Position numbers and translations under genes: made by a program | Origin: Candidatus Saccharimonadales bacterium | GTDB lineage: Bacteria > Patescibacteriota > Saccharimonadia > Saccharimonadales > UBA10212 | NCBI GenBank assembly: GCA_049521895.1 | Contig: JBEKOJ010000001.1 | Span: forward strand, 554,478-618,477 | Reading direction: 5' to 3' | Length of the DNA: 64,000 nt | In this document: piece after piece, positions 1 through 64,000 of the stretch | Numbering within the stretch: position 1 is the first letter of the stretch | Layout: every line of letters starts with the position of its first letter | Notes under the pieces: model-generated | The model's input: the letters and a program-made list of their open reading frames with translations, nothing else | What the model was told of the DNA's origin: nothing | The model's database searches: none

Positions 1-247
1 TATTAATCTCTACTAGCGAGGACTGGAACGTTGATAGCACCCACGTGAACTGCAGAAATCGAGCTCAATGGTACTTTGAATTTGCAAAGCACGGTCTAAT
101 AGCAACAGGGGAACAGGTTATATTCCCAGGTTTCAACTCGTTTGTGGTTCGACGAAGCAACAACCCGTTTGAGACATTTATCAATCTTACAAAATCTTAT
201 ATAAAGTTTCTAACCAATGGTCGGCTTGAAAGACCCGAGAGATTAAA

Positions 248-1123
248 ATGATTATCGTACGGCTTAGGGGCGGTCTAGGTAACCAGATGTTCCAATATGC
301 TGCGGGTCGCAGGTTGGCTATACACAATAAAACCAATCTAAAGCTTGATATGAGCTGGCTAAAGGTTGCTCAACAGCACGAGAATGTAGATTTTAGACAA
401 TATGCGTTAGACGCCTTTATGATCAAGGGCTCTTTGGCTAATTCCATAGACCTCGCCCGAATTTATATGCCCCCCTACACTAGAAAGAAACATCTATACC
501 GTACGTTGATGGGCTCTATTCAGCCTTTCTACGAACCTGAGGATGGTAGTTTTCAGCCGGGTCTTTTGACAGCCCCAAAAAATTCTTATCTAGAGGGAAA
601 TTGGCTAAATGAAAAATATTTTAATGATCAAGCAACCATTATACGCAACGACTTCAGGTTTAATAAGCCGCTTGGGCATAAAGCCAACATGCTAAAGACA
701 GAGATTTATAACTCTGAGGCAGTCTCGGTGCATATTCGTCGGGGTGATTACGTTACTAACAAAATCGCCGAGCAAAGATTAGGCATATTACCGCTAGATT
801 ATTACAAAAATGCAGCTGATTTTATCGAAAAAAAAATCAATAAGCCTGCTTTCTTTGTATTCTCAGATGATATTGAATGGTGCAAGAAGCATCTAAATTT
901 AGGATCCCCTACTTTCTACAGCGACCATCAAAACAAAAATTGGGAGGATATGTGGCTCATGTCGCTATGTAAACACAACATAATCGCAAATAGCTCTTTT
1001 AGCTGGTGGGGTGGGTGGCTAAATGATAGTCCAGATAAAATTATCGTTGCCCCAAAAAAATGGTTTAAGGAGGCCTCTATTGACTCGTCTGGCCTGCTAC
1101 TGGATGAATGGGTAAAATTATAG
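248..1123 (+). CDS. alpha-1,2-fucosyltransferase, glycosyltransferase family 11 (FutC-like)
   Basis: N-terminus MIIVRLRGGLGNQMFQYAAG matches the hallmark GT11 motif of FutC-type fucosyltransferases; 291 aa. Confidence 0.8.
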   Translation: MIIVRLRGGLGNQMFQYAAGRRLAIHNKTNLKLDMSWLKVAQQHENVDFRQYALDAFMIKGSLANSIDLARIYMPPYTRKKHLYRTLMGSIQPFYEPEDGSFQPGLLTAPKNSYLEGNWLNEKYFNDQATIIRNDFRFNKPLGHKANMLKTEIYNSEAVSVHIRRGDYVTNKIAEQRLGILPLDYYKNAADFIEKKINKPAFFVFSDDIEWCKKHLNLGSPTFYSDHQNKNWEDMWLMSLCKHNIIANSSFSWWGGWLNDSPDKIIVAPKKWFKEASIDSSGLLLDEWVKL

Positions 1124-1144
1124 TAATGGTGAATATGCAAAGTT

Positions 1145-1885
1145 ATGTCCAATAAGTTGCTCGTAAGAGTATTCAATAAAGTACGGTGGAGTAGCGGCGG
1201 GACCAAGTACGCGGCGGAAACAGCGTTTTGGGTTAAGGAGATAAGCCTATATAAAGATTGGTATGAAGGTAAACTTAAGCGACACTATGGCCATGAACCA
1301 CCGCAGGCAAGACAAAAGATTAAAGCCAATAATCTCAAGGATAGCGCGATACTCACGTGGTTTAGCGTTCATCAAAAGCCAAAGTATCTTGCCGATTTGA
1401 AACTGGATAAAAATGCTTTTAAGGACATGCGGCTACTTGATATTGGTGCGGGGCCGATGCCTAGTGCTGCAGTTTTCACGGATTGTGAAATCTATTCTCT
1501 AGACCCTCTTTATTCCGAATATATAGCTGCAGGCTATCCGCTGCATTATTACGATAGAGTAAAGTTTGTTAACGCCTACTCTGAAGATATCCCCATAGAA
1601 GACAATTACTTTGATGCCGCTATCTCGGTTAATGCCATAGACCATGTTGATAGCCTAGCGAAAACGGCTAAGGAAATTGAGCGAGTCCTTAGGCCAAACG
1701 GGAAATTTGCCATGCATGTTCATTATCATGAGGCTACAGAAGCTGAGCCACTTGAGCTAAATGATAAGATATTTATCAAACATTTTGGCTGGGTAAAAAA
1801 TCTGAGAAAAACGGAGTCATCGCAAAGTAAGTACGGTTCGGTTGCAGAAGCAGGAGAAGAGTATGCGATTTGGAGAAATTTTTAA
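1145..1885 (+). CDS. class I SAM-dependent methyltransferase
   Basis: Motif LLDIGAGPMP (SAM-binding motif I) and LRPNGKF (motif post II); 246 aa. Confidence 0.6.
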   Translation: MSNKLLVRVFNKVRWSSGGTKYAAETAFWVKEISLYKDWYEGKLKRHYGHEPPQARQKIKANNLKDSAILTWFSVHQKPKYLADLKLDKNAFKDMRLLDIGAGPMPSAAVFTDCEIYSLDPLYSEYIAAGYPLHYYDRVKFVNAYSEDIPIEDNYFDAAISVNAIDHVDSLAKTAKEIERVLRPNGKFAMHVHYHEATEAEPLELNDKIFIKHFGWVKNLRKTESSQSKYGSVAEAGEEYAIWRNF

Positions 1886-1896
1886 CTCTTTAGCCA

Positions 1897-3897
1897 ATGA
1901 ATAAAGTCGACTTTCCTTCTATACCCAAGGTCACCGTATTAATGCCCGTATATAATGCTAAGAAATACTTAGCTCAGTCGATCGAGAGTATTTTAAGTCA
2001 AACCTATAGAGATTTTGAATTTTTAATCGTCAATGATGGCTCGACTGACAAGTGTCCTGAGATCATCGATAAATATGCCGAACAAGATAAGCGCATAAGG
2101 ATCATTAGTCACGAAAACAAAGGCCTAGTGGCATCCCTTAATGAAGGAGTTGAGCTCGCGCACGGTAAATATATTGCCCGAATGGACGCCGACGACATAA
2201 GCATGTCTACAAGACTTGAAAAGCAAGTGACTTTTCTGGAGGCCAACCCTAGCTGTGCAGTTTTAGCGACAAGAGTTTCGCTTATAGATGAATACGGGAT
2301 CCGACTTAGCGATTGGGAGGAAGACATTGGCCATATCACGGATACGTCAATTTTAAGCTACTTGCCGATTAGTAGTTCTATCGCCCACCCTAGCATAATG
2401 GCACGCAAGGAAATTTTACAAAAGTATAAATATCGCGATATACCAGCTTCTGAGGACTATGATCTTTGGCTAAGATTAGCAGCGGATGGTCATAAAATAT
2501 CTAAAATAGATGAGCCTTTATTAAATTACCGTTTGTACCCTGGCTCTATAACCCAAAAAGCCAACCAGACAAAACCATATATAAAAAAACTACAATACAC
2601 TAGGCGGGCTTTTTTACGTCAGCAAGTATTGTCATTACAATTCAACAAATTCGATAGGCGAGTGTTGGCAGCAACACTTCAACCTCCTTTGTCCAAAACT
2701 ATAAGTAGATTAAAGCGTTTTCTCGCGACCCCATTTATAATTGGCGAACGCTTATCATTTAGCTGGGAGATACCAAAATCACCAAAAAAAGACAAGCCGC
2801 GAATTCTATTTTTAGTCCCTTGGCTATCTATGGGCGGTGCAGAAAAAGTTATTCTGGATTTGGCCCAAGGGCTATCCGATGAGTTCGAGGCTCATATCAT
2901 CATAACCGAACAAGTAATGGACAATAATTGGGCATATAGATTTAACACGGCTCGTGAAATTATTGATCTTCGCAAGGTAGTGCACTACCCATCCAACAAG
3001 ACCGCTTATGTAGTAAGGTATGTAGCTGCTAATCACATAGATTTCGTTATCATTTCAAACTCATTCGTTGGCTATTCGGCCATTCCGGCCATAAAAAGAA
3101 CATCCATCAATACAAAAATTATCGACATACTACACGGGCAAGGCGGGAGAATCGATAAGGGTAGCTCACCCTTATTTTCATTGCCCTACCACAAGCTGAT
3201 AGACAAGCGCATTACCGTAACTAACTATCTACGTAGTTACATGAACCGAGAATATGGGCTTCATAAAAATGATTTCCATCATATTCCTAATGGTGTGTCT
3301 GTAGAAAAGAACATAGATAATGAGAAAGGAAATTACAAAAAAAATAATTCTATAGACATAAATACTAGGGTGGTTGCTTGGGTGGGCCGTTTCAATGACG
3401 AAAAGAAGCCATTTCTTGGGTTAGAGGTAGCTAGGCAAGTTCTCCAAGAAGCAAATAACTGCGTTTTTATTTTTGCTGGTGATGGTCCTCAAAAGAAACA
3501 AATGGAAGAATTTATAAAAAGGAGTGGGCTACAGAAACGCATTCTACTTCCTGGCCCCCTAGACAACCCCGAACAGCTGCTTATAGACAGCGAGGTCCTA
3601 TTACTTACCTCAGAGATGGAAGGCATGCCGCTGGCAATTCTTGAAGCCTCTGCTATCGGGGTGCCGGTCGTAGCCACTAGAGTCGGCGGCGTTCCCGAAA
3701 TAGTTTCTGATAGCAAAACGGGTTTTTTAATCTCATATGATGAAAATTCGGTCAAAAATTTCTCAGCCGCAGTACTAAAACTACTTAACGACAACGAGCT
3801 ACAAGGCCTATTTAGTGTAAACTCTATCCAGAAAGCAGAGAGTTTTACCAAGCAAAAGATGATTGATGAATATAGAAAAATTTTGGAAAGTTTATAG
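1897..3897 (+). CDS. bifunctional glycosyltransferase, N-terminal GT2 fused to C-terminal GT4
   Basis: N-term VTVLMPVYNAKKYLAQSIESILSQTYRDFEFLIVNDGSTD is the GT2 signature; C-term EGMPLAILEASAIGVPVVATRVGGVPEIV is the GT4 (group 1) signature; 666 aa. Confidence 0.7.
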   Translation: MNKVDFPSIPKVTVLMPVYNAKKYLAQSIESILSQTYRDFEFLIVNDGSTDKCPEIIDKYAEQDKRIRIISHENKGLVASLNEGVELAHGKYIARMDADDISMSTRLEKQVTFLEANPSCAVLATRVSLIDEYGIRLSDWEEDIGHITDTSILSYLPISSSIAHPSIMARKEILQKYKYRDIPASEDYDLWLRLAADGHKISKIDEPLLNYRLYPGSITQKANQTKPYIKKLQYTRRAFLRQQVLSLQFNKFDRRVLAATLQPPLSKTISRLKRFLATPFIIGERLSFSWEIPKSPKKDKPRILFLVPWLSMGGAEKVILDLAQGLSDEFEAHIIITEQVMDNNWAYRFNTAREIIDLRKVVHYPSNKTAYVVRYVAANHIDFVIISNSFVGYSAIPAIKRTSINTKIIDILHGQGGRIDKGSSPLFSLPYHKLIDKRITVTNYLRSYMNREYGLHKNDFHHIPNGVSVEKNIDNEKGNYKKNNSIDINTRVVAWVGRFNDEKKPFLGLEVARQVLQEANNCVFIFAGDGPQKKQMEEFIKRSGLQKRILLPGPLDNPEQLLIDSEVLLLTSEMEGMPLAILEASAIGVPVVATRVGGVPEIVSDSKTGFLISYDENSVKNFSAAVLKLLNDNELQGLFSVNSIQKAESFTKQKMIDEYRKILESL

Positions 3898-3902
3898 ATT
3901 AC

Positions 3903-4868
3903 ATGACTCGCCCATCCGTCACCGTAGTCATTACGGCATATAACCACGCAGCCTACATTGAACGGGCTCTTCAGAGCGTTATAAGCCAAAAAAGTGATAG
4001 TTACGACCTCAGTATTATAGTTGTCAATGATTGTTCAACCGACAGCACTCTTGAAATTCTAAAAAGATTGCAGAAAAACCATAGCTTTAAATTATCGTCC
4101 ACCGAGAAAAACTCAGGCCCGTCAGTTGCACGTAACCTTGGCATTAAAATATCTAGTTCTAAGTACATTAGTTTTTTAGACGGAGATGATTACCTTTTAC
4201 CAAATAAAATAGCTGCTCAGCTGGGCGTCTTGGAGTCCGAGGAATATATGTCTGTCTGCTATACCGACTGTCTGATTTTGCGAGGCAATAAAATAGAAAA
4301 AGAGCCCCTAAGCCATTTTTGGCCACCAGCCCAGGGGCAGATTTACTCTCATCTACTTCTACGTAACTGTATAGCTTCACATGCAGTCTTAATGAAGACT
4401 AGCGTGGCAAAGAAATATCTTTTTGATGAATCACTACGTGGCCCTGAAGACTATGATTTCTGGTTAAGAATCGCTCACGACAAACAGAATTTCCTTTACA
4501 TAGATAAGCCGCTGGTGGTTTATCGACGAGGGCCAAAAAGTCTGTCGGCCCCAAGCCAAACAATTTTCGATGCTGTTCTTCGCGTGTTAGATAAGAATCA
4601 AGGTCTAGTCAAAACCCCAGAGCAGGTAAAAAATCTAAACTATCATCGTTCGGTCATACTGCAGAACAAGGCCGACATCGATTTACGACAATTTAAATCT
4701 TCCGGCTTTAAGTTTTTAGCAGAAGCTTCTAGTTTGGCTGTTATACCAAGATATAAAACTTTTAGCCTTGGCCTAATGCGGCGTAGCTTTTGGGTTGGAG
4801 TTATGGCATACAAAATACTAGACTTAAGAAGCCGCTGGCGTGCAAAACTTACAAGCGACAATCATTAA
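3903..4868 (+). CDS. glycosyltransferase family 2
   Basis: VTVVITAYNHAAYIERALQSVISQ ... VVNDCSTD ... DGDD GT2 motifs. Confidence 0.7.
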   Translation: MTRPSVTVVITAYNHAAYIERALQSVISQKSDSYDLSIIVVNDCSTDSTLEILKRLQKNHSFKLSSTEKNSGPSVARNLGIKISSSKYISFLDGDDYLLPNKIAAQLGVLESEEYMSVCYTDCLILRGNKIEKEPLSHFWPPAQGQIYSHLLLRNCIASHAVLMKTSVAKKYLFDESLRGPEDYDFWLRIAHDKQNFLYIDKPLVVYRRGPKSLSAPSQTIFDAVLRVLDKNQGLVKTPEQVKNLNYHRSVILQNKADIDLRQFKSSGFKFLAEASSLAVIPRYKTFSLGLMRRSFWVGVMAYKILDLRSRWRAKLTSDNH

Positions 4869-6084
4869 AAATATGTTTAAAAGAAGTCTTGAAATAGGCA
4901 TTGATGCACGAGCTCTGCAAAACTATCACCGCTACCGCGGGATAGGCCAGGTTCTTTTTAGCTCCGTAGAAGCCTTAGCCAAGTATGACCACACCAATGA
5001 TTACACTTTTTATGTACTCAGAGATAGCTTGAGAGATTTTCCAACACTTAACCCAAAATTTAAATATAAGATAGTGGTGGTACCCGCGCCTAGACTTGGA
5101 ATCGCCGGGGTTTTAGACAAATTTAAGCCATCCTCTTCTATGGCCTGGGTAAAAGATGTTGATATCTTTTACCAGCCAGATATATCTGCTGGGCTGCCTA
5201 AAAAATCCATCCCCTCAATCACGATCCTTTATGATTTAATCCCTATTATTTTCCGGGGTAAATACTTCCCGCGGTGGAGTTTTTCGTTAAACAAAAAATG
5301 CTATAGCCGCAATAAGCGAGCTTTCGCCGCGCGTCTTGTATATTGGCAGCAGCTCCTTCTATATAGAAAGGCTAAAAAAGTTTTAGCAATATCTGAGGCA
5401 TCTAAAATTGATGGGGCCAGATATATCAAGCATCTTGAAAGGCATGCTCTTGCAAGAATTAAATTAGGTTCGCCTCGCGTCAAAAAAATAAATACCGGTC
5501 CAAAACTGACCAAAAAACTGGGCATAAGCAAAGACTATATTTTATACGTAGGAGCCGTTGATTTCAGAAAAAATGTCTTAGGGCTTCTGGACGCTTTTGA
5601 AAGTGTTAAAGATACTGGACGCGATATACAACTAGTCTTAGTTGGTAAAGATTTTGGTTTAACTAAGGAGCAGTCTGTTGAAGCGGAACTGATCAGGCAA
5701 TACCGCCTCAACTCAAAATACAAGACCGATATTTTAATGACAGGATTTGTAGACAATAAGACCAGAGAATATTTATACAAGCATGCGAAAGCTTTTGTTT
5801 TCCCTTCTTTATACGAAGGCTTTGGGTTGCCTATTCTTGAAGCAATGGCCTTAGGTTGCCCTGTGATTGCACTTGATAACTCCTCCATCCCAGAAGTCGC
5901 CGGTGACGCTGCAATTCTCATTGATTCGCCAGATCAGCTCAGTGAAACCATTGCCGAATTACTTGATGATCCTATTAAAGCAAAAGAGTTGATCAAAAAA
6001 GGCTACCGACAATCAAAAAAGTTTAGTTGGGATACAACTGCCAAACAACTAGTCGGCTATTTCTATGAGGCGAGCAAACAATGA
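4840..6084 (+). CDS. glycosyltransferase family 4 (group 1)
   Basis: FPSLYEGFGLPILEAMALGCPVIALDNSSIPEVAGDAA GT4 C-terminal signature. Confidence 0.7.
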   Translation: MQNLQATIIKNMFKRSLEIGIDARALQNYHRYRGIGQVLFSSVEALAKYDHTNDYTFYVLRDSLRDFPTLNPKFKYKIVVVPAPRLGIAGVLDKFKPSSSMAWVKDVDIFYQPDISAGLPKKSIPSITILYDLIPIIFRGKYFPRWSFSLNKKCYSRNKRAFAARLVYWQQLLLYRKAKKVLAISEASKIDGARYIKHLERHALARIKLGSPRVKKINTGPKLTKKLGISKDYILYVGAVDFRKNVLGLLDAFESVKDTGRDIQLVLVGKDFGLTKEQSVEAELIRQYRLNSKYKTDILMTGFVDNKTREYLYKHAKAFVFPSLYEGFGLPILEAMALGCPVIALDNSSIPEVAGDAAILIDSPDQLSETIAELLDDPIKAKELIKKGYRQSKKFSWDTTAKQLVGYFYEASKQ

Positions 6085-7229
6085 GGGTTGGCGTAGAAGG
6101 CAGCTTGTTTTTTAAGCCAAGGACGGGCGTAGGACAATATGCTATCAAGCTAACCGAGGCTGCCTCTCAGCTTGACTCAAACGTGGACTTTGAAATTGTC
6201 CGACACTGGCTACCGCTACGAAAGTTTAAGCCGCCTATCAAACCCAACAAACACCTGAGATACCGGCTGGTCAAGTGGTTCCCGCCAGCTGTTTATTTTC
6301 AGGTCTTTAAACGTCTGGGCACTTTTTTACCGTACGATTTAGTCGCCCTGCGCAAATATGATTGTTTTTTGTTTTATAATTTTGTGGCCTTCCCGGTGCG
6401 TAAAAAAACCAGATCCGTTGTTGTTATCCATGACTTGTCTTACGTGCACTATCCGCAGTTTGTGCTCAAAAAGAATCTGGACTACTTGAACAAATTTGTC
6501 CCAAGATCAATCAAGCGAGCCGCACGCATTCTGGCGGTGTCAGAACATACAAAGGCCGACATCATTAAGTACTATGACATCCCGGCAGATAAAATCTCGG
6601 TTATTTATAACGCTGTTGACCACTCTGAGTATTATCCGCGTCCTGCTAAAGAAGTCTCCGCTGTCCGTAGCAAATACAAATTGCCCGCCAAATACATTTT
6701 GTTTACCGGCACCATTGAACCCCGAAAAAATGTCGAGGGGATACTGGGCGCTTATGCAGCCCTGGATGAACAGGTTAAGAAAGACCACGGCCTGGTGCTG
6801 GCTGGCGGCAAAGGCTGGAATGACGAACCTATCAGGCAAGCCATTGACAAACTGAAGTCCGCCGGCGAAAAAATAATTTGTACCGGCTACGTGCCGGACG
6901 AAGATTTGCCCGCGCTGTTTAGCGGCGCCAGCCTTTTTGTTTATCCATCCTTTTACGAAGGTTTTGGAATCCCGCCGCTGGAAGCTATGGCCTGCGGCGT
7001 GCCGGTGATCACAGCCGACAACTCTTCGTTACCGGAAGTCGTCGGCGACGCGGTTATCATGATCAAGGCTGAGAATATAGCCGCCATCACGCAAAGCATA
7101 TCCAAGGTTTTAAACGACTCGCAACTGGCTAATAGCCTGAGGCAAAAGGGTTTAGAGCAAGCAAAAAAATTCAGCTGGGAAAAATCTGCCCAAACTCTAA
7201 TTACACTGCTAAATAGCCTAAAGAGCTAA
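6081..7229 (+). CDS. glycosyltransferase family 4 (group 1)
   Basis: [39 protein letters not shown]4 signature; 4-bp overlap with upstream GT4 suggests an operon. Confidence 0.7.
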
Positions 7230-8272
7230 ACCACCTCGCGGCGGGCCTGAACTTTGCCACTAAGCTGGTTGTTCAGATCGGCTATATCGGCATCAACCAT
7301 AATTTTAACCAGCGCTTTGAAAGTAGTTTTTGGCTGCCAGCCCAATTTCTTTTTGGCTTTGCTGGCATCGCCGATCAGTGCATCGACTTCAGCTGGACGC
7401 AGATAGCGTTTATCAAACTCCACGTATTTTTTGTAGTCTAGGCCGGCATATTTGAAAGCTTCTTCTAAAAACTCGCGCACGCTATGCGTTTCCCCGGTGG
7501 CTATCACAAAGTCATCCGGTTGATCTTGTTGCAGCATCAGCCACATAGCCTCTACAAAATCGGGCGCGTAACCCCAGTCGCGCTTGGCGTCTAAGTTGCC
7601 CAAATAAAGCTTGTCCTGTAAACCAGCTTTGATTTGAGCTACCGCCCGGGTAATTTTGCGGGTTACGAAAGTTTCGCCGCGGCGCGGCGACTCGTGGTTA
7701 AAAAGTATCCCCGAACAGGCGTACATACCGTAGCTTTCACGGTAGTTAATGGTCATCCAGTGTGCATAGGCTTTAGCCGCCGCGTAAGATGAGCGGGGAT
7801 AAAACGGCGTGGTTTCTTTTTGCGGTATTTCCTGAACCTTACCGAACATCTCACTCGAGGACGCTTGGTAGAACCTGGACTCCTCCATGCCCAACCGGTG
7901 CATAGCCTCCAGGATTCGCACGGCACCGAGAGCATCTATGTCACTTGAGTATTCGGGGATGTCAAAAGAAACACGCACGTGGCTCTGGGCAGCCAGGTTA
8001 TAAATTTCGTATGGCTTAATTGATGATAGGGCACCGTAAACAAAACCGGCATCCGCCAAGTCGCCATAAATCAGGTGCAGCCTTGCCCCCTTTTGGTGTG
8101 GGTCTTGATAGATATGATCGATGCGACTGGTATTAAAAGAGCTGGCCCGGCGGATAATGCCATAAACCTCGTAGCCTTTGTCCAGCAATAGCTCTGCCAA
8201 GTAGCTGCCATCCTGGCCAGTAATCCCCGTAATTAGTGCCTTCCTCCGCGCCATTCTAATTCTCGTCCTCAC
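7226..8272 (-). CDS. gmd: GDP-mannose 4,6-dehydratase
   Basis: [49 protein letters not shown] matches the conserved Gmd N-terminus; the real start is probably the MARRK methionine a few codons downstream of the listed start. Confidence 0.85.
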
Positions 8273-8340
8273 TCCTTATCAAATATATTGCTCAGCCTCA
8301 TATTATAGCGTAGAGACGGATTTTCAGATAAGATAGTTAT

Positions 8341-9714
8341 GTGCAAATAGGTGTCTTGTATTGGCGTAAAGCTGCTAACATCGCGGGACTGCTTGGCATC
8401 ATAGTCACGCTGGTACTACTACCTATCGATAGATTACCGTATCTTCATCATATCCCCTTCGGTCTTGGCCTAATAGCGCTGGTTCTTTTGCTGGTTGCGA
8501 CAGCAGACCGGCTTTTAAATACAGCGCTTCAAAAGGACTTTAGACGTTTTAAAAAGTATATTTTGATTGGTGTACTTTTAGCCCTGCCTGTTGCCGGTTA
8601 CGCTATAAGCTATTTTTACGCCATTGATAAACATTACACATTTGGAGCCGCTAAAGCACTGCTGGCGGTAGCCTTGCGGGCATACTGTTTCTTCGTCTTG
8701 GTCAGTGAACGCCCAGCGTTATGGCCAGTTATCAAAAAAACTATATATATAACAACCGCAGCCGTGGTAGCCTTTGGCTTTTTCCAATATCTATTTGATG
8801 TCTTTGGAGCCTCGCCAAAAATTACAGACTTAGGTAGCTGCTGCACATCTAACTCCACCTACATTTTCCCAAGGGTGAGCTCTACAGCTCTAGAACCTTT
8901 GTACCTTGATAGCTACTTAATGATTCCTATCTGGCTGCTGACCTTTGACTTTCTGACAAGCAAAAAAACCCGCCGCAATAAATACTTGCTTGGCCTATTT
9001 ATTGCCTCAAGCTCTTTGTTTATACTAACCATTGCTAGAAGCGCCATCTTGGCTTTGGCCTTTGCCATGGTCATTTTTTATTTTGGCCTTAGAGGTCGAG
9101 AGAAACTTAGGGATTTTTGGGTATATATGGCCAAGGTATGGGGAATCACGCTAGTCGTTGTCATCGGTTTAGTAGCAATGAGCGGCGTGGCGTCTATCTT
9201 TATCCCTAAGCACCCAATTAATGGTTCCAATGCTGGAGTAACTGGTAGCGTTGAGCTTTTTGGCAGCCATGCTGTGGCCATTACCGACGCTTCCTCACAA
9301 AGCCGTTATCGTCTTTGGTCAAAGTCAATTGGCTTTATAGAGAAGCATCCGCTAAAGGGAGTGGGTGCCTACAACAGCCGTATCGAGCTCAACCTTGATA
9401 AGTATAAAAATGGGGCAGATCCCTCAACTCTTCAGCCATTTAACAACGATTTAATTGGCCTACTGGTGGATCTGGGGCTTCTGGGCATAGTGACCTTCGG
9501 CCCTTTGCTCTGCCTGCTTATATACATTATCTACCGTTCGTTTAAGAGACATTGGCCGGGGCACATAGCCCCGATGGCTCTGATACTTGTGGCAATGCTC
9601 ATACAAAGCAATTTTTTTCACTCTATTTTGCTAGCCCGTCTATGGGTCGTGGTAGGGTTGCTCTTGGTTGATATGAGCTTTGGCTCGCAAAAACGGCAGC
9701 CACAAAAAACATGA
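8341..9714 (+). CDS. O-antigen ligase / Wzy-like polytopic membrane protein
   Basis: About 10-12 predicted TM helices with a central loop pattern typical of the Wzy_C/O-antigen ligase family; sits inside the glycosyltransferase cluster. Confidence 0.5.
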   Translation: MQIGVLYWRKAANIAGLLGIIVTLVLLPIDRLPYLHHIPFGLGLIALVLLLVATADRLLNTALQKDFRRFKKYILIGVLLALPVAGYAISYFYAIDKHYTFGAAKALLAVALRAYCFFVLVSERPALWPVIKKTIYITTAAVVAFGFFQYLFDVFGASPKITDLGSCCTSNSTYIFPRVSSTALEPLYLDSYLMIPIWLLTFDFLTSKKTRRNKYLLGLFIASSSLFILTIARSAILALAFAMVIFYFGLRGREKLRDFWVYMAKVWGITLVVVIGLVAMSGVASIFIPKHPINGSNAGVTGSVELFGSHAVAITDASSQSRYRLWSKSIGFIEKHPLKGVGAYNSRIELNLDKYKNGADPSTLQPFNNDLIGLLVDLGLLGIVTFGPLLCLLIYIIYRSFKRHWPGHIAPMALILVAMLIQSNFFHSILLARLWVVVGLLLVDMSFGSQKRQPQKT

Positions 9715-10805
9715 AGATAGTTATTGATGCCCGTGAGTCTGGAACAAGTACTGGGCGTTATGTAGACAAGCTGGTTGAAAACTTGCAAGCCCTCAAGCCC
9801 AATTTTGAAATAGTCCTGCTCGCTAAAAGCCACCGCCATGAATATTTGCGCAGTGTCGCTCCGGCTTTTCAAGTAGTCGATTGTAACTATAAAGAGTTTA
9901 GTTTCGGTGAACAGTATGGCCTGGCTTGGCAGCTCTATGGGCTGCGGGCAGATCTGTTCCACGCCACAACGGTTCACCAGCCAGTCCTATATTTTGGGCC
10001 GGTCATAACCACCATGCACGATTTGACCACCGCGCGGTTTCGTAATCCGTCCAAAAACCGGCTGGTTTTTAAGCTTAAGCAGCTAATTTACAGATGGGTG
10101 ATCAAACGGGTTGCCCGCAAGTCAGTGCGAGTTATTGCCATAAGTGGATTTACCAAAAACGATGTTGCTGGCTATGCCGGCATCGCCAAAGATAAAATTG
10201 TTGTGACTTACGAGGCGGCCGATAAGATTAGCGAGCCGGTGGAGCCGGTTTTGGAACTTGATGGTCAGCAATTTATTCTTTATGTCGGCCGGCCGTTGCC
10301 GCACAAAAATCTCGATCGACTGGTTGAGGCTTTTTTACTGGTTAAACAAACCCACCCAGATCTTAGGCTGGCCCTAGTCGGGAAAAGGGACATCTTGTAC
10401 GAGCGCTTGGAGAAAAAAGTCAAAAAACAGGGGATCGGTGGGATTGTATTTACCGGCTTTGTTAGCGAGGGCCAGCTGCGCTGGTTGTATGAGAACACTG
10501 CGGCCTATGTTTTCCCGTCACTCAGCGAAGGTTTTGGCTTGCCGGGCTTGGAAGCTATGATCCACGGTGCGCCGGTGGTTAGTAGCAACGCTACGTGCTT
10601 GCCGGAAATTTACGGCGGCGCCGCCCATTATTTTGACCCTAATGACATTCAAGACATAGCTGCCAAAATCACCGAGGTTCTAAGCGATGAAAGACTACGT
10701 GAAGATCTGATTAGAAAGGGCTATAGCCAAATCAAAAAATATTCCTGGGCCAAAATGGCCGCTCAAACCCTAGAAATTTACAACCAAGTCCTCAAAAAAA
10801 AATAG
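9711..10805 (+). CDS. glycosyltransferase family 4 (group 1)
   Basis: FPSLSEGFGLPGLEAMIHGAPVVSSNATCLPEIYGGAAHYF GT4 signature. Confidence 0.7.
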   Translation: MKIVIDARESGTSTGRYVDKLVENLQALKPNFEIVLLAKSHRHEYLRSVAPAFQVVDCNYKEFSFGEQYGLAWQLYGLRADLFHATTVHQPVLYFGPVITTMHDLTTARFRNPSKNRLVFKLKQLIYRWVIKRVARKSVRVIAISGFTKNDVAGYAGIAKDKIVVTYEAADKISEPVEPVLELDGQQFILYVGRPLPHKNLDRLVEAFLLVKQTHPDLRLALVGKRDILYERLEKKVKKQGIGGIVFTGFVSEGQLRWLYENTAAYVFPSLSEGFGLPGLEAMIHGAPVVSSNATCLPEIYGGAAHYFDPNDIQDIAAKITEVLSDERLREDLIRKGYSQIKKYSWAKMAAQTLEIYNQVLKKK

Positions 10806-10823
10806 CCTTTCCCTCTATCATCT

Positions 10824-10863
10824 CTATTGCAAAAACATTGCGACCGCAATATATTTGCAATAG
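10824..10863. promoter_or_regulatory. 40-bp near-palindromic element (copy 1) CTATTGCAAAAACATTGCGACCGCAATATATTTGCAATAG
   Basis: Imperfect palindrome containing the palindromic core TTGCGAnCGCAA; a second copy lies at 11362-11401 on the other side of the PaaX-like gene. Confidence 0.35.
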
Positions 10864-10864
10864 A

Positions 10865-11353
10865 TTATATCCTTGGAAAAAGCCGCAGACTTTCATAAAT
10901 CTCCACACATCCTTCAAGACCAAGCTCCCCCACTTCTTCAACCAGCAGTTCTCGATAATCCATATCTGTCGCCCAAACACTTTTTTGGATTTGCTCAAAA
11001 CCCCAAGATTTAAGAAGCATCCGAAGCCGATGCCTAGCCACCCTCTTTTCTTCTGGCACATCAAAAATAACCATCAATCTTGCATGACTATCTAGGTGTT
11101 TGGCTAGGAATGGCTTAATTTCGTCCATGCCTTTTGCGGTCAATTTTGGTTGTTGCCCAAAGCTATCAATAAAACCTTGCCGCTGGCCTCGCCAATAAGC
11201 ATTCTTCAACGTGGACTGTTTGTGCCCAGAGACTTTTTCCAGCTCATTGAAAAACTTACTGGGTTTAAAGCCCAACATTAAATTTTCTTTGGAGTATGGA
11301 ACCATACTTTTTAATACAAAGACCAGAGCTGAGTGTTTCTTGTGCTGTCTCAT
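10865..11353 (-). CDS. PaaX-family-like transcriptional regulator (short form)
   Basis: N-terminal LGFKPSKFFNELEKVSGHKQSTLKNAYWRGQRQGFID resembles the PaaX winged-helix region; LMVIFDVPEEKRVARHRLRMLLKSWGFEQIQKSVWATD resembles the PaaX central segment GKWLLLL...VKKQLIWQGFGAL.PSLMAS; only 162 aa, so it lacks the PaaX C-terminal domain. Confidence 0.4.
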   Translation of the reverse strand: MRQHKKHSALVFVLKSMVPYSKENLMLGFKPSKFFNELEKVSGHKQSTLKNAYWRGQRQGFIDSFGQQPKLTAKGMDEIKPFLAKHLDSHARLMVIFDVPEEKRVARHRLRMLLKSWGFEQIQKSVWATDMDYRELLVEEVGELGLEGCVEIYESLRLFPRI

Positions 11354-11361
11354 CTATAAAC

Positions 11362-11401
11362 CTATTGCAAATTATATGCGATCGCAACAGAAATGCAATT
11401 A
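11362..11401. promoter_or_regulatory. 40-bp near-palindromic element (copy 2) CTATTGCAAATTATATGCGATCGCAACAGAAATGCAATTA
   Basis: Contains the perfect palindrome TTGCGATCGCAA; lies in the upstream region of the minus-strand PaaX-like gene; candidate operator. Confidence 0.35.
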
Positions 11402-11432
11402 TATAAACTCAGGTAAAATTATTTCCGTAAGA

Positions 11433-12107
11433 TTATTTTTCTTTAGGCTCTTTTTCAGGCTCGGCAAAGTCTGGCGTAGCCGGCTTTAAAATTATGTGGC
11501 GTTCATGGCCTTCGCCTATTGATTCAGTCTCCAGCCCATAGTCAGTAGCCGCTTTATGCACGGCGCGCCTGTCGGCCGGGTTCATCGGCGCGAGTTCTTT
11601 AAGCTGCCCGCTACTTTGAACTTCTTTGAACCAGGTTTCGGCTTCTTTAACCACCCGCTCGGCACGGTGTTTTTTGTAGTCCGCCACGTCGACATTAACT
11701 CTAGTGTAAGCGAAGTTTTGGCTCTTGAGCGCTGAGCTGATAATGTACTGCAGCGAGCGCATAGTATCGCCATGTTGGCCAATTAAAAATCCGTTGAGAT
11801 GTGTGCTGGGTACGTTAAGTTCGATAACTTCGTGGTCTTCGGTGGTGGCATAGACATCGGTATTTAGGCCAAAAAAAGACAACAGGTCTTCGATATATTT
11901 TTTGGCGTATAGAATCGCCTCTTCGATATCATCTTGCGAATCACGGACCGCGCCAGCCTGCCGGCCGGCAGAGTCGTCCGCTCCGCTGTCGCTTTTAGCG
12001 CTCCGCGACGTTGATGGCTGCGGTGCTCCTTCATCGTATACTTGATACGCCTCAGTTCGCTCCTCGCCATCGCCTTGCAGAGCATCTAAATCCGTGTTTC
12101 GCATCAT
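11433..12107 (-). CDS. jag: Jag/SpoIIIJ-associated RNA-binding protein (KH plus R3H domains)
   Basis: KH-like LIGQHGDTMRSLQYI and R3H-like MNPADRRAVHKAATDYGLETESIGEGHERHIILKP; lies directly downstream of yidC, the classic arrangement. Confidence 0.75.
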   Translation of the reverse strand: MMRNTDLDALQGDGEERTEAYQVYDEGAPQPSTSRSAKSDSGADDSAGRQAGAVRDSQDDIEEAILYAKKYIEDLLSFFGLNTDVYATTEDHEVIELNVPSTHLNGFLIGQHGDTMRSLQYIISSALKSQNFAYTRVNVDVADYKKHRAERVVKEAETWFKEVQSSGQLKELAPMNPADRRAVHKAATDYGLETESIGEGHERHIILKPATPDFAEPEKEPKEK

Positions 12108-13027
12108 CTTCTCCTTCGATTTTTACGGGCAGCGCGTTTCTTCGGAGACAATACTTTTTTTGTCTGTGGTTGATCTTCGCCTTGGCTGCTAAGGGTGACT
12201 TTGGTAGTAACGGTGGCATCGGCCTCGGTGGCATCTTCTTTTAGAATCCGCGCCTGCTGCAGATAGGCTGCCGCACTGCTAACGAACCAGTAAAGTGGCA
12301 GTGCCGCCGGAAAACTTAGGCCGAATATAAATACAACGCCGGGAATTAGGAACTGCGTATTGCGCATAACGGCCGCATTAACCTCAGCCTGGTCAGCGTT
12401 TTTCCCCTTCCCCGCTTCGCTTAGAATCTGGCGCAAGCCGCGAGAGTCTTTGCTGCGGGGCATCAGCTGTTTGCTTTGGTAATATTGCGTGATGGCGCTA
12501 AGCGCAACAATTAGTATGGCCGGCCAGTAGATACCGTGCTGATCAATAGCTCTCCGCCCCAGATTAATAAAACCAAACAATGAGTCGTCAAAGCGGTTGA
12601 TATTGGTCGACAGTTCTTTTATCCAGCCCAAGTGATGCAGCACCGGGTAAGAAAAGCTGACGATTTCGTGCGGGGTGTTGACCATGCGCCGGACACTGCT
12701 ATACAGACCGATGATGATTGGCAGCTGGATCAGCAAAATTCCTAAGCTGGCAAAGGGGTTAATCTCGCGCTCTTTATAAAGCTCCATGGTCATGGCTGAC
12801 TCTTTTTGGCGGTCGCCCTTGGCCGAGGCTTTGATCTTCTTGAGCTCTGGCGCCAGCTCGCGCATGGCCTTCGCGTGGTACAGCTGCTTTTTGACCAGCG
12901 GCCACATTAACAGCCGGATGATTATGGTGAAAAGAATAATCGCCAGGCCAAAGTTATGGCCTGGAATGATAGCGTAAATCAGTACCAGCAAATTAAAAAT
13001 CGGCTGGATTATGATAGTCGTTAACAT
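12104..13027 (-). CDS. yidC: membrane protein insertase YidC
   Basis: Multi-TM protein with conserved YidC motifs (IIIRLLMWPLVKKQ ..., PLYWFVSS) and a basic C-terminal tail; position rpmH-rnpA-yidC-jag. Confidence 0.85.
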   Translation of the reverse strand: MLTTIIIQPIFNLLVLIYAIIPGHNFGLAIILFTIIIRLLMWPLVKKQLYHAKAMRELAPELKKIKASAKGDRQKESAMTMELYKEREINPFASLGILLIQLPIIIGLYSSVRRMVNTPHEIVSFSYPVLHHLGWIKELSTNINRFDDSLFGFINLGRRAIDQHGIYWPAILIVALSAITQYYQSKQLMPRSKDSRGLRQILSEAGKGKNADQAEVNAAVMRNTQFLIPGVVFIFGLSFPAALPLYWFVSSAAAYLQQARILKEDATEADATVTTKVTLSSQGEDQPQTKKVLSPKKRAARKNRRRR

Positions 13028-13072
13028 CTAAAGTTAGTCGCTTTCTAGGATCTTACTATAGCACGCAGGCGG

Positions 13073-13447
13073 TCAGCCGTCTTTGAGCTGGGCGGTTGAT
13101 TGTTTTAAAGCACCAGCCGCCGTGAGTTGTTTTTTTACCAGCAGAGTCAACCTCTTGGGCGACTGGTCACTGATTTTGGGCTCATATACATTGAACACGA
13201 TGTCGTACGGGCCATTGATATCAGCCTGTAGTAACCGTACCGCGGCATAGAGGCGCCGACGGATGCGGTTGCGCGCCACGGCCGATTTGTGCACCTTGCG
13301 GCTAATCACTACCGCTACGCGGTAATCACTGCGCCTGGGGTTAGGCGCGGACTTGACCATAAAATACGGGCCGCGGACCGTTTTGCCGTTTTGGTGCACA
13401 TAACGCAGGCCAGCATGCCCGTGAAAACGGTTTTTCCTGGATATCAC
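13073..13447 (-). CDS. rnpA: ribonuclease P protein component
   Basis: RVAVVISRKVHKSAVARNRIRRRLYAAVR is a typical RnpA basic motif; immediately downstream of rpmH. Confidence 0.8.
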   Translation of the reverse strand: MISRKNRFHGHAGLRYVHQNGKTVRGPYFMVKSAPNPRRSDYRVAVVISRKVHKSAVARNRIRRRLYAAVRLLQADINGPYDIVFNVYEPKISDQSPKRLTLLVKKQLTAAGALKQSTAQLKDG

Positions 13448-13479
13448 ACCTATAGCCTATAGGGTTTAGGGACGAGGGT

Positions 13480-13617
13480 CTAGTGGCTCAGGCGGGTGCG
13501 GCCTTTAGCCCGGCGGCGAGCCAGTACATTGCGTCCAGCTTTGTTGGCCATGCGTTTCATAAAGCCGTGTTCGCGACTACGTTGTCGCTTTTTCGGCTGG
13601 TAAGTTCTTTTCGGCAT
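13480..13617 (-). CDS. rpmH: 50S ribosomal protein L34
   Basis: Manually translated minus-strand [48 protein letters not shown] (45 aa, below the ORF-track cutoff); canonical L34 sequence upstream of rnpA. Confidence 0.85.
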
Positions 13618-13870
13618 GCATACACTTTAGCATAAAGTGGAATTCACGACATTAAACCACAGGTTCTGACAAGTTTTCCACGAACTTGCAACTTTTGTCC
13701 ACAAATTAACAGATAGGTCATTAGGTTGTGCATAACTCTTCCTCTTACGTCTGGCTTGGTGCTGATGACGTAGTATTTTTTGTCATAACTGTGGAAAAGC
13801 CCGGTCGGTTTGTCTATAGTGGATTAAAGGTAGCTAAAGTTTTGGAAAGCAAATAGGCGGTGAGGTAAAC
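13618..13870. promoter_or_regulatory. putative oriC / dnaA promoter region with DnaA-box-like 9-mers
   Basis: TTGTCCACA at 13695-13703 (1 mismatch to TTATCCACA), TGTGGAAAA at 13790-13798 (reverse-complement TTTTCCACA), TTTTCCACG at 13674-13682 and AGTGGATTA at 13818-13826; sits between the divergent rpmH and dnaA genes. Confidence 0.5.
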
Positions 13871-15250
13871 GTGCAGGAAAATACACTCTGGCAGGCAGTT
13901 CTTGGGGAAATTGAGTTGAGTGTATCCAGAGGCAATTTTGTTACGTGGTTCAAAAATACCCAACTTATACGCCACAAAGATGATGTATTGGTGGTTGGCG
14001 TGCCTAACATTTTCGTCAAGAACCAGCTGGAGCGTAAGTTCAACGATCTAGTGATTGAAGTCTTGGCCAAAAACGGCGTCAGGCCGATGCGCATCGATTA
14101 CAAGATCCACGCCGTTACAATCCAGCCAACGGCTAACGACAGCACGGTGTTGCTGGACCCCACGCTATCAGTCCAAGACCAACAAAGCCTGAGACCACGG
14201 CCAGCTGTCAGCGGGGTTACCCATTCCTACAGGCAAGGCCTTAATGAACGCTACAGCTTTGATAATTTCGTAGTTGGCGCCGGTAATGAGCTGGCTTACG
14301 CTGCCGGCCAGGCTATCGTGCAAAACCCCGGCAAAAAATATAACCCGCTGTTTATTTATGGTGGCGTAGGTATTGGCAAAACCCACTTAATACAGGCTGT
14401 GGGTAATGCTATTTTAGCTAGTAAACCGGGGGCTCGCGTGGTTTATGCCTCCACTGAGCGCTTCGTGCAAGAGTTCGTCGACGCACTACGCTTTAAGAAA
14501 AACACTTCCGACTTTGCTGATTTTTACCGCAGCGCCGATGTGTTGATAGTTGATGACGTGCAATTTTTAGCCGGAAAGGAAAGGGTCCAAGAAGAGTTTT
14601 TCCACACCTTTAACGCCCTATACCAGGCCAATAAACAAATTATTATGAGCTCTGATAAACCGCCTAGGGACATCCCCACACTGGAAGAGCGCTTAAGGTC
14701 GCGTTTTGCCTGGGGGATGACCATAGACATGCAGAACCCGGATTTTGAAACCCGCGTGGCTATCTTACAATCCAAGGCCAGCAGCCAAGAAGTTGACTTG
14801 CCACAACCTGTTGCCGAAGTTTTAGCTAACCGTGTGCAAAGCAACATCCGCGAGCTAGAGGGCGCACTTAACCAGGTTCTGGCTTTCTGCGAGATGCGCG
14901 GCGTGGAACCATCTATTGAAATCGTATCGTCTTTGTTCGAAAACGGAAAGAACCGCCCCAAGCATTTTAACGCCCGCCAAATAATCGAGCGTACTGCCAA
15001 ACATTTTCACCTGTCGATGGAGGATATCTTGGGACCAAAGCGCGACAAAGACATTGTAGTCCCCAGGCAAATTGCCATGTATATGCTGAGAAGCGAGCTG
15101 CATTTAAGTTTCCCCAAAATTGCCCATGAACTTGGGCGTAAGGACCACACTACCGCCATCCACTCTGTTGAGAAAATTGAGAAGGAGCTCAGCTATGATG
15201 GGCCAATAAAACAATATGTGGGAGAACTTAAGGAGAGGCTCTATGCCTAG
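13871..15250 (+). CDS. dnaA: chromosomal replication initiator DnaA
   Basis: AAA+ Walker [11 protein letters not shown], Walker B LIVDDVQF, and a C-terminal DnaA-box-binding domain ([22 protein letters not shown]). Confidence 0.9.
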
Positions 15251-15506
15251 TAGTTGTGTAAAAGTTGTGGAATGGGTTGGTGATAAAATTGTACAAGTTG
15301 GGGTTTTTTGCACAATTTTTGTAGTAGCTATAAAATACTTAACAAGTCAAGTGTTTTTTATACACCCTCTAAACACAGCTTATAAACAACCAAAACTGTT
15401 GTTTACACAACCTCCAAAGTCATTTTTATATCTGTTATTTAATTACTTATACTCACTATCTTTAATCCCTACTACTAATATGAAATTAATTTAAAAGGAT
15501 TAGTAT

Positions 15507-16598
15507 ATGAAACTCCAAGTCACCCAAGAAAATTTAGCCAAAGCCCTAAATACCGTTGCTCGCGTAGCAAACACTCGTAATACCCTACCAATTCTAGCCA
15601 ATGTGCTACTAAAGACCGATAAAAATCGCCTAAGCATTGCCGCCACAAACCTGGATATCGCCATTACCCACCATATTGGATCTAAGATTGAAGAAGACGG
15701 CGCTATAACCGTCCCCGCCCGCTTAATGCAAGACTTTGTAAGCAGCTTACCTGATAGTGTTCTAAAGCTTGAGCTAAGTGATAATAAACTAAATATCACC
15801 ACCGACCAATACCAATCAACTATCAATGGTGTGGCCGCCGACGACTTCCCGGTGATGCCGGCCATTAGTGGTGGTGTGACTTGGCGGCTGCCAATACATG
15901 ATTTTAAAAAAGCTCTATCGCAGGTGGTTTTCGCAGCCAGCGCTGATGATGCCCGGCCGGTTTTAACGGGAGTGTATTTCCATAGTTTTGGCGGTGAAGT
16001 GGTAGCAGTGGCTACTGATAGCTACCGTTTAGCCGAAAATAAACTTGGTAAAAACAAGAACTCGGTCAATTTTTTGGTACCGGCTAGCGCGGCAGCAGAT
16101 TTACTGCGGATTATCAGCGATTCAGATAAAGAGGTAGTAGTTACGCACGACGACCAACAAGTACTGTTCCAAATTGGCGATGTAACACTGGTGGCTCGTT
16201 TAATCGAGGGCAACTACCCCGACTACCGTAAACTAATCCCCTCCAAGTTCGCAACCACAGTCAAGTTGAAACGGGCTGATTTTATTAACATTACCAAAGT
16301 CTCTAGCCTCTTTGCCCGAGAAAGTGCCGGCAGTATAACCATCAAGGCCGACAAAACTGCCAAAGAAGTTAGCATTAATGCCATCGCTTCGCAACTTGGC
16401 GAGAATACTGCTAAAGCCTCAGCGGTGGTCAGCGGCTCTGGCGAGCTTACCCTAAACTCTCGATATTTGATTGAAGCGTTGAACGCCTTTGTTGGCGATG
16501 AGATAGAGTTTTGCTTCAATGGCAAGCTGGAGCCTTGCATCCTTCGGAGTGGCAATGACCCCAATTACCTACATTTAATAATGCCACTCCGGAGCTGA
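15507..16598 (+). CDS. dnaN: DNA polymerase III beta sliding clamp
   Basis: 363 aa starting MKLQVTQENLAKALNTVARV with a three-domain beta-clamp pattern; follows dnaA. Confidence 0.85.
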   Translation: MKLQVTQENLAKALNTVARVANTRNTLPILANVLLKTDKNRLSIAATNLDIAITHHIGSKIEEDGAITVPARLMQDFVSSLPDSVLKLELSDNKLNITTDQYQSTINGVAADDFPVMPAISGGVTWRLPIHDFKKALSQVVFAASADDARPVLTGVYFHSFGGEVVAVATDSYRLAENKLGKNKNSVNFLVPASAAADLLRIISDSDKEVVVTHDDQQVLFQIGDVTLVARLIEGNYPDYRKLIPSKFATTVKLKRADFINITKVSSLFARESAGSITIKADKTAKEVSINAIASQLGENTAKASAVVSGSGELTLNSRYLIEALNAFVGDEIEFCFNGKLEPCILRSGNDPNYLHLIMPLRS

Positions 16599-16638
16599 GA
16601 GCCGATAGCCGAGAGCTTAGAGCTGGTAGGATAGGGTC

Positions 16639-16998
16639 ATGGCTACTCAATCATTTAAGGATTTAATAGTTTGGCAGCGGGCCAAGACTCTCTACGTTGA
16701 AATCCATAAAGCTTTTAAGGACGTAAAAGATTATTCTTTCAGGGACCAAATACTCCGTGCGGCTCTCTCTGTCCCCAATAATATTGCCGAGGGCTATGCT
16801 CGGCGTAGCGATAAAGCATTTAAAAATTTCCTATTTATAGCTAAAGGTTCCGTAGCTGAGGTTGAATCAATGCTTTTAATGGCTCCCGAGCTAGATCTCA
16901 TAAATAAAGAAGAACAGATTGAACTTTTAGCTATCGCCGAAGAAGTCTCGAAACTCTTGATGGGATTTATGAAGAAGCTCTCGGCTGAGGACTCTTAG
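16639..16998 (+). CDS. four-helix-bundle protein (TIGR02436 / 23S rRNA IVS-protein family)
   Basis: DLIVWQRAKTLYVEIHKAF ... AALSVPNNIAEGYARRSDKAFKNFLFIAKGSVAEVESML is characteristic of the family. Confidence 0.7.
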   Translation: MATQSFKDLIVWQRAKTLYVEIHKAFKDVKDYSFRDQILRAALSVPNNIAEGYARRSDKAFKNFLFIAKGSVAEVESMLLMAPELDLINKEEQIELLAIAEEVSKLLMGFMKKLSAEDS

Positions 16999-17001
16999 CT
17001 C

Positions 17002-18066
17002 ATGGCTATTGACGTCATTCGCTTACAAAACTTTCGTTCTTATGAGGACGAAAGTTTTGAATTTGAATATGGCGTCAATATTGTGGTCGGGCCGAATGCT
17101 AGCGGCAAAACCAATCTGTTAGAAGCGATCTTGGTTCTGGCCCGCGGTGGTTCATACAAAGCCCACGACGCAGACCTAGTGCGGTTTAACAAGCCGTGGG
17201 CCCGCCTGGACGGTTATTTTGGCAAGCAAAGCCGCTTGGCAAAGCTGGTTTTGCGCAACGATAAGGCTGACAAAAGCTTTTTAATTAACGATAAGCCGTA
17301 TAGGCGCCTGAGCCTCGAGCGCACCGTGCCGATAGTATTTTTTGAGCCCAACAATTTACAGTTAATTACTCGCGGCCCCGACCAGCGGCGTGAATACATT
17401 GACGAGCTATTGGAGCGCAGCTTACCGGGCTTTAAGGCTTTAGCCGCTAACTACCGCCGCGCCCTGGCCCAACGTAATGCTCTACTGAAATACCATCCGA
17501 CACAAGGGGCTAAGCAGTTGTTCGCCTGGGATGTACGCTTAAGCGAACTCGGCGGTAAAATAGCCGCTGCCCGGCAACAGTTAGTTGATCAAATCAACAA
17601 AAACCTCAGCAAAAATTATAATCAGATAGCCCATAGCCGAATTAGCGCCCGCCTGAACTATAATAGCCACTTCCCGGCCGAAGCCTACGCCAGCAAAATG
17701 CTTTCCAAGCTATCCGCCAGCAGCCAATCAGATTTCGATAGAGGATTTACGGCTTACGGCCCGCACCGCGAGGACATCAGCTTTTCGCTCAACAAAAAAC
17801 TTGTCGGCCAGACCGCCTCGCGTGGCGAGACACGCAGCCTGATGCTGGCCTTAAAAATTTTTGAATTGGATTTGATAGAAAAAACCCGCGGCCAAAAGCC
17901 AATCCTGCTACTAGACGATGTATTTTCCGAACTGGACGGCGCCCGCCGCCGCTCGCTGGTCAGTTACCTAAAAAAATACCAAACTATTATAACTACTACG
18001 GATGCTGATGCGGTCATAGAGTATTTCGGCAACAAGCATAAAATGATCGCGTTATCCGGTCGTTAG
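17002..18066 (+). CDS. recF: DNA replication and repair protein RecF
   Basis: Walker A VVGPNASGKTNLLEAI and a C-terminal LLLDDVFSELD Walker B/signature; order dnaA-dnaN-recF. Confidence 0.85.
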   Translation: MAIDVIRLQNFRSYEDESFEFEYGVNIVVGPNASGKTNLLEAILVLARGGSYKAHDADLVRFNKPWARLDGYFGKQSRLAKLVLRNDKADKSFLINDKPYRRLSLERTVPIVFFEPNNLQLITRGPDQRREYIDELLERSLPGFKALAANYRRALAQRNALLKYHPTQGAKQLFAWDVRLSELGGKIAAARQQLVDQINKNLSKNYNQIAHSRISARLNYNSHFPAEAYASKMLSKLSASSQSDFDRGFTAYGPHREDISFSLNKKLVGQTASRGETRSLMLALKIFELDLIEKTRGQKPILLLDDVFSELDGARRRSLVSYLKKYQTIITTTDADAVIEYFGNKHKMIALSGR

Positions 18067-18759
18067 AATCTGTTCAGCGCGGTTGAAAAAATCAGCGAAC
18101 TGTGCAGCTACCACTGCTTCAGGAACAGATTTGGTTGGCATGGCGTCCGTAGCGGATTGGCTGGTCCATTCACCGAACGGTGGGTGAAAACCGTCAATGT
18201 TCTCTGTATCTACAGAATAAATCCTAGAGTTGTGGGGGTCCTGGAGCGTCTGTATGGCTACCTGGCCCGGGACGAAGTCTCCGTTGATATCGAAGTGCGT
18301 CAAAGCTAAATTTACCCTTGTTCTTTTGAAGCCACCAAAAACCTTGGAATCAGCGCCCAGAATTACCGCCGCCGCAATGGGCACTTTTTCACCTTTGAGA
18401 GTCTGGACCATCACCCAATTGTAATGACCCGGGCTTGTCCTGTCGGGTGTCGAGACGTATTGCGTTGTGCCTTTATTGTGATGACCGGGTGAAAATTTAA
18501 CCTCTTTCGCCAGACCTTGCAGCTCTTTATCTACTACGGCAATAAATGCCTGCGGTCCTCTTTCAGCCTGATAAATCATCTCCTGCCTTACGCCAGTGTC
18601 TGCGTGCGACAGCTCCACTGACTTTGCGACAGCAGGCCCGGCAGTAAGACTAAACACGCCGGGGATGCTACTTACGAGGGCGCCCACATGCGCTCTGCGG
18701 CTATGCTTATTCCTAATCTGATTGGGGTCTTGAGTCTGGTTATGTTCGTTAGATTTCAT
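18052..18759 (-). CDS. hypothetical exported protein (last gene of the T4SS-like operon)
   Basis: N-terminal signal-like hydrophobic segment; no recognised catalytic motif. Confidence 0.3.
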   Translation of the reverse strand: MKSNEHNQTQDPNQIRNKHSRRAHVGALVSSIPGVFSLTAGPAVAKSVELSHADTGVRQEMIYQAERGPQAFIAVVDKELQGLAKEVKFSPGHHNKGTTQYVSTPDRTSPGHYNWVMVQTLKGEKVPIAAAVILGADSKVFGGFKRTRVNLALTHFDINGDFVPGQVAIQTLQDPHNSRIYSVDTENIDGFHPPFGEWTSQSATDAMPTKSVPEAVVAAQFADFFNRAEQILTTG

Positions 18760-18796
18760 TGCCTCGCATTATATCATATATGTTAGCCGTAGTCAA

Positions 18797-19366
18797 TTAA
18801 TGCCCCTGGCCAGTATCGTCTTCGCTAATAAGCCAACCGCTTCCCTGCTTAATCAACACTAGGATTGGTGGTGGTTGCTGCCCGGTATGCACCCAACCAA
18901 ACTCTAACGACGAAGCAGGAACCTCTTTCCCGGTTTTTTGGTCGATTGCCTTGTCGGTTAGAGAGCATAAAATAGTGCCGTTTGCACTCGTCGGCTTACC
19001 ATATACTCCCTGCCAGTAGCAATTGCTGGTAGTAGCTCTAACTATGTAGCCATTTTGATGCGCGTAAGTGTAATCATATGGGATGCTACTAGTTGAGGGG
19101 TTTTGAGCGGGCTGTAAATGCATAAACCACTCTTGGGTAACCAGGGGTTTAATCGTTGATAACCAGGAAGACGGTGACGATTGATCTACCCCGATACTGT
19201 TTTCCCTCGCTTGTAAATATTTGTCAATTACTGAAAGTACTGCTTGAGAAGGAGTACTATAGGCCTTTGGCGCTGGGGCGTTGTTACGTTTAGTCAGTAT
19301 ACCTATGGCTACTACCAATACTAAAATAGTGGCTAAGCAGGTTACTAGAAGCCTTTTATTACGCAT
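18797..19366 (-). CDS. hypothetical N-terminally anchored membrane protein (VirB8-like topology)
   Basis: A single N-terminal TM helix (LLVTCLATILVLVVAIGIL) followed by a roughly 160 aa extracytoplasmic domain; the size and topology resemble VirB8/TcpC, but there is no sequence-level proof. Confidence 0.25.
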   Translation of the reverse strand: MRNKRLLVTCLATILVLVVAIGILTKRNNAPAPKAYSTPSQAVLSVIDKYLQARENSIGVDQSSPSSWLSTIKPLVTQEWFMHLQPAQNPSTSSIPYDYTYAHQNGYIVRATTSNCYWQGVYGKPTSANGTILCSLTDKAIDQKTGKEVPASSLEFGWVHTGQQPPPILVLIKQGSGWLISEDDTGQGH

Positions 19367-19379
19367 ATTATTTAGTCTC

Positions 19380-20726
19380 CTACTGCGGCGGCACTATGCC
19401 ATTAAATTCAAAGTGCATAAAGTCTTTCGGTTGCTGCCAGTTGCCACCCCAGGTGAACCCGTTATCGTTAAAAGCTGTAATGTATTCTTGGGGCATGTCG
19501 TGCGGGACGTCTGCCCCGCTTTCTGAAAACGGGTTTGTGTCCCAGTTGATATCACACGCCGCACCATATGTATGGTAACTACGAAGGCCGATATTAGATG
19601 TACCATTATCTGAGTCAAATCGATAACAGCCCATTTCTCGGATTTGATATGTAGAGCCACTTTGTTGAATCTCCAGTGCAACGGCGGAAAGGCAGGGAGC
19701 TACCAGCGGATTAACCTGGACGGAATTACCCAGGAAATTCACTGTTACTTGTTTTGCTTCCATAGATGCATGATCATCTTGAGTGCCGGGATCACCGAAA
19801 ATTGCTGTTAATTGGGCTTGAGAATATTCACCGCCTGAACCGCCTACGGATCCAGTAACTGGACTGTTAACACCGCAAGAACCAGAACCCGAAAAACAGG
19901 GACTACCATAACCGGAAGTTGAACCACCGGAAAAAGCTACAGGTAGTGGTACGGGCGAAGCCACGTCCCAATACTGGTTAATTAATGATTGCGCTTGCCC
20001 AACAAACGCTTTGTAATTTGAACCATCGGAGGTCGCAGAGCCTTGGACGGCCTGGACGGCTACCCAAGGTTGCCATGATTGCCAACCTGATTTGTCTTGT
20101 AAGCCTTTGCTTAATGCTGAAGGCGCATTTGACCCCGTTGGGCTTCCAAAAAATGCCTCGGCCGAATAGGCCGGGTCCATAAGTTGCCAAACCGCCGCTT
20201 GGTTGGAATCAGCTTCTGGCCCGGATGCGATGGTACTCCAATTCTGCGATGGTCTTTGCTGAAATACGCCTACAGAATCAAAATTACTGCCATCACCCTG
20301 CTTAGTCGGATTACTTTCTGATACGGGGACAGTTGTATTAGCAAGGATTGTTAGATGAGACTCGTCAAGTCCGGCCATCAATCCGACTAGTGCAGCATCC
20401 TTTCCAAGATTGTTCGTCTTGGCAATACCCATAATTGTCTTGGCAACTTCTACTTGTGATCGGCTAATTGCGGTACCCCCGTCACTGGCGCTACCGCTGC
20501 CTGTGGTAATGCCGGGGCTGGAGCCACAATAGCTACTACTGATACTATTCGGGTCATAATATGGGGTGCCGCCCAAAATGCTCTGGATGTCGGAGCTGGA
20601 TATGGCAGCTACTGATGGTTGAAGAAAAAGCACAAGGATCCCAGTCAAATAAAGTACTGACCTAAGATGACGGTGAATGGGAAATATCCGCGCTAAGCGT
20701 CTAACCTGATACATTTTGTACCCCAA
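19380..20726 (-). CDS. secreted peptidase M15 (VanY-like D-Ala-D-Ala carboxypeptidase fold) cell-wall hydrolase
   Basis: A signal peptide and a Gly/Ser-rich linker; the C-terminal SYHTYGAACDIN fits the S-x-H-x-x-G-x-A-x-D zinc motif of the M15 family and DFMHFEF supplies the second His. Confidence 0.65.
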   Translation of the reverse strand: MGYKMYQVRRLARIFPIHRHLRSVLYLTGILVLFLQPSVAAISSSDIQSILGGTPYYDPNSISSSYCGSSPGITTGSGSASDGGTAISRSQVEVAKTIMGIAKTNNLGKDAALVGLMAGLDESHLTILANTTVPVSESNPTKQGDGSNFDSVGVFQQRPSQNWSTIASGPEADSNQAAVWQLMDPAYSAEAFFGSPTGSNAPSALSKGLQDKSGWQSWQPWVAVQAVQGSATSDGSNYKAFVGQAQSLINQYWDVASPVPLPVAFSGGSTSGYGSPCFSGSGSCGVNSPVTGSVGGSGGEYSQAQLTAIFGDPGTQDDHASMEAKQVTVNFLGNSVQVNPLVAPCLSAVALEIQQSGSTYQIREMGCYRFDSDNGTSNIGLRSYHTYGAACDINWDTNPFSESGADVPHDMPQEYITAFNDNGFTWGGNWQQPKDFMHFEFNGIVPPQ

Positions 20727-23268
20727 CTAGCTCGTTAAGCGTGTTTTGGTAGCTTTCGTTGAGTCGCCAACGGAAGACCATATTATTATTTGGCCCCAAA
20801 TTCGACGATGAGCAGTTACCAGAGTCTATGACATTACCATCACTATCTCGTCTAATCGAACCGTCTGTTAGCAAGTTGCCTATCTGGGCATTGGGGTCAG
20901 GCGTTAAGTTGCCTTGATCGTCTGACAAGTACCCAAAGCAGTGCGCGTACGCCTTGGCTATAGAAGGGGCTTGACCGCTATCCGCTAAAATCTTAGCGTT
21001 GACCAGCGGATCGTAACTCGGGTCGTCATTTATCAGTTTTTCTTCGGCTGTGCTCCAGCCAAACTGGACCATGTTGTAGTCGCTGTTTACATCGCTGGCG
21101 GTAGCAGCCGCGGCGTGGCCTATTAATAAGTGGCTAAAAGGCGAGAATATTGTGGCAAAAAGCTTTGGAATGTGAGTAAAAAGATTTGGTAGGTCGCTAA
21201 ACTTCCAGCTGGAAATTTGCATGGCAAAATTTCCGAACAGCGAGTTGGGGTTGGAAAGGGCGAAGTATTTTTCATATGTCCCTTGGCTCTGATTCTGCAG
21301 TGCTACATAGGACCTATCCTCAGTTTCCACTGATTTGGTCTCTGTGGTTGTCAGCGGCCTGCCAAACTGCTGTTGCTGGGTCATCTGGTTACCATATGCC
21401 GTGAAGCCCATGTCGGCTTGGTTGGCAAAATCATTACTGTCCATACCGTTTATGAACGACCCCATCTCGGCGAGCACTATCATCCGTGCGGCGTACGAGG
21501 CGCCAGTAGTCAAGGCGGCACTTTTACCGGCACTGACGGCATATTTTTGAGCCGTATTTCTAATTGATGCCCGTCCTTCGCGGGTCACGAACTTCTGGAT
21601 TAGCGGTTGAACTACAGCCTTCAGGGCATCCGAAGCCGTTTGGCTGGCTGTTTCTTCGCCTGCCTGTGATTCACCGCCAGTAAAAACGGCGGCAAATAAA
21701 TTACCGATTGTCAGCCCGCCGGCAACCCAGATGCTGGTTATCGCCGGGCACACGGTTTTGACTATATTGCCGGCGTAAGTGGCGACTAAACTATTGCCAA
21801 ATAGCGCGCTAAAAATTGTAAAGTCCCCGGTGCGTCCGGCTTGCGGTGAAACCTCACCCGAAGTATCAGCGTAACCGTTTTTAGCGATTTGTGCAGGTAT
21901 AGAATCGGTTATGTCGCCGATTCTCCTGTTCATGGCGGCCACGGCTTCGGCGGTGGTACCGCCGCCTTTTTCCTGGTCGGCACTTATAGCTACCGCAAAA
22001 GCGGTTTTTATGGCGGCGGCATTTTGGCTGTTTAGAAAAGTACTTGAAGCTTGAGCCGAACCGTCATAAACCAAGCAGACCGGCAAACCTATGGCATAAA
22101 CCGGGGAAGTATAAGATAATATTTTGGAAAGCCCGCCGCTGGCTGTCGCCGAACTTACTCCGTTATTAATGGCATCAGTGATTGATGAAGCGAGGCCATT
22201 ATTCTTTACCAACTCGTCGGTGCAGGGATCATTAGCCAGACAATTTTTAAGGGCTTGCTTACCATCGTCCACAGCAGTTTGCTCAGGCGCTGTTACCAGC
22301 TTATCATTGGCGGGTGTATCGATCTTGCTCTCAGCGTCCCGCAAAGCTTGTCTATCGGCAGCAGCTTGTTTCAAACCGCGGTAATTGGCACCCAGCTTCT
22401 CCCACCACTGCAGACTGATACCGTAGGAGCTTAGCAGCTGTTTGGATACACTGCTTCGTACTAAGTAGTTACTACCATCAAGAGCCTCATTGACTCCACC
22501 GCTGATCTGCGCTGAAAACCGTATACGCTCCTTATAGTTATTGACCAGATCACTGAGACTGCCATATTTGTAATTTGGCACCTCTATCCGCTCGCCGTTC
22601 ATAATTATGGCGTTAAGTTTCTGGGCACCGAGGACACCTTTACCATATTCAAAGTCCAAAACGCCGTTGGCTTTCATATTACTAATAACTTTCGTAGGCC
22701 TAAAGGTATTGAATGTCTTACCCAAAGGAGTCTTACCAACCAAAGCCGTGGTGTCACCCTCAACCCCGGCGTCAAATGCTGCTCGATCAGCAGTTAGGAT
22801 GGAAGACTGCTTATAAAATGTCCGAGACAGCCGGGCCAGGCGGTAGCCCTCGATTTCGGCTGCCAGCTGCGGGAGTTTGAGGGATGGTAGTAAAAGTGCT
22901 AGGAAGAAAATTATCGGTAAAATGATCAAACCTGCCCCACCGCCGGCAATTAATACAGCCCGACGGTGCTGACCAAACCAGGAGGGTTTTTGCAAAACAT
23001 GCCTATAGCCTCTGCCTACTTGATTAGCGTGTCTCGACAAAGCCGAATCATTCGGGTTATTTTGCGGCTCTTGTTTACCGTCCCCGCCGGTTGGTTCTCG
23101 TTCTGCACTTCCAAGTTCCTCGCGACTAGGTGTGTCATCACTTTTTTTACTAGTTCCGCCTGGAGCGGAGGAAGGCGCATTGCCTGGTTGATCATAACTG
23201 CCTCCTGAGGATTGATATAAATCTTTCGGTTCGCCTTGGCCGTACCTGGTATCATCTGTATCAGGCAT
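20701..23268 (-). CDS. large membrane-anchored protein of the T4SS-like locus (function unknown)
   Basis: 855 aa; a disordered acidic/Pro-rich N-terminus, a single TM (AVLIAGGGAGLIILPIIFFLALLLP) and a large extracytoplasmic domain. Confidence 0.3.
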   Translation of the reverse strand: MPDTDDTRYGQGEPKDLYQSSGGSYDQPGNAPSSAPGGTSKKSDDTPSREELGSAEREPTGGDGKQEPQNNPNDSALSRHANQVGRGYRHVLQKPSWFGQHRRAVLIAGGGAGLIILPIIFFLALLLPSLKLPQLAAEIEGYRLARLSRTFYKQSSILTADRAAFDAGVEGDTTALVGKTPLGKTFNTFRPTKVISNMKANGVLDFEYGKGVLGAQKLNAIIMNGERIEVPNYKYGSLSDLVNNYKERIRFSAQISGGVNEALDGSNYLVRSSVSKQLLSSYGISLQWWEKLGANYRGLKQAAADRQALRDAESKIDTPANDKLVTAPEQTAVDDGKQALKNCLANDPCTDELVKNNGLASSITDAINNGVSSATASGGLSKILSYTSPVYAIGLPVCLVYDGSAQASSTFLNSQNAAAIKTAFAVAISADQEKGGGTTAEAVAAMNRRIGDITDSIPAQIAKNGYADTSGEVSPQAGRTGDFTIFSALFGNSLVATYAGNIVKTVCPAITSIWVAGGLTIGNLFAAVFTGGESQAGEETASQTASDALKAVVQPLIQKFVTREGRASIRNTAQKYAVSAGKSAALTTGASYAARMIVLAEMGSFINGMDSNDFANQADMGFTAYGNQMTQQQQFGRPLTTTETKSVETEDRSYVALQNQSQGTYEKYFALSNPNSLFGNFAMQISSWKFSDLPNLFTHIPKLFATIFSPFSHLLIGHAAAATASDVNSDYNMVQFGWSTAEEKLINDDPSYDPLVNAKILADSGQAPSIAKAYAHCFGYLSDDQGNLTPDPNAQIGNLLTDGSIRRDSDGNVIDSGNCSSSNLGPNNNMVFRWRLNESYQNTLNELVGVQNVSG

Positions 23269-23274
23269 CGGGAG

Positions 23275-25197
23275 CTAGACTCCAGTGGTCTGTTGGTCAG
23301 CCGGAGAAGATACGGGTTCAGCTGGCACTTGCATTGCTTGTAGATCTACCGACTGTTCAAGGCTTGGCTGAGGGGTTACGCTGGAATTAGTTGAAATCAA
23401 GTCGGTCTCGGTCGGGCTGGCGATGACTTGGATGTGTACATGATTCTGGCCAGCGAAAAATAGCCCCTGGCCAACCGGGAATTGGCTGAGGCGCTTTTTT
23501 TCCTCGTCAGTTAGCTTAAATACGTCAGCTAATACATCTACGGCGGTTGGCGATTGCTTGAGCAAAATCTGCACGCTGGCGTTGGCCACCACTGCCCGGC
23601 CCATGCGGCTAGCCATGAAATCTTCTACGTCCTGCGTAACCGTAGTTAGTCCAAGGTCGTATTTGCGCGCCCGCTTAGCCAGACTGAACAAAAAGTTGGC
23701 ACTGTCTTCATAGCGCATTAATTGCCAGGCTTCGTCAACTATCAAGATGCGGCGTTTACGTTCGGCTTTAGTCCGGTTCCAAATGTAGTTGAGAACTATA
23801 TACATGGCGACAGGCCTGAGCTCGTCTTCCAGGTCGCGGATATTAAAGACTACCATCGGGTTATTGACATTGACATTACTGGGCTGGCTGAAAATACCGG
23901 CGAAGGTACCGCTGGTATATTTGCGTAGACGCTGGGCCAGCTGTGGGCCGGTACCGCCCATATGCAGCAACGTGTCATAAAGGTCGCTCACAGTAGGCGG
24001 TGGCGAACCATGGGTCAGTGGGTCGTTGGTGATTCCGGCTTTGGCGTAGGTTTCAATCAGAGCGGCATCAAGATCGGCTTCCTCCGTAGGGCTAAGTGCC
24101 GGTACCGTTGTAGTTGCCCCTTGGGTTATCTGAGTCTGGGCACCGCCCATCATTAAGCGCAGTAAACCATGCAAAGTTATCAGATTAGACCGGAGCGCAT
24201 TATCGGCCTCTTCGGCATCAACCACCTGCGGCAAATCGAACGGGTTTATGCGGGTATCGCTATTTAAACTAAGCCGTATATATGTACCGCCCACGGCATC
24301 GCACATCTTTTGATACTCGTTTTCCGGATCGACAATAAAGATTTCGGTTCCGAACATCATGCTGCGTAGCGCCTCCAACTTAACAGTGAAGCTTTTGCCG
24401 GCGCCGGATTTGGCAAATACCACACTGTTGCCGTTCTCCAAGCTAAAGCGGTCAAAAATTACCAAGCCGGAGTTGTGCATGTTAATGCCGTAAAGAATGC
24501 CATTATCCTGGGTTAAGTCGGCGCTGGTAAACGGGAAACTGGTAGAAATGGCGCCAGTATTCATGTTGCGGTAAATCTGCAACTGATCAGTAAACTGCGG
24601 CAGGATACTATTTAAGCCTTGCTCCTGTTGGGTGCTGGCGGCTTTGGAATAGACCAGCTGCTGTCCCAGCAGCGACTCTACCTTGTGGCTGATAAACTCC
24701 AGCTCCTCCAACGAGTCGCCATAAATCGTAAAGTACAGCCCGAAGCGGAAAAAACGCTCCTCGCCTACCTGCAGCTTATCGCGCATTTCTTCGGCGTCCT
24801 GTACGGCGGCCTGCTTGCCTGGGTCGCGCACCCTGCCCTTTTCGGTGTCAATCTGAATGCCGGCCTCCAGCTGACTGACTTTTTTACGCAAGTTGTTTAA
24901 AACTACTTGGTTATCAACGGGGTGGATTATAATTGACAGGTCTATAACTTCGTCGAGGTTGACCATGCTTGATAGCCAGCCGGTATAAATCTGACGAGGA
25001 TAGCCATAAACGTAATATGCCCGGGCGTAACGGGTCCCCAGCTGAAAGTAATTATTGTTAAATACTAGTGAGCTGGGCGCGATAAAATCCCGTAGCGCCG
25101 TGATGCCTTTGGTAAAAGCGGCATTAACCTGCTGTTGTTCCATGGCCTGCAAGGCCGCTGGATCCGTCGTGGAGGACTTCCTCTTAAATAATGCCAT
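23275..25197 (-). CDS. VirB4/TrbE-family type IV secretion ATPase
   Basis: Walker A FAKSGAGKSF, Walker B RRILIVDEAWQLM (a DEAW-type box), a downstream LGLTTVTQDVEDF motif, and an N-terminal domain with the YPRQIYTGWLSSMVNLDEVIDLSIIIHP pattern seen in monoderm VirB4 homologues. Confidence 0.8.
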   Translation of the reverse strand: MALFKRKSSTTDPAALQAMEQQQVNAAFTKGITALRDFIAPSSLVFNNNYFQLGTRYARAYYVYGYPRQIYTGWLSSMVNLDEVIDLSIIIHPVDNQVVLNNLRKKVSQLEAGIQIDTEKGRVRDPGKQAAVQDAEEMRDKLQVGEERFFRFGLYFTIYGDSLEELEFISHKVESLLGQQLVYSKAASTQQEQGLNSILPQFTDQLQIYRNMNTGAISTSFPFTSADLTQDNGILYGINMHNSGLVIFDRFSLENGNSVVFAKSGAGKSFTVKLEALRSMMFGTEIFIVDPENEYQKMCDAVGGTYIRLSLNSDTRINPFDLPQVVDAEEADNALRSNLITLHGLLRLMMGGAQTQITQGATTTVPALSPTEEADLDAALIETYAKAGITNDPLTHGSPPPTVSDLYDTLLHMGGTGPQLAQRLRKYTSGTFAGIFSQPSNVNVNNPMVVFNIRDLEDELRPVAMYIVLNYIWNRTKAERKRRILIVDEAWQLMRYEDSANFLFSLAKRARKYDLGLTTVTQDVEDFMASRMGRAVVANASVQILLKQSPTAVDVLADVFKLTDEEKKRLSQFPVGQGLFFAGQNHVHIQVIASPTETDLISTNSSVTPQPSLEQSVDLQAMQVPAEPVSSPADQQTTGV

Positions 25198-25212
25198 GGG
25201 CTCTCCACAACG

Positions 25213-25333
25213 GATTTATCATTTTCCATTTATCATTTTCCATTAATTTAACATTGACCATTGGGCATTGGCTGAAATTGTTAAATGACAAATGGAAAAT
25301 CAATGCGAAATGTGAAATGCGAAATGTGAAATG
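25213..25333. repeat. AATG/CATT-pentamer hairpin element (5' of VirB4 gene)
   Basis: ATCATTTTCCATTTATCATTTTCCATTAATTTAACATTGACCATTGGGCATTGG ... AAATGACAAATGGAAAATCAATGCGAAATGTGAAATGCGAAATGTGAAATGG; the CATT arm and AATG arm are roughly reverse-complementary. Confidence 0.6.
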
Positions 25334-25338
25334 GCTCA

Positions 25339-26241
25339 TCATGATGAGCCTTCCTCACCCACGTTGGGTTGGGGCACCGTGCTAGTGTCTTTAGTAATGA
25401 CTGGCGAACTTAAATCATCAAAGTTCTTGAGCTGCTGGCGGGTAGCGGTGTCGGGGTTGTAAGCGTCGTAGTAAAGCTCGATCAGCTCCTGGGTGTCTAG
25501 CGGCAGGCTCTGCACACCGCACTGCATCAGGCCTTGCATGACAGCTTGCACACGGTTGCGCAACTCAGTCTTGGCTTTTTCCATCGTATTTTCATCAATC
25601 ACTACGTGCGGCGTTTTATTCTTACTGAATACCTCGGTTAAACCAGTAAAAAAACTAGTGCTTTGGCGCAAGGCACTGCGGGCGTTCTCGCTGATATCCG
25701 GATAGCCAATCACCAAGTAGAATTTCTTGTCCATGATGTTAGTCTGCTGGGCGATGTCGGCCAAAAACGCTAGGTAATCTTCCATGAGCATCCCCAGCAG
25801 CATGTTATCCTGTCCTACCCTGATTTTATCCAGCTTTTCTAAATATGGGCGTAAATCAACTTTCTGGCTGCGGATGAAAATCTGCACCGGAAAATATAGC
25901 GAGTTCAAAAAGCCTTGGTAGCTAAATTCAACAGCCTCGCGTTCCTGCGGGCTCATGAGATCAAAGTTTATGGATTTGCACATAACAACCGCCCGGAATG
26001 TACCGTCGTTCATGATTACTACACCGTCGCGAACCTCGCTAATTAGCAGAGTGTTCTGGGTGCTGTTTGGGCTGGATGTGGTAGCTTTTGGTGTTGCCGC
26101 CGGGGCTGGCCCGCTGCTGGCTGGATCAGCCGGGGCAGCAGCACTGCCCGGAGCAAATTCCTCGCCGGGATATGTCGGTTGGGGTTGGCTGGCTGCTGGT
26201 TGTTGCGGCGACCTACTTGGATTCATCCCGTTAGACTCCAC
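25339..26241 (-). CDS. hypothetical T4SS-associated protein (possible VirB4 N-domain-like)
   Basis: Pro/Ala-rich N-terminus followed by TLLISEVRDGVVIMNDGTFRAVVMCKSINFDLMSPQEREAVEFSYQGFLNSL, which resembles the N-terminal substrate-entry domain pattern of VirB4/TraC; encoded between the VirB3-like and VirB4 genes. Confidence 0.3.
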   Translation of the reverse strand: MESNGMNPSRSPQQPAASQPQPTYPGEEFAPGSAAAPADPASSGPAPAATPKATTSSPNSTQNTLLISEVRDGVVIMNDGTFRAVVMCKSINFDLMSPQEREAVEFSYQGFLNSLYFPVQIFIRSQKVDLRPYLEKLDKIRVGQDNMLLGMLMEDYLAFLADIAQQTNIMDKKFYLVIGYPDISENARSALRQSTSFFTGLTEVFSKNKTPHVVIDENTMEKAKTELRNRVQAVMQGLMQCGVQSLPLDTQELIELYYDAYNPDTATRQQLKNFDDLSSPVITKDTSTVPQPNVGEEGSS

Positions 26242-26415
26242 ACAACTTTCGTACTATTAGTTAACGTCTGAAACTCAGTGATTGCTTCAGCGATCGCATA
26301 AACTTTGTAGGTTTTCTGGAGTCTAACGAGATTCATATTTTTCCACCCTAGCCCGCCTCAATTTTACAAAAGTTTTTGGCGGGTAAATTTTGATATTGCG
26401 CTACGCTCCAATACT

Positions 26416-27561
26416 TTAGTGCAGGGCGACGACAAATTCATTAGGGCTGACCTGCTGCACTTGATTATTGCGATTAGCCAAATGGGCAATTGAGGCCACG
26501 CTTAAATCATTACCGCTTTGGGCTAGCTCCAGTTTAGCAGCTTGCACCTCCGGTGTCACCTGTTGCATCTGTGTATTATTTGCCGGTTTTTGAGTGGTGG
26601 GGGCAGCCCTGTCTTTTGGAGCCGTAGGTTGGCGCGGGGATGGACCCGGTTCAGTGCCAAAATGCTTCGGGAGTTTGCTTTCAAGTTCAGCCTCCTCGTG
26701 GTGCAGGCGATCCAGTAACTGCCTTTCCTCATCCGTTAGATTTGATCCACTTTTATCGTTACCTGTGCTGGAGCCAGGAGCCACGATATTTTTACCCACA
26801 AAGGTAGTGGTGCCAGTTTGGCCATTGGCAGCCTGCTGATCTAGGAAAGTGGAGTCAACGCCCGGCTGTACGGTGGCTCCACCGGCCCGGGCAGCATCAA
26901 TTTTATCAGTGATGGCATTTTTCCGGTTGTCGTCTGCCTGTTGCATCAAAGTTGCAAACTTCTGGGCGGTGGGATTATTCTGCTCGTCTAAAATATCATC
27001 AGCAGCGCGGACATCAACCACCGGTATATCTTGGGTCAGACTGGAAGCTCCAATTAGGCGGTCGGAATCAGCTTGCTCACCCTCTAAATAACCCGGAGCT
27101 GCACCTATATCAACCGCCACGTTTTTAACAGCCCAACCGCGGCTATCCAGTGTACCCGCCAAAGCCTGCAGACGGCTGCGAACTTCTGTTTGCGATAGGT
27201 TTTTAGTGAGCTGTCTGGCGATCTTTTTTGGAGCGGTGATAGTTACCAGCTGGTTAATACCGCTTTGGTCCCAGATGCGGGTGTGTGGCTTAAAAAAGAA
27301 CTTTATGTGTGACAGCAACCACACTTCCGTGGGCTGCTCCCGGCCTAGTGGACTGGCCAAGACGCCAAATAAGGCCATCGGAGGCAAAAAGGCTAGCATT
27401 AATATCCAGCGGACGGAGCCTAGGCTATTGGCAACCAAAAAACGGAACTCCAAAAAGAGCGATACTCCGGCAATCGCCGCATAGACGAAGCTTTTTAGAG
27501 TCAGCGGCCCGACCAACTTATCTTCAGACTCAATGTCCTGAATTACTTTATATACAGCCAT
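26416..27561 (-). CDS. VirB3-like small-membrane-domain protein with a long C-terminal tail
   Basis: Two TM helices near the N-terminus (FVYAAIAGVSLFLEF ... ILMLAFLPPMALFGVLA), the usual VirB3/TcpE topology, immediately upstream of VirB4 genes; the tail is low complexity. Confidence 0.3.
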   Translation of the reverse strand: MAVYKVIQDIESEDKLVGPLTLKSFVYAAIAGVSLFLEFRFLVANSLGSVRWILMLAFLPPMALFGVLASPLGREQPTEVWLLSHIKFFFKPHTRIWDQSGINQLVTITAPKKIARQLTKNLSQTEVRSRLQALAGTLDSRGWAVKNVAVDIGAAPGYLEGEQADSDRLIGASSLTQDIPVVDVRAADDILDEQNNPTAQKFATLMQQADDNRKNAITDKIDAARAGGATVQPGVDSTFLDQQAANGQTGTTTFVGKNIVAPGSSTGNDKSGSNLTDEERQLLDRLHHEEAELESKLPKHFGTEPGPSPRQPTAPKDRAAPTTQKPANNTQMQQVTPEVQAAKLELAQSGNDLSVASIAHLANRNNQVQQVSPNEFVVALH

Positions 27562-27611
27562 AGTTTTCTACCCTTCAGTATCCGATACATAAGCGTTATA
27601 CGCAACATCTT

Positions 27612-30600
27612 CTAAGTGCTGGGTGGCGCCGGCTCAGAAGGCGGAGATTCTTCTTCATTCCTTGGTTGTGGTTCAACACTTCTAATCCCCGGGGGCATGA
27701 CAATACCTGAGCTGGTACCGACCACGGGTCGGATTGTGTCTCCGGGCTGGTATACAGGTTCGTGCACTATTCGTATTTCTCCGGTGGGCGTGGGGACTCC
27801 TATAGTGGGTTGAGTACCCGTTCGTCTAGCAGCCATTTCTCTGGCCAACCTTTGGGTAGCTACCGTGTTCTCGGCCAACTCATTGGAGAATCGGTTAAAC
27901 GCCACAGAACCTAAACTGGTAGGCTGGGCTTCGCCGGGGGCATAAGTTGGAGTTTCTTGAGGCGGCCCTGAGGGGGTAGTGGCAGCAGTCTCGGCCGCGG
28001 TTGCCGGAGCAGTAGTGGAAGTACTTGCCGGCCCTGTGGTTGCCGGAGCAGGGGCACCTGCCGGTGCTGCCGGCCCTGTGGGGGGCGGTACCAGTTCGGA
28101 CTTCGCTGGTTCATAATCGGCAGAGGCGTGCATCTTGGCGAACGCTCTTTCGTTAACTCCAAAGATATTATCTACGGTCAAATCATGAATCTCTCCGTCC
28201 GCACCTTTAAACTGTGTATAGCCCGAAGCTTTCAAAGCATTATCAATGGCTTGTTTGTGCGAGTCCGTACTCTTTAGGCTGGCCATAGAACGTAGGCCCG
28301 ATTCCGAGCCGGCCTGTTTGACGATAAAATCAGTAAACTCCTGCGCCGGTAAGGCACTTTTACCCTCGCCGTAGTACCCATTTCCCTGGTTCCAGCCGCT
28401 GATCTCTTTGGCGAATGTCAGCAAAGTATTTTTGCCAGCTTGAATAATGCCCAGGGTGTCTTCATCTAGGGCTTGCAGTTTTTGCATAAGGTAAGGCTTG
28501 TAGTGAAGTGAACCGTCGGGATTGGTAAACTCCTCTGCATACCTTTCTTCGCGAGGATTATCCCTTATTGCATCTTTACTAACATCAAATTCTCTCCCGT
28601 TAACATCCCTGCCCCTTCTAAAACCAGCCTTAGCCAAGATTTTCTGGTACCTCGCGCCGCCGCGCGGAACATTATTAGGAGTTAAGTCGGGGCGCATCCC
28701 GCCCAGCTCGCCCCAAAGCGACGGGTCCTTAAAAGCCTGGTCCACTAAAGGCCGCCAATCCCAAATAGGGACCATCTTATAATTCTTTGTCACGGGATCT
28801 TGTTGCGGGAAAACAAAGCTCTTGTCAGCCATCTCTAGAAGGGATCTAGCCTGGACGTTATAACGGCCAATAGATTTAAGCAGCTCAGAATCATTCTTCT
28901 CAGTCGCCATCATTGCCAAAATCTGGCTGGATTTCTTACCTGAACCTATGGCATTGGGCCGCATCCCTTGATCGAGCTCCTCGGCACTGAAAAGCCCACT
29001 CCGTCCGGTATCGTTGCCGTCTTTATCAAGCTCTTTCATACCGTATTTTTCTCTCGCTAGCCTGTCGTATTTCCGTACCATATCTGCCGGCATGCCCTGT
29101 TCCTGGGCCTTCCTGACGAAATTATTCCTTAGCGCGTCGTTTCTTTCGGCCATGGTTGACGACCATTGCTGCCCTCTAAAAAGCATCTTGGCCTTGGCAG
29201 CTTTTGTAGGGACAACGCGCCCGCCGGCGATACTCTGTAGTGCTGAAGATAATCTGCGGCTCCCCAACGTTTTCTTGAGCGGGTTGTAGTTATTGGCCCA
29301 CTTATCAGTGGTTTTCTCCCTGGCCCAGTTTTTTAGCGGCTGTTTGGTGGCGCTTTGGATACTCCTTTGCATATTCCCAAGGCTGTTCCCAGCTGCTGAC
29401 ATGGCTGTACCACCCCATTTATAAGCCTTGGGCAATATGGCGAGTGGCAAAAAGTAGCCGGCTATCACCAGCCAAAAATTGATAAACGAGCCATTATTAG
29501 TAGCTCCGCTCACATAAGCGAATATCCTCCCGGCGGCAATTATGGCTACTATCAATGGAAACATCATTAGTACTTTGGTGAAGTTATCCAGCCACATCTT
29601 CCACAACCGCTGCGGCCCCTGCCCCGGTAATATCCATATGGCCAGCGCGAGTGGTGAGAAGATCAGCAGCAAGATAATCAATATTTTGCGGAATACCAGT
29701 ACTGCCAAACCGATTAGCAATGTCAATGCCGCAGAAAATACTGCGAACAACAATGTCGGTAAGAAAGCTATCCCCAAAGTGAGTCCTATAAGCCCCCCCA
29801 GGTAGCCAACGAGTGTGGCTTGGCCTCCGGTAATATGAGCGTTGGTTAATAGCGACCCAAAGTCCAAATTACTTGCACCACCGAAAGGCGCATACATCAA
29901 ATCACCTAGTCCATTACCAATATCATTGACAATATCAACCACCCAGGCAAAAAGCGGCCAGGAAATTTGCATCAATATGGTCGCAATTACCATTTTTGGC
30001 AGCATTTTGCGCACAGTATAGGCATCAAAAGGTCCGCCCCCGATGGCTTGCGAAATAACCATTACCAGCATGACTATAACCAGGATAGCTGTGGCAATAT
30101 TTTTTATGAGCGACCATGCTGTTCTAACCTGGCCCTGTCCACTCCCCAGGTTTTGGGCGCCATTATTCTGGGCGTTGCAGTTTAATCCGCTCTGAATTAT
30201 GCAAAAAGGCAGCTGTTGCTCAAAGACGTGCATTAAGTTAGTAGCGGCGGAATCAGCAGCCTCCAAAGCAGGACAAGCGAACCAAGCCAGCGACCAGCCA
30301 TTGGATTTCAAATCGCAGGCATTCCCTGAGGTTGATATACCGCTCGAAGCCGATACTGGGCCACATGTAGCGCTGGTATCGTCTGGCGCACATTTTCCAC
30401 CGGTTGCAGTACTGCCTATCGCCACCTGATTAATTGGCGCTGCGAACACTTTCCCATCTTTGGCCACATCATATACAAGTGCGAGTACTTGGAGTGATCC
30501 GTCAGAATTTATTGAGGCTAAAAGTGCAAAGTCCGTGCCATTGGGCGCACCTGCTGCTGGTTGGTAGACATAGAACTTTACCTCCCGGGTATCGGGTGAG

Positions 30601-31034
30601 TTGCCGGCAGTATAAGATTGCCCTATGTAGGAGACATTATTCCAAGCGAGTGATTCTTGATCAGTCTGGCCAGCGACGAGTGGCTGCCCATCACTGTTCT
30701 CTAAGGCTATGCCGGTTGGTGGAGTCGGACCGTAGCTAGTTTGGTAAGTAGCGGTAGTAAAAGCCGTGGCGATGGTGCTGCTGCCATAGTTAAAGTTATT
30801 AATGCCATTGGTGGTAGGGCTAAGGTCGCAAGTATCAAGTACGCCGCCAGACGCACTAAAGGCAACCTTGTACGCACAAGCTTGCCAGAACTCTACCGTA
30901 GTTTGTGGAGGAGAGGTCACCGGAGGGATTGGGGGCACGTAAAGCGCAAAAGATGTTGCGTGAAATAGGAAAAAGAATACCGCTATCCCCACCGATAGGC
31001 CGAGCCCAGTTTTTATTTTCCTGTAAGTTTTCAT
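27612..31034 (-). CDS. VirB6/TrbL-like polytopic channel protein with large N- and C-terminal extensions
   Basis: 1140 aa; a signal peptide, a roughly 300 aa Cys-containing extracellular domain, then at least 6 TM helices with the TrbL/VirB6-like pattern (AILVIVMLVMVISQAIGGGPF ... LLIFSPLALAIWILPG), then a roughly 550 aa cytoplasmic domain ending in a Pro/Ala/Thr-rich tail. Confidence 0.55.
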   Translation of the reverse strand: MKTYRKIKTGLGLSVGIAVFFFLFHATSFALYVPPIPPVTSPPQTTVEFWQACAYKVAFSASGGVLDTCDLSPTTNGINNFNYGSSTIATAFTTATYQTSYGPTPPTGIALENSDGQPLVAGQTDQESLAWNNVSYIGQSYTAGNSPDTREVKFYVYQPAAGAPNGTDFALLASINSDGSLQVLALVYDVAKDGKVFAAPINQVAIGSTATGGKCAPDDTSATCGPVSASSGISTSGNACDLKSNGWSLAWFACPALEAADSAATNLMHVFEQQLPFCIIQSGLNCNAQNNGAQNLGSGQGQVRTAWSLIKNIATAILVIVMLVMVISQAIGGGPFDAYTVRKMLPKMVIATILMQISWPLFAWVVDIVNDIGNGLGDLMYAPFGGASNLDFGSLLTNAHITGGQATLVGYLGGLIGLTLGIAFLPTLLFAVFSAALTLLIGLAVLVFRKILIILLLIFSPLALAIWILPGQGPQRLWKMWLDNFTKVLMMFPLIVAIIAAGRIFAYVSGATNNGSFINFWLVIAGYFLPLAILPKAYKWGGTAMSAAGNSLGNMQRSIQSATKQPLKNWAREKTTDKWANNYNPLKKTLGSRRLSSALQSIAGGRVVPTKAAKAKMLFRGQQWSSTMAERNDALRNNFVRKAQEQGMPADMVRKYDRLAREKYGMKELDKDGNDTGRSGLFSAEELDQGMRPNAIGSGKKSSQILAMMATEKNDSELLKSIGRYNVQARSLLEMADKSFVFPQQDPVTKNYKMVPIWDWRPLVDQAFKDPSLWGELGGMRPDLTPNNVPRGGARYQKILAKAGFRRGRDVNGREFDVSKDAIRDNPREERYAEEFTNPDGSLHYKPYLMQKLQALDEDTLGIIQAGKNTLLTFAKEISGWNQGNGYYGEGKSALPAQEFTDFIVKQAGSESGLRSMASLKSTDSHKQAIDNALKASGYTQFKGADGEIHDLTVDNIFGVNERAFAKMHASADYEPAKSELVPPPTGPAAPAGAPAPATTGPASTSTTAPATAAETAATTPSGPPQETPTYAPGEAQPTSLGSVAFNRFSNELAENTVATQRLAREMAARRTGTQPTIGVPTPTGEIRIVHEPVYQPGDTIRPVVGTSSGIVMPPGIRSVEPQPRNEEESPPSEPAPPST

Positions 31035-31162
31035 TTTGGTAGTACTGTCAATAGAAATATAGCATAAGAGTCTTAAGTCAACAATCTGTGAGACCAGATT
31101 ACGATTTCATCCAAGCAGCTTATCCTTATTTATGATATATTGCTACTTAGTAAAAGCGTTTT
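31035..31162. promoter_or_regulatory. divergent promoter region between the T4SS core operon (minus) and the pilin-like gene array (plus)
   Basis: A 128-bp AT-rich intergenic region between divergently oriented operons. Confidence 0.3.
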
Positions 31163-31681
31163 ATGAAAACGAGAAACAAAAACTGGTTAGGTACATACAG
31201 AATGCTGATATCAAGCGTAGCCATAATGTTGCTTATGGTAGCTTTCTTACCAAATATGGTTTCGGCTGCCACCGACCCCGCTTGTCAAAAATTTCTCGAT
31301 TCAAAAGGCAACGCTACACCCGACTCAACACAGTGTGAAAATACAACACCAATAGCTTGTCTTGAATTTGATCGATCTACCGTACAGGCTGAAAGTAAGT
31401 TTGACGCTTGCTTATCTCAGAATGTCCTAGTGCCGAAGAATAGTCGAATAGTCCAAGACCTTAACGATATTGTTAGTGTTCTCAGTGGCCTGGTGGGCAT
31501 AGCGGTAGTCGGCACCATCATATTAGGTGGTATCCAATACTCTGCGGCTGGTGATAAACCCGAGGCCTTGCAAAAAGCTAAACAAAGGATTACCAACGGC
31601 TTGCTCGCCCTAGGAGTGTTCTTACTGATCTTTGCATTTTTGCAATGGATAATACCCGGAGGTGCATTTAATTCGCCATGA
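31163..31681 (+). CDS. VirB2/TrbC-like pilin candidate, paralog 1
   Basis: Signal peptide (LISSVAIMLLMVAFLPNMVSAA), a 4-Cys variable head, and a C-terminal two-helix hairpin IAVVGTIILGGIQYSAAGDKPEALQKAKQRITNGLLALGVFLLIFAFLQWI. Confidence 0.45.
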   Translation: MKTRNKNWLGTYRMLISSVAIMLLMVAFLPNMVSAATDPACQKFLDSKGNATPDSTQCENTTPIACLEFDRSTVQAESKFDACLSQNVLVPKNSRIVQDLNDIVSVLSGLVGIAVVGTIILGGIQYSAAGDKPEALQKAKQRITNGLLALGVFLLIFAFLQWIIPGGAFNSP

Positions 31682-32085
31682 TGAATATATTTTTTGCTAA
31701 ATTAAGCTGGTTGATAACTCAATTTGCTGCGGTGCCTAGTGCTTGTACAGCTCATCAATTCTTCTTTTTCCCTACATGGTGGGAGTATTTGCCGGATAAG
31801 CGGTTTACAACTGATGCCGTTGGGCAATGTCTGATCAACTTCCGATTTCCTGGGGATATTCTACCGGTCGGTCTAGCAGTTCTGGATATATTGCTACGCC
31901 TGGCCGGTTTTGTAGCTGTGGTATCAATCATTGTTGCCGGCTTCCAGCACTTATTTACTGGCGGTAATCCCGAAAAAGCGGCGTCGGCCCGCCGCCGCCT
32001 GTGGAACTCACTCATAGGTCTTGGGATAGTCATAACGGCTACAGCGGCAGTAACCTTTATCGGTAATCAAATAGGGCAAACATGA
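31678..32085 (+). CDS. VirB2/TrbC-like pilin candidate, paralog 2
   Basis: Hydrophobic N-terminus, 2 Cys, and a hairpin VAVVSIIVAGFQHLFTGGNPEKAASARRRLWNSLIGLGIVITATAAVTFI; overlaps the previous gene by 4 bp. Confidence 0.45.
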   Translation: MMNIFFAKLSWLITQFAAVPSACTAHQFFFFPTWWEYLPDKRFTTDAVGQCLINFRFPGDILPVGLAVLDILLRLAGFVAVVSIIVAGFQHLFTGGNPEKAASARRRLWNSLIGLGIVITATAAVTFIGNQIGQT

Positions 32086-32369
32086 GTATTTTTAGCGTAT
32101 TGCAGCTTATCAATCCTCAGCAGGATAACCTGCCCCGGACCCAAGCTAACAACGATACTTTACAAGCTATACTCACTGATGTGTTCGTGCTGCTTGGCGC
32201 AATCGCCATTTTTATGATTGTGGTCGCCGGCCTACTGTATATAACCGCCCGAGGTAATCCAGAGAAAGTTACTACAGCCCGTAACCGCATACTTTATTCT
32301 GTGATGGGTTTGGTGCTGGCCGCCTCGGCCGTGGCTATAGTCAACGTAGTACTAGGGAGGGCAGGATGA
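32082..32369 (+). CDS. VirB2/TrbC-like two-helix hairpin protein, paralog 3 (no signal peptide, no Cys)
   Basis: VFVLLGAIAIFMIVVAGLLYITARGNPEKVTTARNRILYSVMGLVLAASAVAIV is the same hairpin motif without the variable head. Confidence 0.4.
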   Translation: MSIFSVLQLINPQQDNLPRTQANNDTLQAILTDVFVLLGAIAIFMIVVAGLLYITARGNPEKVTTARNRILYSVMGLVLAASAVAIVNVVLGRAG

Positions 32370-32800
32370 AATACAAGCTCAAAGTACTAGTGCTAGGACT
32401 AATATCTTTTGTGGCCTTTCTGGTGTTACCAGTCAATACCTATGCAGCATTCAACCCCTTAGGTTCGGCTTGTCCAAAGGGCAGCAAAGCTGCTAACGGT
32501 ACAGTCTGCAAGGATAACAGCTCCCAGATAAATAGCGGGCAAAACCCGGCAGTCCATACCATACATGTAGCTACCAATTTAATAGCGCTGACTGCGGGCA
32601 TAGTCGCTGTGGTTATCATAATAATCAGTGGCTTTATGTTTGCTACTGCCGGGGGAAGTATTGGTGGCCAACGGGCTGGCGATAATCCCACCAAGGCTAG
32701 AAATGCTCGGGCAGCACTTATTGGTTCACTCGTCGGTCTGGCTATTGTCGCGCTGGCCTGGTCCATAGTAACCTTTATAACAGACCGCGTGGTTCACTAA
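32366..32800 (+). CDS. VirB2/TrbC-like pilin candidate, paralog 4
   Basis: Signal peptide with an AxA-type cleavage site (NTYAAF), a 2-Cys head, and a hairpin LTAGIVAVVIIIISGFMFATAGG ... AALIGSLVGLAIVALAWSIVTFI. Confidence 0.45.
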   Translation: MKYKLKVLVLGLISFVAFLVLPVNTYAAFNPLGSACPKGSKAANGTVCKDNSSQINSGQNPAVHTIHVATNLIALTAGIVAVVIIIISGFMFATAGGSIGGQRAGDNPTKARNARAALIGSLVGLAIVALAWSIVTFITDRVVH

Positions 32801-32821
32801 AATGAAACTTAGGTAAATAAT

Positions 32822-33331
32822 ATGCTTTCAATTAAAAAAATAACCGGCGTATTGGGATTAAGTCTTGTATTTTGCGGCTTCACTCTTTTTGCGGGCCCAG
32901 CACTAAAAGCATTAGATCCATGCGATACTAACGGTGATGGTCAAGTAAGCACCCAAGAAGCCATCCAGTGTGGTAGTAATGGTGCGGCAGGCACAACACA
33001 GACCAGCGACCAAGCTTCGACGAATCTGGATAACACAATACTCTCCATAGTCAATTATTTATCAATAGCGGTAGGTATAGTAGCTGTTGTTATGATCATA
33101 ATGGGCGGCTTCCGTTACATAACTAGCGGCGGCAAACAAGAAAGTATTGTCGGTGCCAAAAACACTATCACCTATGCTATTGTCGGGCTGGTTATTGTGG
33201 CCTTGGCCCAAGTGATAGCTAGATTCACACTGAATACGGTTACGACAAGCAGCACTCAATCTACGTCGAGCAGCACGCAATCTACGACCCAGAGCGGCAA
33301 TAATCCTTGTGTGCCCGGCAAGCCTTGCTGA
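32822..33331 (+). CDS. VirB2/TrbC-like pilin candidate, paralog 5
   Basis: Signal peptide, a 2-Cys head, a hairpin LSIAVGIVAVVMIIMGGFRYITSGGKQESIVGAKNTITYAIVGLVIVALAQVIARF, and an extra Ser/Thr-rich C-terminal tail ending NPCVPGKPC. Confidence 0.5.
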   Translation: MLSIKKITGVLGLSLVFCGFTLFAGPALKALDPCDTNGDGQVSTQEAIQCGSNGAAGTTQTSDQASTNLDNTILSIVNYLSIAVGIVAVVMIIMGGFRYITSGGKQESIVGAKNTITYAIVGLVIVALAQVIARFTLNTVTTSSTQSTSSSTQSTTQSGNNPCVPGKPC

Positions 33332-33411
33332 TAACCGCTTGTCATAAGCGGGTTGACTGTGCTATAAGTGCGTATATACTCATAATAAGGTAGATAAAAA
33401 GGAAATTTAAA

Positions 33412-33837
33412 ATGCTCAATAAAATCAAAACTTTAATACTGTCTCTTAGTTTACTCATCGTACCAGCCGTGCCTTTGGTAGCTGGAGGGGTGGTCAACGC
33501 TGATACTAGCCAAACCACGATTCAAAGTGGTGAATGCGGTGGCGCCGACACCTTATCTCTAAGTTCAACCAACGGAAATAACTGCAATATACAGGGAAAT
33601 TCAAGTTTAGATCATGTGATCACCACTGCGGTCAATGTACTGTCTATTATTGTCGGTGTTGTGGCTGTCATTATGATCATCATTGGCGGCTTTCGTTATA
33701 TTGCCAGTGGCGGCAAACAAGAGAGTGTCAGCGGCGCTAAGAATACTATACTGTACGCCATCATTGGGCTGATTATAGTTGCACTGGCGCAGGTCATAGT
33801 TCGCTTTGTGCTGAACAAAACTACCGCTAATTCCTAG
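33412..33837 (+). CDS. VirB2/TrbC-like pilin candidate, paralog 6
   Basis: Signal peptide, a 2-Cys head, and a hairpin LSIIVGVVAVIMIIIGGFRYIASGGKQESVSGAKNTILYAIIGLIIVALAQVIVRF that is nearly identical to paralogs 5 and 7. Confidence 0.5.
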   Translation: MLNKIKTLILSLSLLIVPAVPLVAGGVVNADTSQTTIQSGECGGADTLSLSSTNGNNCNIQGNSSLDHVITTAVNVLSIIVGVVAVIMIIIGGFRYIASGGKQESVSGAKNTILYAIIGLIIVALAQVIVRFVLNKTTANS

Positions 33838-33861
33838 TAGGCAGCAGGCTAATAATCTATA

Positions 33862-34293
33862 ATGTGGGGCGTGACAAGAGCTAAAATTATATCTTGGCTG
33901 GCCGCTTTTGTGGCTTGCATGACCCTAACTCTAGGATTGTCGGCAATACCAGTAGCTTTTGCCCAGACAGTACAACAGCAGATTAATAATGGCCTCTGTG
34001 CCGGCTCAAACTTACAATTTGATAACTCCACCGCTAGCTGTAGCAGCAGTAACGCTAACACCAGCATAAATAACATAGTTCACACCATAGTTAACCTGCT
34101 CTCGGCAATTGTCGGCATCGTGGCCGTCATCATGATAATTGTCGGCGGTCTGCGCTATATTACCAGTGGTGGTAACGACACGAGTGTCACCAGCGCCAAA
34201 AATACTATCCTCTACGCTATAGTCGGTCTTATTGTGGTTGCCCTTGCACAGATCATAGTGCGCTTTACGCTCAGCAAAGTTACCAACAGCTAG
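33862..34293 (+). CDS. VirB2/TrbC-like pilin candidate, paralog 7
   Basis: Signal peptide, a 2-Cys head, and a hairpin LSAIVGIVAVIMIIVGGLRYITSGGNDTSVTSAKNTILYAIVGLIVVALAQIIVRF. Confidence 0.5.
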   Translation: MWGVTRAKIISWLAAFVACMTLTLGLSAIPVAFAQTVQQQINNGLCAGSNLQFDNSTASCSSSNANTSINNIVHTIVNLLSAIVGIVAVIMIIVGGLRYITSGGNDTSVTSAKNTILYAIVGLIVVALAQIIVRFTLSKVTNS

Positions 34294-34414
34294 ACAAGTT
34301 TATAGGTTATAGTGATTAGTTTATAGACGGAGCTCTTTTAAGAAATCCCAAGTAATTATTCGCTAAAACTATGCACCATCAACTCTAAACTAAAAACTTA
34401 AACACCTTTGGTGT

Positions 34415-34894
34415 CTATAGGACCTGAATCTTTTTCACGGTGTCCTGCTTGACCTTGGCAAAGCTGATAGTTAGCACGCCATCCTTAAGAACGGCCTCGA
34501 TTTCTTCTTCCTTGACTGGTACCGGCAGCACCAAGCTGCGGCTAAATTCGCCCCAATAACACTCCTGCAAGAAGTAGTTCTCTACGTTTTCTTCTTCACC
34601 AGCATTCAAAGTACCGCGGACCGTAAGTGTGTTATCAGATATACTCACATCCAGCTCACTTTTATTTACACCGGCTACACGGCCCTTGACGATCAGCTTT
34701 TCCTTGGTTTCATAAACGTCAACTGCCAGCTGCCCGGCAACCACCTCCTCTTCATCCCAGTTCTCGGCCTCGGCTACCGGCTGGTCGGCTGCTGCCGGGT
34801 CTACGGCTGTTTCGTCCTCGCTCAAAAACGCGGCGGTGATATCATCGCCCATCAATAAGTCGTCATTTTGTGGCTGTTGGCTGCCTCGAGCCAT
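34415..34894 (-). CDS. Hsp20/alpha-crystallin family small heat shock protein
   Basis: Alpha-crystallin domain VDVYETKEKLIVKGRVAGV ... TLTVRG ... FSRSLVLPVPVKEEEIEAVLKDGVLTISFAKV. Confidence 0.85.
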   Translation of the reverse strand: MARGSQQPQNDDLLMGDDITAAFLSEDETAVDPAAADQPVAEAENWDEEEVVAGQLAVDVYETKEKLIVKGRVAGVNKSELDVSISDNTLTVRGTLNAGEEENVENYFLQECYWGEFSRSLVLPVPVKEEEIEAVLKDGVLTISFAKVKQDTVKKIQVL

Positions 34895-35071
34895 AGCTTA
34901 TCCTCCTTCACCCGCCAAAGCCTAATCTGAATTACAGGCGGGCAAGCCTTTAATTATTTTGTTTTTGCTCGCTTTAAGCTTGCGTCTTTTTGTTGATTTT
35001 AGTATAGCTGAGCTTTGGGTTGACACGCAACATGTTATGCTGCACATTTACAACAGAAGAATTACAACATA

Positions 35072-35091
35072 GGGCTACGCTTAAGCGTAGC
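35072..35091. repeat. perfect 20-bp palindrome GGCTACGCTTAAGCGTAGCC
   Basis: Seen directly in the sequence, immediately upstream of a CATT-repeat element and the four-helix-bundle gene. Confidence 0.6.
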
Positions 35092-35092
35092 C

Positions 35093-35142
35093 ATTTTACA
35101 TTTAGCATTTATCAATTCACAATTGATTTATCATTTTTCAGC
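35093..35142. repeat. CATT-repeat arm upstream of the four-helix-bundle gene; pairs with the AATG arm at 35524-35570
   Basis: CATTTTACATTTAGCATTTATCAATTCACAATTGATTTATCATTTTT; the downstream copy in reverse complement reads ATTTAGCATTTTACATTTAGCGTTTAGCATTGATTG. Confidence 0.5.
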
Positions 35143-35160
35143 ACCGTTTAGAGGAGTTTT

Positions 35161-35523
35161 ATGGCTGGCAACAGTAATCGGTCCCGTGAGCTTGAGCAAA
35201 GAATGATGGATTTTGCCATGGGTGTTATTTTGATAGCCAGAACGGCTCCAAAAACTGTGGATAACCGGGTGATAATAGAGCAAATGATTAAATCTGCTTC
35301 AAGCATTGGCGCTAATTACACGGAAGCTAATAATGCCGCTTCAAGGCAGGACTTTAAAAATAAAGTTTTTATTGCCAAGAAAGAAGCGGCCGAGACCAGA
35401 TATTGGCTCCAGCTTTTTAGGAGAATTAATCCCGATCTTGATGTGAAGAATTTAGTCGCTGAAGCGACTGAGCTTATTTTGATACTTCAGAAGATTGTGA
35501 CCACTTTGCAAAATGGTCAATGA
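35161..35523 (+). CDS. four-helix-bundle protein (TIGR02436 family), second copy
   Basis: IEQMIKSASSIGANYTEANNAASRQDFKNKVFIAKKEAAETRYWLQLF follows the same family pattern as 16639-16998. Confidence 0.7.
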   Translation: MAGNSNRSRELEQRMMDFAMGVILIARTAPKTVDNRVIIEQMIKSASSIGANYTEANNAASRQDFKNKVFIAKKEAAETRYWLQLFRRINPDLDVKNLVAEATELILILQKIVTTLQNGQ

Positions 35524-35570
35524 CCAATCAATGCTAAACGCTAAATGTAAAATGCTAAATACCGCCGAAG
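35524..35570. repeat. AATG-repeat arm between the four-helix-bundle gene and comF
   Basis: CAATCAATGCTAAACGCTAAATGTAAAATGCTAAATACCG. Confidence 0.5.
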
Positions 35571-35577
35571 GTGGTTC

Positions 35578-36276
35578 ATGGTGAGCGTCTTCGAGGCGGT
35601 CATCGGGTGGTTGGCTCCGCCGCAGTGTATCGGCTGCGGTGCCGAAGGCTCGGCTTTCTGTCACTCCTGCTCCACCTCTGAAATCATAGCATTTGGAGAG
35701 CGCTGCGCTTACTGCGGCTCGCTTAGTCCGCGGGCTCAAACTTGTGTGCGCTGCCGGCGTGCGGGCACGCCAAGTTTTGTGTGGATAAGTACCAACCACG
35801 AAGCTATGGCACAAGAACTGGTCCGAGTCTATAAATTCGGCCACCTGCGTGCCGCCGCCGGGCCGCTAGCGGAACTTATGAGCCAAACCTATGTGAAATT
35901 TAATAGTCAACCCTATCGTGGTAGCGCGGGATACTGCGTGGTTCCCCTGCCAACCGCAACTAGCAGAATCCGCCAACGCGGTTTTGGCCACGCCGAACTG
36001 CTGGCGAAAATCATCGCTCAAAATCTTGACATGCCCTATTGCCAGGCGCTCGGACGGCTAGGCCAGACTAGGCAAGTTGGCACCTCCCGCCAGACTCGCT
36101 TAGCCCAACAAGCCGAAAATTATTTCGTACGGCAACCTCACCGCGTTCGCGGGCGCAGCGTACTACTTATAGATGATGTTATGACCACTGGCGGCAGCCT
36201 TATAGCGGCCACCAAAGCCCTGCGCGAGGCTGGTGCTAGTCGCGTGGACGCTCTGGTGTTCGCCAAGCGTCTATAG
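35578..36276 (+). CDS. comF: ComF-family competence protein (double zinc ribbon plus phosphoribosyltransferase domain)
   Basis: N-terminal Cys pairs CIGCG...CHSC...CAYCG...CVRCR and a PRTase motif VLLIDDVMTTGGSL. Confidence 0.75.
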   Translation: MVSVFEAVIGWLAPPQCIGCGAEGSAFCHSCSTSEIIAFGERCAYCGSLSPRAQTCVRCRRAGTPSFVWISTNHEAMAQELVRVYKFGHLRAAAGPLAELMSQTYVKFNSQPYRGSAGYCVVPLPTATSRIRQRGFGHAELLAKIIAQNLDMPYCQALGRLGQTRQVGTSRQTRLAQQAENYFVRQPHRVRGRSVLLIDDVMTTGGSLIAATKALREAGASRVDALVFAKRL

Positions 36277-36280
36277 GCCC

Positions 36281-36318
36281 AGTGTAAATACTTAACAAGT
36301 TAAGTATTTACACTGGCG
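36281..36318. terminator. 38-bp hairpin CCAGTGTAAATACTTAAC-AA-GTTAAGTATTTACACTGG (intrinsic terminator-like; member of a repeated palindrome family)
   Basis: An 18-bp perfect stem 5 bp after the comF stop; the core AAATACTTAACAAGTTAAGTATTT recurs at 56936-56967 and, degenerate, near 15335-15358. Confidence 0.5.
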
Positions 36319-36491
36319 GAGAGGGAGGGATTGCGCTACGCTTGCACGGCACTTGCTTATCGGAATAAATTCCTGCACGCTCGTGCCTGTAGACCCCTCG
36401 CTCCTCATCGGCTTCGCCGCTGACCGCGAGGAACCGAAATCCCCTTCCCGGCAGTGAAAACGCGCCCCCCTAAAGGTAAGCGCGCTTACAC

Positions 36492-36584
36492 TGGCGGAGA
36501 GGGAGGGATTTGAACCCTCGCGGGGACTTGCGCCCCCCTATCGATTTAGCAAACCGACCCCTTCAGCCTCTTGGGTACCTCTCC
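36492..36584 (-). tRNA. tRNA-Ser (anticodon GCU), type II
   Basis: Reverse complement GGAGAGGTACCCAAGAGGCTGAAGGGGTCGGTTTGCTAAATCGATAG...GGGTTCAAATCCCTCCCTCTCCGCCA; anticodon loop TTGCTAA, long variable arm, discriminator G, encoded CCA. Confidence 0.8.
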
Positions 36585-36833
36585 TCGTCGTGGCCTACGC
36601 GCCTGCCTCGTTTTACATTACAGTAAAAGCTTCGGCCTAGCGCTATGCCGCTCCTCTCAATTTTGTAAACGGTCGATGGCCGCCCCGATTTGCAAAATTG
36701 GAAAAGAACGGAGGTAATTATACCGTTTTGTGCGGAGTTGCACAAAACGGAAGAGTAGCGATGATACAAGGCCCCGCTCAATTCGTGCTACTTGATCGCG
36801 CGAATTGCTAGCAGGGTTGATATCAATCGATAC

Positions 36834-36923
36834 GTGGCGGAAGGGGTGGGATTCGAACCCACGGACCCTCTCGGATCACCTGTTTTCAAGACAGGCGCAC
36901 TAGACCAACTATGCGACCCTTCC
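36834..36923 (-). tRNA. tRNA-Ser (anticodon UGA), type II
   Basis: Reverse complement GGAAGGGTCGCATAGTTGGTCTAGTGCGCCTGTCTTGAAAACAGGTGATCCGAGAGGGTCCGTGGGTTCGAATCCCACCCCTTCCGCCA; anticodon loop CTTGAAA. Confidence 0.8.
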
Positions 36924-37022
36924 GGGGCTAAACCGGCTGAAGAACAGTGGTAAGTATAGCAATAAACACCTTGAATGGCCAGATAGTTTTGGCTCAATAA
37001 ATAGGCTACAATAAGCTTAACT

Positions 37023-37556
37023 ATGAAGTCAAAGGATGACACTAATTTATACAAACCCGATGATTCCGATGATACGTCAACTACCACTGGAGCTAAAGGC
37101 TCTACCATCACCTGGACAGCGTCCGAGTACGTCGAGCACCAGCACGGCGTGGGTTGGTATGCCTCACTGGTTGTGGTAACAGTTGCACTTACGGCCGGTA
37201 TCTATTTTATAACCAAAGACTATTTTGCTGCCGGTACCATTATCACGCTTGGTATTATCGTGGCGGTTTTTGCTGGACACCAACCAAGCCAAATTGAATT
37301 TGAACTGTCCGATTCCGGCCTACGCGTCGGCGAAAAAAACTACAGCTATAGCCTCTTCAAGTCCTTCAGTATCTTCAGAGAAGGCAAACTCCCAAGTATT
37401 AACATGGCTCCTATTAAGCGTTTTATGCCACCTATATCGGCCTATTTTGACCCAAAGGACGAGCGAAAAATCGTTGATTTATTGGGCGAACACATACCAT
37501 TTGAACCACGCAATCCAAGTGTAATCGACCGTCTTAGCCAACGCCTCCGCCTCTAG
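37023..37556 (+). CDS. hypothetical membrane protein (two TM helices followed by a small soluble domain)
   Basis: TM pair LVVVTVALTAGIYFI / IITLGIIVAVFAG; no catalytic motifs. Confidence 0.3.
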   Translation: MKSKDDTNLYKPDDSDDTSTTTGAKGSTITWTASEYVEHQHGVGWYASLVVVTVALTAGIYFITKDYFAAGTIITLGIIVAVFAGHQPSQIEFELSDSGLRVGEKNYSYSLFKSFSIFREGKLPSINMAPIKRFMPPISAYFDPKDERKIVDLLGEHIPFEPRNPSVIDRLSQRLRL

Positions 37557-37635
37557 ATCTGATATGCCTCTGCAAACGAAGTTAAGCTTCGATTATAAAG
37601 TATTCTAAAACTATCAATCGGGGTTTTACGGATGT

Positions 37636-38193
37636 TTACTTCAGCGAAAAGGCTGCTGCGGAAGACATAGCAGGATATGAACCTACAAGCAAGGCCTTCA
37701 CTAGCAACAGATTCCAGCCGGGAAAATCATTGAACAAAACTAACCCCATCAGAAGGACAGTTAGCGAGATTGAATAAAGCACTACCACTTTACTGATAAT
37801 GTAGCTAAACGTGCTAGTTTTTGCTTCATGTATAAACGTCTTGTCGTTTTTATATATCAGTAGGCCGACTAACAGGAAAACGAACAAAAGTATCCCGATA
37901 ATATTAATCCAAGGTAGCCTTTTGGCTAAATTTACACTTAAACCTAGCGCTTGCCCTAAGCCGACGCCCAAAAAAGCACCTGCTGTACCGCGTGCCAGTT
38001 CCATAAGGTGTGAGCGTTTAATTGTATAGTTGCCGAGCTTGACCATCGTTTTTTCTATGTAAGCTTCCTGCTTCTCTACTTTGACCAGCTCTTTGTCTTC
38101 TTTCTGGACAATTCTTTCCAGATCTCTCTCAATACCGCCCAGAGCACCAAGTTTCCGGTCTATCCTATCCAGTCTTATGTCGGTTTGACTCAT
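37636..38193 (-). CDS. hypothetical membrane protein with an N-terminal coiled-coil
   Basis: N-terminus rich in charged heptads (RLDRIDRKLGALGGIERDLERIVQKEDKELVKVEKQEAYIEK), then 3-4 TM helices. Confidence 0.3.
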   Translation of the reverse strand: MSQTDIRLDRIDRKLGALGGIERDLERIVQKEDKELVKVEKQEAYIEKTMVKLGNYTIKRSHLMELARGTAGAFLGVGLGQALGLSVNLAKRLPWINIIGILLFVFLLVGLLIYKNDKTFIHEAKTSTFSYIISKVVVLYSISLTVLLMGLVLFNDFPGWNLLLVKALLVGSYPAMSSAAAFSLK

Positions 38194-38252
38194 GAATTTT
38201 TATTTTTTAGAATCCTACGGTCTATATTAGCATAAACACTATAAAAAATCAA

Positions 38253-38329
38253 TGGTACACCCGGCGCGATTCGAACGCACGACCTTTGGCTCCGCAAGCC
38301 AACGCTCTATCCAGCTGAGCTACGGGTGC
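38253..38329 (-). tRNA. tRNA-Arg-like (anticodon read as GCG; needs verification)
   Basis: Reverse complement GCACCCGTAGCTCAGCTGGATAGAGCGTTGGCTTGCGGAGCCAAAGGTCGTGCGTTCGAATCGCGCCGGGTGTACCA; anticodon stem TTGGC/GCCAA with loop TTGCGGA. Confidence 0.6.
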
Positions 38330-38512
38330 TCGTCGGAGCCTGCGTTTCTGCCTCGCTTTGCCTGTTGGCAAAAGCTTCGGCCTAAAGCTATGCTCCTCCT
38401 CTCGAATTTTCAGACGGTGATTAGCCCCCCGCTTTGAAAATTTGGGAGAAACGGAAAAGAACAGGGGTAATTATAACACTTACACCTCTGATAATCCAGG
38501 GGCCAAACCGAC

Positions 38513-39631
38513 CTATTGGATTTTGATAGTGCGGTGCGGTTTTGGTGTAGCTGTGGTTCTGGGCGTGGTCGCAGTATATTCGGCCGGACTAGCCGGCGGT
38601 AGGTTACTCTCAGCAGCCGCAGCCAACTGACGTTTCTGGTTTCCCCGGCCTATAAACATTGAACTTCCAATGGCCGCGGTTCCAAGAACGACATAACCAC
38701 CGCCAAACCACCAGTAGCTTTTATCAACCGCCTGCTCCACGTCTACTAATAAAGTTCGTAAACTGCTCTGTAGTACGGCGTTATTGACCGATATTTTTGG
38801 CGCCAAAGTGTGAGCTGTAACTCGGTTAACAGCCCAGGCAAAAACTAGCAATACTATACCGATAGCCAGTAGTGGCCAGCCAACGCGCCTTAAGCCGGCG
38901 CGCCTAGTCGAACTCAGAAGGATAATAGCCAGCCCCACCAGCACGGTGATTATACCTAAAACTAGCGGCGTTTTCTTAACTTGTCTGTATCTGTTGGGTG
39001 CACTCTTGAGCTGGTCGGCAAACACCGATTGGTTGCTATTACCGCTCTTTATGCTTGTAGCTGTAATGATCGGGTTATCTAAAAATCCTTGCCCACCCAA
39101 GATACTGGTCTGTAAAGTGGAAGCTGCACTGGCAGCACTGATACCTTTAGGCAGGCAAGTTGCGCTGAGAGGGTCAAAATTATCAGCGCTAACAGAGGCG
39201 CTGCAAGCTGGCAGGCTAGACAACTGCTGCTGTACTAATTGTGCCGCATTACTGGCAAAAGTCGTTTTGGCGCTTGTCAGATCAATTTGGAAGTCCGGCA
39301 ACGGCGTCATGCCATTCAGCCAATCGTATATACCATCTATCGTGGCCTCAGTATTCTGTTGCACAAATTGCGGCGTAAAGGTATCAACCGCTGCCGTCCT
39401 AATAGTGCTATTGTTAAGTGAAACATTCTCTCCTCCGCCTGTAATTTGCTTGGATTGATCCAAAAGGCCTGGGACTACAGTGTTGTAGACGCCACTGTTT
39501 GCTAAGATATGCTTGATGGTCGCCGGGTGGGTGCCGATACGTATAAAGCCCACATCAATGGCTATAATGTAGAGCAGTATTACAAAAATTGGGGCTAATA
39601 ATATCAGCAAAAGTTTTCTCACAAGCCGCAT
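38513..39631 (-). CDS. hypothetical membrane protein
   Basis: N-terminal TM (LLLILLAPIFVILLYIIAI), a Ser/Ala/Thr-rich extracytoplasmic region with Cys residues, two C-terminal TM helices and a Pro/Thr-rich tail. Confidence 0.3.
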   Translation of the reverse strand: MRLVRKLLLILLAPIFVILLYIIAIDVGFIRIGTHPATIKHILANSGVYNTVVPGLLDQSKQITGGGENVSLNNSTIRTAAVDTFTPQFVQQNTEATIDGIYDWLNGMTPLPDFQIDLTSAKTTFASNAAQLVQQQLSSLPACSASVSADNFDPLSATCLPKGISAASAASTLQTSILGGQGFLDNPIITATSIKSGNSNQSVFADQLKSAPNRYRQVKKTPLVLGIITVLVGLAIILLSSTRRAGLRRVGWPLLAIGIVLLVFAWAVNRVTAHTLAPKISVNNAVLQSSLRTLLVDVEQAVDKSYWWFGGGYVVLGTAAIGSSMFIGRGNQKRQLAAAAESNLPPASPAEYTATTPRTTATPKPHRTIKIQ

Positions 39632-39639
39632 ACGCTTAT

Positions 39640-40165
39640 TGTACCAGAAGTTTGGCTATGCTACCCCTTGCATTGTTATTGACCTTCTGCAAAAAGTTCC
39701 ACTTTCTGAGTGGCGGCCCTCGTGGTACGCGGTACGAGGTCCGGCGAGTGGTGGAAGCTCGGTGCGTTGCTTAAGTAGACAACTTAGGCAGTGCTCGCTG
39801 ATGTACCGATCGCCTACCCGGTCGCGTGGACCTGGGTGTACCGCTAGATACCTCGGTTGAGCCAAATCAAGCGCAAGTTGTGCGCCGACTCTTACGCACT
39901 CTTGTGTCATTCATCAAAGTGCCTACGAAGGTCGGGCCGGGTGTCCGCTCGCCCGTCCGGTCGCGTCGAGTCGGCTGTATCGCCAATAAGCATGAATAGG
40001 CGAGTTTTGTGATTTAAGGGCGGGGACTGTCTGAGCTCTTCGCTCTTACGAAGAACTTCGACCCGGCGTACGAGGAACCGAGTAGAGCCGCTCAGCTGCT
40101 GCTCGGCGGGTCAGAGCGTTGAACTTCTCGACGGCAGCGCGATTGAGCTCTCTGTATTTGTCGCC
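39640..40165. other. GC-rich non-coding block of atypical composition (possible element remnant or structured RNA)
   Basis: About 520 bp that is visibly richer in G/C than its surroundings; only short overlapping ORFs on both strands. Confidence 0.3.
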
Positions 40166-40168
40166 GCC

Positions 40169-40564
40169 GTGCTTAGCTGCCAGAAAAGAGATTATGTGCT
40201 TAGGGCCAAATGGCTTGAAAATCACGTCGGCAGAGTTGAGACCAACAGATATAATAGACTCATGAGAATCTTCGGAATACGAGTGGTACGCTTGCTAAAA
40301 GAGTCGCCAGCAGGTGTGCGCGGCGATTTAAGCATAAGACATTTTCATAATGGCAAGATTGCAACCAAAGCAAAAGTTGGCACCGAGCTTCACAGAGATA
40401 CTAATACGTGGCAACACAGAGAACGATATATTGACATGCTTCATCAATATGATAAACATTCGTACAATGAAAAAATTATCAATCCAACAACTGGTGATTA
40501 CATGGAAAAGGATGAGGTCTACGCAGACCACAGAAAATCCAAAGGCCGAAAGCGCACTCAGTAA
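40169..40564 (+). CDS. hypothetical protein (possible degenerate HNH-like C-terminus)
   Basis: The C-terminus EVYADHRKSKGRKRTQ weakly resembles the start of an HNH motif (EVDHIiPkSkGG) but is cut by a stop; otherwise no motifs. Confidence 0.2.
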   Translation: MLSCQKRDYVLRAKWLENHVGRVETNRYNRLMRIFGIRVVRLLKESPAGVRGDLSIRHFHNGKIATKAKVGTELHRDTNTWQHRERYIDMLHQYDKHSYNEKIINPTTGDYMEKDEVYADHRKSKGRKRTQ

Positions 40565-40818
40565 CTAATTGGATACTGAACTACACACATAATTCGTCCG
40601 GCTTCCACTTGAGAAGCTGTAGTTGCTGGAGGTAGAACAATAGGTGCTTCACCAGAGCTGTATAGCGAACCTACCGTTTGTAAACACTCCTTTTGTGCAA
40701 GCTTGATGTGGTTAGTCCGTTGTATCAAGTAGAACTTAGCGCCCGTAAATACTAAAGCAACAGTTAATATCGTTACCCAAAGCATAACCACAATTGTTCG
40801 TTTCATCCCCTCGCCCAT
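40558..40818 (-). CDS. hypothetical small membrane protein
   Basis: 86 aa with one N-terminal TM helix (TIVVMLWVTILTVALVFTGAKFYLI). Confidence 0.2.
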   Translation of the reverse strand: MGEGMKRTIVVMLWVTILTVALVFTGAKFYLIQRTNHIKLAQKECLQTVGSLYSSGEAPIVLPPATTASQVEAGRIMCVVQYPISY

Positions 40819-40966
40819 AACACCTCCTTAATCTGCAAATATTATAACGCATTCAATCTACTTGCTATGAAGAGATAGTCGCCAATTAGCTTCGGGCTTC
40901 TGCCACAGCGCGTACGGGAATCCGGTCCTCCATTTCTTCGTTTGTTCTGGTAAAATAGGTCCCACT

Positions 40967-42730
40967 ATGGAGAGGAATGTAGAAGGAAACACCGGTAAGA
41001 GAGCCATCATCTACCTGCGAGTTTCAACTGCTCGTCAGGCATCTTCAGGTGGCGAAGCTGAGGGTTACTCCATCCCGGCACAACGTGAGGCCTGCCGACG
41101 TAAGGCCACCGAGCTCGGCGCTGACGTCGTAGATGAATACGTTGATGCCGGAGCTAGTGCTCGCTCAGCAGACCGGCCAGCTCTGCAAGCACTCCTAGAC
41201 CGGCTGAATGAGCAGAAAGACGTCGACTATGTCATCGTCCATAAGGTCGACCGTCTAGCCCGGGACCGAGCTGATGATGTCGCTATTGGCCTGACTATCC
41301 ATAAGGCCGGAGCGGTGCTCGTTTCAGCCTCGGAGCAGATTGACGACACGCCGGCTGGCACGTTGCTACACGGCATCATGGCGGCGATTGCCGAGTTCTA
41401 CTCCAAGAACCTGAGCCATGAGACTAAGAAAGGTCTGCATGAGAAGGCCAAGCGTGGCGGTACGCCTGGCTATGCACCACTCGGCTATCTGAACAGCACG
41501 ACCAGGGTTGATGGCAAAGAAGTCAAGGCCGTGGACCTTGACCCAGAGCGAGCACCTCATCTGCAGTGGGCCTTTGAGGCTTACGCCTTGGGCGAATGGT
41601 CAATCACCGACATCGTCGACGAGCTAGCCCGGAGAGGCATGAAGACTCGACCGACTGCAACTAGGCAGGCCATACCGCTGGTTAGAAGCCAAGTCCACCG
41701 CATCCTGAAAAGTCCGTACTACACCGGACGGCTGCCGTACCGAGGCGTTGAGTACGACGGCAAGCACCCGGCTCTGATTGACGATGAGACCTGGCAGCGA
41801 GTACAGGATGTGCTCGACGGTCGACGAATCTCGGGTGACCGCTCTTGGAAGCACGAGCACTACTTGAAGGGCACTGTTTTCTGTGCCAGATGCGACTCAC
41901 GTCTAGCTATGACCTACGCCAAAGGCCGTGGCGGTACCTACCAATACTTCTACTGCCTCGGCAGAGCTAAGAAGCGCACTGGTTGCGACCTGCCGTATCT
42001 GTTGGCTGAAAAAGTCGAGGAGCAAGTCATTGACCACTGGCGCTCGCGGAAACTGGCATCTGACCTGGTCGAACTGGTCCGCGATGTGGCTCGTGAAGAA
42101 CTGGCGGAGCAAAAATCCAAGGACAAGCAGCTGCTGGTGACCCAACGCCGGCGCTTACAGCGCCTTGAAGCTAAGCGCCAGAAGCTGATTGATGCTTATC
42201 TAGCCGAAGCTATCCCGATCGCTGACCTGAAGAAGCGGCAAGAAGCCATCGCTGTTGAGCAGCGAGATGCTGAACGCCTCATTGAGCTAGCCAACGTCAA
42301 CCACGCCTTGATCGAAGAGCGACTGGAGATTGCACTCAATCTGCTCGAGCACTGTGACCGGCTGTACATAGGAGCTAATGAGGCAGGCAGACGAGCAGCC
42401 AATCAGGCTTTCTTCGCCGCGCTGTACATGGACACTGCAGGCGTTGTTAGGGCGGAGCTCAACCCGCCGTTTGCTGAGCTCGTCGATAGAAGCATTGGTC
42501 TGGTCGACGATGACGACGACGGGCCGGAGGACGACCCAGACGGACCCGAACCCCTGGACTGGCCTAGGGAGGCCACAGGGGCGACCAGGGCGACCGTCCT
42601 GGCCTCGGCGAAGACAAACCCCCTGGCCGAGGGGTCAGGGGGTTCGGACGTCAAACTTTTGGCGGAAGGGGTGGGATTCGAACCCACGGTGCACTTGCGT
42701 GCACACCTGTTTTCGAGACAAGCCAGTTAA
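40967..42730 (+). CDS. large serine recombinase (resolvase/invertase-type catalytic domain plus recombinase domain and zinc ribbon)
   Basis: AIIYLRVSTARQ holds the catalytic Ser; there is a central recombinase domain, a Cys cluster CARCDSRL...YFYCLGRAKKRTGC, a coiled-coil QRRRLQRLEAKRQKLIDAY and an acidic tail; composition is high-GC relative to neighbours; the ORF has no stop before it runs antisense through tRNA-Ser(CGA) at 42660-42749, so the true C-terminus is uncertain. Confidence 0.8.
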   Translation: MERNVEGNTGKRAIIYLRVSTARQASSGGEAEGYSIPAQREACRRKATELGADVVDEYVDAGASARSADRPALQALLDRLNEQKDVDYVIVHKVDRLARDRADDVAIGLTIHKAGAVLVSASEQIDDTPAGTLLHGIMAAIAEFYSKNLSHETKKGLHEKAKRGGTPGYAPLGYLNSTTRVDGKEVKAVDLDPERAPHLQWAFEAYALGEWSITDIVDELARRGMKTRPTATRQAIPLVRSQVHRILKSPYYTGRLPYRGVEYDGKHPALIDDETWQRVQDVLDGRRISGDRSWKHEHYLKGTVFCARCDSRLAMTYAKGRGGTYQYFYCLGRAKKRTGCDLPYLLAEKVEEQVIDHWRSRKLASDLVELVRDVAREELAEQKSKDKQLLVTQRRRLQRLEAKRQKLIDAYLAEAIPIADLKKRQEAIAVEQRDAERLIELANVNHALIEERLEIALNLLEHCDRLYIGANEAGRRAANQAFFAALYMDTAGVVRAELNPPFAELVDRSIGLVDDDDDGPEDDPDGPEPLDWPREATGATRATVLASAKTNPLAEGSGGSDVKLLAEGVGFEPTVHLRAHLFSRQAS

Positions 42731-42749
42731 ACCACTCCTGCACCCTTCC
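42660..42749 (-). tRNA. tRNA-Ser (anticodon CGA), type II
   Basis: Reverse complement GGAAGGGTGCAGGAGTGGTTTAACTGGCTTGTCTCGAAAACAGGTGTGCACGCAAGTGCACCGTGGGTTCGAATCCCACCCCTTCCGCCA; anticodon loop CTCGAAA; a TATAAT box 12 nt upstream. Confidence 0.8.
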
Positions 42750-42981
42750 GTAACAGAGGTAATTATAGCCTACTTTTATTACTATTTTGCTATTATTAAT
42801 CTATGGGTTTGGGATTAATCAGCTTTCTCTTTACGTTAGGCGCGGGTACTTGGATTTATACTAAACTCCAGCGCTACAATGGCAACAATACCAAACAGTC
42901 GGTTATAGCCGCCGCCGTAGCCGCAGTTATCATTTTCTTAATTATGTTTTCTATTCTAAGTTTGATTATCAAAAAATAACC

Positions 42982-43380
42982 ATGGTTGAAAGCGTCTTCA
43001 CCAAAATTATCAAGGGCGAAATCCCCTGCCACAAGATCTACGAAGACGAAAAAACTATGGCTTTTATGGAAATTCGGCCGATTCAGCCGGGACACGTCCT
43101 GGTTATTACAAAAAAGCAACTTCACATCTGGGATCTGCCAGATGAAGAATATCAGGCGCTTATGAAAACGGTTAAAAAAGTTGCCGATCGTATCAGCGAG
43201 ATCCTAAAACCTAGAAGGGTTGGTATACAAGTCGTTGGGCTTCACGTTCCTGATCATGCCCACGTTCATGTTTTTCCCTTTAATTCGATGGAAGAATATC
43301 GCCATGACCCAGACTCCGATGATCCAGACCATGCAGCCCTGGCTGAAATGGCCGCAAAGCTTCGCTTTGGCAACAAGTAA
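42982..43380 (+). CDS. HIT-family (histidine triad) nucleotide hydrolase
   Basis: HVPDHAHVHVFP is the HxHxHxx HIT motif; 132 aa. Confidence 0.8.
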   Translation: MVESVFTKIIKGEIPCHKIYEDEKTMAFMEIRPIQPGHVLVITKKQLHIWDLPDEEYQALMKTVKKVADRISEILKPRRVGIQVVGLHVPDHAHVHVFPFNSMEEYRHDPDSDDPDHAALAEMAAKLRFGNK

Positions 43381-43679
43381 AGAGTAACTGGAAACTAGTT
43401 AAGCCACTAGCCTTACAATGCCAATTCCTTGTTACTAGTTCCTAGTTTCTGGTATCATATGGCTATATGCCCGGTAGTAGACTTTCGAGCCAGCTCGCCA
43501 CCCATGTAGGTTATTATTCGACACTGGAACCTAGCATACATTACCGGTATACAGATAAAGAGGGCTTGCCTGACGAGCTGGAGCTTCAAGGATATGTCGA
43601 ATAATCTCGAAAGCTCACTACCGGGTATGAGGTGGAGAGTTGAGAGTTGTTACTATTGCGAGAGTCAGCTCAACTCTCT

Positions 43680-43780
43680 AATGAACAAATGCGACAAATG
43701 TTCAATGTTCAATGAATGTAGCAATGGCCAATGGCCCAATGCATTGTCCATTCGTCCATTTGTCCATTCGTTCATTGCCT
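43680..43780. repeat. AATG/CATT-pentamer hairpin element (5' of the HTH-HAD gene)
   Basis: AATGAACAAATGCGACAAATGTTCAATGTTCAATGAATGTAGCAATGGCCAATGGCCCAATGCATTGTCCATTCGTCCATTTGTCCATTCGTTCATTG. Confidence 0.6.
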
Positions 43781-43795
43781 CCGTAGGAGGCGCCC

Positions 43796-44644
43796 ATGGA
43801 TGAAAAGACCTTAGGCCACAAACTTCAATTGGCCCGTAAGCAGGCCGGCCTGACGCAGCAACAGCTCTGCCAAAAAGCTGGCCTTTCCTACTCTACGCTG
43901 GCCAAAATTGAGCGTGGCGCTATTCGTTCCCCATCTGTTTTTACGGTCGCATCAATCGCTTCTGCCACTGGTGTTCCTCTGACAGACCTGCTGGGTACGA
44001 ATGTACATAGCTCCCCAGCCCTGACGCCCGCTAAAAAGCGCTCCAAAAACGGCGTCACTTTTGTTTATTTTGACGTCAATGGTACCTTGGTGTGTTTTTT
44101 TCATAGAGCCTTTACCGAAATTGCCCGGGCTTGCGGCCAGCAACCCGACTTTGTGGAAACGCTTTACTGGCGCTACAACGATGGTATCGTCAGGGGTGAC
44201 ATGAGCCTGGAGAAGTTCAATGCCGCGCTTGGCAAAGAACTGGGGTTAGATGATTTTGACTGGCAAAAATACTATATGGCCAATGTCGAGCCGGTACCTG
44301 GAGTAGAAGAGTTTGTCGAGTGGGCGGCACAGCACTACGAGGTTGGTCTAATTAGCAATAACATGCCTGGGTTTATAGATGAAATGATCCACAACAAAAT
44401 TGTTCCTGATGTGAAATACACAGTAGCCATCGATTCCTCAAAAGTTGGAATCATCAAACCCGAGGCCAAAATTTACGAGCTGGGCCAGGAGATGGCCGCC
44501 GTAGAGCCTCGTGAAATCCTGCTGATAGACAACGAACGACCCAACCTAATAGCGGCTGACCGCGCCGGCTGGCAAGTAATTTGGTTTGACGACCTTGACC
44601 CCGAAGACAGCATTGAACGCGCCAAAGCGGCCCTAGAGTTCTAG
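43796..44644 (+). CDS. XRE-family HTH domain fused to a HAD-superfamily hydrolase domain
   Basis: N-terminal LGHKLQLARKQAGLTQQQLCQKAGLSYSTLAKIERG (XRE HTH); HAD motif I FDVNGTL, motif III-like SSKVGIIKPE and a terminal acidic DD. Confidence 0.6.
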   Translation: MDEKTLGHKLQLARKQAGLTQQQLCQKAGLSYSTLAKIERGAIRSPSVFTVASIASATGVPLTDLLGTNVHSSPALTPAKKRSKNGVTFVYFDVNGTLVCFFHRAFTEIARACGQQPDFVETLYWRYNDGIVRGDMSLEKFNAALGKELGLDDFDWQKYYMANVEPVPGVEEFVEWAAQHYEVGLISNNMPGFIDEMIHNKIVPDVKYTVAIDSSKVGIIKPEAKIYELGQEMAAVEPREILLIDNERPNLIAADRAGWQVIWFDDLDPEDSIERAKAALEF

Positions 44645-47586
44645 AGATTTTGTAGGATTTTTTGTAATTGCTCTATTTTTTGCCCGGCTTCTGCTAGGTC
44701 TTTCTCGGTTTGTTCAATCAATTCTTTCGGTGCCTTCTCTTTGTATCCAGGCTTCTTCAGGCGCGCACTAAGGGCACTCTCTCCGGTTTGTGCCTCTTTG
44801 AGCTTTACCTCCAAACTGACTTTTGCTTCGGTCGCATCCACATCCAGCCGGCAGTCAAGATTAACAGAGATTAACCGCAAGCCACCGGCATAACCAGGCG
44901 GCAGCTCTTTAATTTCTTTCAGGCCGGCTAGCTTCGCCACCAATTTGGAATTTGCTGTCATATCGGGGGCAGGTTGGTGGTAGAGCGTATCTGCTCTAAT
45001 GCCGCTCATAGCTTTTAGCCAGCGCACCTCGGTGATTGTCAATTTAAGGCCTTCAAATTTGTTAGCTTCGGTCTTGTCAGAGTCAATAATCTTCGGCCAC
45101 TGCTCGCTGATCAGCATAGTGTCATGCCAGCCCAACTGCTGCCAGACGGTCTCAGTCACAAATGGTGCGAACGGATGGGCTAGTTTTAGTGTTTGATCAA
45201 GCACATAAGCTAATACTGAAACGTTTGGAACAGTTTTGCTGGCCTCTACGTACCAGTCGGCTAGATCGTCCCACACAAAATGATAAAGCGCACTGTAAGC
45301 CTCGCCGAATTTAAAGTTGCCTAAGTCGGCGGAAATCTCTTTTGCGGAAATACTTAACTTGTTAAGTATCCAATGGTCAACCGGACTTTTTGGCTCCGCC
45401 TCACCCCTGTAATCTTCGCCAACGACCCCCTCAATGTAGCGGGCGATGTTCCATAGTTTGTTGCAGAAATTGCGGTTGGCGACAATTCTGGCCAGACCTA
45501 AACGCTGATCATTCCCTGCCCCGGTACCACTAATTACCGCCAGTCTCAACGCATCTGTGCCATATTGCTTGATCACGTCCAGCGGATCAATGATCGTATC
45601 AGGGTCGCTTTTGCTCATTTTTTTGCCAGTTTCGGTGCGCACCAAACCGTGTAAGTAAACCGTTCTAAACGGTATCTGGCCTGTCACATAGGTGGTAGCC
45701 AAAATCATCCGGGCTACCCAAAAGAATAAAATGTCATATGCAGTCTCTAAGACATCTGTTGGATGATAGCTTTTAAAGTCAACGCTGCGCTCTAAGAGAT
45801 CTTCCAAAGACAAGGAGTAATCTTCGGCAAGTTTGGGATCAATCAGCGTGCTCCAGGTCCACAAGGCCGAGGAAAACCAGGTATCCAGTGTGTCCGGATC
45901 CTGTTTCCACCCCTGCCCTTCCGGAGGCAGTACTCCAACGTAAATTTCGTCCTCTATTTCCTTAGGCTCAAAATCGTACTCATAAACCCAAATCGGGTAG
46001 TCCAAGTCCATCTGCCTTTCGGGATGATACTTTTTTAACGCGGCAATCAGTTCACTGGGGTCCTTATAGACCACAAAGTGGGCTTTATCGGCAAGATCAA
46101 CCTTTTCCACTGTAGTTTTTTGGACACTTTTGATAGTAATTTCGCCAAAAACTATTCCGGTCTGGCTATTTTCAACCAGAATTTTATCACCTGGCTTATA
46201 GCCGTAATCCTTTTGTCGATAGGTTTTAGTCTTACCATTAAGCATTTGGTTCATAACAGTTTGGTCAAAACCCATTACTGGCTGGTTGGTCTTTTTGTAC
46301 CACACTGGTATCTGGTGCCCCCACCAAATCTGCCGGCTTATACACCAGTCACGCAAGTTGTCTATCCAGTGATAGTAAATTTTCTCAAAGCGCTTGGGAA
46401 TAATCTTGATATCGCCATCTTCTACCACGGTGCGCATAACTTCGCGGAATGAGCGCATCTGGCCCTTCCACTCCATAGCCGGCCGGTTAACATCCACAAA
46501 CCACTGCAGCATTATCTGTGGCTCAATAACCCCTTGGCCACGACTGTTCAGGGCGATGCTGTGGCTATAATTTTCATCAACATCCACCAATAAACCTTTG
46601 GCCTTCAGCTTCTTGACGATTTTCGGACGGGCCTCCTCGATACCCATGCCGGCAAACTCGCCGGCTATAGGTAGCAATTTACCCTTATAATCTATAATTT
46701 GCTCCCGCTCTAAACCGTGGCGCTCCGCGATCTCAAAATCAGTGCGATCGTGCCATGGTGTGATGGTCATCACCCCTGTTCCAAACTCCGGATCAACAGC
46801 CTCATCTTTAACGACAGTAGCTGTTACTGTACCGTTAAGCCACTCAGTCTCAAAAGTCTGGCCATCACTATAATGCTTGTAGCGCTTATCTTCGGGGTGT
46901 ACCACCACGTATTTATCGCCAAATTTTGTTTCCGGGCGGGCAGTACTTATCTGGAAAGGGCCGTATTGCAAAGTGTAAAGCGGAGCCTTTTCTTCTTTAT
47001 AATCCACTTCATCGTCAGACACAGTAGTTTCCAGGTTAGGGTCCCAGTTTACAATACGATGACCCCTGTAAATCAGTCCGTCTTTGTACATCTTTGTGAA
47101 GACTTCGTTAACCGAGCGGCTTAGCGAATCGTCTAGAGTGTAACGGAAGCGACTCCAGTCGCAGCTGGCCCCCATGGCCCGCATCTGCGATATCATGGTT
47201 TCTCGGTTACTGCCCGCGAACTCCTTGACTTTGGCGATAAAGGCCTCGCGGCCGATCTGGTGTTTGTCGGTCCCCTGCTCTACTAGCTGTCTTTCAACCA
47301 CGGCGTTGGTGGCAATGGCGGCGTGATCGGTACCGGGCAGCCAAAGTGCATCTTTACCCTGCTGGCGGGCGTGCCGGATCATAATATCTTGTAGGGTTAG
47401 GAAAAGCGCTCCTCCCATATGCAACGTGGAGGTCTCGTTGGGTGGTGGCATGCTGATAGAAAAATGCGGTTTAGGACTGTTGGGATCGGCCTTAAAGGCC
47501 CCGCTCTTCTCCCATCTGGTATAGATGCCAGCTTCATATTCGGTAGGATTGTAGGTTTTAGGCAGTTTCATCCCATTAAACCTCAA
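44641..47586 (-). CDS. valS: valine--tRNA ligase
   Basis: PPPNETSTLHMGGALF (HIGH-type), KMSKSDPD (KMSKS), a C-terminal coiled-coil; 981 aa; the real start is probably MKLPKTYNP. Confidence 0.85.
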   Translation of the reverse strand: MRFNGMKLPKTYNPTEYEAGIYTRWEKSGAFKADPNSPKPHFSISMPPPNETSTLHMGGALFLTLQDIMIRHARQQGKDALWLPGTDHAAIATNAVVERQLVEQGTDKHQIGREAFIAKVKEFAGSNRETMISQMRAMGASCDWSRFRYTLDDSLSRSVNEVFTKMYKDGLIYRGHRIVNWDPNLETTVSDDEVDYKEEKAPLYTLQYGPFQISTARPETKFGDKYVVVHPEDKRYKHYSDGQTFETEWLNGTVTATVVKDEAVDPEFGTGVMTITPWHDRTDFEIAERHGLEREQIIDYKGKLLPIAGEFAGMGIEEARPKIVKKLKAKGLLVDVDENYSHSIALNSRGQGVIEPQIMLQWFVDVNRPAMEWKGQMRSFREVMRTVVEDGDIKIIPKRFEKIYYHWIDNLRDWCISRQIWWGHQIPVWYKKTNQPVMGFDQTVMNQMLNGKTKTYRQKDYGYKPGDKILVENSQTGIVFGEITIKSVQKTTVEKVDLADKAHFVVYKDPSELIAALKKYHPERQMDLDYPIWVYEYDFEPKEIEDEIYVGVLPPEGQGWKQDPDTLDTWFSSALWTWSTLIDPKLAEDYSLSLEDLLERSVDFKSYHPTDVLETAYDILFFWVARMILATTYVTGQIPFRTVYLHGLVRTETGKKMSKSDPDTIIDPLDVIKQYGTDALRLAVISGTGAGNDQRLGLARIVANRNFCNKLWNIARYIEGVVGEDYRGEAEPKSPVDHWILNKLSISAKEISADLGNFKFGEAYSALYHFVWDDLADWYVEASKTVPNVSVLAYVLDQTLKLAHPFAPFVTETVWQQLGWHDTMLISEQWPKIIDSDKTEANKFEGLKLTITEVRWLKAMSGIRADTLYHQPAPDMTANSKLVAKLAGLKEIKELPPGYAGGLRLISVNLDCRLDVDATEAKVSLEVKLKEAQTGESALSARLKKPGYKEKAPKELIEQTEKDLAEAGQKIEQLQKILQNL

Positions 47587-47957
47587 AGACTTTCATTGTT
47601 GATTGATATGACGAAGCGGGCAGGCGATTCAAGACGCCATTGATGGTACGGAAGTTAAGTGAGGTTCTAACGGGATTCATAAATGCTAACAGCATTATAA
47701 CAGAGGTGGATATATAAAGACCATCGCCTCTGTTATTTGACTGGTTTCACGTGAAATTGGGCAACATTCAACAAATCTTTTCACCTGAAAAGACTTCTCA
47801 AAAAACGCCCAATACTGGCTTTTGTTTTCTTGCCCCGCATTAAATCCTGAGCGGAGTAGTCTGCAATCAGACTACGAAGCTTCAAGATTTTGGTACTGGG
47901 GTACCGCCCGTTTTTGTTTTCAATCTAAGCTTAACAACTATGTGTGATGCAAGCAAG

Positions 47958-49082
47958 TCACATCTGTAAACCAGGGTCTATTTCTTGAGAAAAAGGATCG
48001 GCTGTTGGCCGCTTGTTGCTAGCCTGATAGTAGGCTTTGGCGGCTATCATTGCGGCGTTATCAGTACAGAGCTTAACATCCGTGTAAACTGGCTTGGGCA
48101 CTAGCTTGTCTGCTTGCACTCTAAGTTCCTGATTGGCGGCCACGCCACCGGCTATAACTACACTTTTGGGGTTGTAATCATCAATGGCCTTTACCAGGGC
48201 ATCTATAAGAGTTTCTATAGCCGTAAATTGGAAACTGGCTGCCAGGTCGGCTTTTTGGGTCTTACTTAGTATTTTCGGCAGGCCAAAGGAGGGGAAGGTG
48301 AAATCTTTACCTGCCATCTGTTGGGCGGCCCGCAAAACAGCCGTCTTGAGGCCGGAAAAACTAAAGTCATAAGGATTTTGTAAGTTGGCCTTGGGCAGCT
48401 TTACAGCTTTTGGGTTCCCAGCTTGGGCAGCCTGGCTGACAGATGGGCCGCCGGGGTAGGGTAGCCCCAGAATTTTAGCGACTTTATCGAAAGCCTCACC
48501 TACAGCGTCATCGGCGGTCTGGCCCAGAACAGTGTAACCAAAGTGAGCTTTAAAGAGAACTAGCTGAGTATGGCCGCCTGAAACTATCAAAGCTAACAGA
48601 GGGAAACCGGGTGCTTTAACTGGCAAACTGTAGCTAGGCAGGGCAGTGGACGTAATGAAGTTGGCGTAAACGTGCGCTTCTACGTGGTTAACAGCGTACA
48701 ACGGCTTGTTTTTGCTAATTGCAAGGGTACGAGCAGTCAGCACGCCAATTAGTAGGCTGCCACCTAGGCCGGGTCCATAAGTAACACCTATGGCATCAAT
48801 CTGATCCCAAAGATCAGGTTGAGAAACTGGGAACTGGGAACTAGGAACTAGCTTGTTTCTTGTTACATGTTTTTTGTTTCCGAAAGCATCTTTCAACGCT
48901 TGATCTATTACCTGAATGATGCTTTCTATGTGGCTGCGGGCAGCAATTTCCGGCACCACGCCGCCGTAAGCGGCGTGCAGGTCAACCGAGCTGGCGACGA
49001 CATTTGATAGAAGTTTTTTACCATCCTCAACTACCGCGGCAGCTGTCTCATCGCAACTGGTCTCGATACCAAGCACTCTCAT
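47958..49082 (-). CDS. tsaD: tRNA N6-adenosine threonylcarbamoyltransferase TsaD (Kae1/Gcp family)
   Basis: MRVLGIETSCDETAAAVVEDGKKLLSNVVASSVDLHAAYGGVVPEIAARSH is the conserved TsaD N-terminus with metal-binding His residues. Confidence 0.85.
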   Translation of the reverse strand: MRVLGIETSCDETAAAVVEDGKKLLSNVVASSVDLHAAYGGVVPEIAARSHIESIIQVIDQALKDAFGNKKHVTRNKLVPSSQFPVSQPDLWDQIDAIGVTYGPGLGGSLLIGVLTARTLAISKNKPLYAVNHVEAHVYANFITSTALPSYSLPVKAPGFPLLALIVSGGHTQLVLFKAHFGYTVLGQTADDAVGEAFDKVAKILGLPYPGGPSVSQAAQAGNPKAVKLPKANLQNPYDFSFSGLKTAVLRAAQQMAGKDFTFPSFGLPKILSKTQKADLAASFQFTAIETLIDALVKAIDDYNPKSVVIAGGVAANQELRVQADKLVPKPVYTDVKLCTDNAAMIAAKAYYQASNKRPTADPFSQEIDPGLQM

Positions 49083-49107
49083 CAGTTCTACAGTATACTA
49101 AAGGAGC

Positions 49108-50403
49108 ATGAGTTTTAGGAAAATAGTTAAAGCTCTTATTCCGCGGGGTTTGTTTAACAAGATTGAACCATTTGGGCACGGGGTAGAGGCGGTGCTTTTT
49201 AATTTGAAAAACGGCTTTCCGGCACACGGTCTGAACGTGATTGGTGTGACCGGTACTGACGGCAAGACAACAACCTGTATGTTGATTGCCCATATGCTAT
49301 GTAACAGTGGTAAAAAAGTAGCAATGATTACAACAATAGCAGTGGATTATGCTGATGGGGCAGGGGAACAGCCGAGCCCGACACACCTAACAACGGCCAG
49401 CGTTCCACAGCTGCACAAAATGTTTAAGAAGATCAGGGCCAATAAGCCGGATTGGGTGATTCTAGAAACATCTAGTTTTGCCTTGGCGCAGCACCGCGTT
49501 TTGGGCGTGCCGTATTCAGTGGCCGTAATGACAAATCTGACGCACGAGCACCTGGATTACCACAAGACTTTTGAGAGCTACCGCCAAGCCAAGGTTAAGC
49601 TTTTTAAGATGGCGGCTCATAACCGACATGGTCTTAAAACAGGGGTGATTAATGCCGACGACCCCTCGGCCGAATATTTTACCAACGCTGTACCCAATGT
49701 CATTACCTACGGTGTTAAAGACGGTGATTTACAGGCTACTGATATCAAAACTACAACTGCTAGCAGTACGTTTAAGGTTAGTACCGAGGGTTTAGAACTG
49801 GATATTAAGCTCAACTTACCTGGCGATTTTAATGTTTATAACGCTCTGGCAGCCGTAGGCGTGGGCCAAGCCGTAGGGCTGGGGTCTAAACAGATAGAGC
49901 AGGGGATAGCTTCGCTAAAAAGCGTGCCTGGCCGTATGATGCGCGTAGAGGCCGGCCAGGACTTTGAGATACTGGTTGATTACGCTGTGACACCAGCGGC
50001 GCTCCAGAGTGCCTTAAAAGCCGCCAGACAAACGACTAGCGGCAAGGTCACGCTAGTGTTTGGCGCCACTGGCGACCGCGACAAGGCCAAACGGCCAATT
50101 ATGGGTGAAGTAGCTGCCAAATTTGCTGACAGAATTTTTTTGACCGACGATGAAACTTATAAGGAAGACCCAATGATTATCCGCCAAGCGGTTATGGAAG
50201 GAATTATAAAAGCTGGTGGCCAAGCCAAGACTACAGAGGTAGACGAGCGCGGAGCGGCCATCAAACAAGCCATTGCCGAAGCCAAAACCCGCGACACGGT
50301 TTTAATAACCGGTCTGGGCCACCAAAAAGACCGCAACATGGGCGGCAAGCTGGTTCCCTGGAGCGACGTCGAGGTAGCCCAAAGATTCCTGAGTGAACGA
50401 TAA
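49108..50403 (+). CDS. Mur ligase family protein (MurE-like UDP-MurNAc-tripeptide synthetase with a short N-terminal region)
   Basis: P-loop VIGVTGTDGKTTT, TNLTHEHLDYHKTFESYRQAKVKLF (Mur ligase DHLDYH motif), a C-terminal domain TGDRDKAKRP ... ITGLGHQ; the P-loop starts at about residue 45, which is unusually early. Confidence 0.55.
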   Translation: MSFRKIVKALIPRGLFNKIEPFGHGVEAVLFNLKNGFPAHGLNVIGVTGTDGKTTTCMLIAHMLCNSGKKVAMITTIAVDYADGAGEQPSPTHLTTASVPQLHKMFKKIRANKPDWVILETSSFALAQHRVLGVPYSVAVMTNLTHEHLDYHKTFESYRQAKVKLFKMAAHNRHGLKTGVINADDPSAEYFTNAVPNVITYGVKDGDLQATDIKTTTASSTFKVSTEGLELDIKLNLPGDFNVYNALAAVGVGQAVGLGSKQIEQGIASLKSVPGRMMRVEAGQDFEILVDYAVTPAALQSALKAARQTTSGKVTLVFGATGDRDKAKRPIMGEVAAKFADRIFLTDDETYKEDPMIIRQAVMEGIIKAGGQAKTTEVDERGAAIKQAIAEAKTRDTVLITGLGHQKDRNMGGKLVPWSDVEVAQRFLSER

Positions 50404-50489
50404 TCATAACTTTTATGCTTGCAATTTAGAATGGTACCCGTTGGACGGAGGAATTAAACAGTTTCTGGTTGTGGAGAAACCTGATCCAG

Positions 50490-50894
50490 CTAGAGTTGCG
50501 TAGGTGCTTCCAATTCAGGGTGGAGACCTTGACGGTGGGCCTCTTCAATACCTGTTACAACCCCTTTTTCTATAAATGTTCCGGCCGGTGCTGCCTGCTG
50601 GGCCAGAAAAGCTCGCCGTTTTGAGTTGAGCTGGTCAGCGAGATCCAATCGGCCTTGAACTTCCAGGGCGTATCTTCCGGCAAAAGTAGCAATCTCTTCT
50701 TCTGTTAACGGGCCACTTTGCTGGGCCGCTATAAGCTCCCGGCTTATCTCATGGAAGCATTCCCGAGCCTCAGCTCTTAATTTGACTGCTCCCGGAGCTT
50801 CTTGAATTGGAGCCTGCACTTCTTCACTATCCTGTTGGAGTTCGGCTTGGGGTGTATATTGGGGTGTATGTGGATCAGATTCTGGTTCTGGCAT
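50490..50894 (-). CDS. hypothetical acidic protein
   Basis: ORF only; no motifs. Confidence 0.2.
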   Translation of the reverse strand: MPEPESDPHTPQYTPQAELQQDSEEVQAPIQEAPGAVKLRAEARECFHEISRELIAAQQSGPLTEEEIATFAGRYALEVQGRLDLADQLNSKRRAFLAQQAAPAGTFIEKGVVTGIEEAHRQGLHPELEAPTQL

Positions 50895-50960
50895 TTTTAG
50901 TCCTTTTTATTTTTAGCAATTACTCTGAAAATAGCACCAACTACTCTGTATGTCAACACA

Positions 50961-51260
50961 CTATCTACCTAACGCTATGTCTCCGAGTGTCCCCATAACT
51001 TTAGTGAATAATTCAAGCTCCGCGAAGCGCTTTGCCTCGTGTATTGGAGCTTGTTCAATGCGGGTTTTTAACTCCTCGGCAAAGGCGATAAGACTGTCGA
51101 TTGTAACTATTCCAGCTTCGTCTGTCTCGAAGTAGGTTTGCAGGGGTTCTAACTCGAAATCTATGCCTATAAGCGCCAACCTTTCCCAAATATAAGTAAG
51201 CGTTTCTACGTCTATACGCTCAGGGGGTTGTAGGAATTCTCTTGAGGCACCTTCGTGCAT
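50961..51260 (-). CDS. hypothetical protein
   Basis: ORF only; no motifs. Confidence 0.2.
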   Translation of the reverse strand: MHEGASREFLQPPERIDVETLTYIWERLALIGIDFELEPLQTYFETDEAGIVTIDSLIAFAEELKTRIEQAPIHEAKRFAELELFTKVMGTLGDIALGR

Positions 51261-51368
51261 AGTGATTATTATAGCATAAAATCACCAAATTGCTAGATAA
51301 ATGTAGGTTGGCGTATCTGAAAGTGAGTGGCAGTTTTTCTAGCAATATTATTGTGTTCTTGCATGCAC

Positions 51369-51406
51369 TTGACCAACTTTTGGCACTCGGGTATTATGAG
51401 TGCTAG
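51369..51406 (+). promoter_or_regulatory. groES promoter (-35 TTGACC, 17 bp spacer, -10 TATTAT) overlapping a CIRCE-like operator TTGGCACTC-N9-GAGTGCTAG
   Basis: Compared to the CIRCE consensus TTAGCACTC-N9-GAGTGCTAA there are 2 mismatches; lies about 50 bp upstream of groES. Confidence 0.6.
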
Positions 51407-51456
51407 CGTCCGCCTAGGCGGACATTCTAAAAAAGGATTAAACGGAGGTTTAGTTT

Positions 51457-51720
51457 ATGGCTGGATTGAATCCATTGGCCGAGTGGGTGGTCGCTGAACA
51501 AGAAGAAGCCGTCACCAAGACGGCTAGCGGCTTATATCTGCCCGACAAAGCAGCGGAAAAACCCAAAATCGCCAAAGTTATTAAAGTTGGCGCCAAAGTT
51601 AAAGAGATTAAAACGGGCGACCGTATCGTTTACAAAAGCTACTCCACCACCGAAGTAAAAGTCGGCGACAAGGAATATATTTTAGTCAAAGAAGAAGACG
51701 TGCTCGCCAAGGTGACTTAG
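51457..51720 (+). CDS. groES: co-chaperonin GroES
   Basis: 87 aa with LNPLAEWVVAEQEEAVTKTASGLYLPD ... GDRIVY, the GroES pattern. Confidence 0.9.
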   Translation: MAGLNPLAEWVVAEQEEAVTKTASGLYLPDKAAEKPKIAKVIKVGAKVKEIKTGDRIVYKSYSTTEVKVGDKEYILVKEEDVLAKVT

Positions 51721-51723
51721 CAA

Positions 51724-51840
51724 GCATTTAACATTGGACATTTAGCATTGAACATTAATTTAACAGGTAACATTTTCCAGACATTGATAAATGAAAAGTG
51801 ATAAATCAATGAAAATTGTGAAATGTAAAATGATAAATCT
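51724..51840. repeat. AATG/CATT-pentamer hairpin element in the groES-groEL spacer
   Basis: CATTTAACATTGGACATTTAGCATTGAACATTAATTTAACAGGTAACATTTTCCAGACATTGATAAATGAAAAGTGATAAATCAATGAAAATTGTGAAATGTAAAATGATAAATC. Confidence 0.6.
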
Positions 51841-51861
51841 CGACTGAAAGGAGAGTTTTAG

Positions 51862-53541
51862 ATGGCAAAGAAGGTTTTCTACGATGATGACGCCCGTCGC
51901 CGGGTGCTGGCCGGTGCACAGATTTTATACGATGCCGTAAAGACGACAATGGGACCCAAGGGCCGCAACGCCGTGATTAGCAAAAGCTACGGCAATCCGA
52001 CGATTAGCCACGATGGCGTAACTGTGGCCAAGGCAGTGGAGCTTGAAGATATATTGACGGATAAAGAAGACACACTTGGTTACAAAGTCGGTGCAGAATT
52101 GATCAAACAGGCTGCCAGTAAGATGAACGACGTAGCTGGCGACGGTACTACCACTGTTACGGTACTGACCTACCATATTTTGAACGAAGCCAATAAATTA
52201 ATTGCAGCCGGGCATAATCCGATGCTGCTACGTAAAGGTCTGGAAAAAGCGGCTACGGACGTTTTGTCCAAACTTGGCGGTTTATCTGAGAATATTGGCA
52301 GTAAAAAATCGCGCGTGGCCGAGGTGGCTACTATCAGTGCTGGTGATGCTGAAATTGGTGAGTTGATTGCCAACGTTATGGAAAAAGTCGGTAAGGACGG
52401 TGTGGTAACCGTTGAAGAAGGTCAAGGGCTTGCTCTGGAGAGCGAAGTCGTAGAAGGCTTTACTACCGACCGTGGTTACGTCAGCCCGTACATGGTGACT
52501 GATACCGTCCGCATGGAAGCCGTTTACGAAAAACCGGCTATTTTAATAACCGATCAAAAAATCAGCTCGGTCCAGGAGTTTCTGCCAATGCTGGAAAAAC
52601 TAGCCCAAGCCGGTAAAAAAGATCTGGTGATTATCGCCGAGGATGTTGAGGGTGAAGCCTTGGGTACGTTGATTCTCAACCGCTTGAAAGGCGTATTTAA
52701 CACCGTAGCGATCAAGGCGCCAAGCTTCGGTGACCGAAGAGCTGAAATCTTGGAAGACATTGCGATTTTAACTGGTGGAGAGGTGATAGCCGAAGATCGT
52801 GGTGTTACGTTTGAAAATGCCGAACTGTCGGTAATCGGCTCTGCCCGCAAAGTAATTGTTACCAAAGATGAAACGACAATCGTTGAAGGCTCTGGCACGG
52901 CTACAGCGGTCAAAGCCCGTATAGAGCAGATCAATAAACAGATCGGATCTGCCAGCAGCGAGTACGACCGCGAGCAGTTGGAAAAACGCCGCGCGGCACT
53001 GGAAGGCAAGGTGGCTGTCATCAAAGTCGGCGGTGCCACCGAAACTGAAATTGAAGAAAAGAAATTCCGCGTGGACGACGCTGTGGCGGCCGTAAAATCA
53101 GCGCTTGATGAGGGCGTGGTGCCCGGCGGCGGCGTGACATTACTCGAACTATCGAAGATCATTAAACACTCAAATCAAGCTACTATTCTGCAGGCCTTGC
53201 AGCCTGGGGGATCGGAAATAGCTGGTGCTCAGTTGCTGAAAAATGCTTTAGAGCAGCCCTACAAAATATTGATGACAAATTCTGGGGTTAATCCCGAAGA
53301 ATGGTTACCTCAAATTCTTAAATCTAGCCAGGGGCTTGGGATTGATGTTAATAGCCCAGACAAGCTTGTAAACATGAAGGATTCTGGAATCGTGGATCCG
53401 ACCAGAGTGATTAAGGAAGCCATCCAAAACGCGGTTTCTATCGCCGGCACAGCTATGACTATGGGCACGCTTGTTACTGATCTGCCTGAAAAGGCTACGC
53501 CTGCCGCACCCGACATGGGCGGTGGCATGGGAATGATGTAG
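51862..53541 (+). CDS. groEL: chaperonin GroEL
   Basis: AKKVFYDDDARRRVLAGAQILYDAVKTTMGPKGRNAVI ... DGTTT ... C-terminal GGGMGMM repeat. Confidence 0.95.
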   Translation: MAKKVFYDDDARRRVLAGAQILYDAVKTTMGPKGRNAVISKSYGNPTISHDGVTVAKAVELEDILTDKEDTLGYKVGAELIKQAASKMNDVAGDGTTTVTVLTYHILNEANKLIAAGHNPMLLRKGLEKAATDVLSKLGGLSENIGSKKSRVAEVATISAGDAEIGELIANVMEKVGKDGVVTVEEGQGLALESEVVEGFTTDRGYVSPYMVTDTVRMEAVYEKPAILITDQKISSVQEFLPMLEKLAQAGKKDLVIIAEDVEGEALGTLILNRLKGVFNTVAIKAPSFGDRRAEILEDIAILTGGEVIAEDRGVTFENAELSVIGSARKVIVTKDETTIVEGSGTATAVKARIEQINKQIGSASSEYDREQLEKRRAALEGKVAVIKVGGATETEIEEKKFRVDDAVAAVKSALDEGVVPGGGVTLLELSKIIKHSNQATILQALQPGGSEIAGAQLLKNALEQPYKILMTNSGVNPEEWLPQILKSSQGLGIDVNSPDKLVNMKDSGIVDPTRVIKEAIQNAVSIAGTAMTMGTLVTDLPEKATPAAPDMGGGMGMM

Positions 53542-53652
53542 CCTATTTTGCATTTGGACTGAGGCTTAAACGGCAATCACCAGGATATTTTTAATCCTAA
53601 TGTTGCTTTAGTGCCAAATTCATTCTAGAATACAATCACCTGCAGGATATAT

Positions 53653-54372
53653 TTGATGATAGAACCAGCTGAACCAATCCTTCCAAATGATTACGAATCC
53701 GTTCATGTAACATTATCCCCTGGCTTTGAAACTATAAGGGTGGAAGCTGCTCTGGTGGCTGCCAAACTTGGTCATAGTGCACTGGAATGCTTAGGCTCAG
53801 TAGTTGACATACCTGGTGAATCAGAAGGATTAAAGCAAAAACGCATCGAGGAATACGATTTAACTCCTCGACAAAGAGAAATATTGGGCTTGATGGGTCA
53901 AGGTCTAACAAGAGAAGAAATTACCCAAAGGCTGTCGCTGTCACATGATACCCTCAAAACCCACGTCAGAAATATATATAAAAAAACTGGGGCGAGAAAC
54001 GAGGTCGAAGCTATGGGCTTAGATTTTACTTTGATTGAAAGTTACGAATTAAATCTTAAAGCAGCGCACGTAGGAGGGTTGACACCTAGACGAAGGAAGG
54101 TGCTGGAACTTTTGGCCACTGGCCTATCAAACCCGGAAATAGCATCTGGGTTGGAGATAGACATAGAAACAGTGAGATCCCACATATCCAGGGGTATTTA
54201 TCCAATCCTTGGTGTTGATCGTAGAGTTAAAGCCGCCTACGTTTATTTGGCTCGTCAGGAAATGTTATCACGGCACAAAAAAATAGTTGCGATACAAAGA
54301 GCAATCAAACTGTTTGTAGAAGCTGAAAAAACCCTGAGCGCTCTAAGTGTCGAAGAGCAAGAACAAAGCTAA
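53653..54372 (+). CDS. regulator with two tandem LuxR/GerE-type HTH domains
   Basis: LTPRQREILGLMGQGLTREEITQRLSLSHDTLKTHVRNIYKKTGARN and LTPRRRKVLELLATGLSNPEIASGLEIDIETVRSHISRGIY both follow the LuxR-HTH pattern. Confidence 0.55.
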   Translation: MMIEPAEPILPNDYESVHVTLSPGFETIRVEAALVAAKLGHSALECLGSVVDIPGESEGLKQKRIEEYDLTPRQREILGLMGQGLTREEITQRLSLSHDTLKTHVRNIYKKTGARNEVEAMGLDFTLIESYELNLKAAHVGGLTPRRRKVLELLATGLSNPEIASGLEIDIETVRSHISRGIYPILGVDRRVKAAYVYLARQEMLSRHKKIVAIQRAIKLFVEAEKTLSALSVEEQEQS

Positions 54373-54420
54373 CCATTCCCGCTTTTGTTTACTCTTATAG
54401 TCCGGGCGTAAAATTAAAAT

Positions 54421-54798
54421 GTGGATAATAATCGGGAATTGATTCCGCCGCCCTTGCTACATGAGTTTCACGAACGTGAAGGCCGGCGCTGGCTGCTACT
54501 GGCGTTACATATATTGGCCGCGATGATTGTTGCTACAGCTGTTGTTTTTGCCGCGCGGACAATTTATCGCTCTGCCGTTCATAAGCCAGTCAAGACTCAA
54601 ACAATGTCACAGAAGACAAGGGGCAATAATAAGCAGTCACCTAAAACTTCCGGGAGTAGCAAGCCGGTGACTAGCTCGCCGCCAACCACTAGCCTGCCCA
54701 ATAACGGCCCCGGCAACGTGGCTGTGATATTTACAGTAAGTGCGGTTGCTGCCGGTGGGCTGCATTATGCGGTTATGCACCGGCGTCGTGGTGCGTAA
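54421..54798 (+). CDS. hypothetical small membrane protein with a Ser/Thr/Pro-rich segment
   Basis: TM LLLALHILAAMIVATAVVFAA and a second C-terminal hydrophobic helix. Confidence 0.25.
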   Translation: MDNNRELIPPPLLHEFHEREGRRWLLLALHILAAMIVATAVVFAARTIYRSAVHKPVKTQTMSQKTRGNNKQSPKTSGSSKPVTSSPPTTSLPNNGPGNVAVIFTVSAVAAGGLHYAVMHRRRGA

Positions 54799-55318
54799 AG
54801 TAGTTGATCTCGTTAACCACGTCCAGCAGGGCTTGGGCGCGGGTTTTCTCGTCGGTAATTTTGTTAGCGGCATCGTAAGCAGCCTGTACCAGCTCGGAGT
54901 TATCCGAAGCTTGGAGCATCATCATGGTCGTCTTAAATTTTTCTTCGGGAGTTTGGTCCAGTTGGTTGACTAGAGGCGCCAGGTTCTGCAGGGCCTCTTG
55001 CTTGATTCGTAGCAGTTCGTCTTCCGGGGCACCGGTGGTATTGACCGGAGCGGTGGTTGGCGCTTGGGCCAAGGGAGGATAAGGCTGTGGTTGGCCGTCT
55101 GTATGAGTACTGCCATCAGTACTGTCATGTGGGGTGGGTGGAGGTGCGGCTGAAACGTCACTCCCAAGTGGCGGCGCGGTACCAGCGGCCTGAGCGGCAC
55201 CATAACTTACAGCTGGGCCAGGCGATTCGAGCGGCTGCGGCATCACCGGATCCTGGCCAGCACTTTTGTTGTCATTTATTCCAAACATTCTACCCCCGCG
55301 CTCACCACAAGCGAGCAT
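54773..55318 (-). CDS. hypothetical Pro/Ala-rich protein
   Basis: ORF only; low-complexity N-terminal half and a helical C-terminal half. Confidence 0.25.
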   Translation of the reverse strand: MLACGERGGRMFGINDNKSAGQDPVMPQPLESPGPAVSYGAAQAAGTAPPLGSDVSAAPPPTPHDSTDGSTHTDGQPQPYPPLAQAPTTAPVNTTGAPEDELLRIKQEALQNLAPLVNQLDQTPEEKFKTTMMMLQASDNSELVQAAYDAANKITDEKTRAQALLDVVNEINYFTHHDAGA

Positions 55319-55319
55319 T

Positions 55320-55448
55320 TATCATTTAACACTTGTCAGTCTTCAATTATTTAGTAATTAACATTCTTCATTGTAAGACATAAGCATATTTTGGTAAATG
55401 TAAAATGCTAAATAAATGTGAAATGTGAACTGAAAAATGTAAAATAAG
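55320..55448. repeat. AATG/CATT-pentamer element (5' of the PGI/PMI gene)
   Basis: ...AACATTCTTCATTG ... GGTAAATGTAAAATGCTAAATAAATGTGAAATGTGAACTGAAAAATGTAAAATAAGG. Confidence 0.55.
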
Positions 55449-55451
55449 GTC

Positions 55452-56480
55452 GTGTTAGATGATCTGAAATATATCCACCAACGTGATAGCCAAGATGCGC
55501 TGGGCATAGCCGGAAAGCAATGGCAGCAACTACAACACGAGTTTGAGCCCATAAAAATTGCCGGCCAATTTGACAATGTCGTTTATGCGGGAATGGGAGG
55601 GTCAGCTCTGGCGGCACTTATGAGTGCTATTTGGCCCGGGTATAAAGTGCCATTCGAAGTTTGCAGACAGTATCACATTCCAAAATATATTTCTGAGAAG
55701 ACTTTATTTGTGGCTGCCAGCTATTCTGGCAACACTGAAGAAATTCTATCGGCCTTAGCGGAGGCCGAGCAGCGCCGAACAACCATTGTCGTAATCGCCG
55801 GCGGCGGTAAGCTTCAAGCTTGGGCAGGAGAAAAAAGCTATCAATTCTTGCTTCTACCTAAAGCCGTACAGCCCCGATACGCCGTTTTGTATAACTTGAA
55901 GGCCATTGTGAAAATTCTTGAGACGGCGGGGCTAATTAGCGAAGATCAAGCCGCTACTCAAATAAGTCAAGCAGGCGACTTTGTAAAAAAATCAGTTAGC
56001 GACTGGTTGCCAACTGTACCAACCAATAGGAATCCGGCCAAGAAACTGGCATTAGAATTAGCTGGTAAGTCCCCAGTAGTCTATGCCGGCCCGCTATTGG
56101 CCCCTGTGGCCTATAAGTGGAAAATTAATTTTAACGAAAATGCCAAAAACGTGGCCTGGTGGAACGAACTACCAGAATTTGACCATAACGAATTAACCGG
56201 ATGGAGCAGCCATCCTATCGAAAAGCCTTACGGGATAATTGAACTCCGTAGCGACCTCGAGCATGAACGCGTACAAAAAAGGTTCGTGGTCGGCGAGAAA
56301 CTACTATCCGGACGTAGACCGGCGCCACACGTGGTGAAGGTTGAGGGCAATAATATCCTTGAGCAACTGCTATGGGCGGTGGTATACGGTGACTTTGTAA
56401 GTATCTATTTGGGCTTACTAAACGGAATTGACCCCGCGCCGGTAGAGCTGGTAGAAAAATTCAAGAAAGAGCTCGGATGA
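55452..56480 (+). CDS. bifunctional phosphoglucose/phosphomannose isomerase (SIS domain; archaeal-type PGI/PMI)
   Basis: GMGGSALAA ... ASYSGNTEE SIS motifs; about 340 aa, typical of the PGI/PMI family. Confidence 0.6.
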   Translation: MLDDLKYIHQRDSQDALGIAGKQWQQLQHEFEPIKIAGQFDNVVYAGMGGSALAALMSAIWPGYKVPFEVCRQYHIPKYISEKTLFVAASYSGNTEEILSALAEAEQRRTTIVVIAGGGKLQAWAGEKSYQFLLLPKAVQPRYAVLYNLKAIVKILETAGLISEDQAATQISQAGDFVKKSVSDWLPTVPTNRNPAKKLALELAGKSPVVYAGPLLAPVAYKWKINFNENAKNVAWWNELPEFDHNELTGWSSHPIEKPYGIIELRSDLEHERVQKRFVVGEKLLSGRRPAPHVVKVEGNNILEQLLWAVVYGDFVSIYLGLLNGIDPAPVELVEKFKKELG

Positions 56481-56917
56481 ACCAATCACCTCAAATCCCT
56501 AGCTTTGATAAATCAATCTTTGATTTAAGCCCATACGCTAAACGCATAGAGAAGCCCTGGGGCTATGAAATTCACTGGGTGCCCGTAGATAAGCCGTACA
56601 TGGGTAAAATCGAGCATATTAATGCTGGCTACAGAATGTCACTGCAAATTCATGAACAGAAACAAGAAAGCTGGCTGATCATGAAAGGCCGAGCCAAAGT
56701 AGTTTGGGAAGATAAGAGCGGCAGGATAGTTGAAACGGAATTAGAGCCCGGGCAAGGATACTCGTCGACCATCGGCCAAAAGCACCGGCTCGTTGGTATT
56801 ACGGATTGCGACATTATTGAAGTTTCAACTCCCGAGATAGGTACAACCTACCGGCTGGAGGACGACTATAACCGTCCTGATGAAACCGAGCAACAACGTG
56901 AAATCGAAAGATCATAA
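56477..56917 (+). CDS. cupin-domain protein (mannose-6-phosphate isomerase type II-like)
   Basis: GYRMSLQIHEQKQESWLIMKGRAKV is a cupin motif with His/Gln metal ligands. Confidence 0.5.
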   Translation: MNQSPQIPSFDKSIFDLSPYAKRIEKPWGYEIHWVPVDKPYMGKIEHINAGYRMSLQIHEQKQESWLIMKGRAKVVWEDKSGRIVETELEPGQGYSSTIGQKHRLVGITDCDIIEVSTPEIGTTYRLEDDYNRPDETEQQREIERS

Positions 56918-56935
56918 GGATCAGAAACTCGGCTA

Positions 56936-56967
56936 AAATTACTTAACAAGTTAAGTATTTACTCTCC
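56936..56967. terminator. bidirectional hairpin AAATTACTTAACAAGTTAAGTATTTAC between convergent genes
   Basis: An imperfect 11-bp stem flanked by an A-tract and a T-tract; same core as the comF terminator. Confidence 0.4.
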
Positions 56968-58188
56968 TCTTAGAGCGTCAATGGGGCTTTTACGGGCAGC
57001 CTTGAGTGCTGGCACTACGCTAAAGATAACCCCCACGGCTACCGATACGCCCACAGCTAGTACCATCACCGGCACGGTAATTACCGGCTGCAGATTGGTG
57101 TAGATACGCAGTATGCCAAAGATTAACAGGGAAGCAGCAATCCCGAGTATTCCGCCGCCAACGCTTAGCACCAAACCCTCCACCAGGAACTGGTTAAGGA
57201 CCTGGCGGTTAGTAGCTCCGACGGCTTTTCTAATGCCGATTTCGCGGGTACGCTCCGATACACTGACCAACATGATGTCCATGATGCCGATACCGCCAAC
57301 CAATAGTGAAATGGCAGCGATACTGGCAATAAAACCAGTCAATTGGTTAATGACACCGCTGGCGATATTGAGCAGCTCGTATTGTTTAAGGACCGTGAAG
57401 TCGTTCTGTCCTTGGTGAGTACTTAGCAGGACTCTGTTTACATCGGCTACGGTAGCGTCCAAGTTGTTAACATCCTTGGCCTTAACCAGTATCTGCAAGA
57501 TATTGTTGTTGCCGCTGGCTAGCTCCTCTGCCGGTTGTAGGGGAATGAAAATGGCCGAGTTAAAATCAGTCTCGGCTACGGACAACAGGCTGACGGATGA
57601 TCGGGCCAACACGCCCTGCACCAAAAAGGATCGCCCCGAAATGGTCAGCGATTGTCCTACTGGATTAAGCTCACCGAAAAGTTGCTGGGCTACATCGCTA
57701 CCGATAACTGCATTTTTTTGGTCAGGACCGCTCTGGTCAAAGAAATCTCCATATTCCACGCTTTCCGGTAGTATCTGGCTGATATCCGGCGTAGTACCGA
57801 TAACGAAAAGGTTATTCAGCTGTTTGCCATCGGCTTTGGCACTGCTGGTCACGAAGTCCATCGGCGCTACGGCGCTAACCGATGGCAAATGGCTGAGGCT
57901 GGTGGCGTCTTGGTCGGTCAGGGTGCTGGCACTCAAAAATGCCAGCAGGTTCAAGCTGCCAATTTCACTATTGGCCGTGCGGTTGACCAAATTTCCCGAG
58001 CGTACGGTAATGACATCGCGTCCAAGATGGTTGATTTGCCCGACGATTTGCTGTTTTAGGCCCTCCCCTAAACTCACCACTGTGACTACCGAGCTGATGC
58101 CAATAATGATACCCAGCATAGTGAAGAAACTGCGCCATTTGCTACGGCTAAGGCTGGCGATGGCAGTTTTAAGGTTGCCGCTCCACAT
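56959..58188 (-). CDS. ABC transporter permease, FtsX/MacB-like
   Basis: N-terminal LKTAIASLSRSKWRSFFTMLGIIIGISSVV and a C-terminal FtsX domain (GIRKAVGATNRQVLNQFLVEGLVLSVGGGILG); start moved to MWSGNL (58188) because the 40 upstream codons of the tracked ORF translate a repeat element. Confidence 0.75.
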   Translation of the reverse strand: MWSGNLKTAIASLSRSKWRSFFTMLGIIIGISSVVTVVSLGEGLKQQIVGQINHLGRDVITVRSGNLVNRTANSEIGSLNLLAFLSASTLTDQDATSLSHLPSVSAVAPMDFVTSSAKADGKQLNNLFVIGTTPDISQILPESVEYGDFFDQSGPDQKNAVIGSDVAQQLFGELNPVGQSLTISGRSFLVQGVLARSSVSLLSVAETDFNSAIFIPLQPAEELASGNNNILQILVKAKDVNNLDATVADVNRVLLSTHQGQNDFTVLKQYELLNIASGVINQLTGFIASIAAISLLVGGIGIMDIMLVSVSERTREIGIRKAVGATNRQVLNQFLVEGLVLSVGGGILGIAASLLIFGILRIYTNLQPVITVPVMVLAVGVSVAVGVIFSVVPALKAARKSPIDALRGE

Positions 58189-58206
58189 CAGGCGTCTCCT
58201 TCGGAG

Positions 58207-58320
58207 GCATTTACCATTGACCACTGACCATTGACCATTAATTTCCCAGGTAGCATTTGCCATTGAGGAAACGAAAAATGAGGAATAAATGTTAAATGTG
58301 AATTGCAAAATGTGAAATGG
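58207..58320. repeat. AATG/CATT-pentamer hairpin element between the ABC ATPase and permease genes
   Basis: CATTTACCATTGACCACTGACCATTGACCATTAATTTCCCAGGTAGCATTTGCCATTGAGG ... AAATGAGGAATAAATGTTAAATGTGAATTGCAAAATGTGAAATGG. Confidence 0.6.
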
Positions 58321-58327
58321 AGAAGTT

Positions 58328-59209
58328 TCATCGTGTTATAGCCCTTCTGCCCAGGCGCTTAAGAAGTTTACTGCTTCGGTGGCGCAGTTTACGCCGCTTG
58401 GGCAAGTCGGTTATCTCTTTACCCGGCACATCATGCATTAGTGCTGAAACTCCGGCGACGATGTCTTGATCGGTAGTTTTGCGACGGCGGAAATAGATGC
58501 GGCGAGCTCCTTTGGCCATCCGGCCGATAGCTTTGGCCTCGTCGGCGACTATTATACCGTCGCGCATATAGATCACCCGGTTGGCATAGCGCGTCAATTC
58601 CGGATTGTGCGTGACCAGCAAAATAGTGTTGCCCTGGCGGTGGATATCACTCAAAAGCTCCATCACTACTCTGCTATCATTGCTGTCAAGATTGCCGGTC
58701 GGTTCATCGGCAATGATAATACTGGGTTTGTTGATTAAAGCCCGGGCGATAGCCGCGCGCTGTGCTTGGCCGCCAGAAAGTTGATGAGGCATAAAATACT
58801 CACGGTCGCGCATACCAATTCGCTCCAGCATATCGCTGGCCTGTTTTTGGCGGCGCACCGGCGTCATACCCCTGTAAGCTAGAGGCAAAGCAACATTTTC
58901 CAGCACACTGATGCGAGGTAGCAGGTTGTAATATTGGAAAACGAAGCCGATGCGATCACGGCGCGTCTTGGCTTGGCGGTTAGGCCGCAGGCGAGCCACA
59001 TTGCGACCATCCAATAGGTAAATACCGTGAGTTGGCCGATCCAGTAAGCCGATCAGGTTCATTAAGGTGGTTTTACCGCTACCACTCGGCCCCATCACAG
59101 CTAAAAATTCTCCGCGTTCAACCGTGAGCGCGACTTCATCCAGCGCCAATGTCGTAGCGTCGCCAAAACCGTAAAGTTTTGATACTTCTTGGAGTTCTAT
59201 AAGGGCCAT
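58328..59209 (-). CDS. ABC transporter ATP-binding protein (MacB/LolD-type) with a basic C-terminal extension
   Basis: Walker [11 protein letters not shown], signature [15 protein letters not shown], Walker [13 protein letters not shown]; about 60 extra C-terminal residues rich in Arg/Lys. Confidence 0.85.
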
Positions 59210-59481
59210 TAATCGCCTTCTTGCTTACTTTTAGTATTAAAAAAGAGGACGCCACCTCTCTCAATCTCACGCCCTCCCCTGAAAGTCTCTGTAATTTTAG
59301 TTTACGCCCCGCAAGACGCTTAACCCAAAAATTTTAAGTTGCGAAATCAACTACACTTGTGAGGTTGATGGAGTCCCGCCCATTTTCAGGGTGGAACAGT
59401 CTGTAATCAGATTGTGAAACGCCCGGAAAAAGGGCGCGGATAAAATATAACAAGGGTAAATTTGTTAGAATGAGTTAGCAC

Positions 59482-59571
59482 GGAGAGGTGCAAGAGCGGT
59501 TTAATTGGCACGCTTGGAAAGCGTGTGTGTTCGCAAGAGCACCGAGGGTTCAAATCCCTCCCTCTCCGCCA
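59482..59571 (+). tRNA. tRNA-Ser (anticodon GGA), type II
   Basis: GGAGAGGTGCAAGAGCGGTTTAATTGGCACGCTTGGAAAGCGTGTGTGTTCGCAAGAGCACCGAGGGTTCAAATCCCTCCCTCTCCGCCA; anticodon loop TTGGAAA; discriminator G; a TAGAAT box 11 nt upstream. Confidence 0.85.
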
Positions 59572-59603
59572 TTTATCATCCTAAGTCAAATAAGTTTTAT
59601 TCA

Positions 59604-60575
59604 ATGAAAGCTAAAAGTCTGAATAAAAAAAGGGAAATTTACGTTTTTCCCACTTCTCCCTTCCACTTTGATGGTACTTTTCATAAGCCATCACATTTTC
59701 CTGCCAAGCTGGATTATTGGGAGCCTGGTAAGTATTGGCAAGCCATTAGAATCAATAAACAAATATTCGGACTAAAAATTGAAAACAAAGGTGATATACA
59801 AAAGCCAAAAATAAAGATCTCGGTCTTCTATTATAAAAGCATTTCTGACAAGGAGATTGAGGATATCAGACAAGAAATTATTTGGCGCTTTGACCTAAAT
59901 ACTGATTTGAATGAATTTAACAAACTCGCCAAAAGTGATAAACGTTTCTACCCAATTTTTAAACAGTGGTTAGGGATGAGGAATTCAAGCGCCCATAATT
60001 TATATGAGCTTCTTATTGTCGCTGTGCTTTTGCAAAACGCAACTATTCGGAGAACGGTACAAATGATGAATGCCTTGCTTGATAATTACGGAGTAAAATT
60101 GAAATTTGACGGTAAAAAAATTTTTGCAATTTGGTTGCCGGAGAAATTAAAAAACGTTTCGGAGCAAAACTTACGAGATTTGAAGATTGGGTATCGAGCA
60201 AAGTTTATCAAGCGTTTATCGCAAGATTTTGCCGAAGGCAAAGTTGACGAACGGAAATTGCGAACGCTTGACCAAGAGAATGTGAAGAAAGAGCTGATGA
60301 AACTATACGGAGTTGGGCCAGAAACCACTCGCATACTTCTTTTTGAAGCTTGCCACCAATATAATACTTTCGACCACATTGCGCCGTGGCAACAAAAAAT
60401 TTATTCCCGGCTTTTTTACAATCAACCACTCGTTCCGGCAAATAAAATCATAGGAGATATCAAGAGACAGTACGGTAAGTATTCCATGCTCGCGGTACAC
60501 TACATCTGGGAAGATATTTTTTGGAGAAGAAAAAACGAGAAAATAGATTGGCTGGAGAAGGAAATTCGCCTTTGA
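59604..60575 (+). CDS. HhH-GPD superfamily DNA glycosylase-like protein (AlkA/Ogg-like)
   Basis: Helix-hairpin-helix LYGVGPETTRILLF followed by a conserved Asp (FDHIAPW); start reassigned to MKAKSL because the tracked ORF start overlaps the tRNA. Confidence 0.45.
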   Translation: MKAKSLNKKREIYVFPTSPFHFDGTFHKPSHFPAKLDYWEPGKYWQAIRINKQIFGLKIENKGDIQKPKIKISVFYYKSISDKEIEDIRQEIIWRFDLNTDLNEFNKLAKSDKRFYPIFKQWLGMRNSSAHNLYELLIVAVLLQNATIRRTVQMMNALLDNYGVKLKFDGKKIFAIWLPEKLKNVSEQNLRDLKIGYRAKFIKRLSQDFAEGKVDERKLRTLDQENVKKELMKLYGVGPETTRILLFEACHQYNTFDHIAPWQQKIYSRLFYNQPLVPANKIIGDIKRQYGKYSMLAVHYIWEDIFWRRKNEKIDWLEKEIRL

Positions 60576-60710
60576 TTTCAGACCCGCTTGCCCCTTATCG
60601 AATCCTGAAGCGAGAAGAGAATGAATAATTCTATTTCGATCATCAGGGTGTTGGTGGTAGGATATGTTCCGCCAAGTTGATTTTTGTAAGGCATATGGCA
60701 TTATTAGAGT

Positions 60711-60956
60711 ATGAATAATGGGAACGAGATGCCTACTCTGTGGTTTGAGTCACCAGCAACACCATTTGAAAATCCTCTGACTGAAGCGATGTATCAAGCA
60801 GCAAGGGATAGGTACTTGACACCAATCACAAGGGTAGACTTTATAAAAGCTGCAGACGATATGTTTGAAAGCCACGATTTACTCATTCAACTTGAAAGTG
60901 CCATACACGCTATAGACGAAGAACTTTCGCGCCGTTTTGGCATCGCAGAAAACTAA
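60711..60956 (+). CDS. hypothetical protein
   Basis: ORF only. Confidence 0.2.
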   Translation: MNNGNEMPTLWFESPATPFENPLTEAMYQAARDRYLTPITRVDFIKAADDMFESHDLLIQLESAIHAIDEELSRRFGIAEN

Positions 60957-60988
60957 TAATTCCAGACCCGTCTGTTCCACCATTTTTT
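60957..60988. repeat. post-stop 28-32 nt motif TTCCAGACCCGTCTGTTCCACCATTTT (copy 2 of 4; the others are at 60576-60600, 61684-61713 and, weak, 62290-62310)
   Basis: Compare copy 3, AGTTCCAGACCCGTGTATTCCACCATTTTA; each lies directly after a stop codon of consecutive plus-strand genes. Confidence 0.5.
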
Positions 60989-61041
60989 GACATTTTTAAG
61001 AAGGTATGCTAATATAGCATTGTTGACCTCAAGAACAAAAA

Positions 61042-61683
61042 ATGTCCAGCTTAGAAACACTTCGACAACAAGCTGCAGTAGAAGAAACTAGCCCGGTGGA
61101 TGAGCTCGGGGCTATAAGGAACAGGGCATTGGAACACGTCTCGTCCACTGGACGAGGCATTAGTGATTATAGAGAACATCTTGGGATTGAACTCGAAGAT
61201 TTGAGAGGAAAAAGAATTCTAGATGTAGGCGCAGGTTTCTCTATATTTGCTCGGGAGGCAAAAGAGCATGGAGCTGAGACTATATCATTAGAACCCCAAG
61301 ACCCAACACAGCGACTAGATATGATGCCCGAGGATAAGGCGGAGTTCAGAAAGGCTCTTTCTAGAGGGGAAATTGTCCCAGGTATTGTACAAGAATTACC
61401 ATTTGAGGATGGTTCTTTTGATAGGGTCTTTGCTGTGCTCTCTGTACCTTATTACCTGCCGAGGGTAGAATCTGAAAGAATTCTTGCCTTCGACGAAATG
61501 GTAAGGGTGCTAAAACCGGGAGGAGAAATTAGAATTTTTCCTACCCAGATAGGAGGGGGAAAGCCTGAATCAGTATCCGAAGAGGTAGTTACAAAGTTAG
61601 AGTCCGAAGGCTGCCAAGTTCAATTTGAATCATCGGAATCTGACAATCCCGCCATTTGTCGCATGATAATTCGGAAGTTATAA
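61042..61683 (+). CDS. class I SAM-dependent methyltransferase
   Basis: ILDVGAGFSIFAREA (motif I) and VLKPGGEIRIF. Confidence 0.6.
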   Translation: MSSLETLRQQAAVEETSPVDELGAIRNRALEHVSSTGRGISDYREHLGIELEDLRGKRILDVGAGFSIFAREAKEHGAETISLEPQDPTQRLDMMPEDKAEFRKALSRGEIVPGIVQELPFEDGSFDRVFAVLSVPYYLPRVESERILAFDEMVRVLKPGGEIRIFPTQIGGGKPESVSEEVVTKLESEGCQVQFESSESDNPAICRMIIRKL

Positions 61684-61783
61684 AGTTCCAGACCCGTGTA
61701 TTCCACCATTTTATGAATGTTAAAATATAAGAAGAGCCTGGCGGCTTGCAAAAACTAACAGCCGATTCTCAGCCTGCGGTGGC

Positions 61784-62278
61784 ATGCTGGAAGAACAGTC
61801 AGGTGACAAAACCGAAAGGAGAATTGCCATGACAGATAAATCAGACAAAGAACAAATAGCCGACATAATAACCAGCGTTTCCTTGCTTCAGGACCTCAAG
61901 CAATGGGAAAGGCTAGAGAATTTTTTTGTAAAAAAACCATTCATTGATAACAAATCCCTTAATGGCGAAACACCAGCCGTGATACCCAAGAAACGCCTGA
62001 TCGACAGCTGGCGCAAAGAAATCGGCAGCTACTTTTATGCCACCCGGCATTTTATTCGCCGCTTGGGTGTGCGGATGGTAAGCTCGCGCCGCGCTAAAGT
62101 AACAACCGCCGTGGAGCATTTGCATTATGTAGCCGACAGAGGCGACCGTTATGTATGGACGGTGCGGGGAACTATTGATTACATTTTGGTGAAGACTTCT
62201 ACTGGAACCTGGAAAATCAGCCAAATGATATTTCGCTTAAACGACCAAACAGTTCGGCCTATCGGCTTGCCCGCGTAA
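61784..62278 (+). CDS. hypothetical protein (possibly an NTF2-like fold)
   Basis: ORF only; weak SnoaL/NTF2-like pattern. Confidence 0.2.
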   Translation: MLEEQSGDKTERRIAMTDKSDKEQIADIITSVSLLQDLKQWERLENFFVKKPFIDNKSLNGETPAVIPKKRLIDSWRKEIGSYFYATRHFIRRLGVRMVSSRRAKVTTAVEHLHYVADRGDRYVWTVRGTIDYILVKTSTGTWKISQMIFRLNDQTVRPIGLPA

Positions 62279-62330
62279 ATATCTGGCATAATTTAGTACT
62301 CCACCATAACCGCTAACGGATAAATCGCTA

Positions 62331-63044
62331 TTGCGCTACAATAACAGTAGTGAAATATATGGTGGGTCGGCAGTGAATGTCTTAATCGTCTACGCGCATC
62401 ATGAGCCTAGTAGTTTTACGGCCGCAATGAAAAATCTAACGGTGACATCTTTGGGCAACAAGGGCCATAGCGTAGTGGTTAGCGATTTATACGGCGAGGG
62501 CTTTAGCGCCGTGGCCCAGAAGTGGGATTTCGTAACTACCAGTGGCAAGCATTTTAATTACATGCTTGAGCAAAAGCACGCCGCACGCTTGGATATGGCA
62601 TTTTCGCCAGACATAGTGGGCGAAGTCCAGAAGATCCAAACCGCAGAATTAGTCTTGATCATTACCCCCATATGGTGGTTTAGTGTGCCGGCCATCTTGA
62701 AAGGCTGGTTTGACCGGGTACTGGCAATGGGCGTTGCTTGGGACAGCGGCAAAATTTATGAGAGTGGTTTATTCCGAGGTAAACAAGCCATGCTTATCGC
62801 GGTTGCCGGCGGCCCGGAAACTTATTACCACGAAAGTGGCCGGCATAAAGCCACCGCGCTGCAAATCTTGCACCCCATAAACCACGGTACGCTGGCTTTC
62901 TGCGGGTTTAATGTGCACGAACCTTTCGTAGTGCTCAACTCTCTGGGCAAGACCGCAGAAGAACGCACCCAGGTGCTTAACGAGCTGAATTTTAGATTGG
63001 ATAACTTAACTACTAGTCCTCAGTGGCTAACTTTCTTCGGCTAA
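62331..63044 (+). CDS. flavodoxin-like NAD(P)H dehydrogenase (quinone) / NAD(P)H oxidoreductase family
   Basis: NVLIVYAHHEPSSF ... LVLIITPIWWFSVPAILKGWFDRV is the typical NQO1/general-stress-protein-14 pattern. Confidence 0.6.
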   Translation: MRYNNSSEIYGGSAVNVLIVYAHHEPSSFTAAMKNLTVTSLGNKGHSVVVSDLYGEGFSAVAQKWDFVTTSGKHFNYMLEQKHAARLDMAFSPDIVGEVQKIQTAELVLIITPIWWFSVPAILKGWFDRVLAMGVAWDSGKIYESGLFRGKQAMLIAVAGGPETYYHESGRHKATALQILHPINHGTLAFCGFNVHEPFVVLNSLGKTAEERTQVLNELNFRLDNLTTSPQWLTFFG

Positions 63045-63220
63045 GTGCTACGCCGCCCAAGCCTGCCTTCTGGCAGAGCCAGAAGCTCCGCTTGGGCTCT
63101 TGGCGTACTGCGGCGTCAGCAGCTCTGCTACTCCTTCAGCGTATTACTATACGCTTCAGTCCGTTGCTCGCTGCTTCCTTGCATTACATCCAAGCGTAGC
63201 ATTTAGCCAAAAGCTGACTA

Positions 63221-63784
63221 TTATTTTTGGAAGAGGGTATGGAGGCGAAGGATTTCGTCGAACATTTTCTTGAGCGACTCGTTTGTTTCATTATTGGCTG
63301 GTTCGCCCTGCTTGTTGAAGGCTTGGGGATAAAAGACAAAAGCTATCGGATTAGCCACTTGCACCAAACCAAGCTCGATAGTAATAGACCGAAGCTGTTC
63401 AACCGCCCGCGTGCCGCCGCTAACACCGCCGTAGCTAACGAAAGCTACCGGCTTATCGCGCCACTCGGGGCCGACCCAGTCCAAAGCGTTTTTCAAGACG
63501 GCCGCAGGGCCGTGGTTATACTCTGGCGTAATGATAATTACGCCGTCGGTTGTGCCAACGCGCTGGGCCCAGGCCTTACCCTCGGGGTGCGTATAGTCCT
63601 CGCCCTGGTTAGCTATAGTAAATGGACTGAGCGGCTCATCAAAGAAAGGCAGTTTAAGCTCGCGCAAATCCACAAAGTCAACCTCAAAGCGTTTATCATC
63701 GGCGGCATGCCTTTTTACCCAGTTGGCGACTACACCACCGCTGCGGCCCTGACGCGAACTACCCCAAATTATCATTAGCTTCAT
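63221..63784 (-). CDS. NADPH-dependent FMN reductase family protein
   Basis: MKLMIIWGSSRQGRSGG ... ITPEYNHGPAAVLKNALDWV; start taken at MKLM. Confidence 0.7.
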   Translation of the reverse strand: MKLMIIWGSSRQGRSGGVVANWVKRHAADDKRFEVDFVDLRELKLPFFDEPLSPFTIANQGEDYTHPEGKAWAQRVGTTDGVIIITPEYNHGPAAVLKNALDWVGPEWRDKPVAFVSYGGVSGGTRAVEQLRSITIELGLVQVANPIAFVFYPQAFNKQGEPANNETNESLKKMFDEILRLHTLFQK

Positions 63785-64000
63785 AAATACTCCTTTATAG
63801 CCTATCAACTTCCGGCTGCCTATATTATATCTGTTTTGAGCTATAATTTAGAAGGATGTTGGCTTTTAGCGAGACGGAAAAGCGGTGTTTACGGGCGTTG
63901 GGAGTTATCAGTGGGCTTAGCCTGGCATTTTTTGTGGTACGGGTGATACTGACTGGTTCGTCATACTATTCTTTTATACCGTGGAATTTATTGCTGGCCT

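Follow-up and report, generated by a model that had tools for sequence, protein, structure and literature searches.

Does the large serine recombinase gene that runs antisense into tRNA-Ser(CGA) in this Candidatus Saccharimonadales contig belong to an integrative element, and if so, where did the element come from and what does the overlap with the tRNA mean? The 64,000-nucleotide stretch of DNA that we analysed (the window) had been read in a first-pass annotation as holding the remnant of an integrated element of foreign origin. We consider it likely that window positions 39717-42665 are a complete, minimal integrative element, which inserted by recombination of attachment (att) sites, swaps the tail of its recombinase in doing so and comes from a family of Actinomycetota.

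A precisely bounded insertion at the 3′ end of tRNA-Ser(CGA)

A contig from a sister strain, L006, aligns to window positions 33001-39716 and 42660-49000, with 6 mismatched bases over 13 kb (99.95% identity of the flanks). It lacks 39717-42665, which makes the feature an insertion of 2,949 bp with precise bounds. The left and right flank alignments share exactly six bases, TGGCGG, and the join in L006 holds one copy of them. In the filled site they form a direct repeat, with the left copy (attL core) at 39711-39716, as located by the overlap of the L006 alignments, and the right copy (attR core) at 42660-42665, as located by empty-site comparison. The inserted body between them, 39717-42659, has 54.2% GC and measures 2,949 bp counting one core copy. 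The tRNA-Ser(CGA) gene (42660-42749, minus strand) is intact (ARAGORN; Rfam, 52 bits) and has the same sequence in filled and empty sites, and the 6-bp repeat is the antisense of its CCGCCA-3′ end. Integration at the tRNA gene, as the first-pass annotation had proposed, is thus borne out by an insertion exactly at the tRNA 3′ end, and the repeat of that end anticipated at the far boundary is present, although it is merely 6 bp long.

The presence/absence polymorphism for which that annotation had suggested looking at related genomes is real: among contigs that encode an identical HIT protein, about 17 have the filled site and 4 (L006 and three similar contigs) the empty one. The filled copies are all 100% identical across the 10-16 kb of window sequence compared.

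Tyrosine-integrase islands usually integrate at tRNA genes and are bounded by long tRNA repeats. What had been called the usual geometry is that of such islands; here the enzyme is a serine recombinase, the repeat has 6 bp and the run of the ORF into the tRNA is characteristic of this recombinase family. A classical tyrosine-integrase tRNA island or prophage was excluded, as the sole recombinase is serine-type and the far-boundary repeat is TGGCGG, not tens of bp.

Architecture and family of the recombinase

In the integrated state the large serine recombinase (LSR) ORF spans 40967-42730 on the plus strand and encodes 587 residues with matches in Pfam and the PDB. As first noted, it has no stop before tRNA-Ser(CGA): the antisense overlap is 71 nt and covers the 3′ half of the tRNA, with the last 23 codons being host tRNA antisense (…LAEGVGFEPTVHLRAHLFSRQAS). 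The protein has the Resolvase, Recombinase and Zn_ribbon_recom domains that make up the LSR architecture: the resolvase-type catalytic domain PF00239 matches residues 13-165 (E = 4.8e-36), and PF07508 (Recombinase; E = 1.9e-14) and PF13408 (zinc ribbon; E = 1.2e-10) are also found. Matches in the PDB are the catalytic domain of TP901-1 (E = 7.6e-15) and, for residues 243-468, the A118 integrase (4KIS). R18, S20, T21 and Q24, which include the catalytic R-x-S-T motif, are invariant across 26 homologs, and C306, C309, C330 and C340 are invariant in the homolog alignment. The long helices at 361-467 are the sole confident part of the AF2 model, and the excised-form protein, modelled by AlphaFold without an alignment, gave a poor pLDDT of 42, with the tail uninformative. 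Past residue ~510 the linker is low-complexity and variable in the alignment. An IS607-like or small serine recombinase transposon was excluded by the length of 587 aa, the Recombinase and zinc-ribbon domains and the specific tRNA 3′-end targets.

The three-domain architecture with a long coiled-coil region is shared with the A118/LI, TP901-1, Bxb1 and phiC31 integrases, and identity to any integrase among 50,697 phage and 72,556 plasmid records is at most ~30%. Among GTDB species representatives, 547 relatives were found by a scan; 79 loci were analysed. The relatives form a large, uncharacterised clade, mostly from Actinomycetota. The ORF enters the 3′ end of a minus-strand tRNA or tmRNA in about 60 of the 79 loci, and the T-arm is read as G[FL]EP, always in the same frame, in all 57 that could be scored.

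Attachment sites and a proposed mechanism of insertion

We propose that the LSR would recombine attP with attB. In the circular form, attP would span the 3′ end of the ORF for the LSR itself; attB would be made up of the last ~25 nt of tRNA-Ser(CGA) and ~20 nt downstream. Strand exchange would take place within the 4-6 bp core (T)GGCGG. In L008-L010 attL reads aGCGG and attR TGGCGG, leaving a shared core of 4 bp; the crossover probably lies inside GCGG, with GG as the central dinucleotide. Such a short core with no long homology resembles those of phage serine integrases.

The arms around the core can be assigned in the window. The host side of attL, the B arm (39696-39716, minus strand; from the terminator scan and the empty-site sequence), carries the motif GTTCCACT at 39696-39703 on the plus strand, and the terminator scan places the native terminator-like hairpin of tRNA-Ser(CGA) at 39699-39713, followed by a T-run. 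The B′ arm is the tRNA acceptor and T-arm, in which the T-loop antisense ATTCGAAC (42676-42683) gives the half-site motif. The P arm (42617-42649, minus strand), also located by the terminator scan, has its half-site motif GTTCGGAC at 42642-42649, overlapped by a GC-rich hairpin at 42617-42644 that lies 15 nt past the tRNA end on the tRNA strand and is followed by TTTGTCTT. By its position and fold this hairpin looks like a putative element-supplied terminator for the tRNA. Comparable hairpins with other stem sequences occur in most loci and fold below shuffles in 53 of 66; the P-arm hairpin and the GGTTCnAAC spacing are invariant family-wide. Insertion would accordingly restore the tRNA exactly, move the native terminator to attL and bring in a replacement hairpin from the element.

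GTTCnAAC-type motifs are found in the P, P′ and B′ arms and, with a 6/8 match seen in one empty site, in the B arm, at 11.5-16.5 bp from the inferred centre; P′ arms were found in 10 elements. Each half-site would then bear a GTTCnAAC-like motif, the tRNA side supplying it as the universally conserved T-loop. Its distance from the crossover would be 4-5 bp greater in the arms of attP than in those of attB, in line with the model for the A118/LI integrase, whose half-site motifs are likewise farther out in attP than in attB.

An alternative C-terminal tail of the recombinase

The P′ arm doubles as an alternative last "exon" of the recombinase (39713-39778, plus strand), identified by reconstruction, with its stop codon TAG at 39776-39778. 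In the reconstructed circular form the int ORF crosses the core and ends …GEWWKLGALLK; the integrated form ends …GFEPTVHLRAHLFSRQAS. Because the int ORF spans attP, integration swaps the last 21 residues (…AALVVRGTRSGEWWKLGALLK) for residues encoded by the tRNA antisense, and the predicted recombinase isoforms therefore differ between the free and the integrated element. Neither tail ends …AA as ssrA-like degradation tags do (…LLK or …QAS instead).

It is possible, though in our judgement unlikely, that the ORF enters the tRNA by a geometric accident without biological meaning, the functional protein ending around residue 510-565 and both tails being translated junk. The integrated-state tails stop at arbitrary points (they overlap the tRNA by 35 to >300 nt) and are conserved solely where the tRNA is, the linker that precedes them varies as described above, and the protein motif "NP…GSNV…LAE…GFEP" is largely explained by the constraints that hairpin, half-site motif and tRNA place on the DNA. 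Against this, the single frame of the 57 scored loci holds over more than 10 tRNA target types and varying linker lengths. The alternative tail peptide is kept in L007, L008, L009, L010 and L087, and L015, L018, L011 and L012 have tails related to it; it extends beyond the usual ~25-bp half-site. There, codons of the GEWWKLGKLL tail turn over synonymously (Leu as CTC, CTG, CTT or CTA; Gly as GGC, GGT or GGG) while the amino acids are kept: each of the 15 pairs has a lower pN than pS (L008 vs L009: pS 0.44, pN 0.04), and variable sites by codon position number 5/8/12. In the integrated state this frame is closed by a stop codon directly upstream of the tail. This pattern of substitution indicates that the excised-form tail is under purifying selection.

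A tail exchanged upon insertion is part of the reading that we favour. That the placement of attP within the int ORF acts as a molecular switch, and that the T-loop half-site lets such elements shuttle between Actinomycetota and Saccharibacteria, is a more tentative idea, which we regard as doubtful at present.

Contents and integrity of the element

Besides the LSR gene and a GC-rich block at its left end, the element holds small cargo ORFs, two or three in number. The cargo ORF at 40262-40564 (plus strand) encodes 100 aa, or 131 aa if GTG 40169 is the start, has no Pfam family and is accompanied by a sigma-70-like site at 40227-40255; NCBI lists its product, from a Candidatus Saccharimonadales MAG, as a hypothetical protein, and no homolog was found in related elements. 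The ORF at 40558-40818 (minus strand), of 86 aa, likewise lacks a Pfam family; its product is hydrophobic in an N-terminal stretch. The left end also carries two plus-strand copies of a family-specific tandem DNA motif of the GTCCGnTCGnnnGTCCGnTCGCGTCGAG type, detected by repeat search and alignments: copy 1 at 39803-39831, matching L007 3536-3565, and copy 2, the better match, at 39942-39971, with GGGGACTGT ~55 nt further on. Fourteen copies of this motif are present in 13 related loci, all on the recombinase strand and upstream of int; RNAalifold found no structure in it and Rfam no match.

Neither Pfam nor comparison with related elements revealed a replication, transfer, excisionase or directionality-factor gene in the element. 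This is one reason to ask whether it is an immobilised remnant, that is, an Actinomycetota-type integrative and conjugative element (AICE-like) or small island which, after a single integration, was stripped of the functions for transfer, replication and directionality and persists as dead cargo, an old insertion segregating among strains. A relative, L086 (74% identical, 78% in the core; host 72% GC), does carry TraB/FtsK-like (faint Pfam hits to TrwB/T4SS-DNA_transf), Replic_Relax, HTH_17 and ImmA genes, and the complete identity of the filled copies over the 10-16 kb compared would also suit a single integration. The P′ motif of the window element is degenerate as well: GTACGAGG agrees with the clade consensus GTTGGAAC at 4/8 positions (6/8 in L007), and its reverse complement matches P at 5/8 (7/8 in L007). 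The weak motif also turns an otherwise conserved Asn of the tail into Arg, and it may mean reduced mobility.

Other evidence makes this explanation improbable. The recombinase ORF is intact and keeps every family-invariant residue; both junctions are intact, as is the ORF of the alternative tail, whose stop codon has kept its conserved place; and confirmed relatives are similarly small, at 3.5-7.8 kb, those in Actinomycetota measuring 3.6-7.8 kb. Filled and empty strains differ by only the 6 SNPs in 13 kb of flank. The sister element in L007, with an LSR 90% identical and a P′ arm 88% identical, sits in a different tRNA, tRNA-Ser(GCT), with different cargo, which implies recent transposition in this host group. 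The earlier description as a remnant therefore holds for the missing transfer and replication genes and the weakened P′ motif, but not for the junctions, the recombinase and the alternative C-terminal exon: the element is minimal but structurally complete, not debris, with a somewhat degenerate P′ arm.

Composition and origin

The element-borne part of the recombinase gene has 58.2% GC, against a mean of 47.3% (sd 3.0; z = 3.6) for same-size windows outside the element and 47.5% for the whole window. Its GC and its GC3 (0.63) top all 38 long ORFs, and in tetranucleotide distance no segment is farther from the rest of the window than the 2,949-nt element (0.346; median 0.188). The composition is thus not uniform, and the recombinase gene is GC-richer than its surroundings, as first reported. 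The GC-rich non-coding block is likewise real (449 nt, 58.6% GC, in the top 0.2% of windows that size), but it spans 39717-40165 rather than 39640-40165, 39640-39716 being host DNA. Nor does it lie just upstream of the recombinase: the AT-richer segment 40166-40966 (43.2% GC), which holds the small ORFs, intervenes. The middle third of the element is host-like in GC. The flanks, described as AT-rich membrane-protein genes, have 45-48% GC, about the window average, and on the right the nearest gene that Pfam recognises encodes a HIT-family protein, not a membrane protein.

A mis-joining of Actinomycetota DNA into a Saccharibacteria contig during assembly or binning, which the sharp jump in composition and the wholly metagenomic data might suggest, is effectively refuted by junctions that recur identically in at least 12 independent ENA, JGI and NCBI assemblies on contigs of up to 770 kb, by the base-exact insertion at the tRNA end with its 6-bp repeat, by the host-like GC of the middle third and by the matching architecture in isolate genomes of Nocardia, Nocardioides and Rhodoglobus.

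Saccharibacteria are known to have their hosts in the phylum Actinomycetota. The suspected foreign origin is supported: the recombinase is Actinomycetota-type and its closest named relatives are in that phylum. In neighbour-joining trees, Saccharibacteria LSR copies are nested polyphyletically among Actinomycetota copies, with identity of up to 93%: one is sister to Salinibacterium (93% identity, bootstrap 96), one to Nocardia (bootstrap 100) and one to Nocardioides (81% identity; bootstrap 80 for the pair and 100 for the clade with Aeromicrobium). Host labels of MAGs depend on binning and are backed by flank GC, several isolate genomes and long contigs. The LSR has lower GC than the host in most Actinomycetota loci and higher GC than the host in most Saccharibacteria loci with usable flanks. 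The high-GC donor first suggested needs qualifying: the family itself, at ~55-65% GC, is poorer in GC than the Actinomycetota and richer than the Saccharibacteria that carry it. Polyphyletic nesting together with GC above that of Saccharibacteria hosts indicates repeated cross-phylum transfer. The element family would be native to Actinomycetota, the presumed route of transfer leading into Saccharibacteria on several occasions, and the window copy would represent a sub-lineage now moving among Saccharimonadales tRNA-Ser genes.

Relation to known systems

Phage serine integrases differ from this system in that their target is a protein-coding gene instead of a tRNA 3′ end; attP lies inside the integrase ORF here, and no directionality factor is identifiable. 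A known parallel to an att site within an ORF is integration-dependent immunity in mycobacteriophages, reportedly described by Broussard et al. in 2013. In that system attP lies in the repressor gene and integration alters the C-terminus of its product (PMC8092301). C-termini thus differ between free and integrated forms in both cases, but the mycobacteriophages use a tyrosine integrase, and the repressor is switched by removal of an ssrA-like tag, whereas in the present element it is the gene of the serine recombinase that is switched.

Integration of serine-recombinase elements into tRNA genes has precedents. According to Ghinet et al. 2011 (PMC3218068), serine-recombinase AICEs of Mycobacterium integrate in tRNA-Leu, and Mageeney et al. 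2020 (PMC7192596) list S-Int islands in t(m)RNA genes. LSR-driven integration into a tRNA gene is common to these and the window element; the former are described from Actinomycetota, and the host here is a Saccharibacterium. The …GGSN…LAVAEGFEPP tail recurs in a homolog from Mycobacterium riyadhense (P0112) with 55% identity. The window element is not an AICE, which PMC3218068 defines by an integrase, a replication gene and an FtsK/SpoIIIE-type transfer gene, because it has no rep or tra genes. The same two papers cite small serine recombinases of the phiRSM type that integrate at tRNA-Ser; that enzyme, from a filamentous phage of Ralstonia, is resolvase-like, without the Recombinase and zinc-ribbon domains, and is related to the window LSR in nothing beyond the catalytic domain. 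The searched passages of PMC3218068 and PMC7192596 do not describe the overlap of ORF and att site, the T-loop half-site or the tail switch. They treat tRNA-gene cases as rare or unproven, with a figure of 14 of 297 S-Int islands and the remark that "experimental proof will be required"; tRNA targeting by serine integrases is the defining habit of the present clade, which numbers hundreds of members in GTDB species representatives.

Implications

The recognition logic of this clade, a half-site formed by the T-loop, is readable from the sequences. If the tail switch operates, the free form would carry the conserved W-N-K-G-E-W-W-K-L-G-K-L-L peptide and the integrated form a tRNA-antisense tail, and isoforms differing in activity, stability or directionality would give a built-in control of integration and excision without a directionality factor. 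Serine integrases are widely used in genome engineering, and an attP inside int, together with an alternative C-terminus under selection, suggests a novel mode of regulation for them. The 2.9-kb self-contained module, for which each tRNA-Ser gene offers a defined attB, is a candidate genetic tool for a phylum that is hard to manipulate. The nested copies with their foreign composition offer concrete, datable DNA flow between epibionts and their host phylum, and could help to predict the hosts of uncultured Saccharibacteria. Were the shuttling between the two phyla to hold as well, these compact elements would mark host-epibiont pairs and offer a ready-made tool for integration into Saccharibacteria.

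Extent and composition of the element

The open reading frame at 40967-42730 (plus strand, 587 aa) has Resolvase, Recombinase and Zn_ribbon_recom domains, which as predicted from sequence is the architecture of a large serine recombinase (LSR): its N-terminal domain matches TP901-1 integrase, and residues 243-468 match A118 integrase. ARAGORN and Rfam place tRNA-Ser(CGA) on the minus strand at 42660-42749, and the LSR frame crosses the 3' half of this gene antisense over 71 nt before reaching a stop. The element-borne part of the LSR gene has a GC content of 58.2% (z = 3.6 relative to windows of its size elsewhere), compared with a window average of 47.5%, and the gene has the highest GC3 among the 38 long ORFs of the window. 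The GC-rich recombinase running antisense into tRNA-Ser(CGA) that the first-pass annotation described is therefore real. The annotation also placed a GC-rich non-coding block from 39640 directly upstream of the recombinase. This block in fact starts at 39717 (39717-40165, 58.6% GC) and is not adjacent, as a stretch of only 43.2% GC (40166-40966) intervenes.

We looked up contigs that encode an identical HIT protein, the gene for which lies just downstream of the element. The identical recombinase was found on 11 ENA contigs, all with the same context, and the HIT-protein lookup returned filled sites, an empty site (L006, JGI 3300017931) and three similar contigs. L006 aligns to window positions 33001-39716 and 42660-49000 with 6 mismatches in 13 kb, and its two flank alignments overlap by exactly TGGCGG: the insertion is thus 2,949 bp (39717-42665) with a 6-bp direct repeat on each side. 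The repeat is the 3'-terminal CCGCCA of tRNA-Ser(CGA), which is identical in filled and empty sites. The comparison with a sister genome lacking the segment, as had been proposed, also shows presence/absence polymorphism. The short direct repeat expected at the far boundary exists, at 6 bp, and is visible through the empty-site comparison only. There is no long repeat of the tRNA 3' end: the sole long match, in tRNA-Ser(TGA) at 36835-36864, is ordinary paralogy. Windowed GC and tetranucleotide analysis showed that composition is not uniform, with the largest tetranucleotide distance in the window belonging to the 2,949-nt segment. The host-like GC of the element's middle third suggests that cargo was gained after entry into Saccharibacteria.

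We considered whether the GC-rich block is a structured RNA or a pseudogene and dropped both. It has no Rfam match at gathering or E<=1 thresholds, and RNAalifold gave neither a supported structure for the motif conserved within it nor covariation around that motif. In tblastn searches of the small ORFs (59, 84, 86 and 131 aa) against related elements, there were no significant homologs except for the 84-aa frame, whose match with the closest sister element, L007, merely follows DNA conservation.

The conserved motif is a DNA motif in tandem that reads GTCCGnTCGnnnGTCCGnTCGCGTCGAG, with GGGGACTG about 55 nt farther on (window 39803-39831 and 39942-39971). Thirteen related elements of Saccharibacteria and of different Actinomycetota classes conserve it (L007-L012, L015, L026, L031, L054, L065, L083 and L085), in every case on the strand of the recombinase gene and in the interval from the left end to that gene. 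It may serve as an operator, as an accessory binding site or as an origin.

Host and genomic surroundings

Candidatus Saccharimonadales is the NCBI label of the identical HIT protein and likewise of the 100-aa ORF of the element, and the flanking genes have their best matches on Saccharibacteria-labelled contigs. An array of T4SS-pilin paralogs and contigs of up to about 770 kb fit the Saccharimonadales assignment. The array (window about 31163-34293; 197-3327 of comparison contig L001) comprises seven small paralogous genes with T4SS_pilin/TrbC Pfam matches and adjoins a TrbL-like gene. Downstream of it are an HSP20 gene and a match to a '23S rRNA intervening sequence protein' at about 35161-35523.

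In the empty site, tRNA-Ser(CGA) lies 79 nt upstream of a co-directional 372-aa membrane-protein gene (38513-39631; interval 39632-39716). The insertion places 2.9 kb and a predicted terminator before this gene, which could change its expression. One 58-kb contig (L003, ENA ERZ27250017 k141_28788) stops 247 nt beyond tRNA-Ser(CGA), and the assembly breaks here, next to the att site, perhaps owing to heterogeneity of strains in the sample, with filled and empty sites both present.

Near tRNA-Ser(GCT), the window holds a 25-nt exact copy of that gene's 3' end and 6-nt flank (TTACACTGGCGGAGAGGGAGGGATT; 36486-36510 and 36308-36332). The partial copy is 178 nt downstream of the true end of the tRNA, across a GC-rich 153-nt spacer, and the same partial copy stands beside the tRNA-Ser(GCT) of L007 (1734-1751). 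Its appearance is that of an old scar left by integration of another type, one with long repeats. Between the spacer and the element there is no significant similarity, and we rejected the spacer as a decayed copy.

Anatomy of the attachment sites

In most loci the element side of attR carries a GC-rich hairpin, whose stems vary in sequence while complementarity is kept; GGTTCnAAC comes next, at a constant distance, and the tRNA end after that. In the window the hairpin is at 42617-42644. Read on the tRNA strand, it lies just beyond CCA, with a T-rich run after it; a terminator scan of the window called it at 42634-42620 and called the tRNA's native terminator at 39713-39699, now at attL. We infer that the element supplies a replacement terminator to a tRNA parted from its own.

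P' arms were located in ten elements. With the T of TGGCGG numbered 0, the motif GTTCnAAC occupies -18 to -11 in the P arm (the element side of attR), 21 to 28 in the P' arm (as its reverse complement) and 16 to 23 in the B' arm, where it is the T-loop; in the B arm a 6/8 match at -15 to -8 was seen in one empty site only. If the centre is set at the last GG of the core, the attP motifs lie 4-5 bp farther out than the attB motifs. The A118/LI integrase model has att-motif spacing of that same geometry, with attP motifs farther out, and the window's family is alike in this respect. In L008-L010 the shared core is only GCGG, which bounds the crossover. The reconstructed attP is …GACGTCAAACTTTTGGCGGCCCTCGTGGTACG… and attB is …CCACTTTCTGAGTGGCGGAAGGGGTGGGATTC…, with ATTCGAAC as the T-loop motif in attB and GTTCGGAC as the P-arm motif. 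The P' motif of the window, GTACGAGG, is weak (4/8 to consensus vs 6/8 in L007; stronger form GTTGGAAC). The protein motif NP…GSNV…LAE…GFEP is largely the translation of the hairpin, GTTCnAAC and tRNA features of the DNA.

The three minus-strand tRNA-Ser genes of the window (GCT, TGA and CGA) share the plus-strand end TGGCGG, and the last 30 nt of tRNA-Ser(TGA) are identical to those of tRNA-Ser(CGA) (42660-42689). The window therefore offers several potential attB sites, one of them occupied.

Targeting of tRNA genes across the family

A scan of GTDB species representatives returned 547 relatives of the LSR. The best 78 of these loci come from Gaiellaceae, Solirubrobacterales, Acidimicrobiia, Nocardia, Nocardioides, Microbacteriaceae and others, and include about ten Saccharibacteria MAGs. 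In searches of phage and plasmid records, no relative exceeded about 30% identity. Of the 79 loci analysed, about 60 have an ORF that continues antisense into the gene for a tRNA or tmRNA. One clade targets all four tRNA-Ser isoacceptors, and other clades target Met, Val, Pro, Ala, Leu, Arg, Glu, Lys and Gln tRNAs and tmRNA; at the only tRNA-Tyr locus the ORF is interrupted. The T-arm is read in the same frame, as G[FL]EP, in 57/57 scorable ORFs, and the same tail is present in proteins of cultured strains (Mycobacterium riyadhense, Rhodoglobus vestalii and Nocardia).

In a Solirubrobacterales MAG, a family member's ORF enters the 3' end of tmRNA rather than a tRNA (L033, 6558-6916), which fits recognition of a T-arm-like structure. 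On one Gaiellaceae contig (JBAWEP010000008.1), two elements, L009 and L010, occupy different tRNA-Ser genes a few kb apart, so several tRNA-Ser sites per genome can be filled simultaneously; their recombinases are about 67-68% identical to the window's.

In the literature searched, PMC3218068 describes only eight such Mycobacterium AICEs, whose serine recombinases sit in tRNA-Leu, and regards targeting of this kind as rare. PMC7192596 assigns 14 of its 297 S-Int islands to t(m)RNA genes and states that proof is needed.

An alternative C-terminal tail

When the LSR ORF is joined through the core to the left end, the reconstruction gives a 586-aa protein ending AALVVRGTRSGEWWKLGALLK, in place of the 587-aa integrated form with its …FSRQAS end. 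The corresponding tail is AALV…GEWW(K/R)L(G/A)xLL… in L007, L087 and L008-L010, AVSVT..WNK..W…LL..L in L015 and L018, and …NLWLQV.RLLDELAR in L011 and L012. Among the six closest elements, the variable sites of the tail are distributed 5/8/12 over the codon positions, its Leu and Gly codons show synonymous turnover, and pN is below pS in 15/15 pairs. In several loci a stop directly upstream of attL shuts the tail frame, so that the tail could be translated from the circular form only. These patterns are good evidence that the free element would encode a recombinase with a selected C-terminal peptide which is replaced on integration. The nearest precedent is the integration-dependent immunity of mycobacteriophages (PMC8092301), in which attP lies inside the repressor gene.

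Automated in-frame tail similarity was too noisy to locate left ends in distant clades, and we therefore claim tail conservation for the tRNA-Ser clade only; apparent matches such as '…TGGSL*' just upstream of the recombinase gene are probably 5'-UTR conservation. AlphaFold2 run on the excised-form protein without an alignment gave a mean pLDDT of 42, with the coiled coil alone confident and the tail uninformative.

Ancestry and transfer between phyla

The top LSR homologs are 63-87% identical and mostly unnamed, and the named ones are from Actinomycetota, which answers the earlier question of the closest taxa. In bootstrapped neighbour-joining trees, Saccharibacteria sequences occupy no fewer than six distinct positions, adjoining Actinomycetota and in one case a Thermomicrobiales MAG. 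The partners of Saccharibacteria recombinases include Salinibacterium (with UBA6040; 93% identity, bootstrap 96), Nocardia (bootstrap 100), Microbacteriaceae (bootstrap 100) and Nocardioides (81% identity; bootstrap 80 for the pair and 100 for the clade with Aeromicrobium). GC is lower in the recombinase gene than in the host at most Actinomycetota loci (e.g. L009, 0.57 vs 0.67); at most Saccharibacteria loci with usable flanks it is higher (0.58/0.475 in the window; 0.61/0.47, 0.63/0.45 and 0.67/0.40 elsewhere).

The window LSR groups first with that of L007 (90%) and then with those of L086 (78%) and L087. L007 is inserted in tRNA-Ser(GCT) and carries other cargo, namely T5orf172 and a 249-aa ORF; L086 is from a 72% GC host and has transfer and replication genes; and L087 is a GC-rich island of 5.8 kb whose host has 47% GC. 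The elements measure 2.9-7.8 kb; the copy in the window, though the smallest, is in keeping with the style of the family. Sequence comparison indicates that the element is of Actinomycetota ancestry and that cross-phylum transfer has occurred repeatedly in the family. Most of the first-pass reading of a foreign integrated remnant was right, and it can be restated as a precisely bounded serine-recombinase element, of apparent Actinomycetota ancestry, in a Saccharibacteria tRNA-Ser gene.

Mobility and wider meaning

We consider it likely that this is a structurally complete integrative element of its LSR family and, if so, the chance that the window copy can still move unaided is perhaps even. 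In favour of mobility, the enzyme and both arms are intact, the element is polymorphic among near-identical strains, and a recently diverged sister element occupies another site. Against it, the P' motif is weakened, and no gene for directionality, replication or transfer can be recognised in the element. The attP junction and attB/attL were also sought by metagenome scans, which gave zero matches; these carry no weight as negatives, because the attB/attL pattern exists in JGI contigs, which the scanned collection does not hold.

The family shows systematic targeting of tRNA genes by serine integrases, and the code by which sites are recognised, with the T-loop as part of it, can be read from the sequences. 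Its wider value includes the repeated transfer between phyla and an att site placed within the integrase ORF, with an alternative tail that appears to be under selection.
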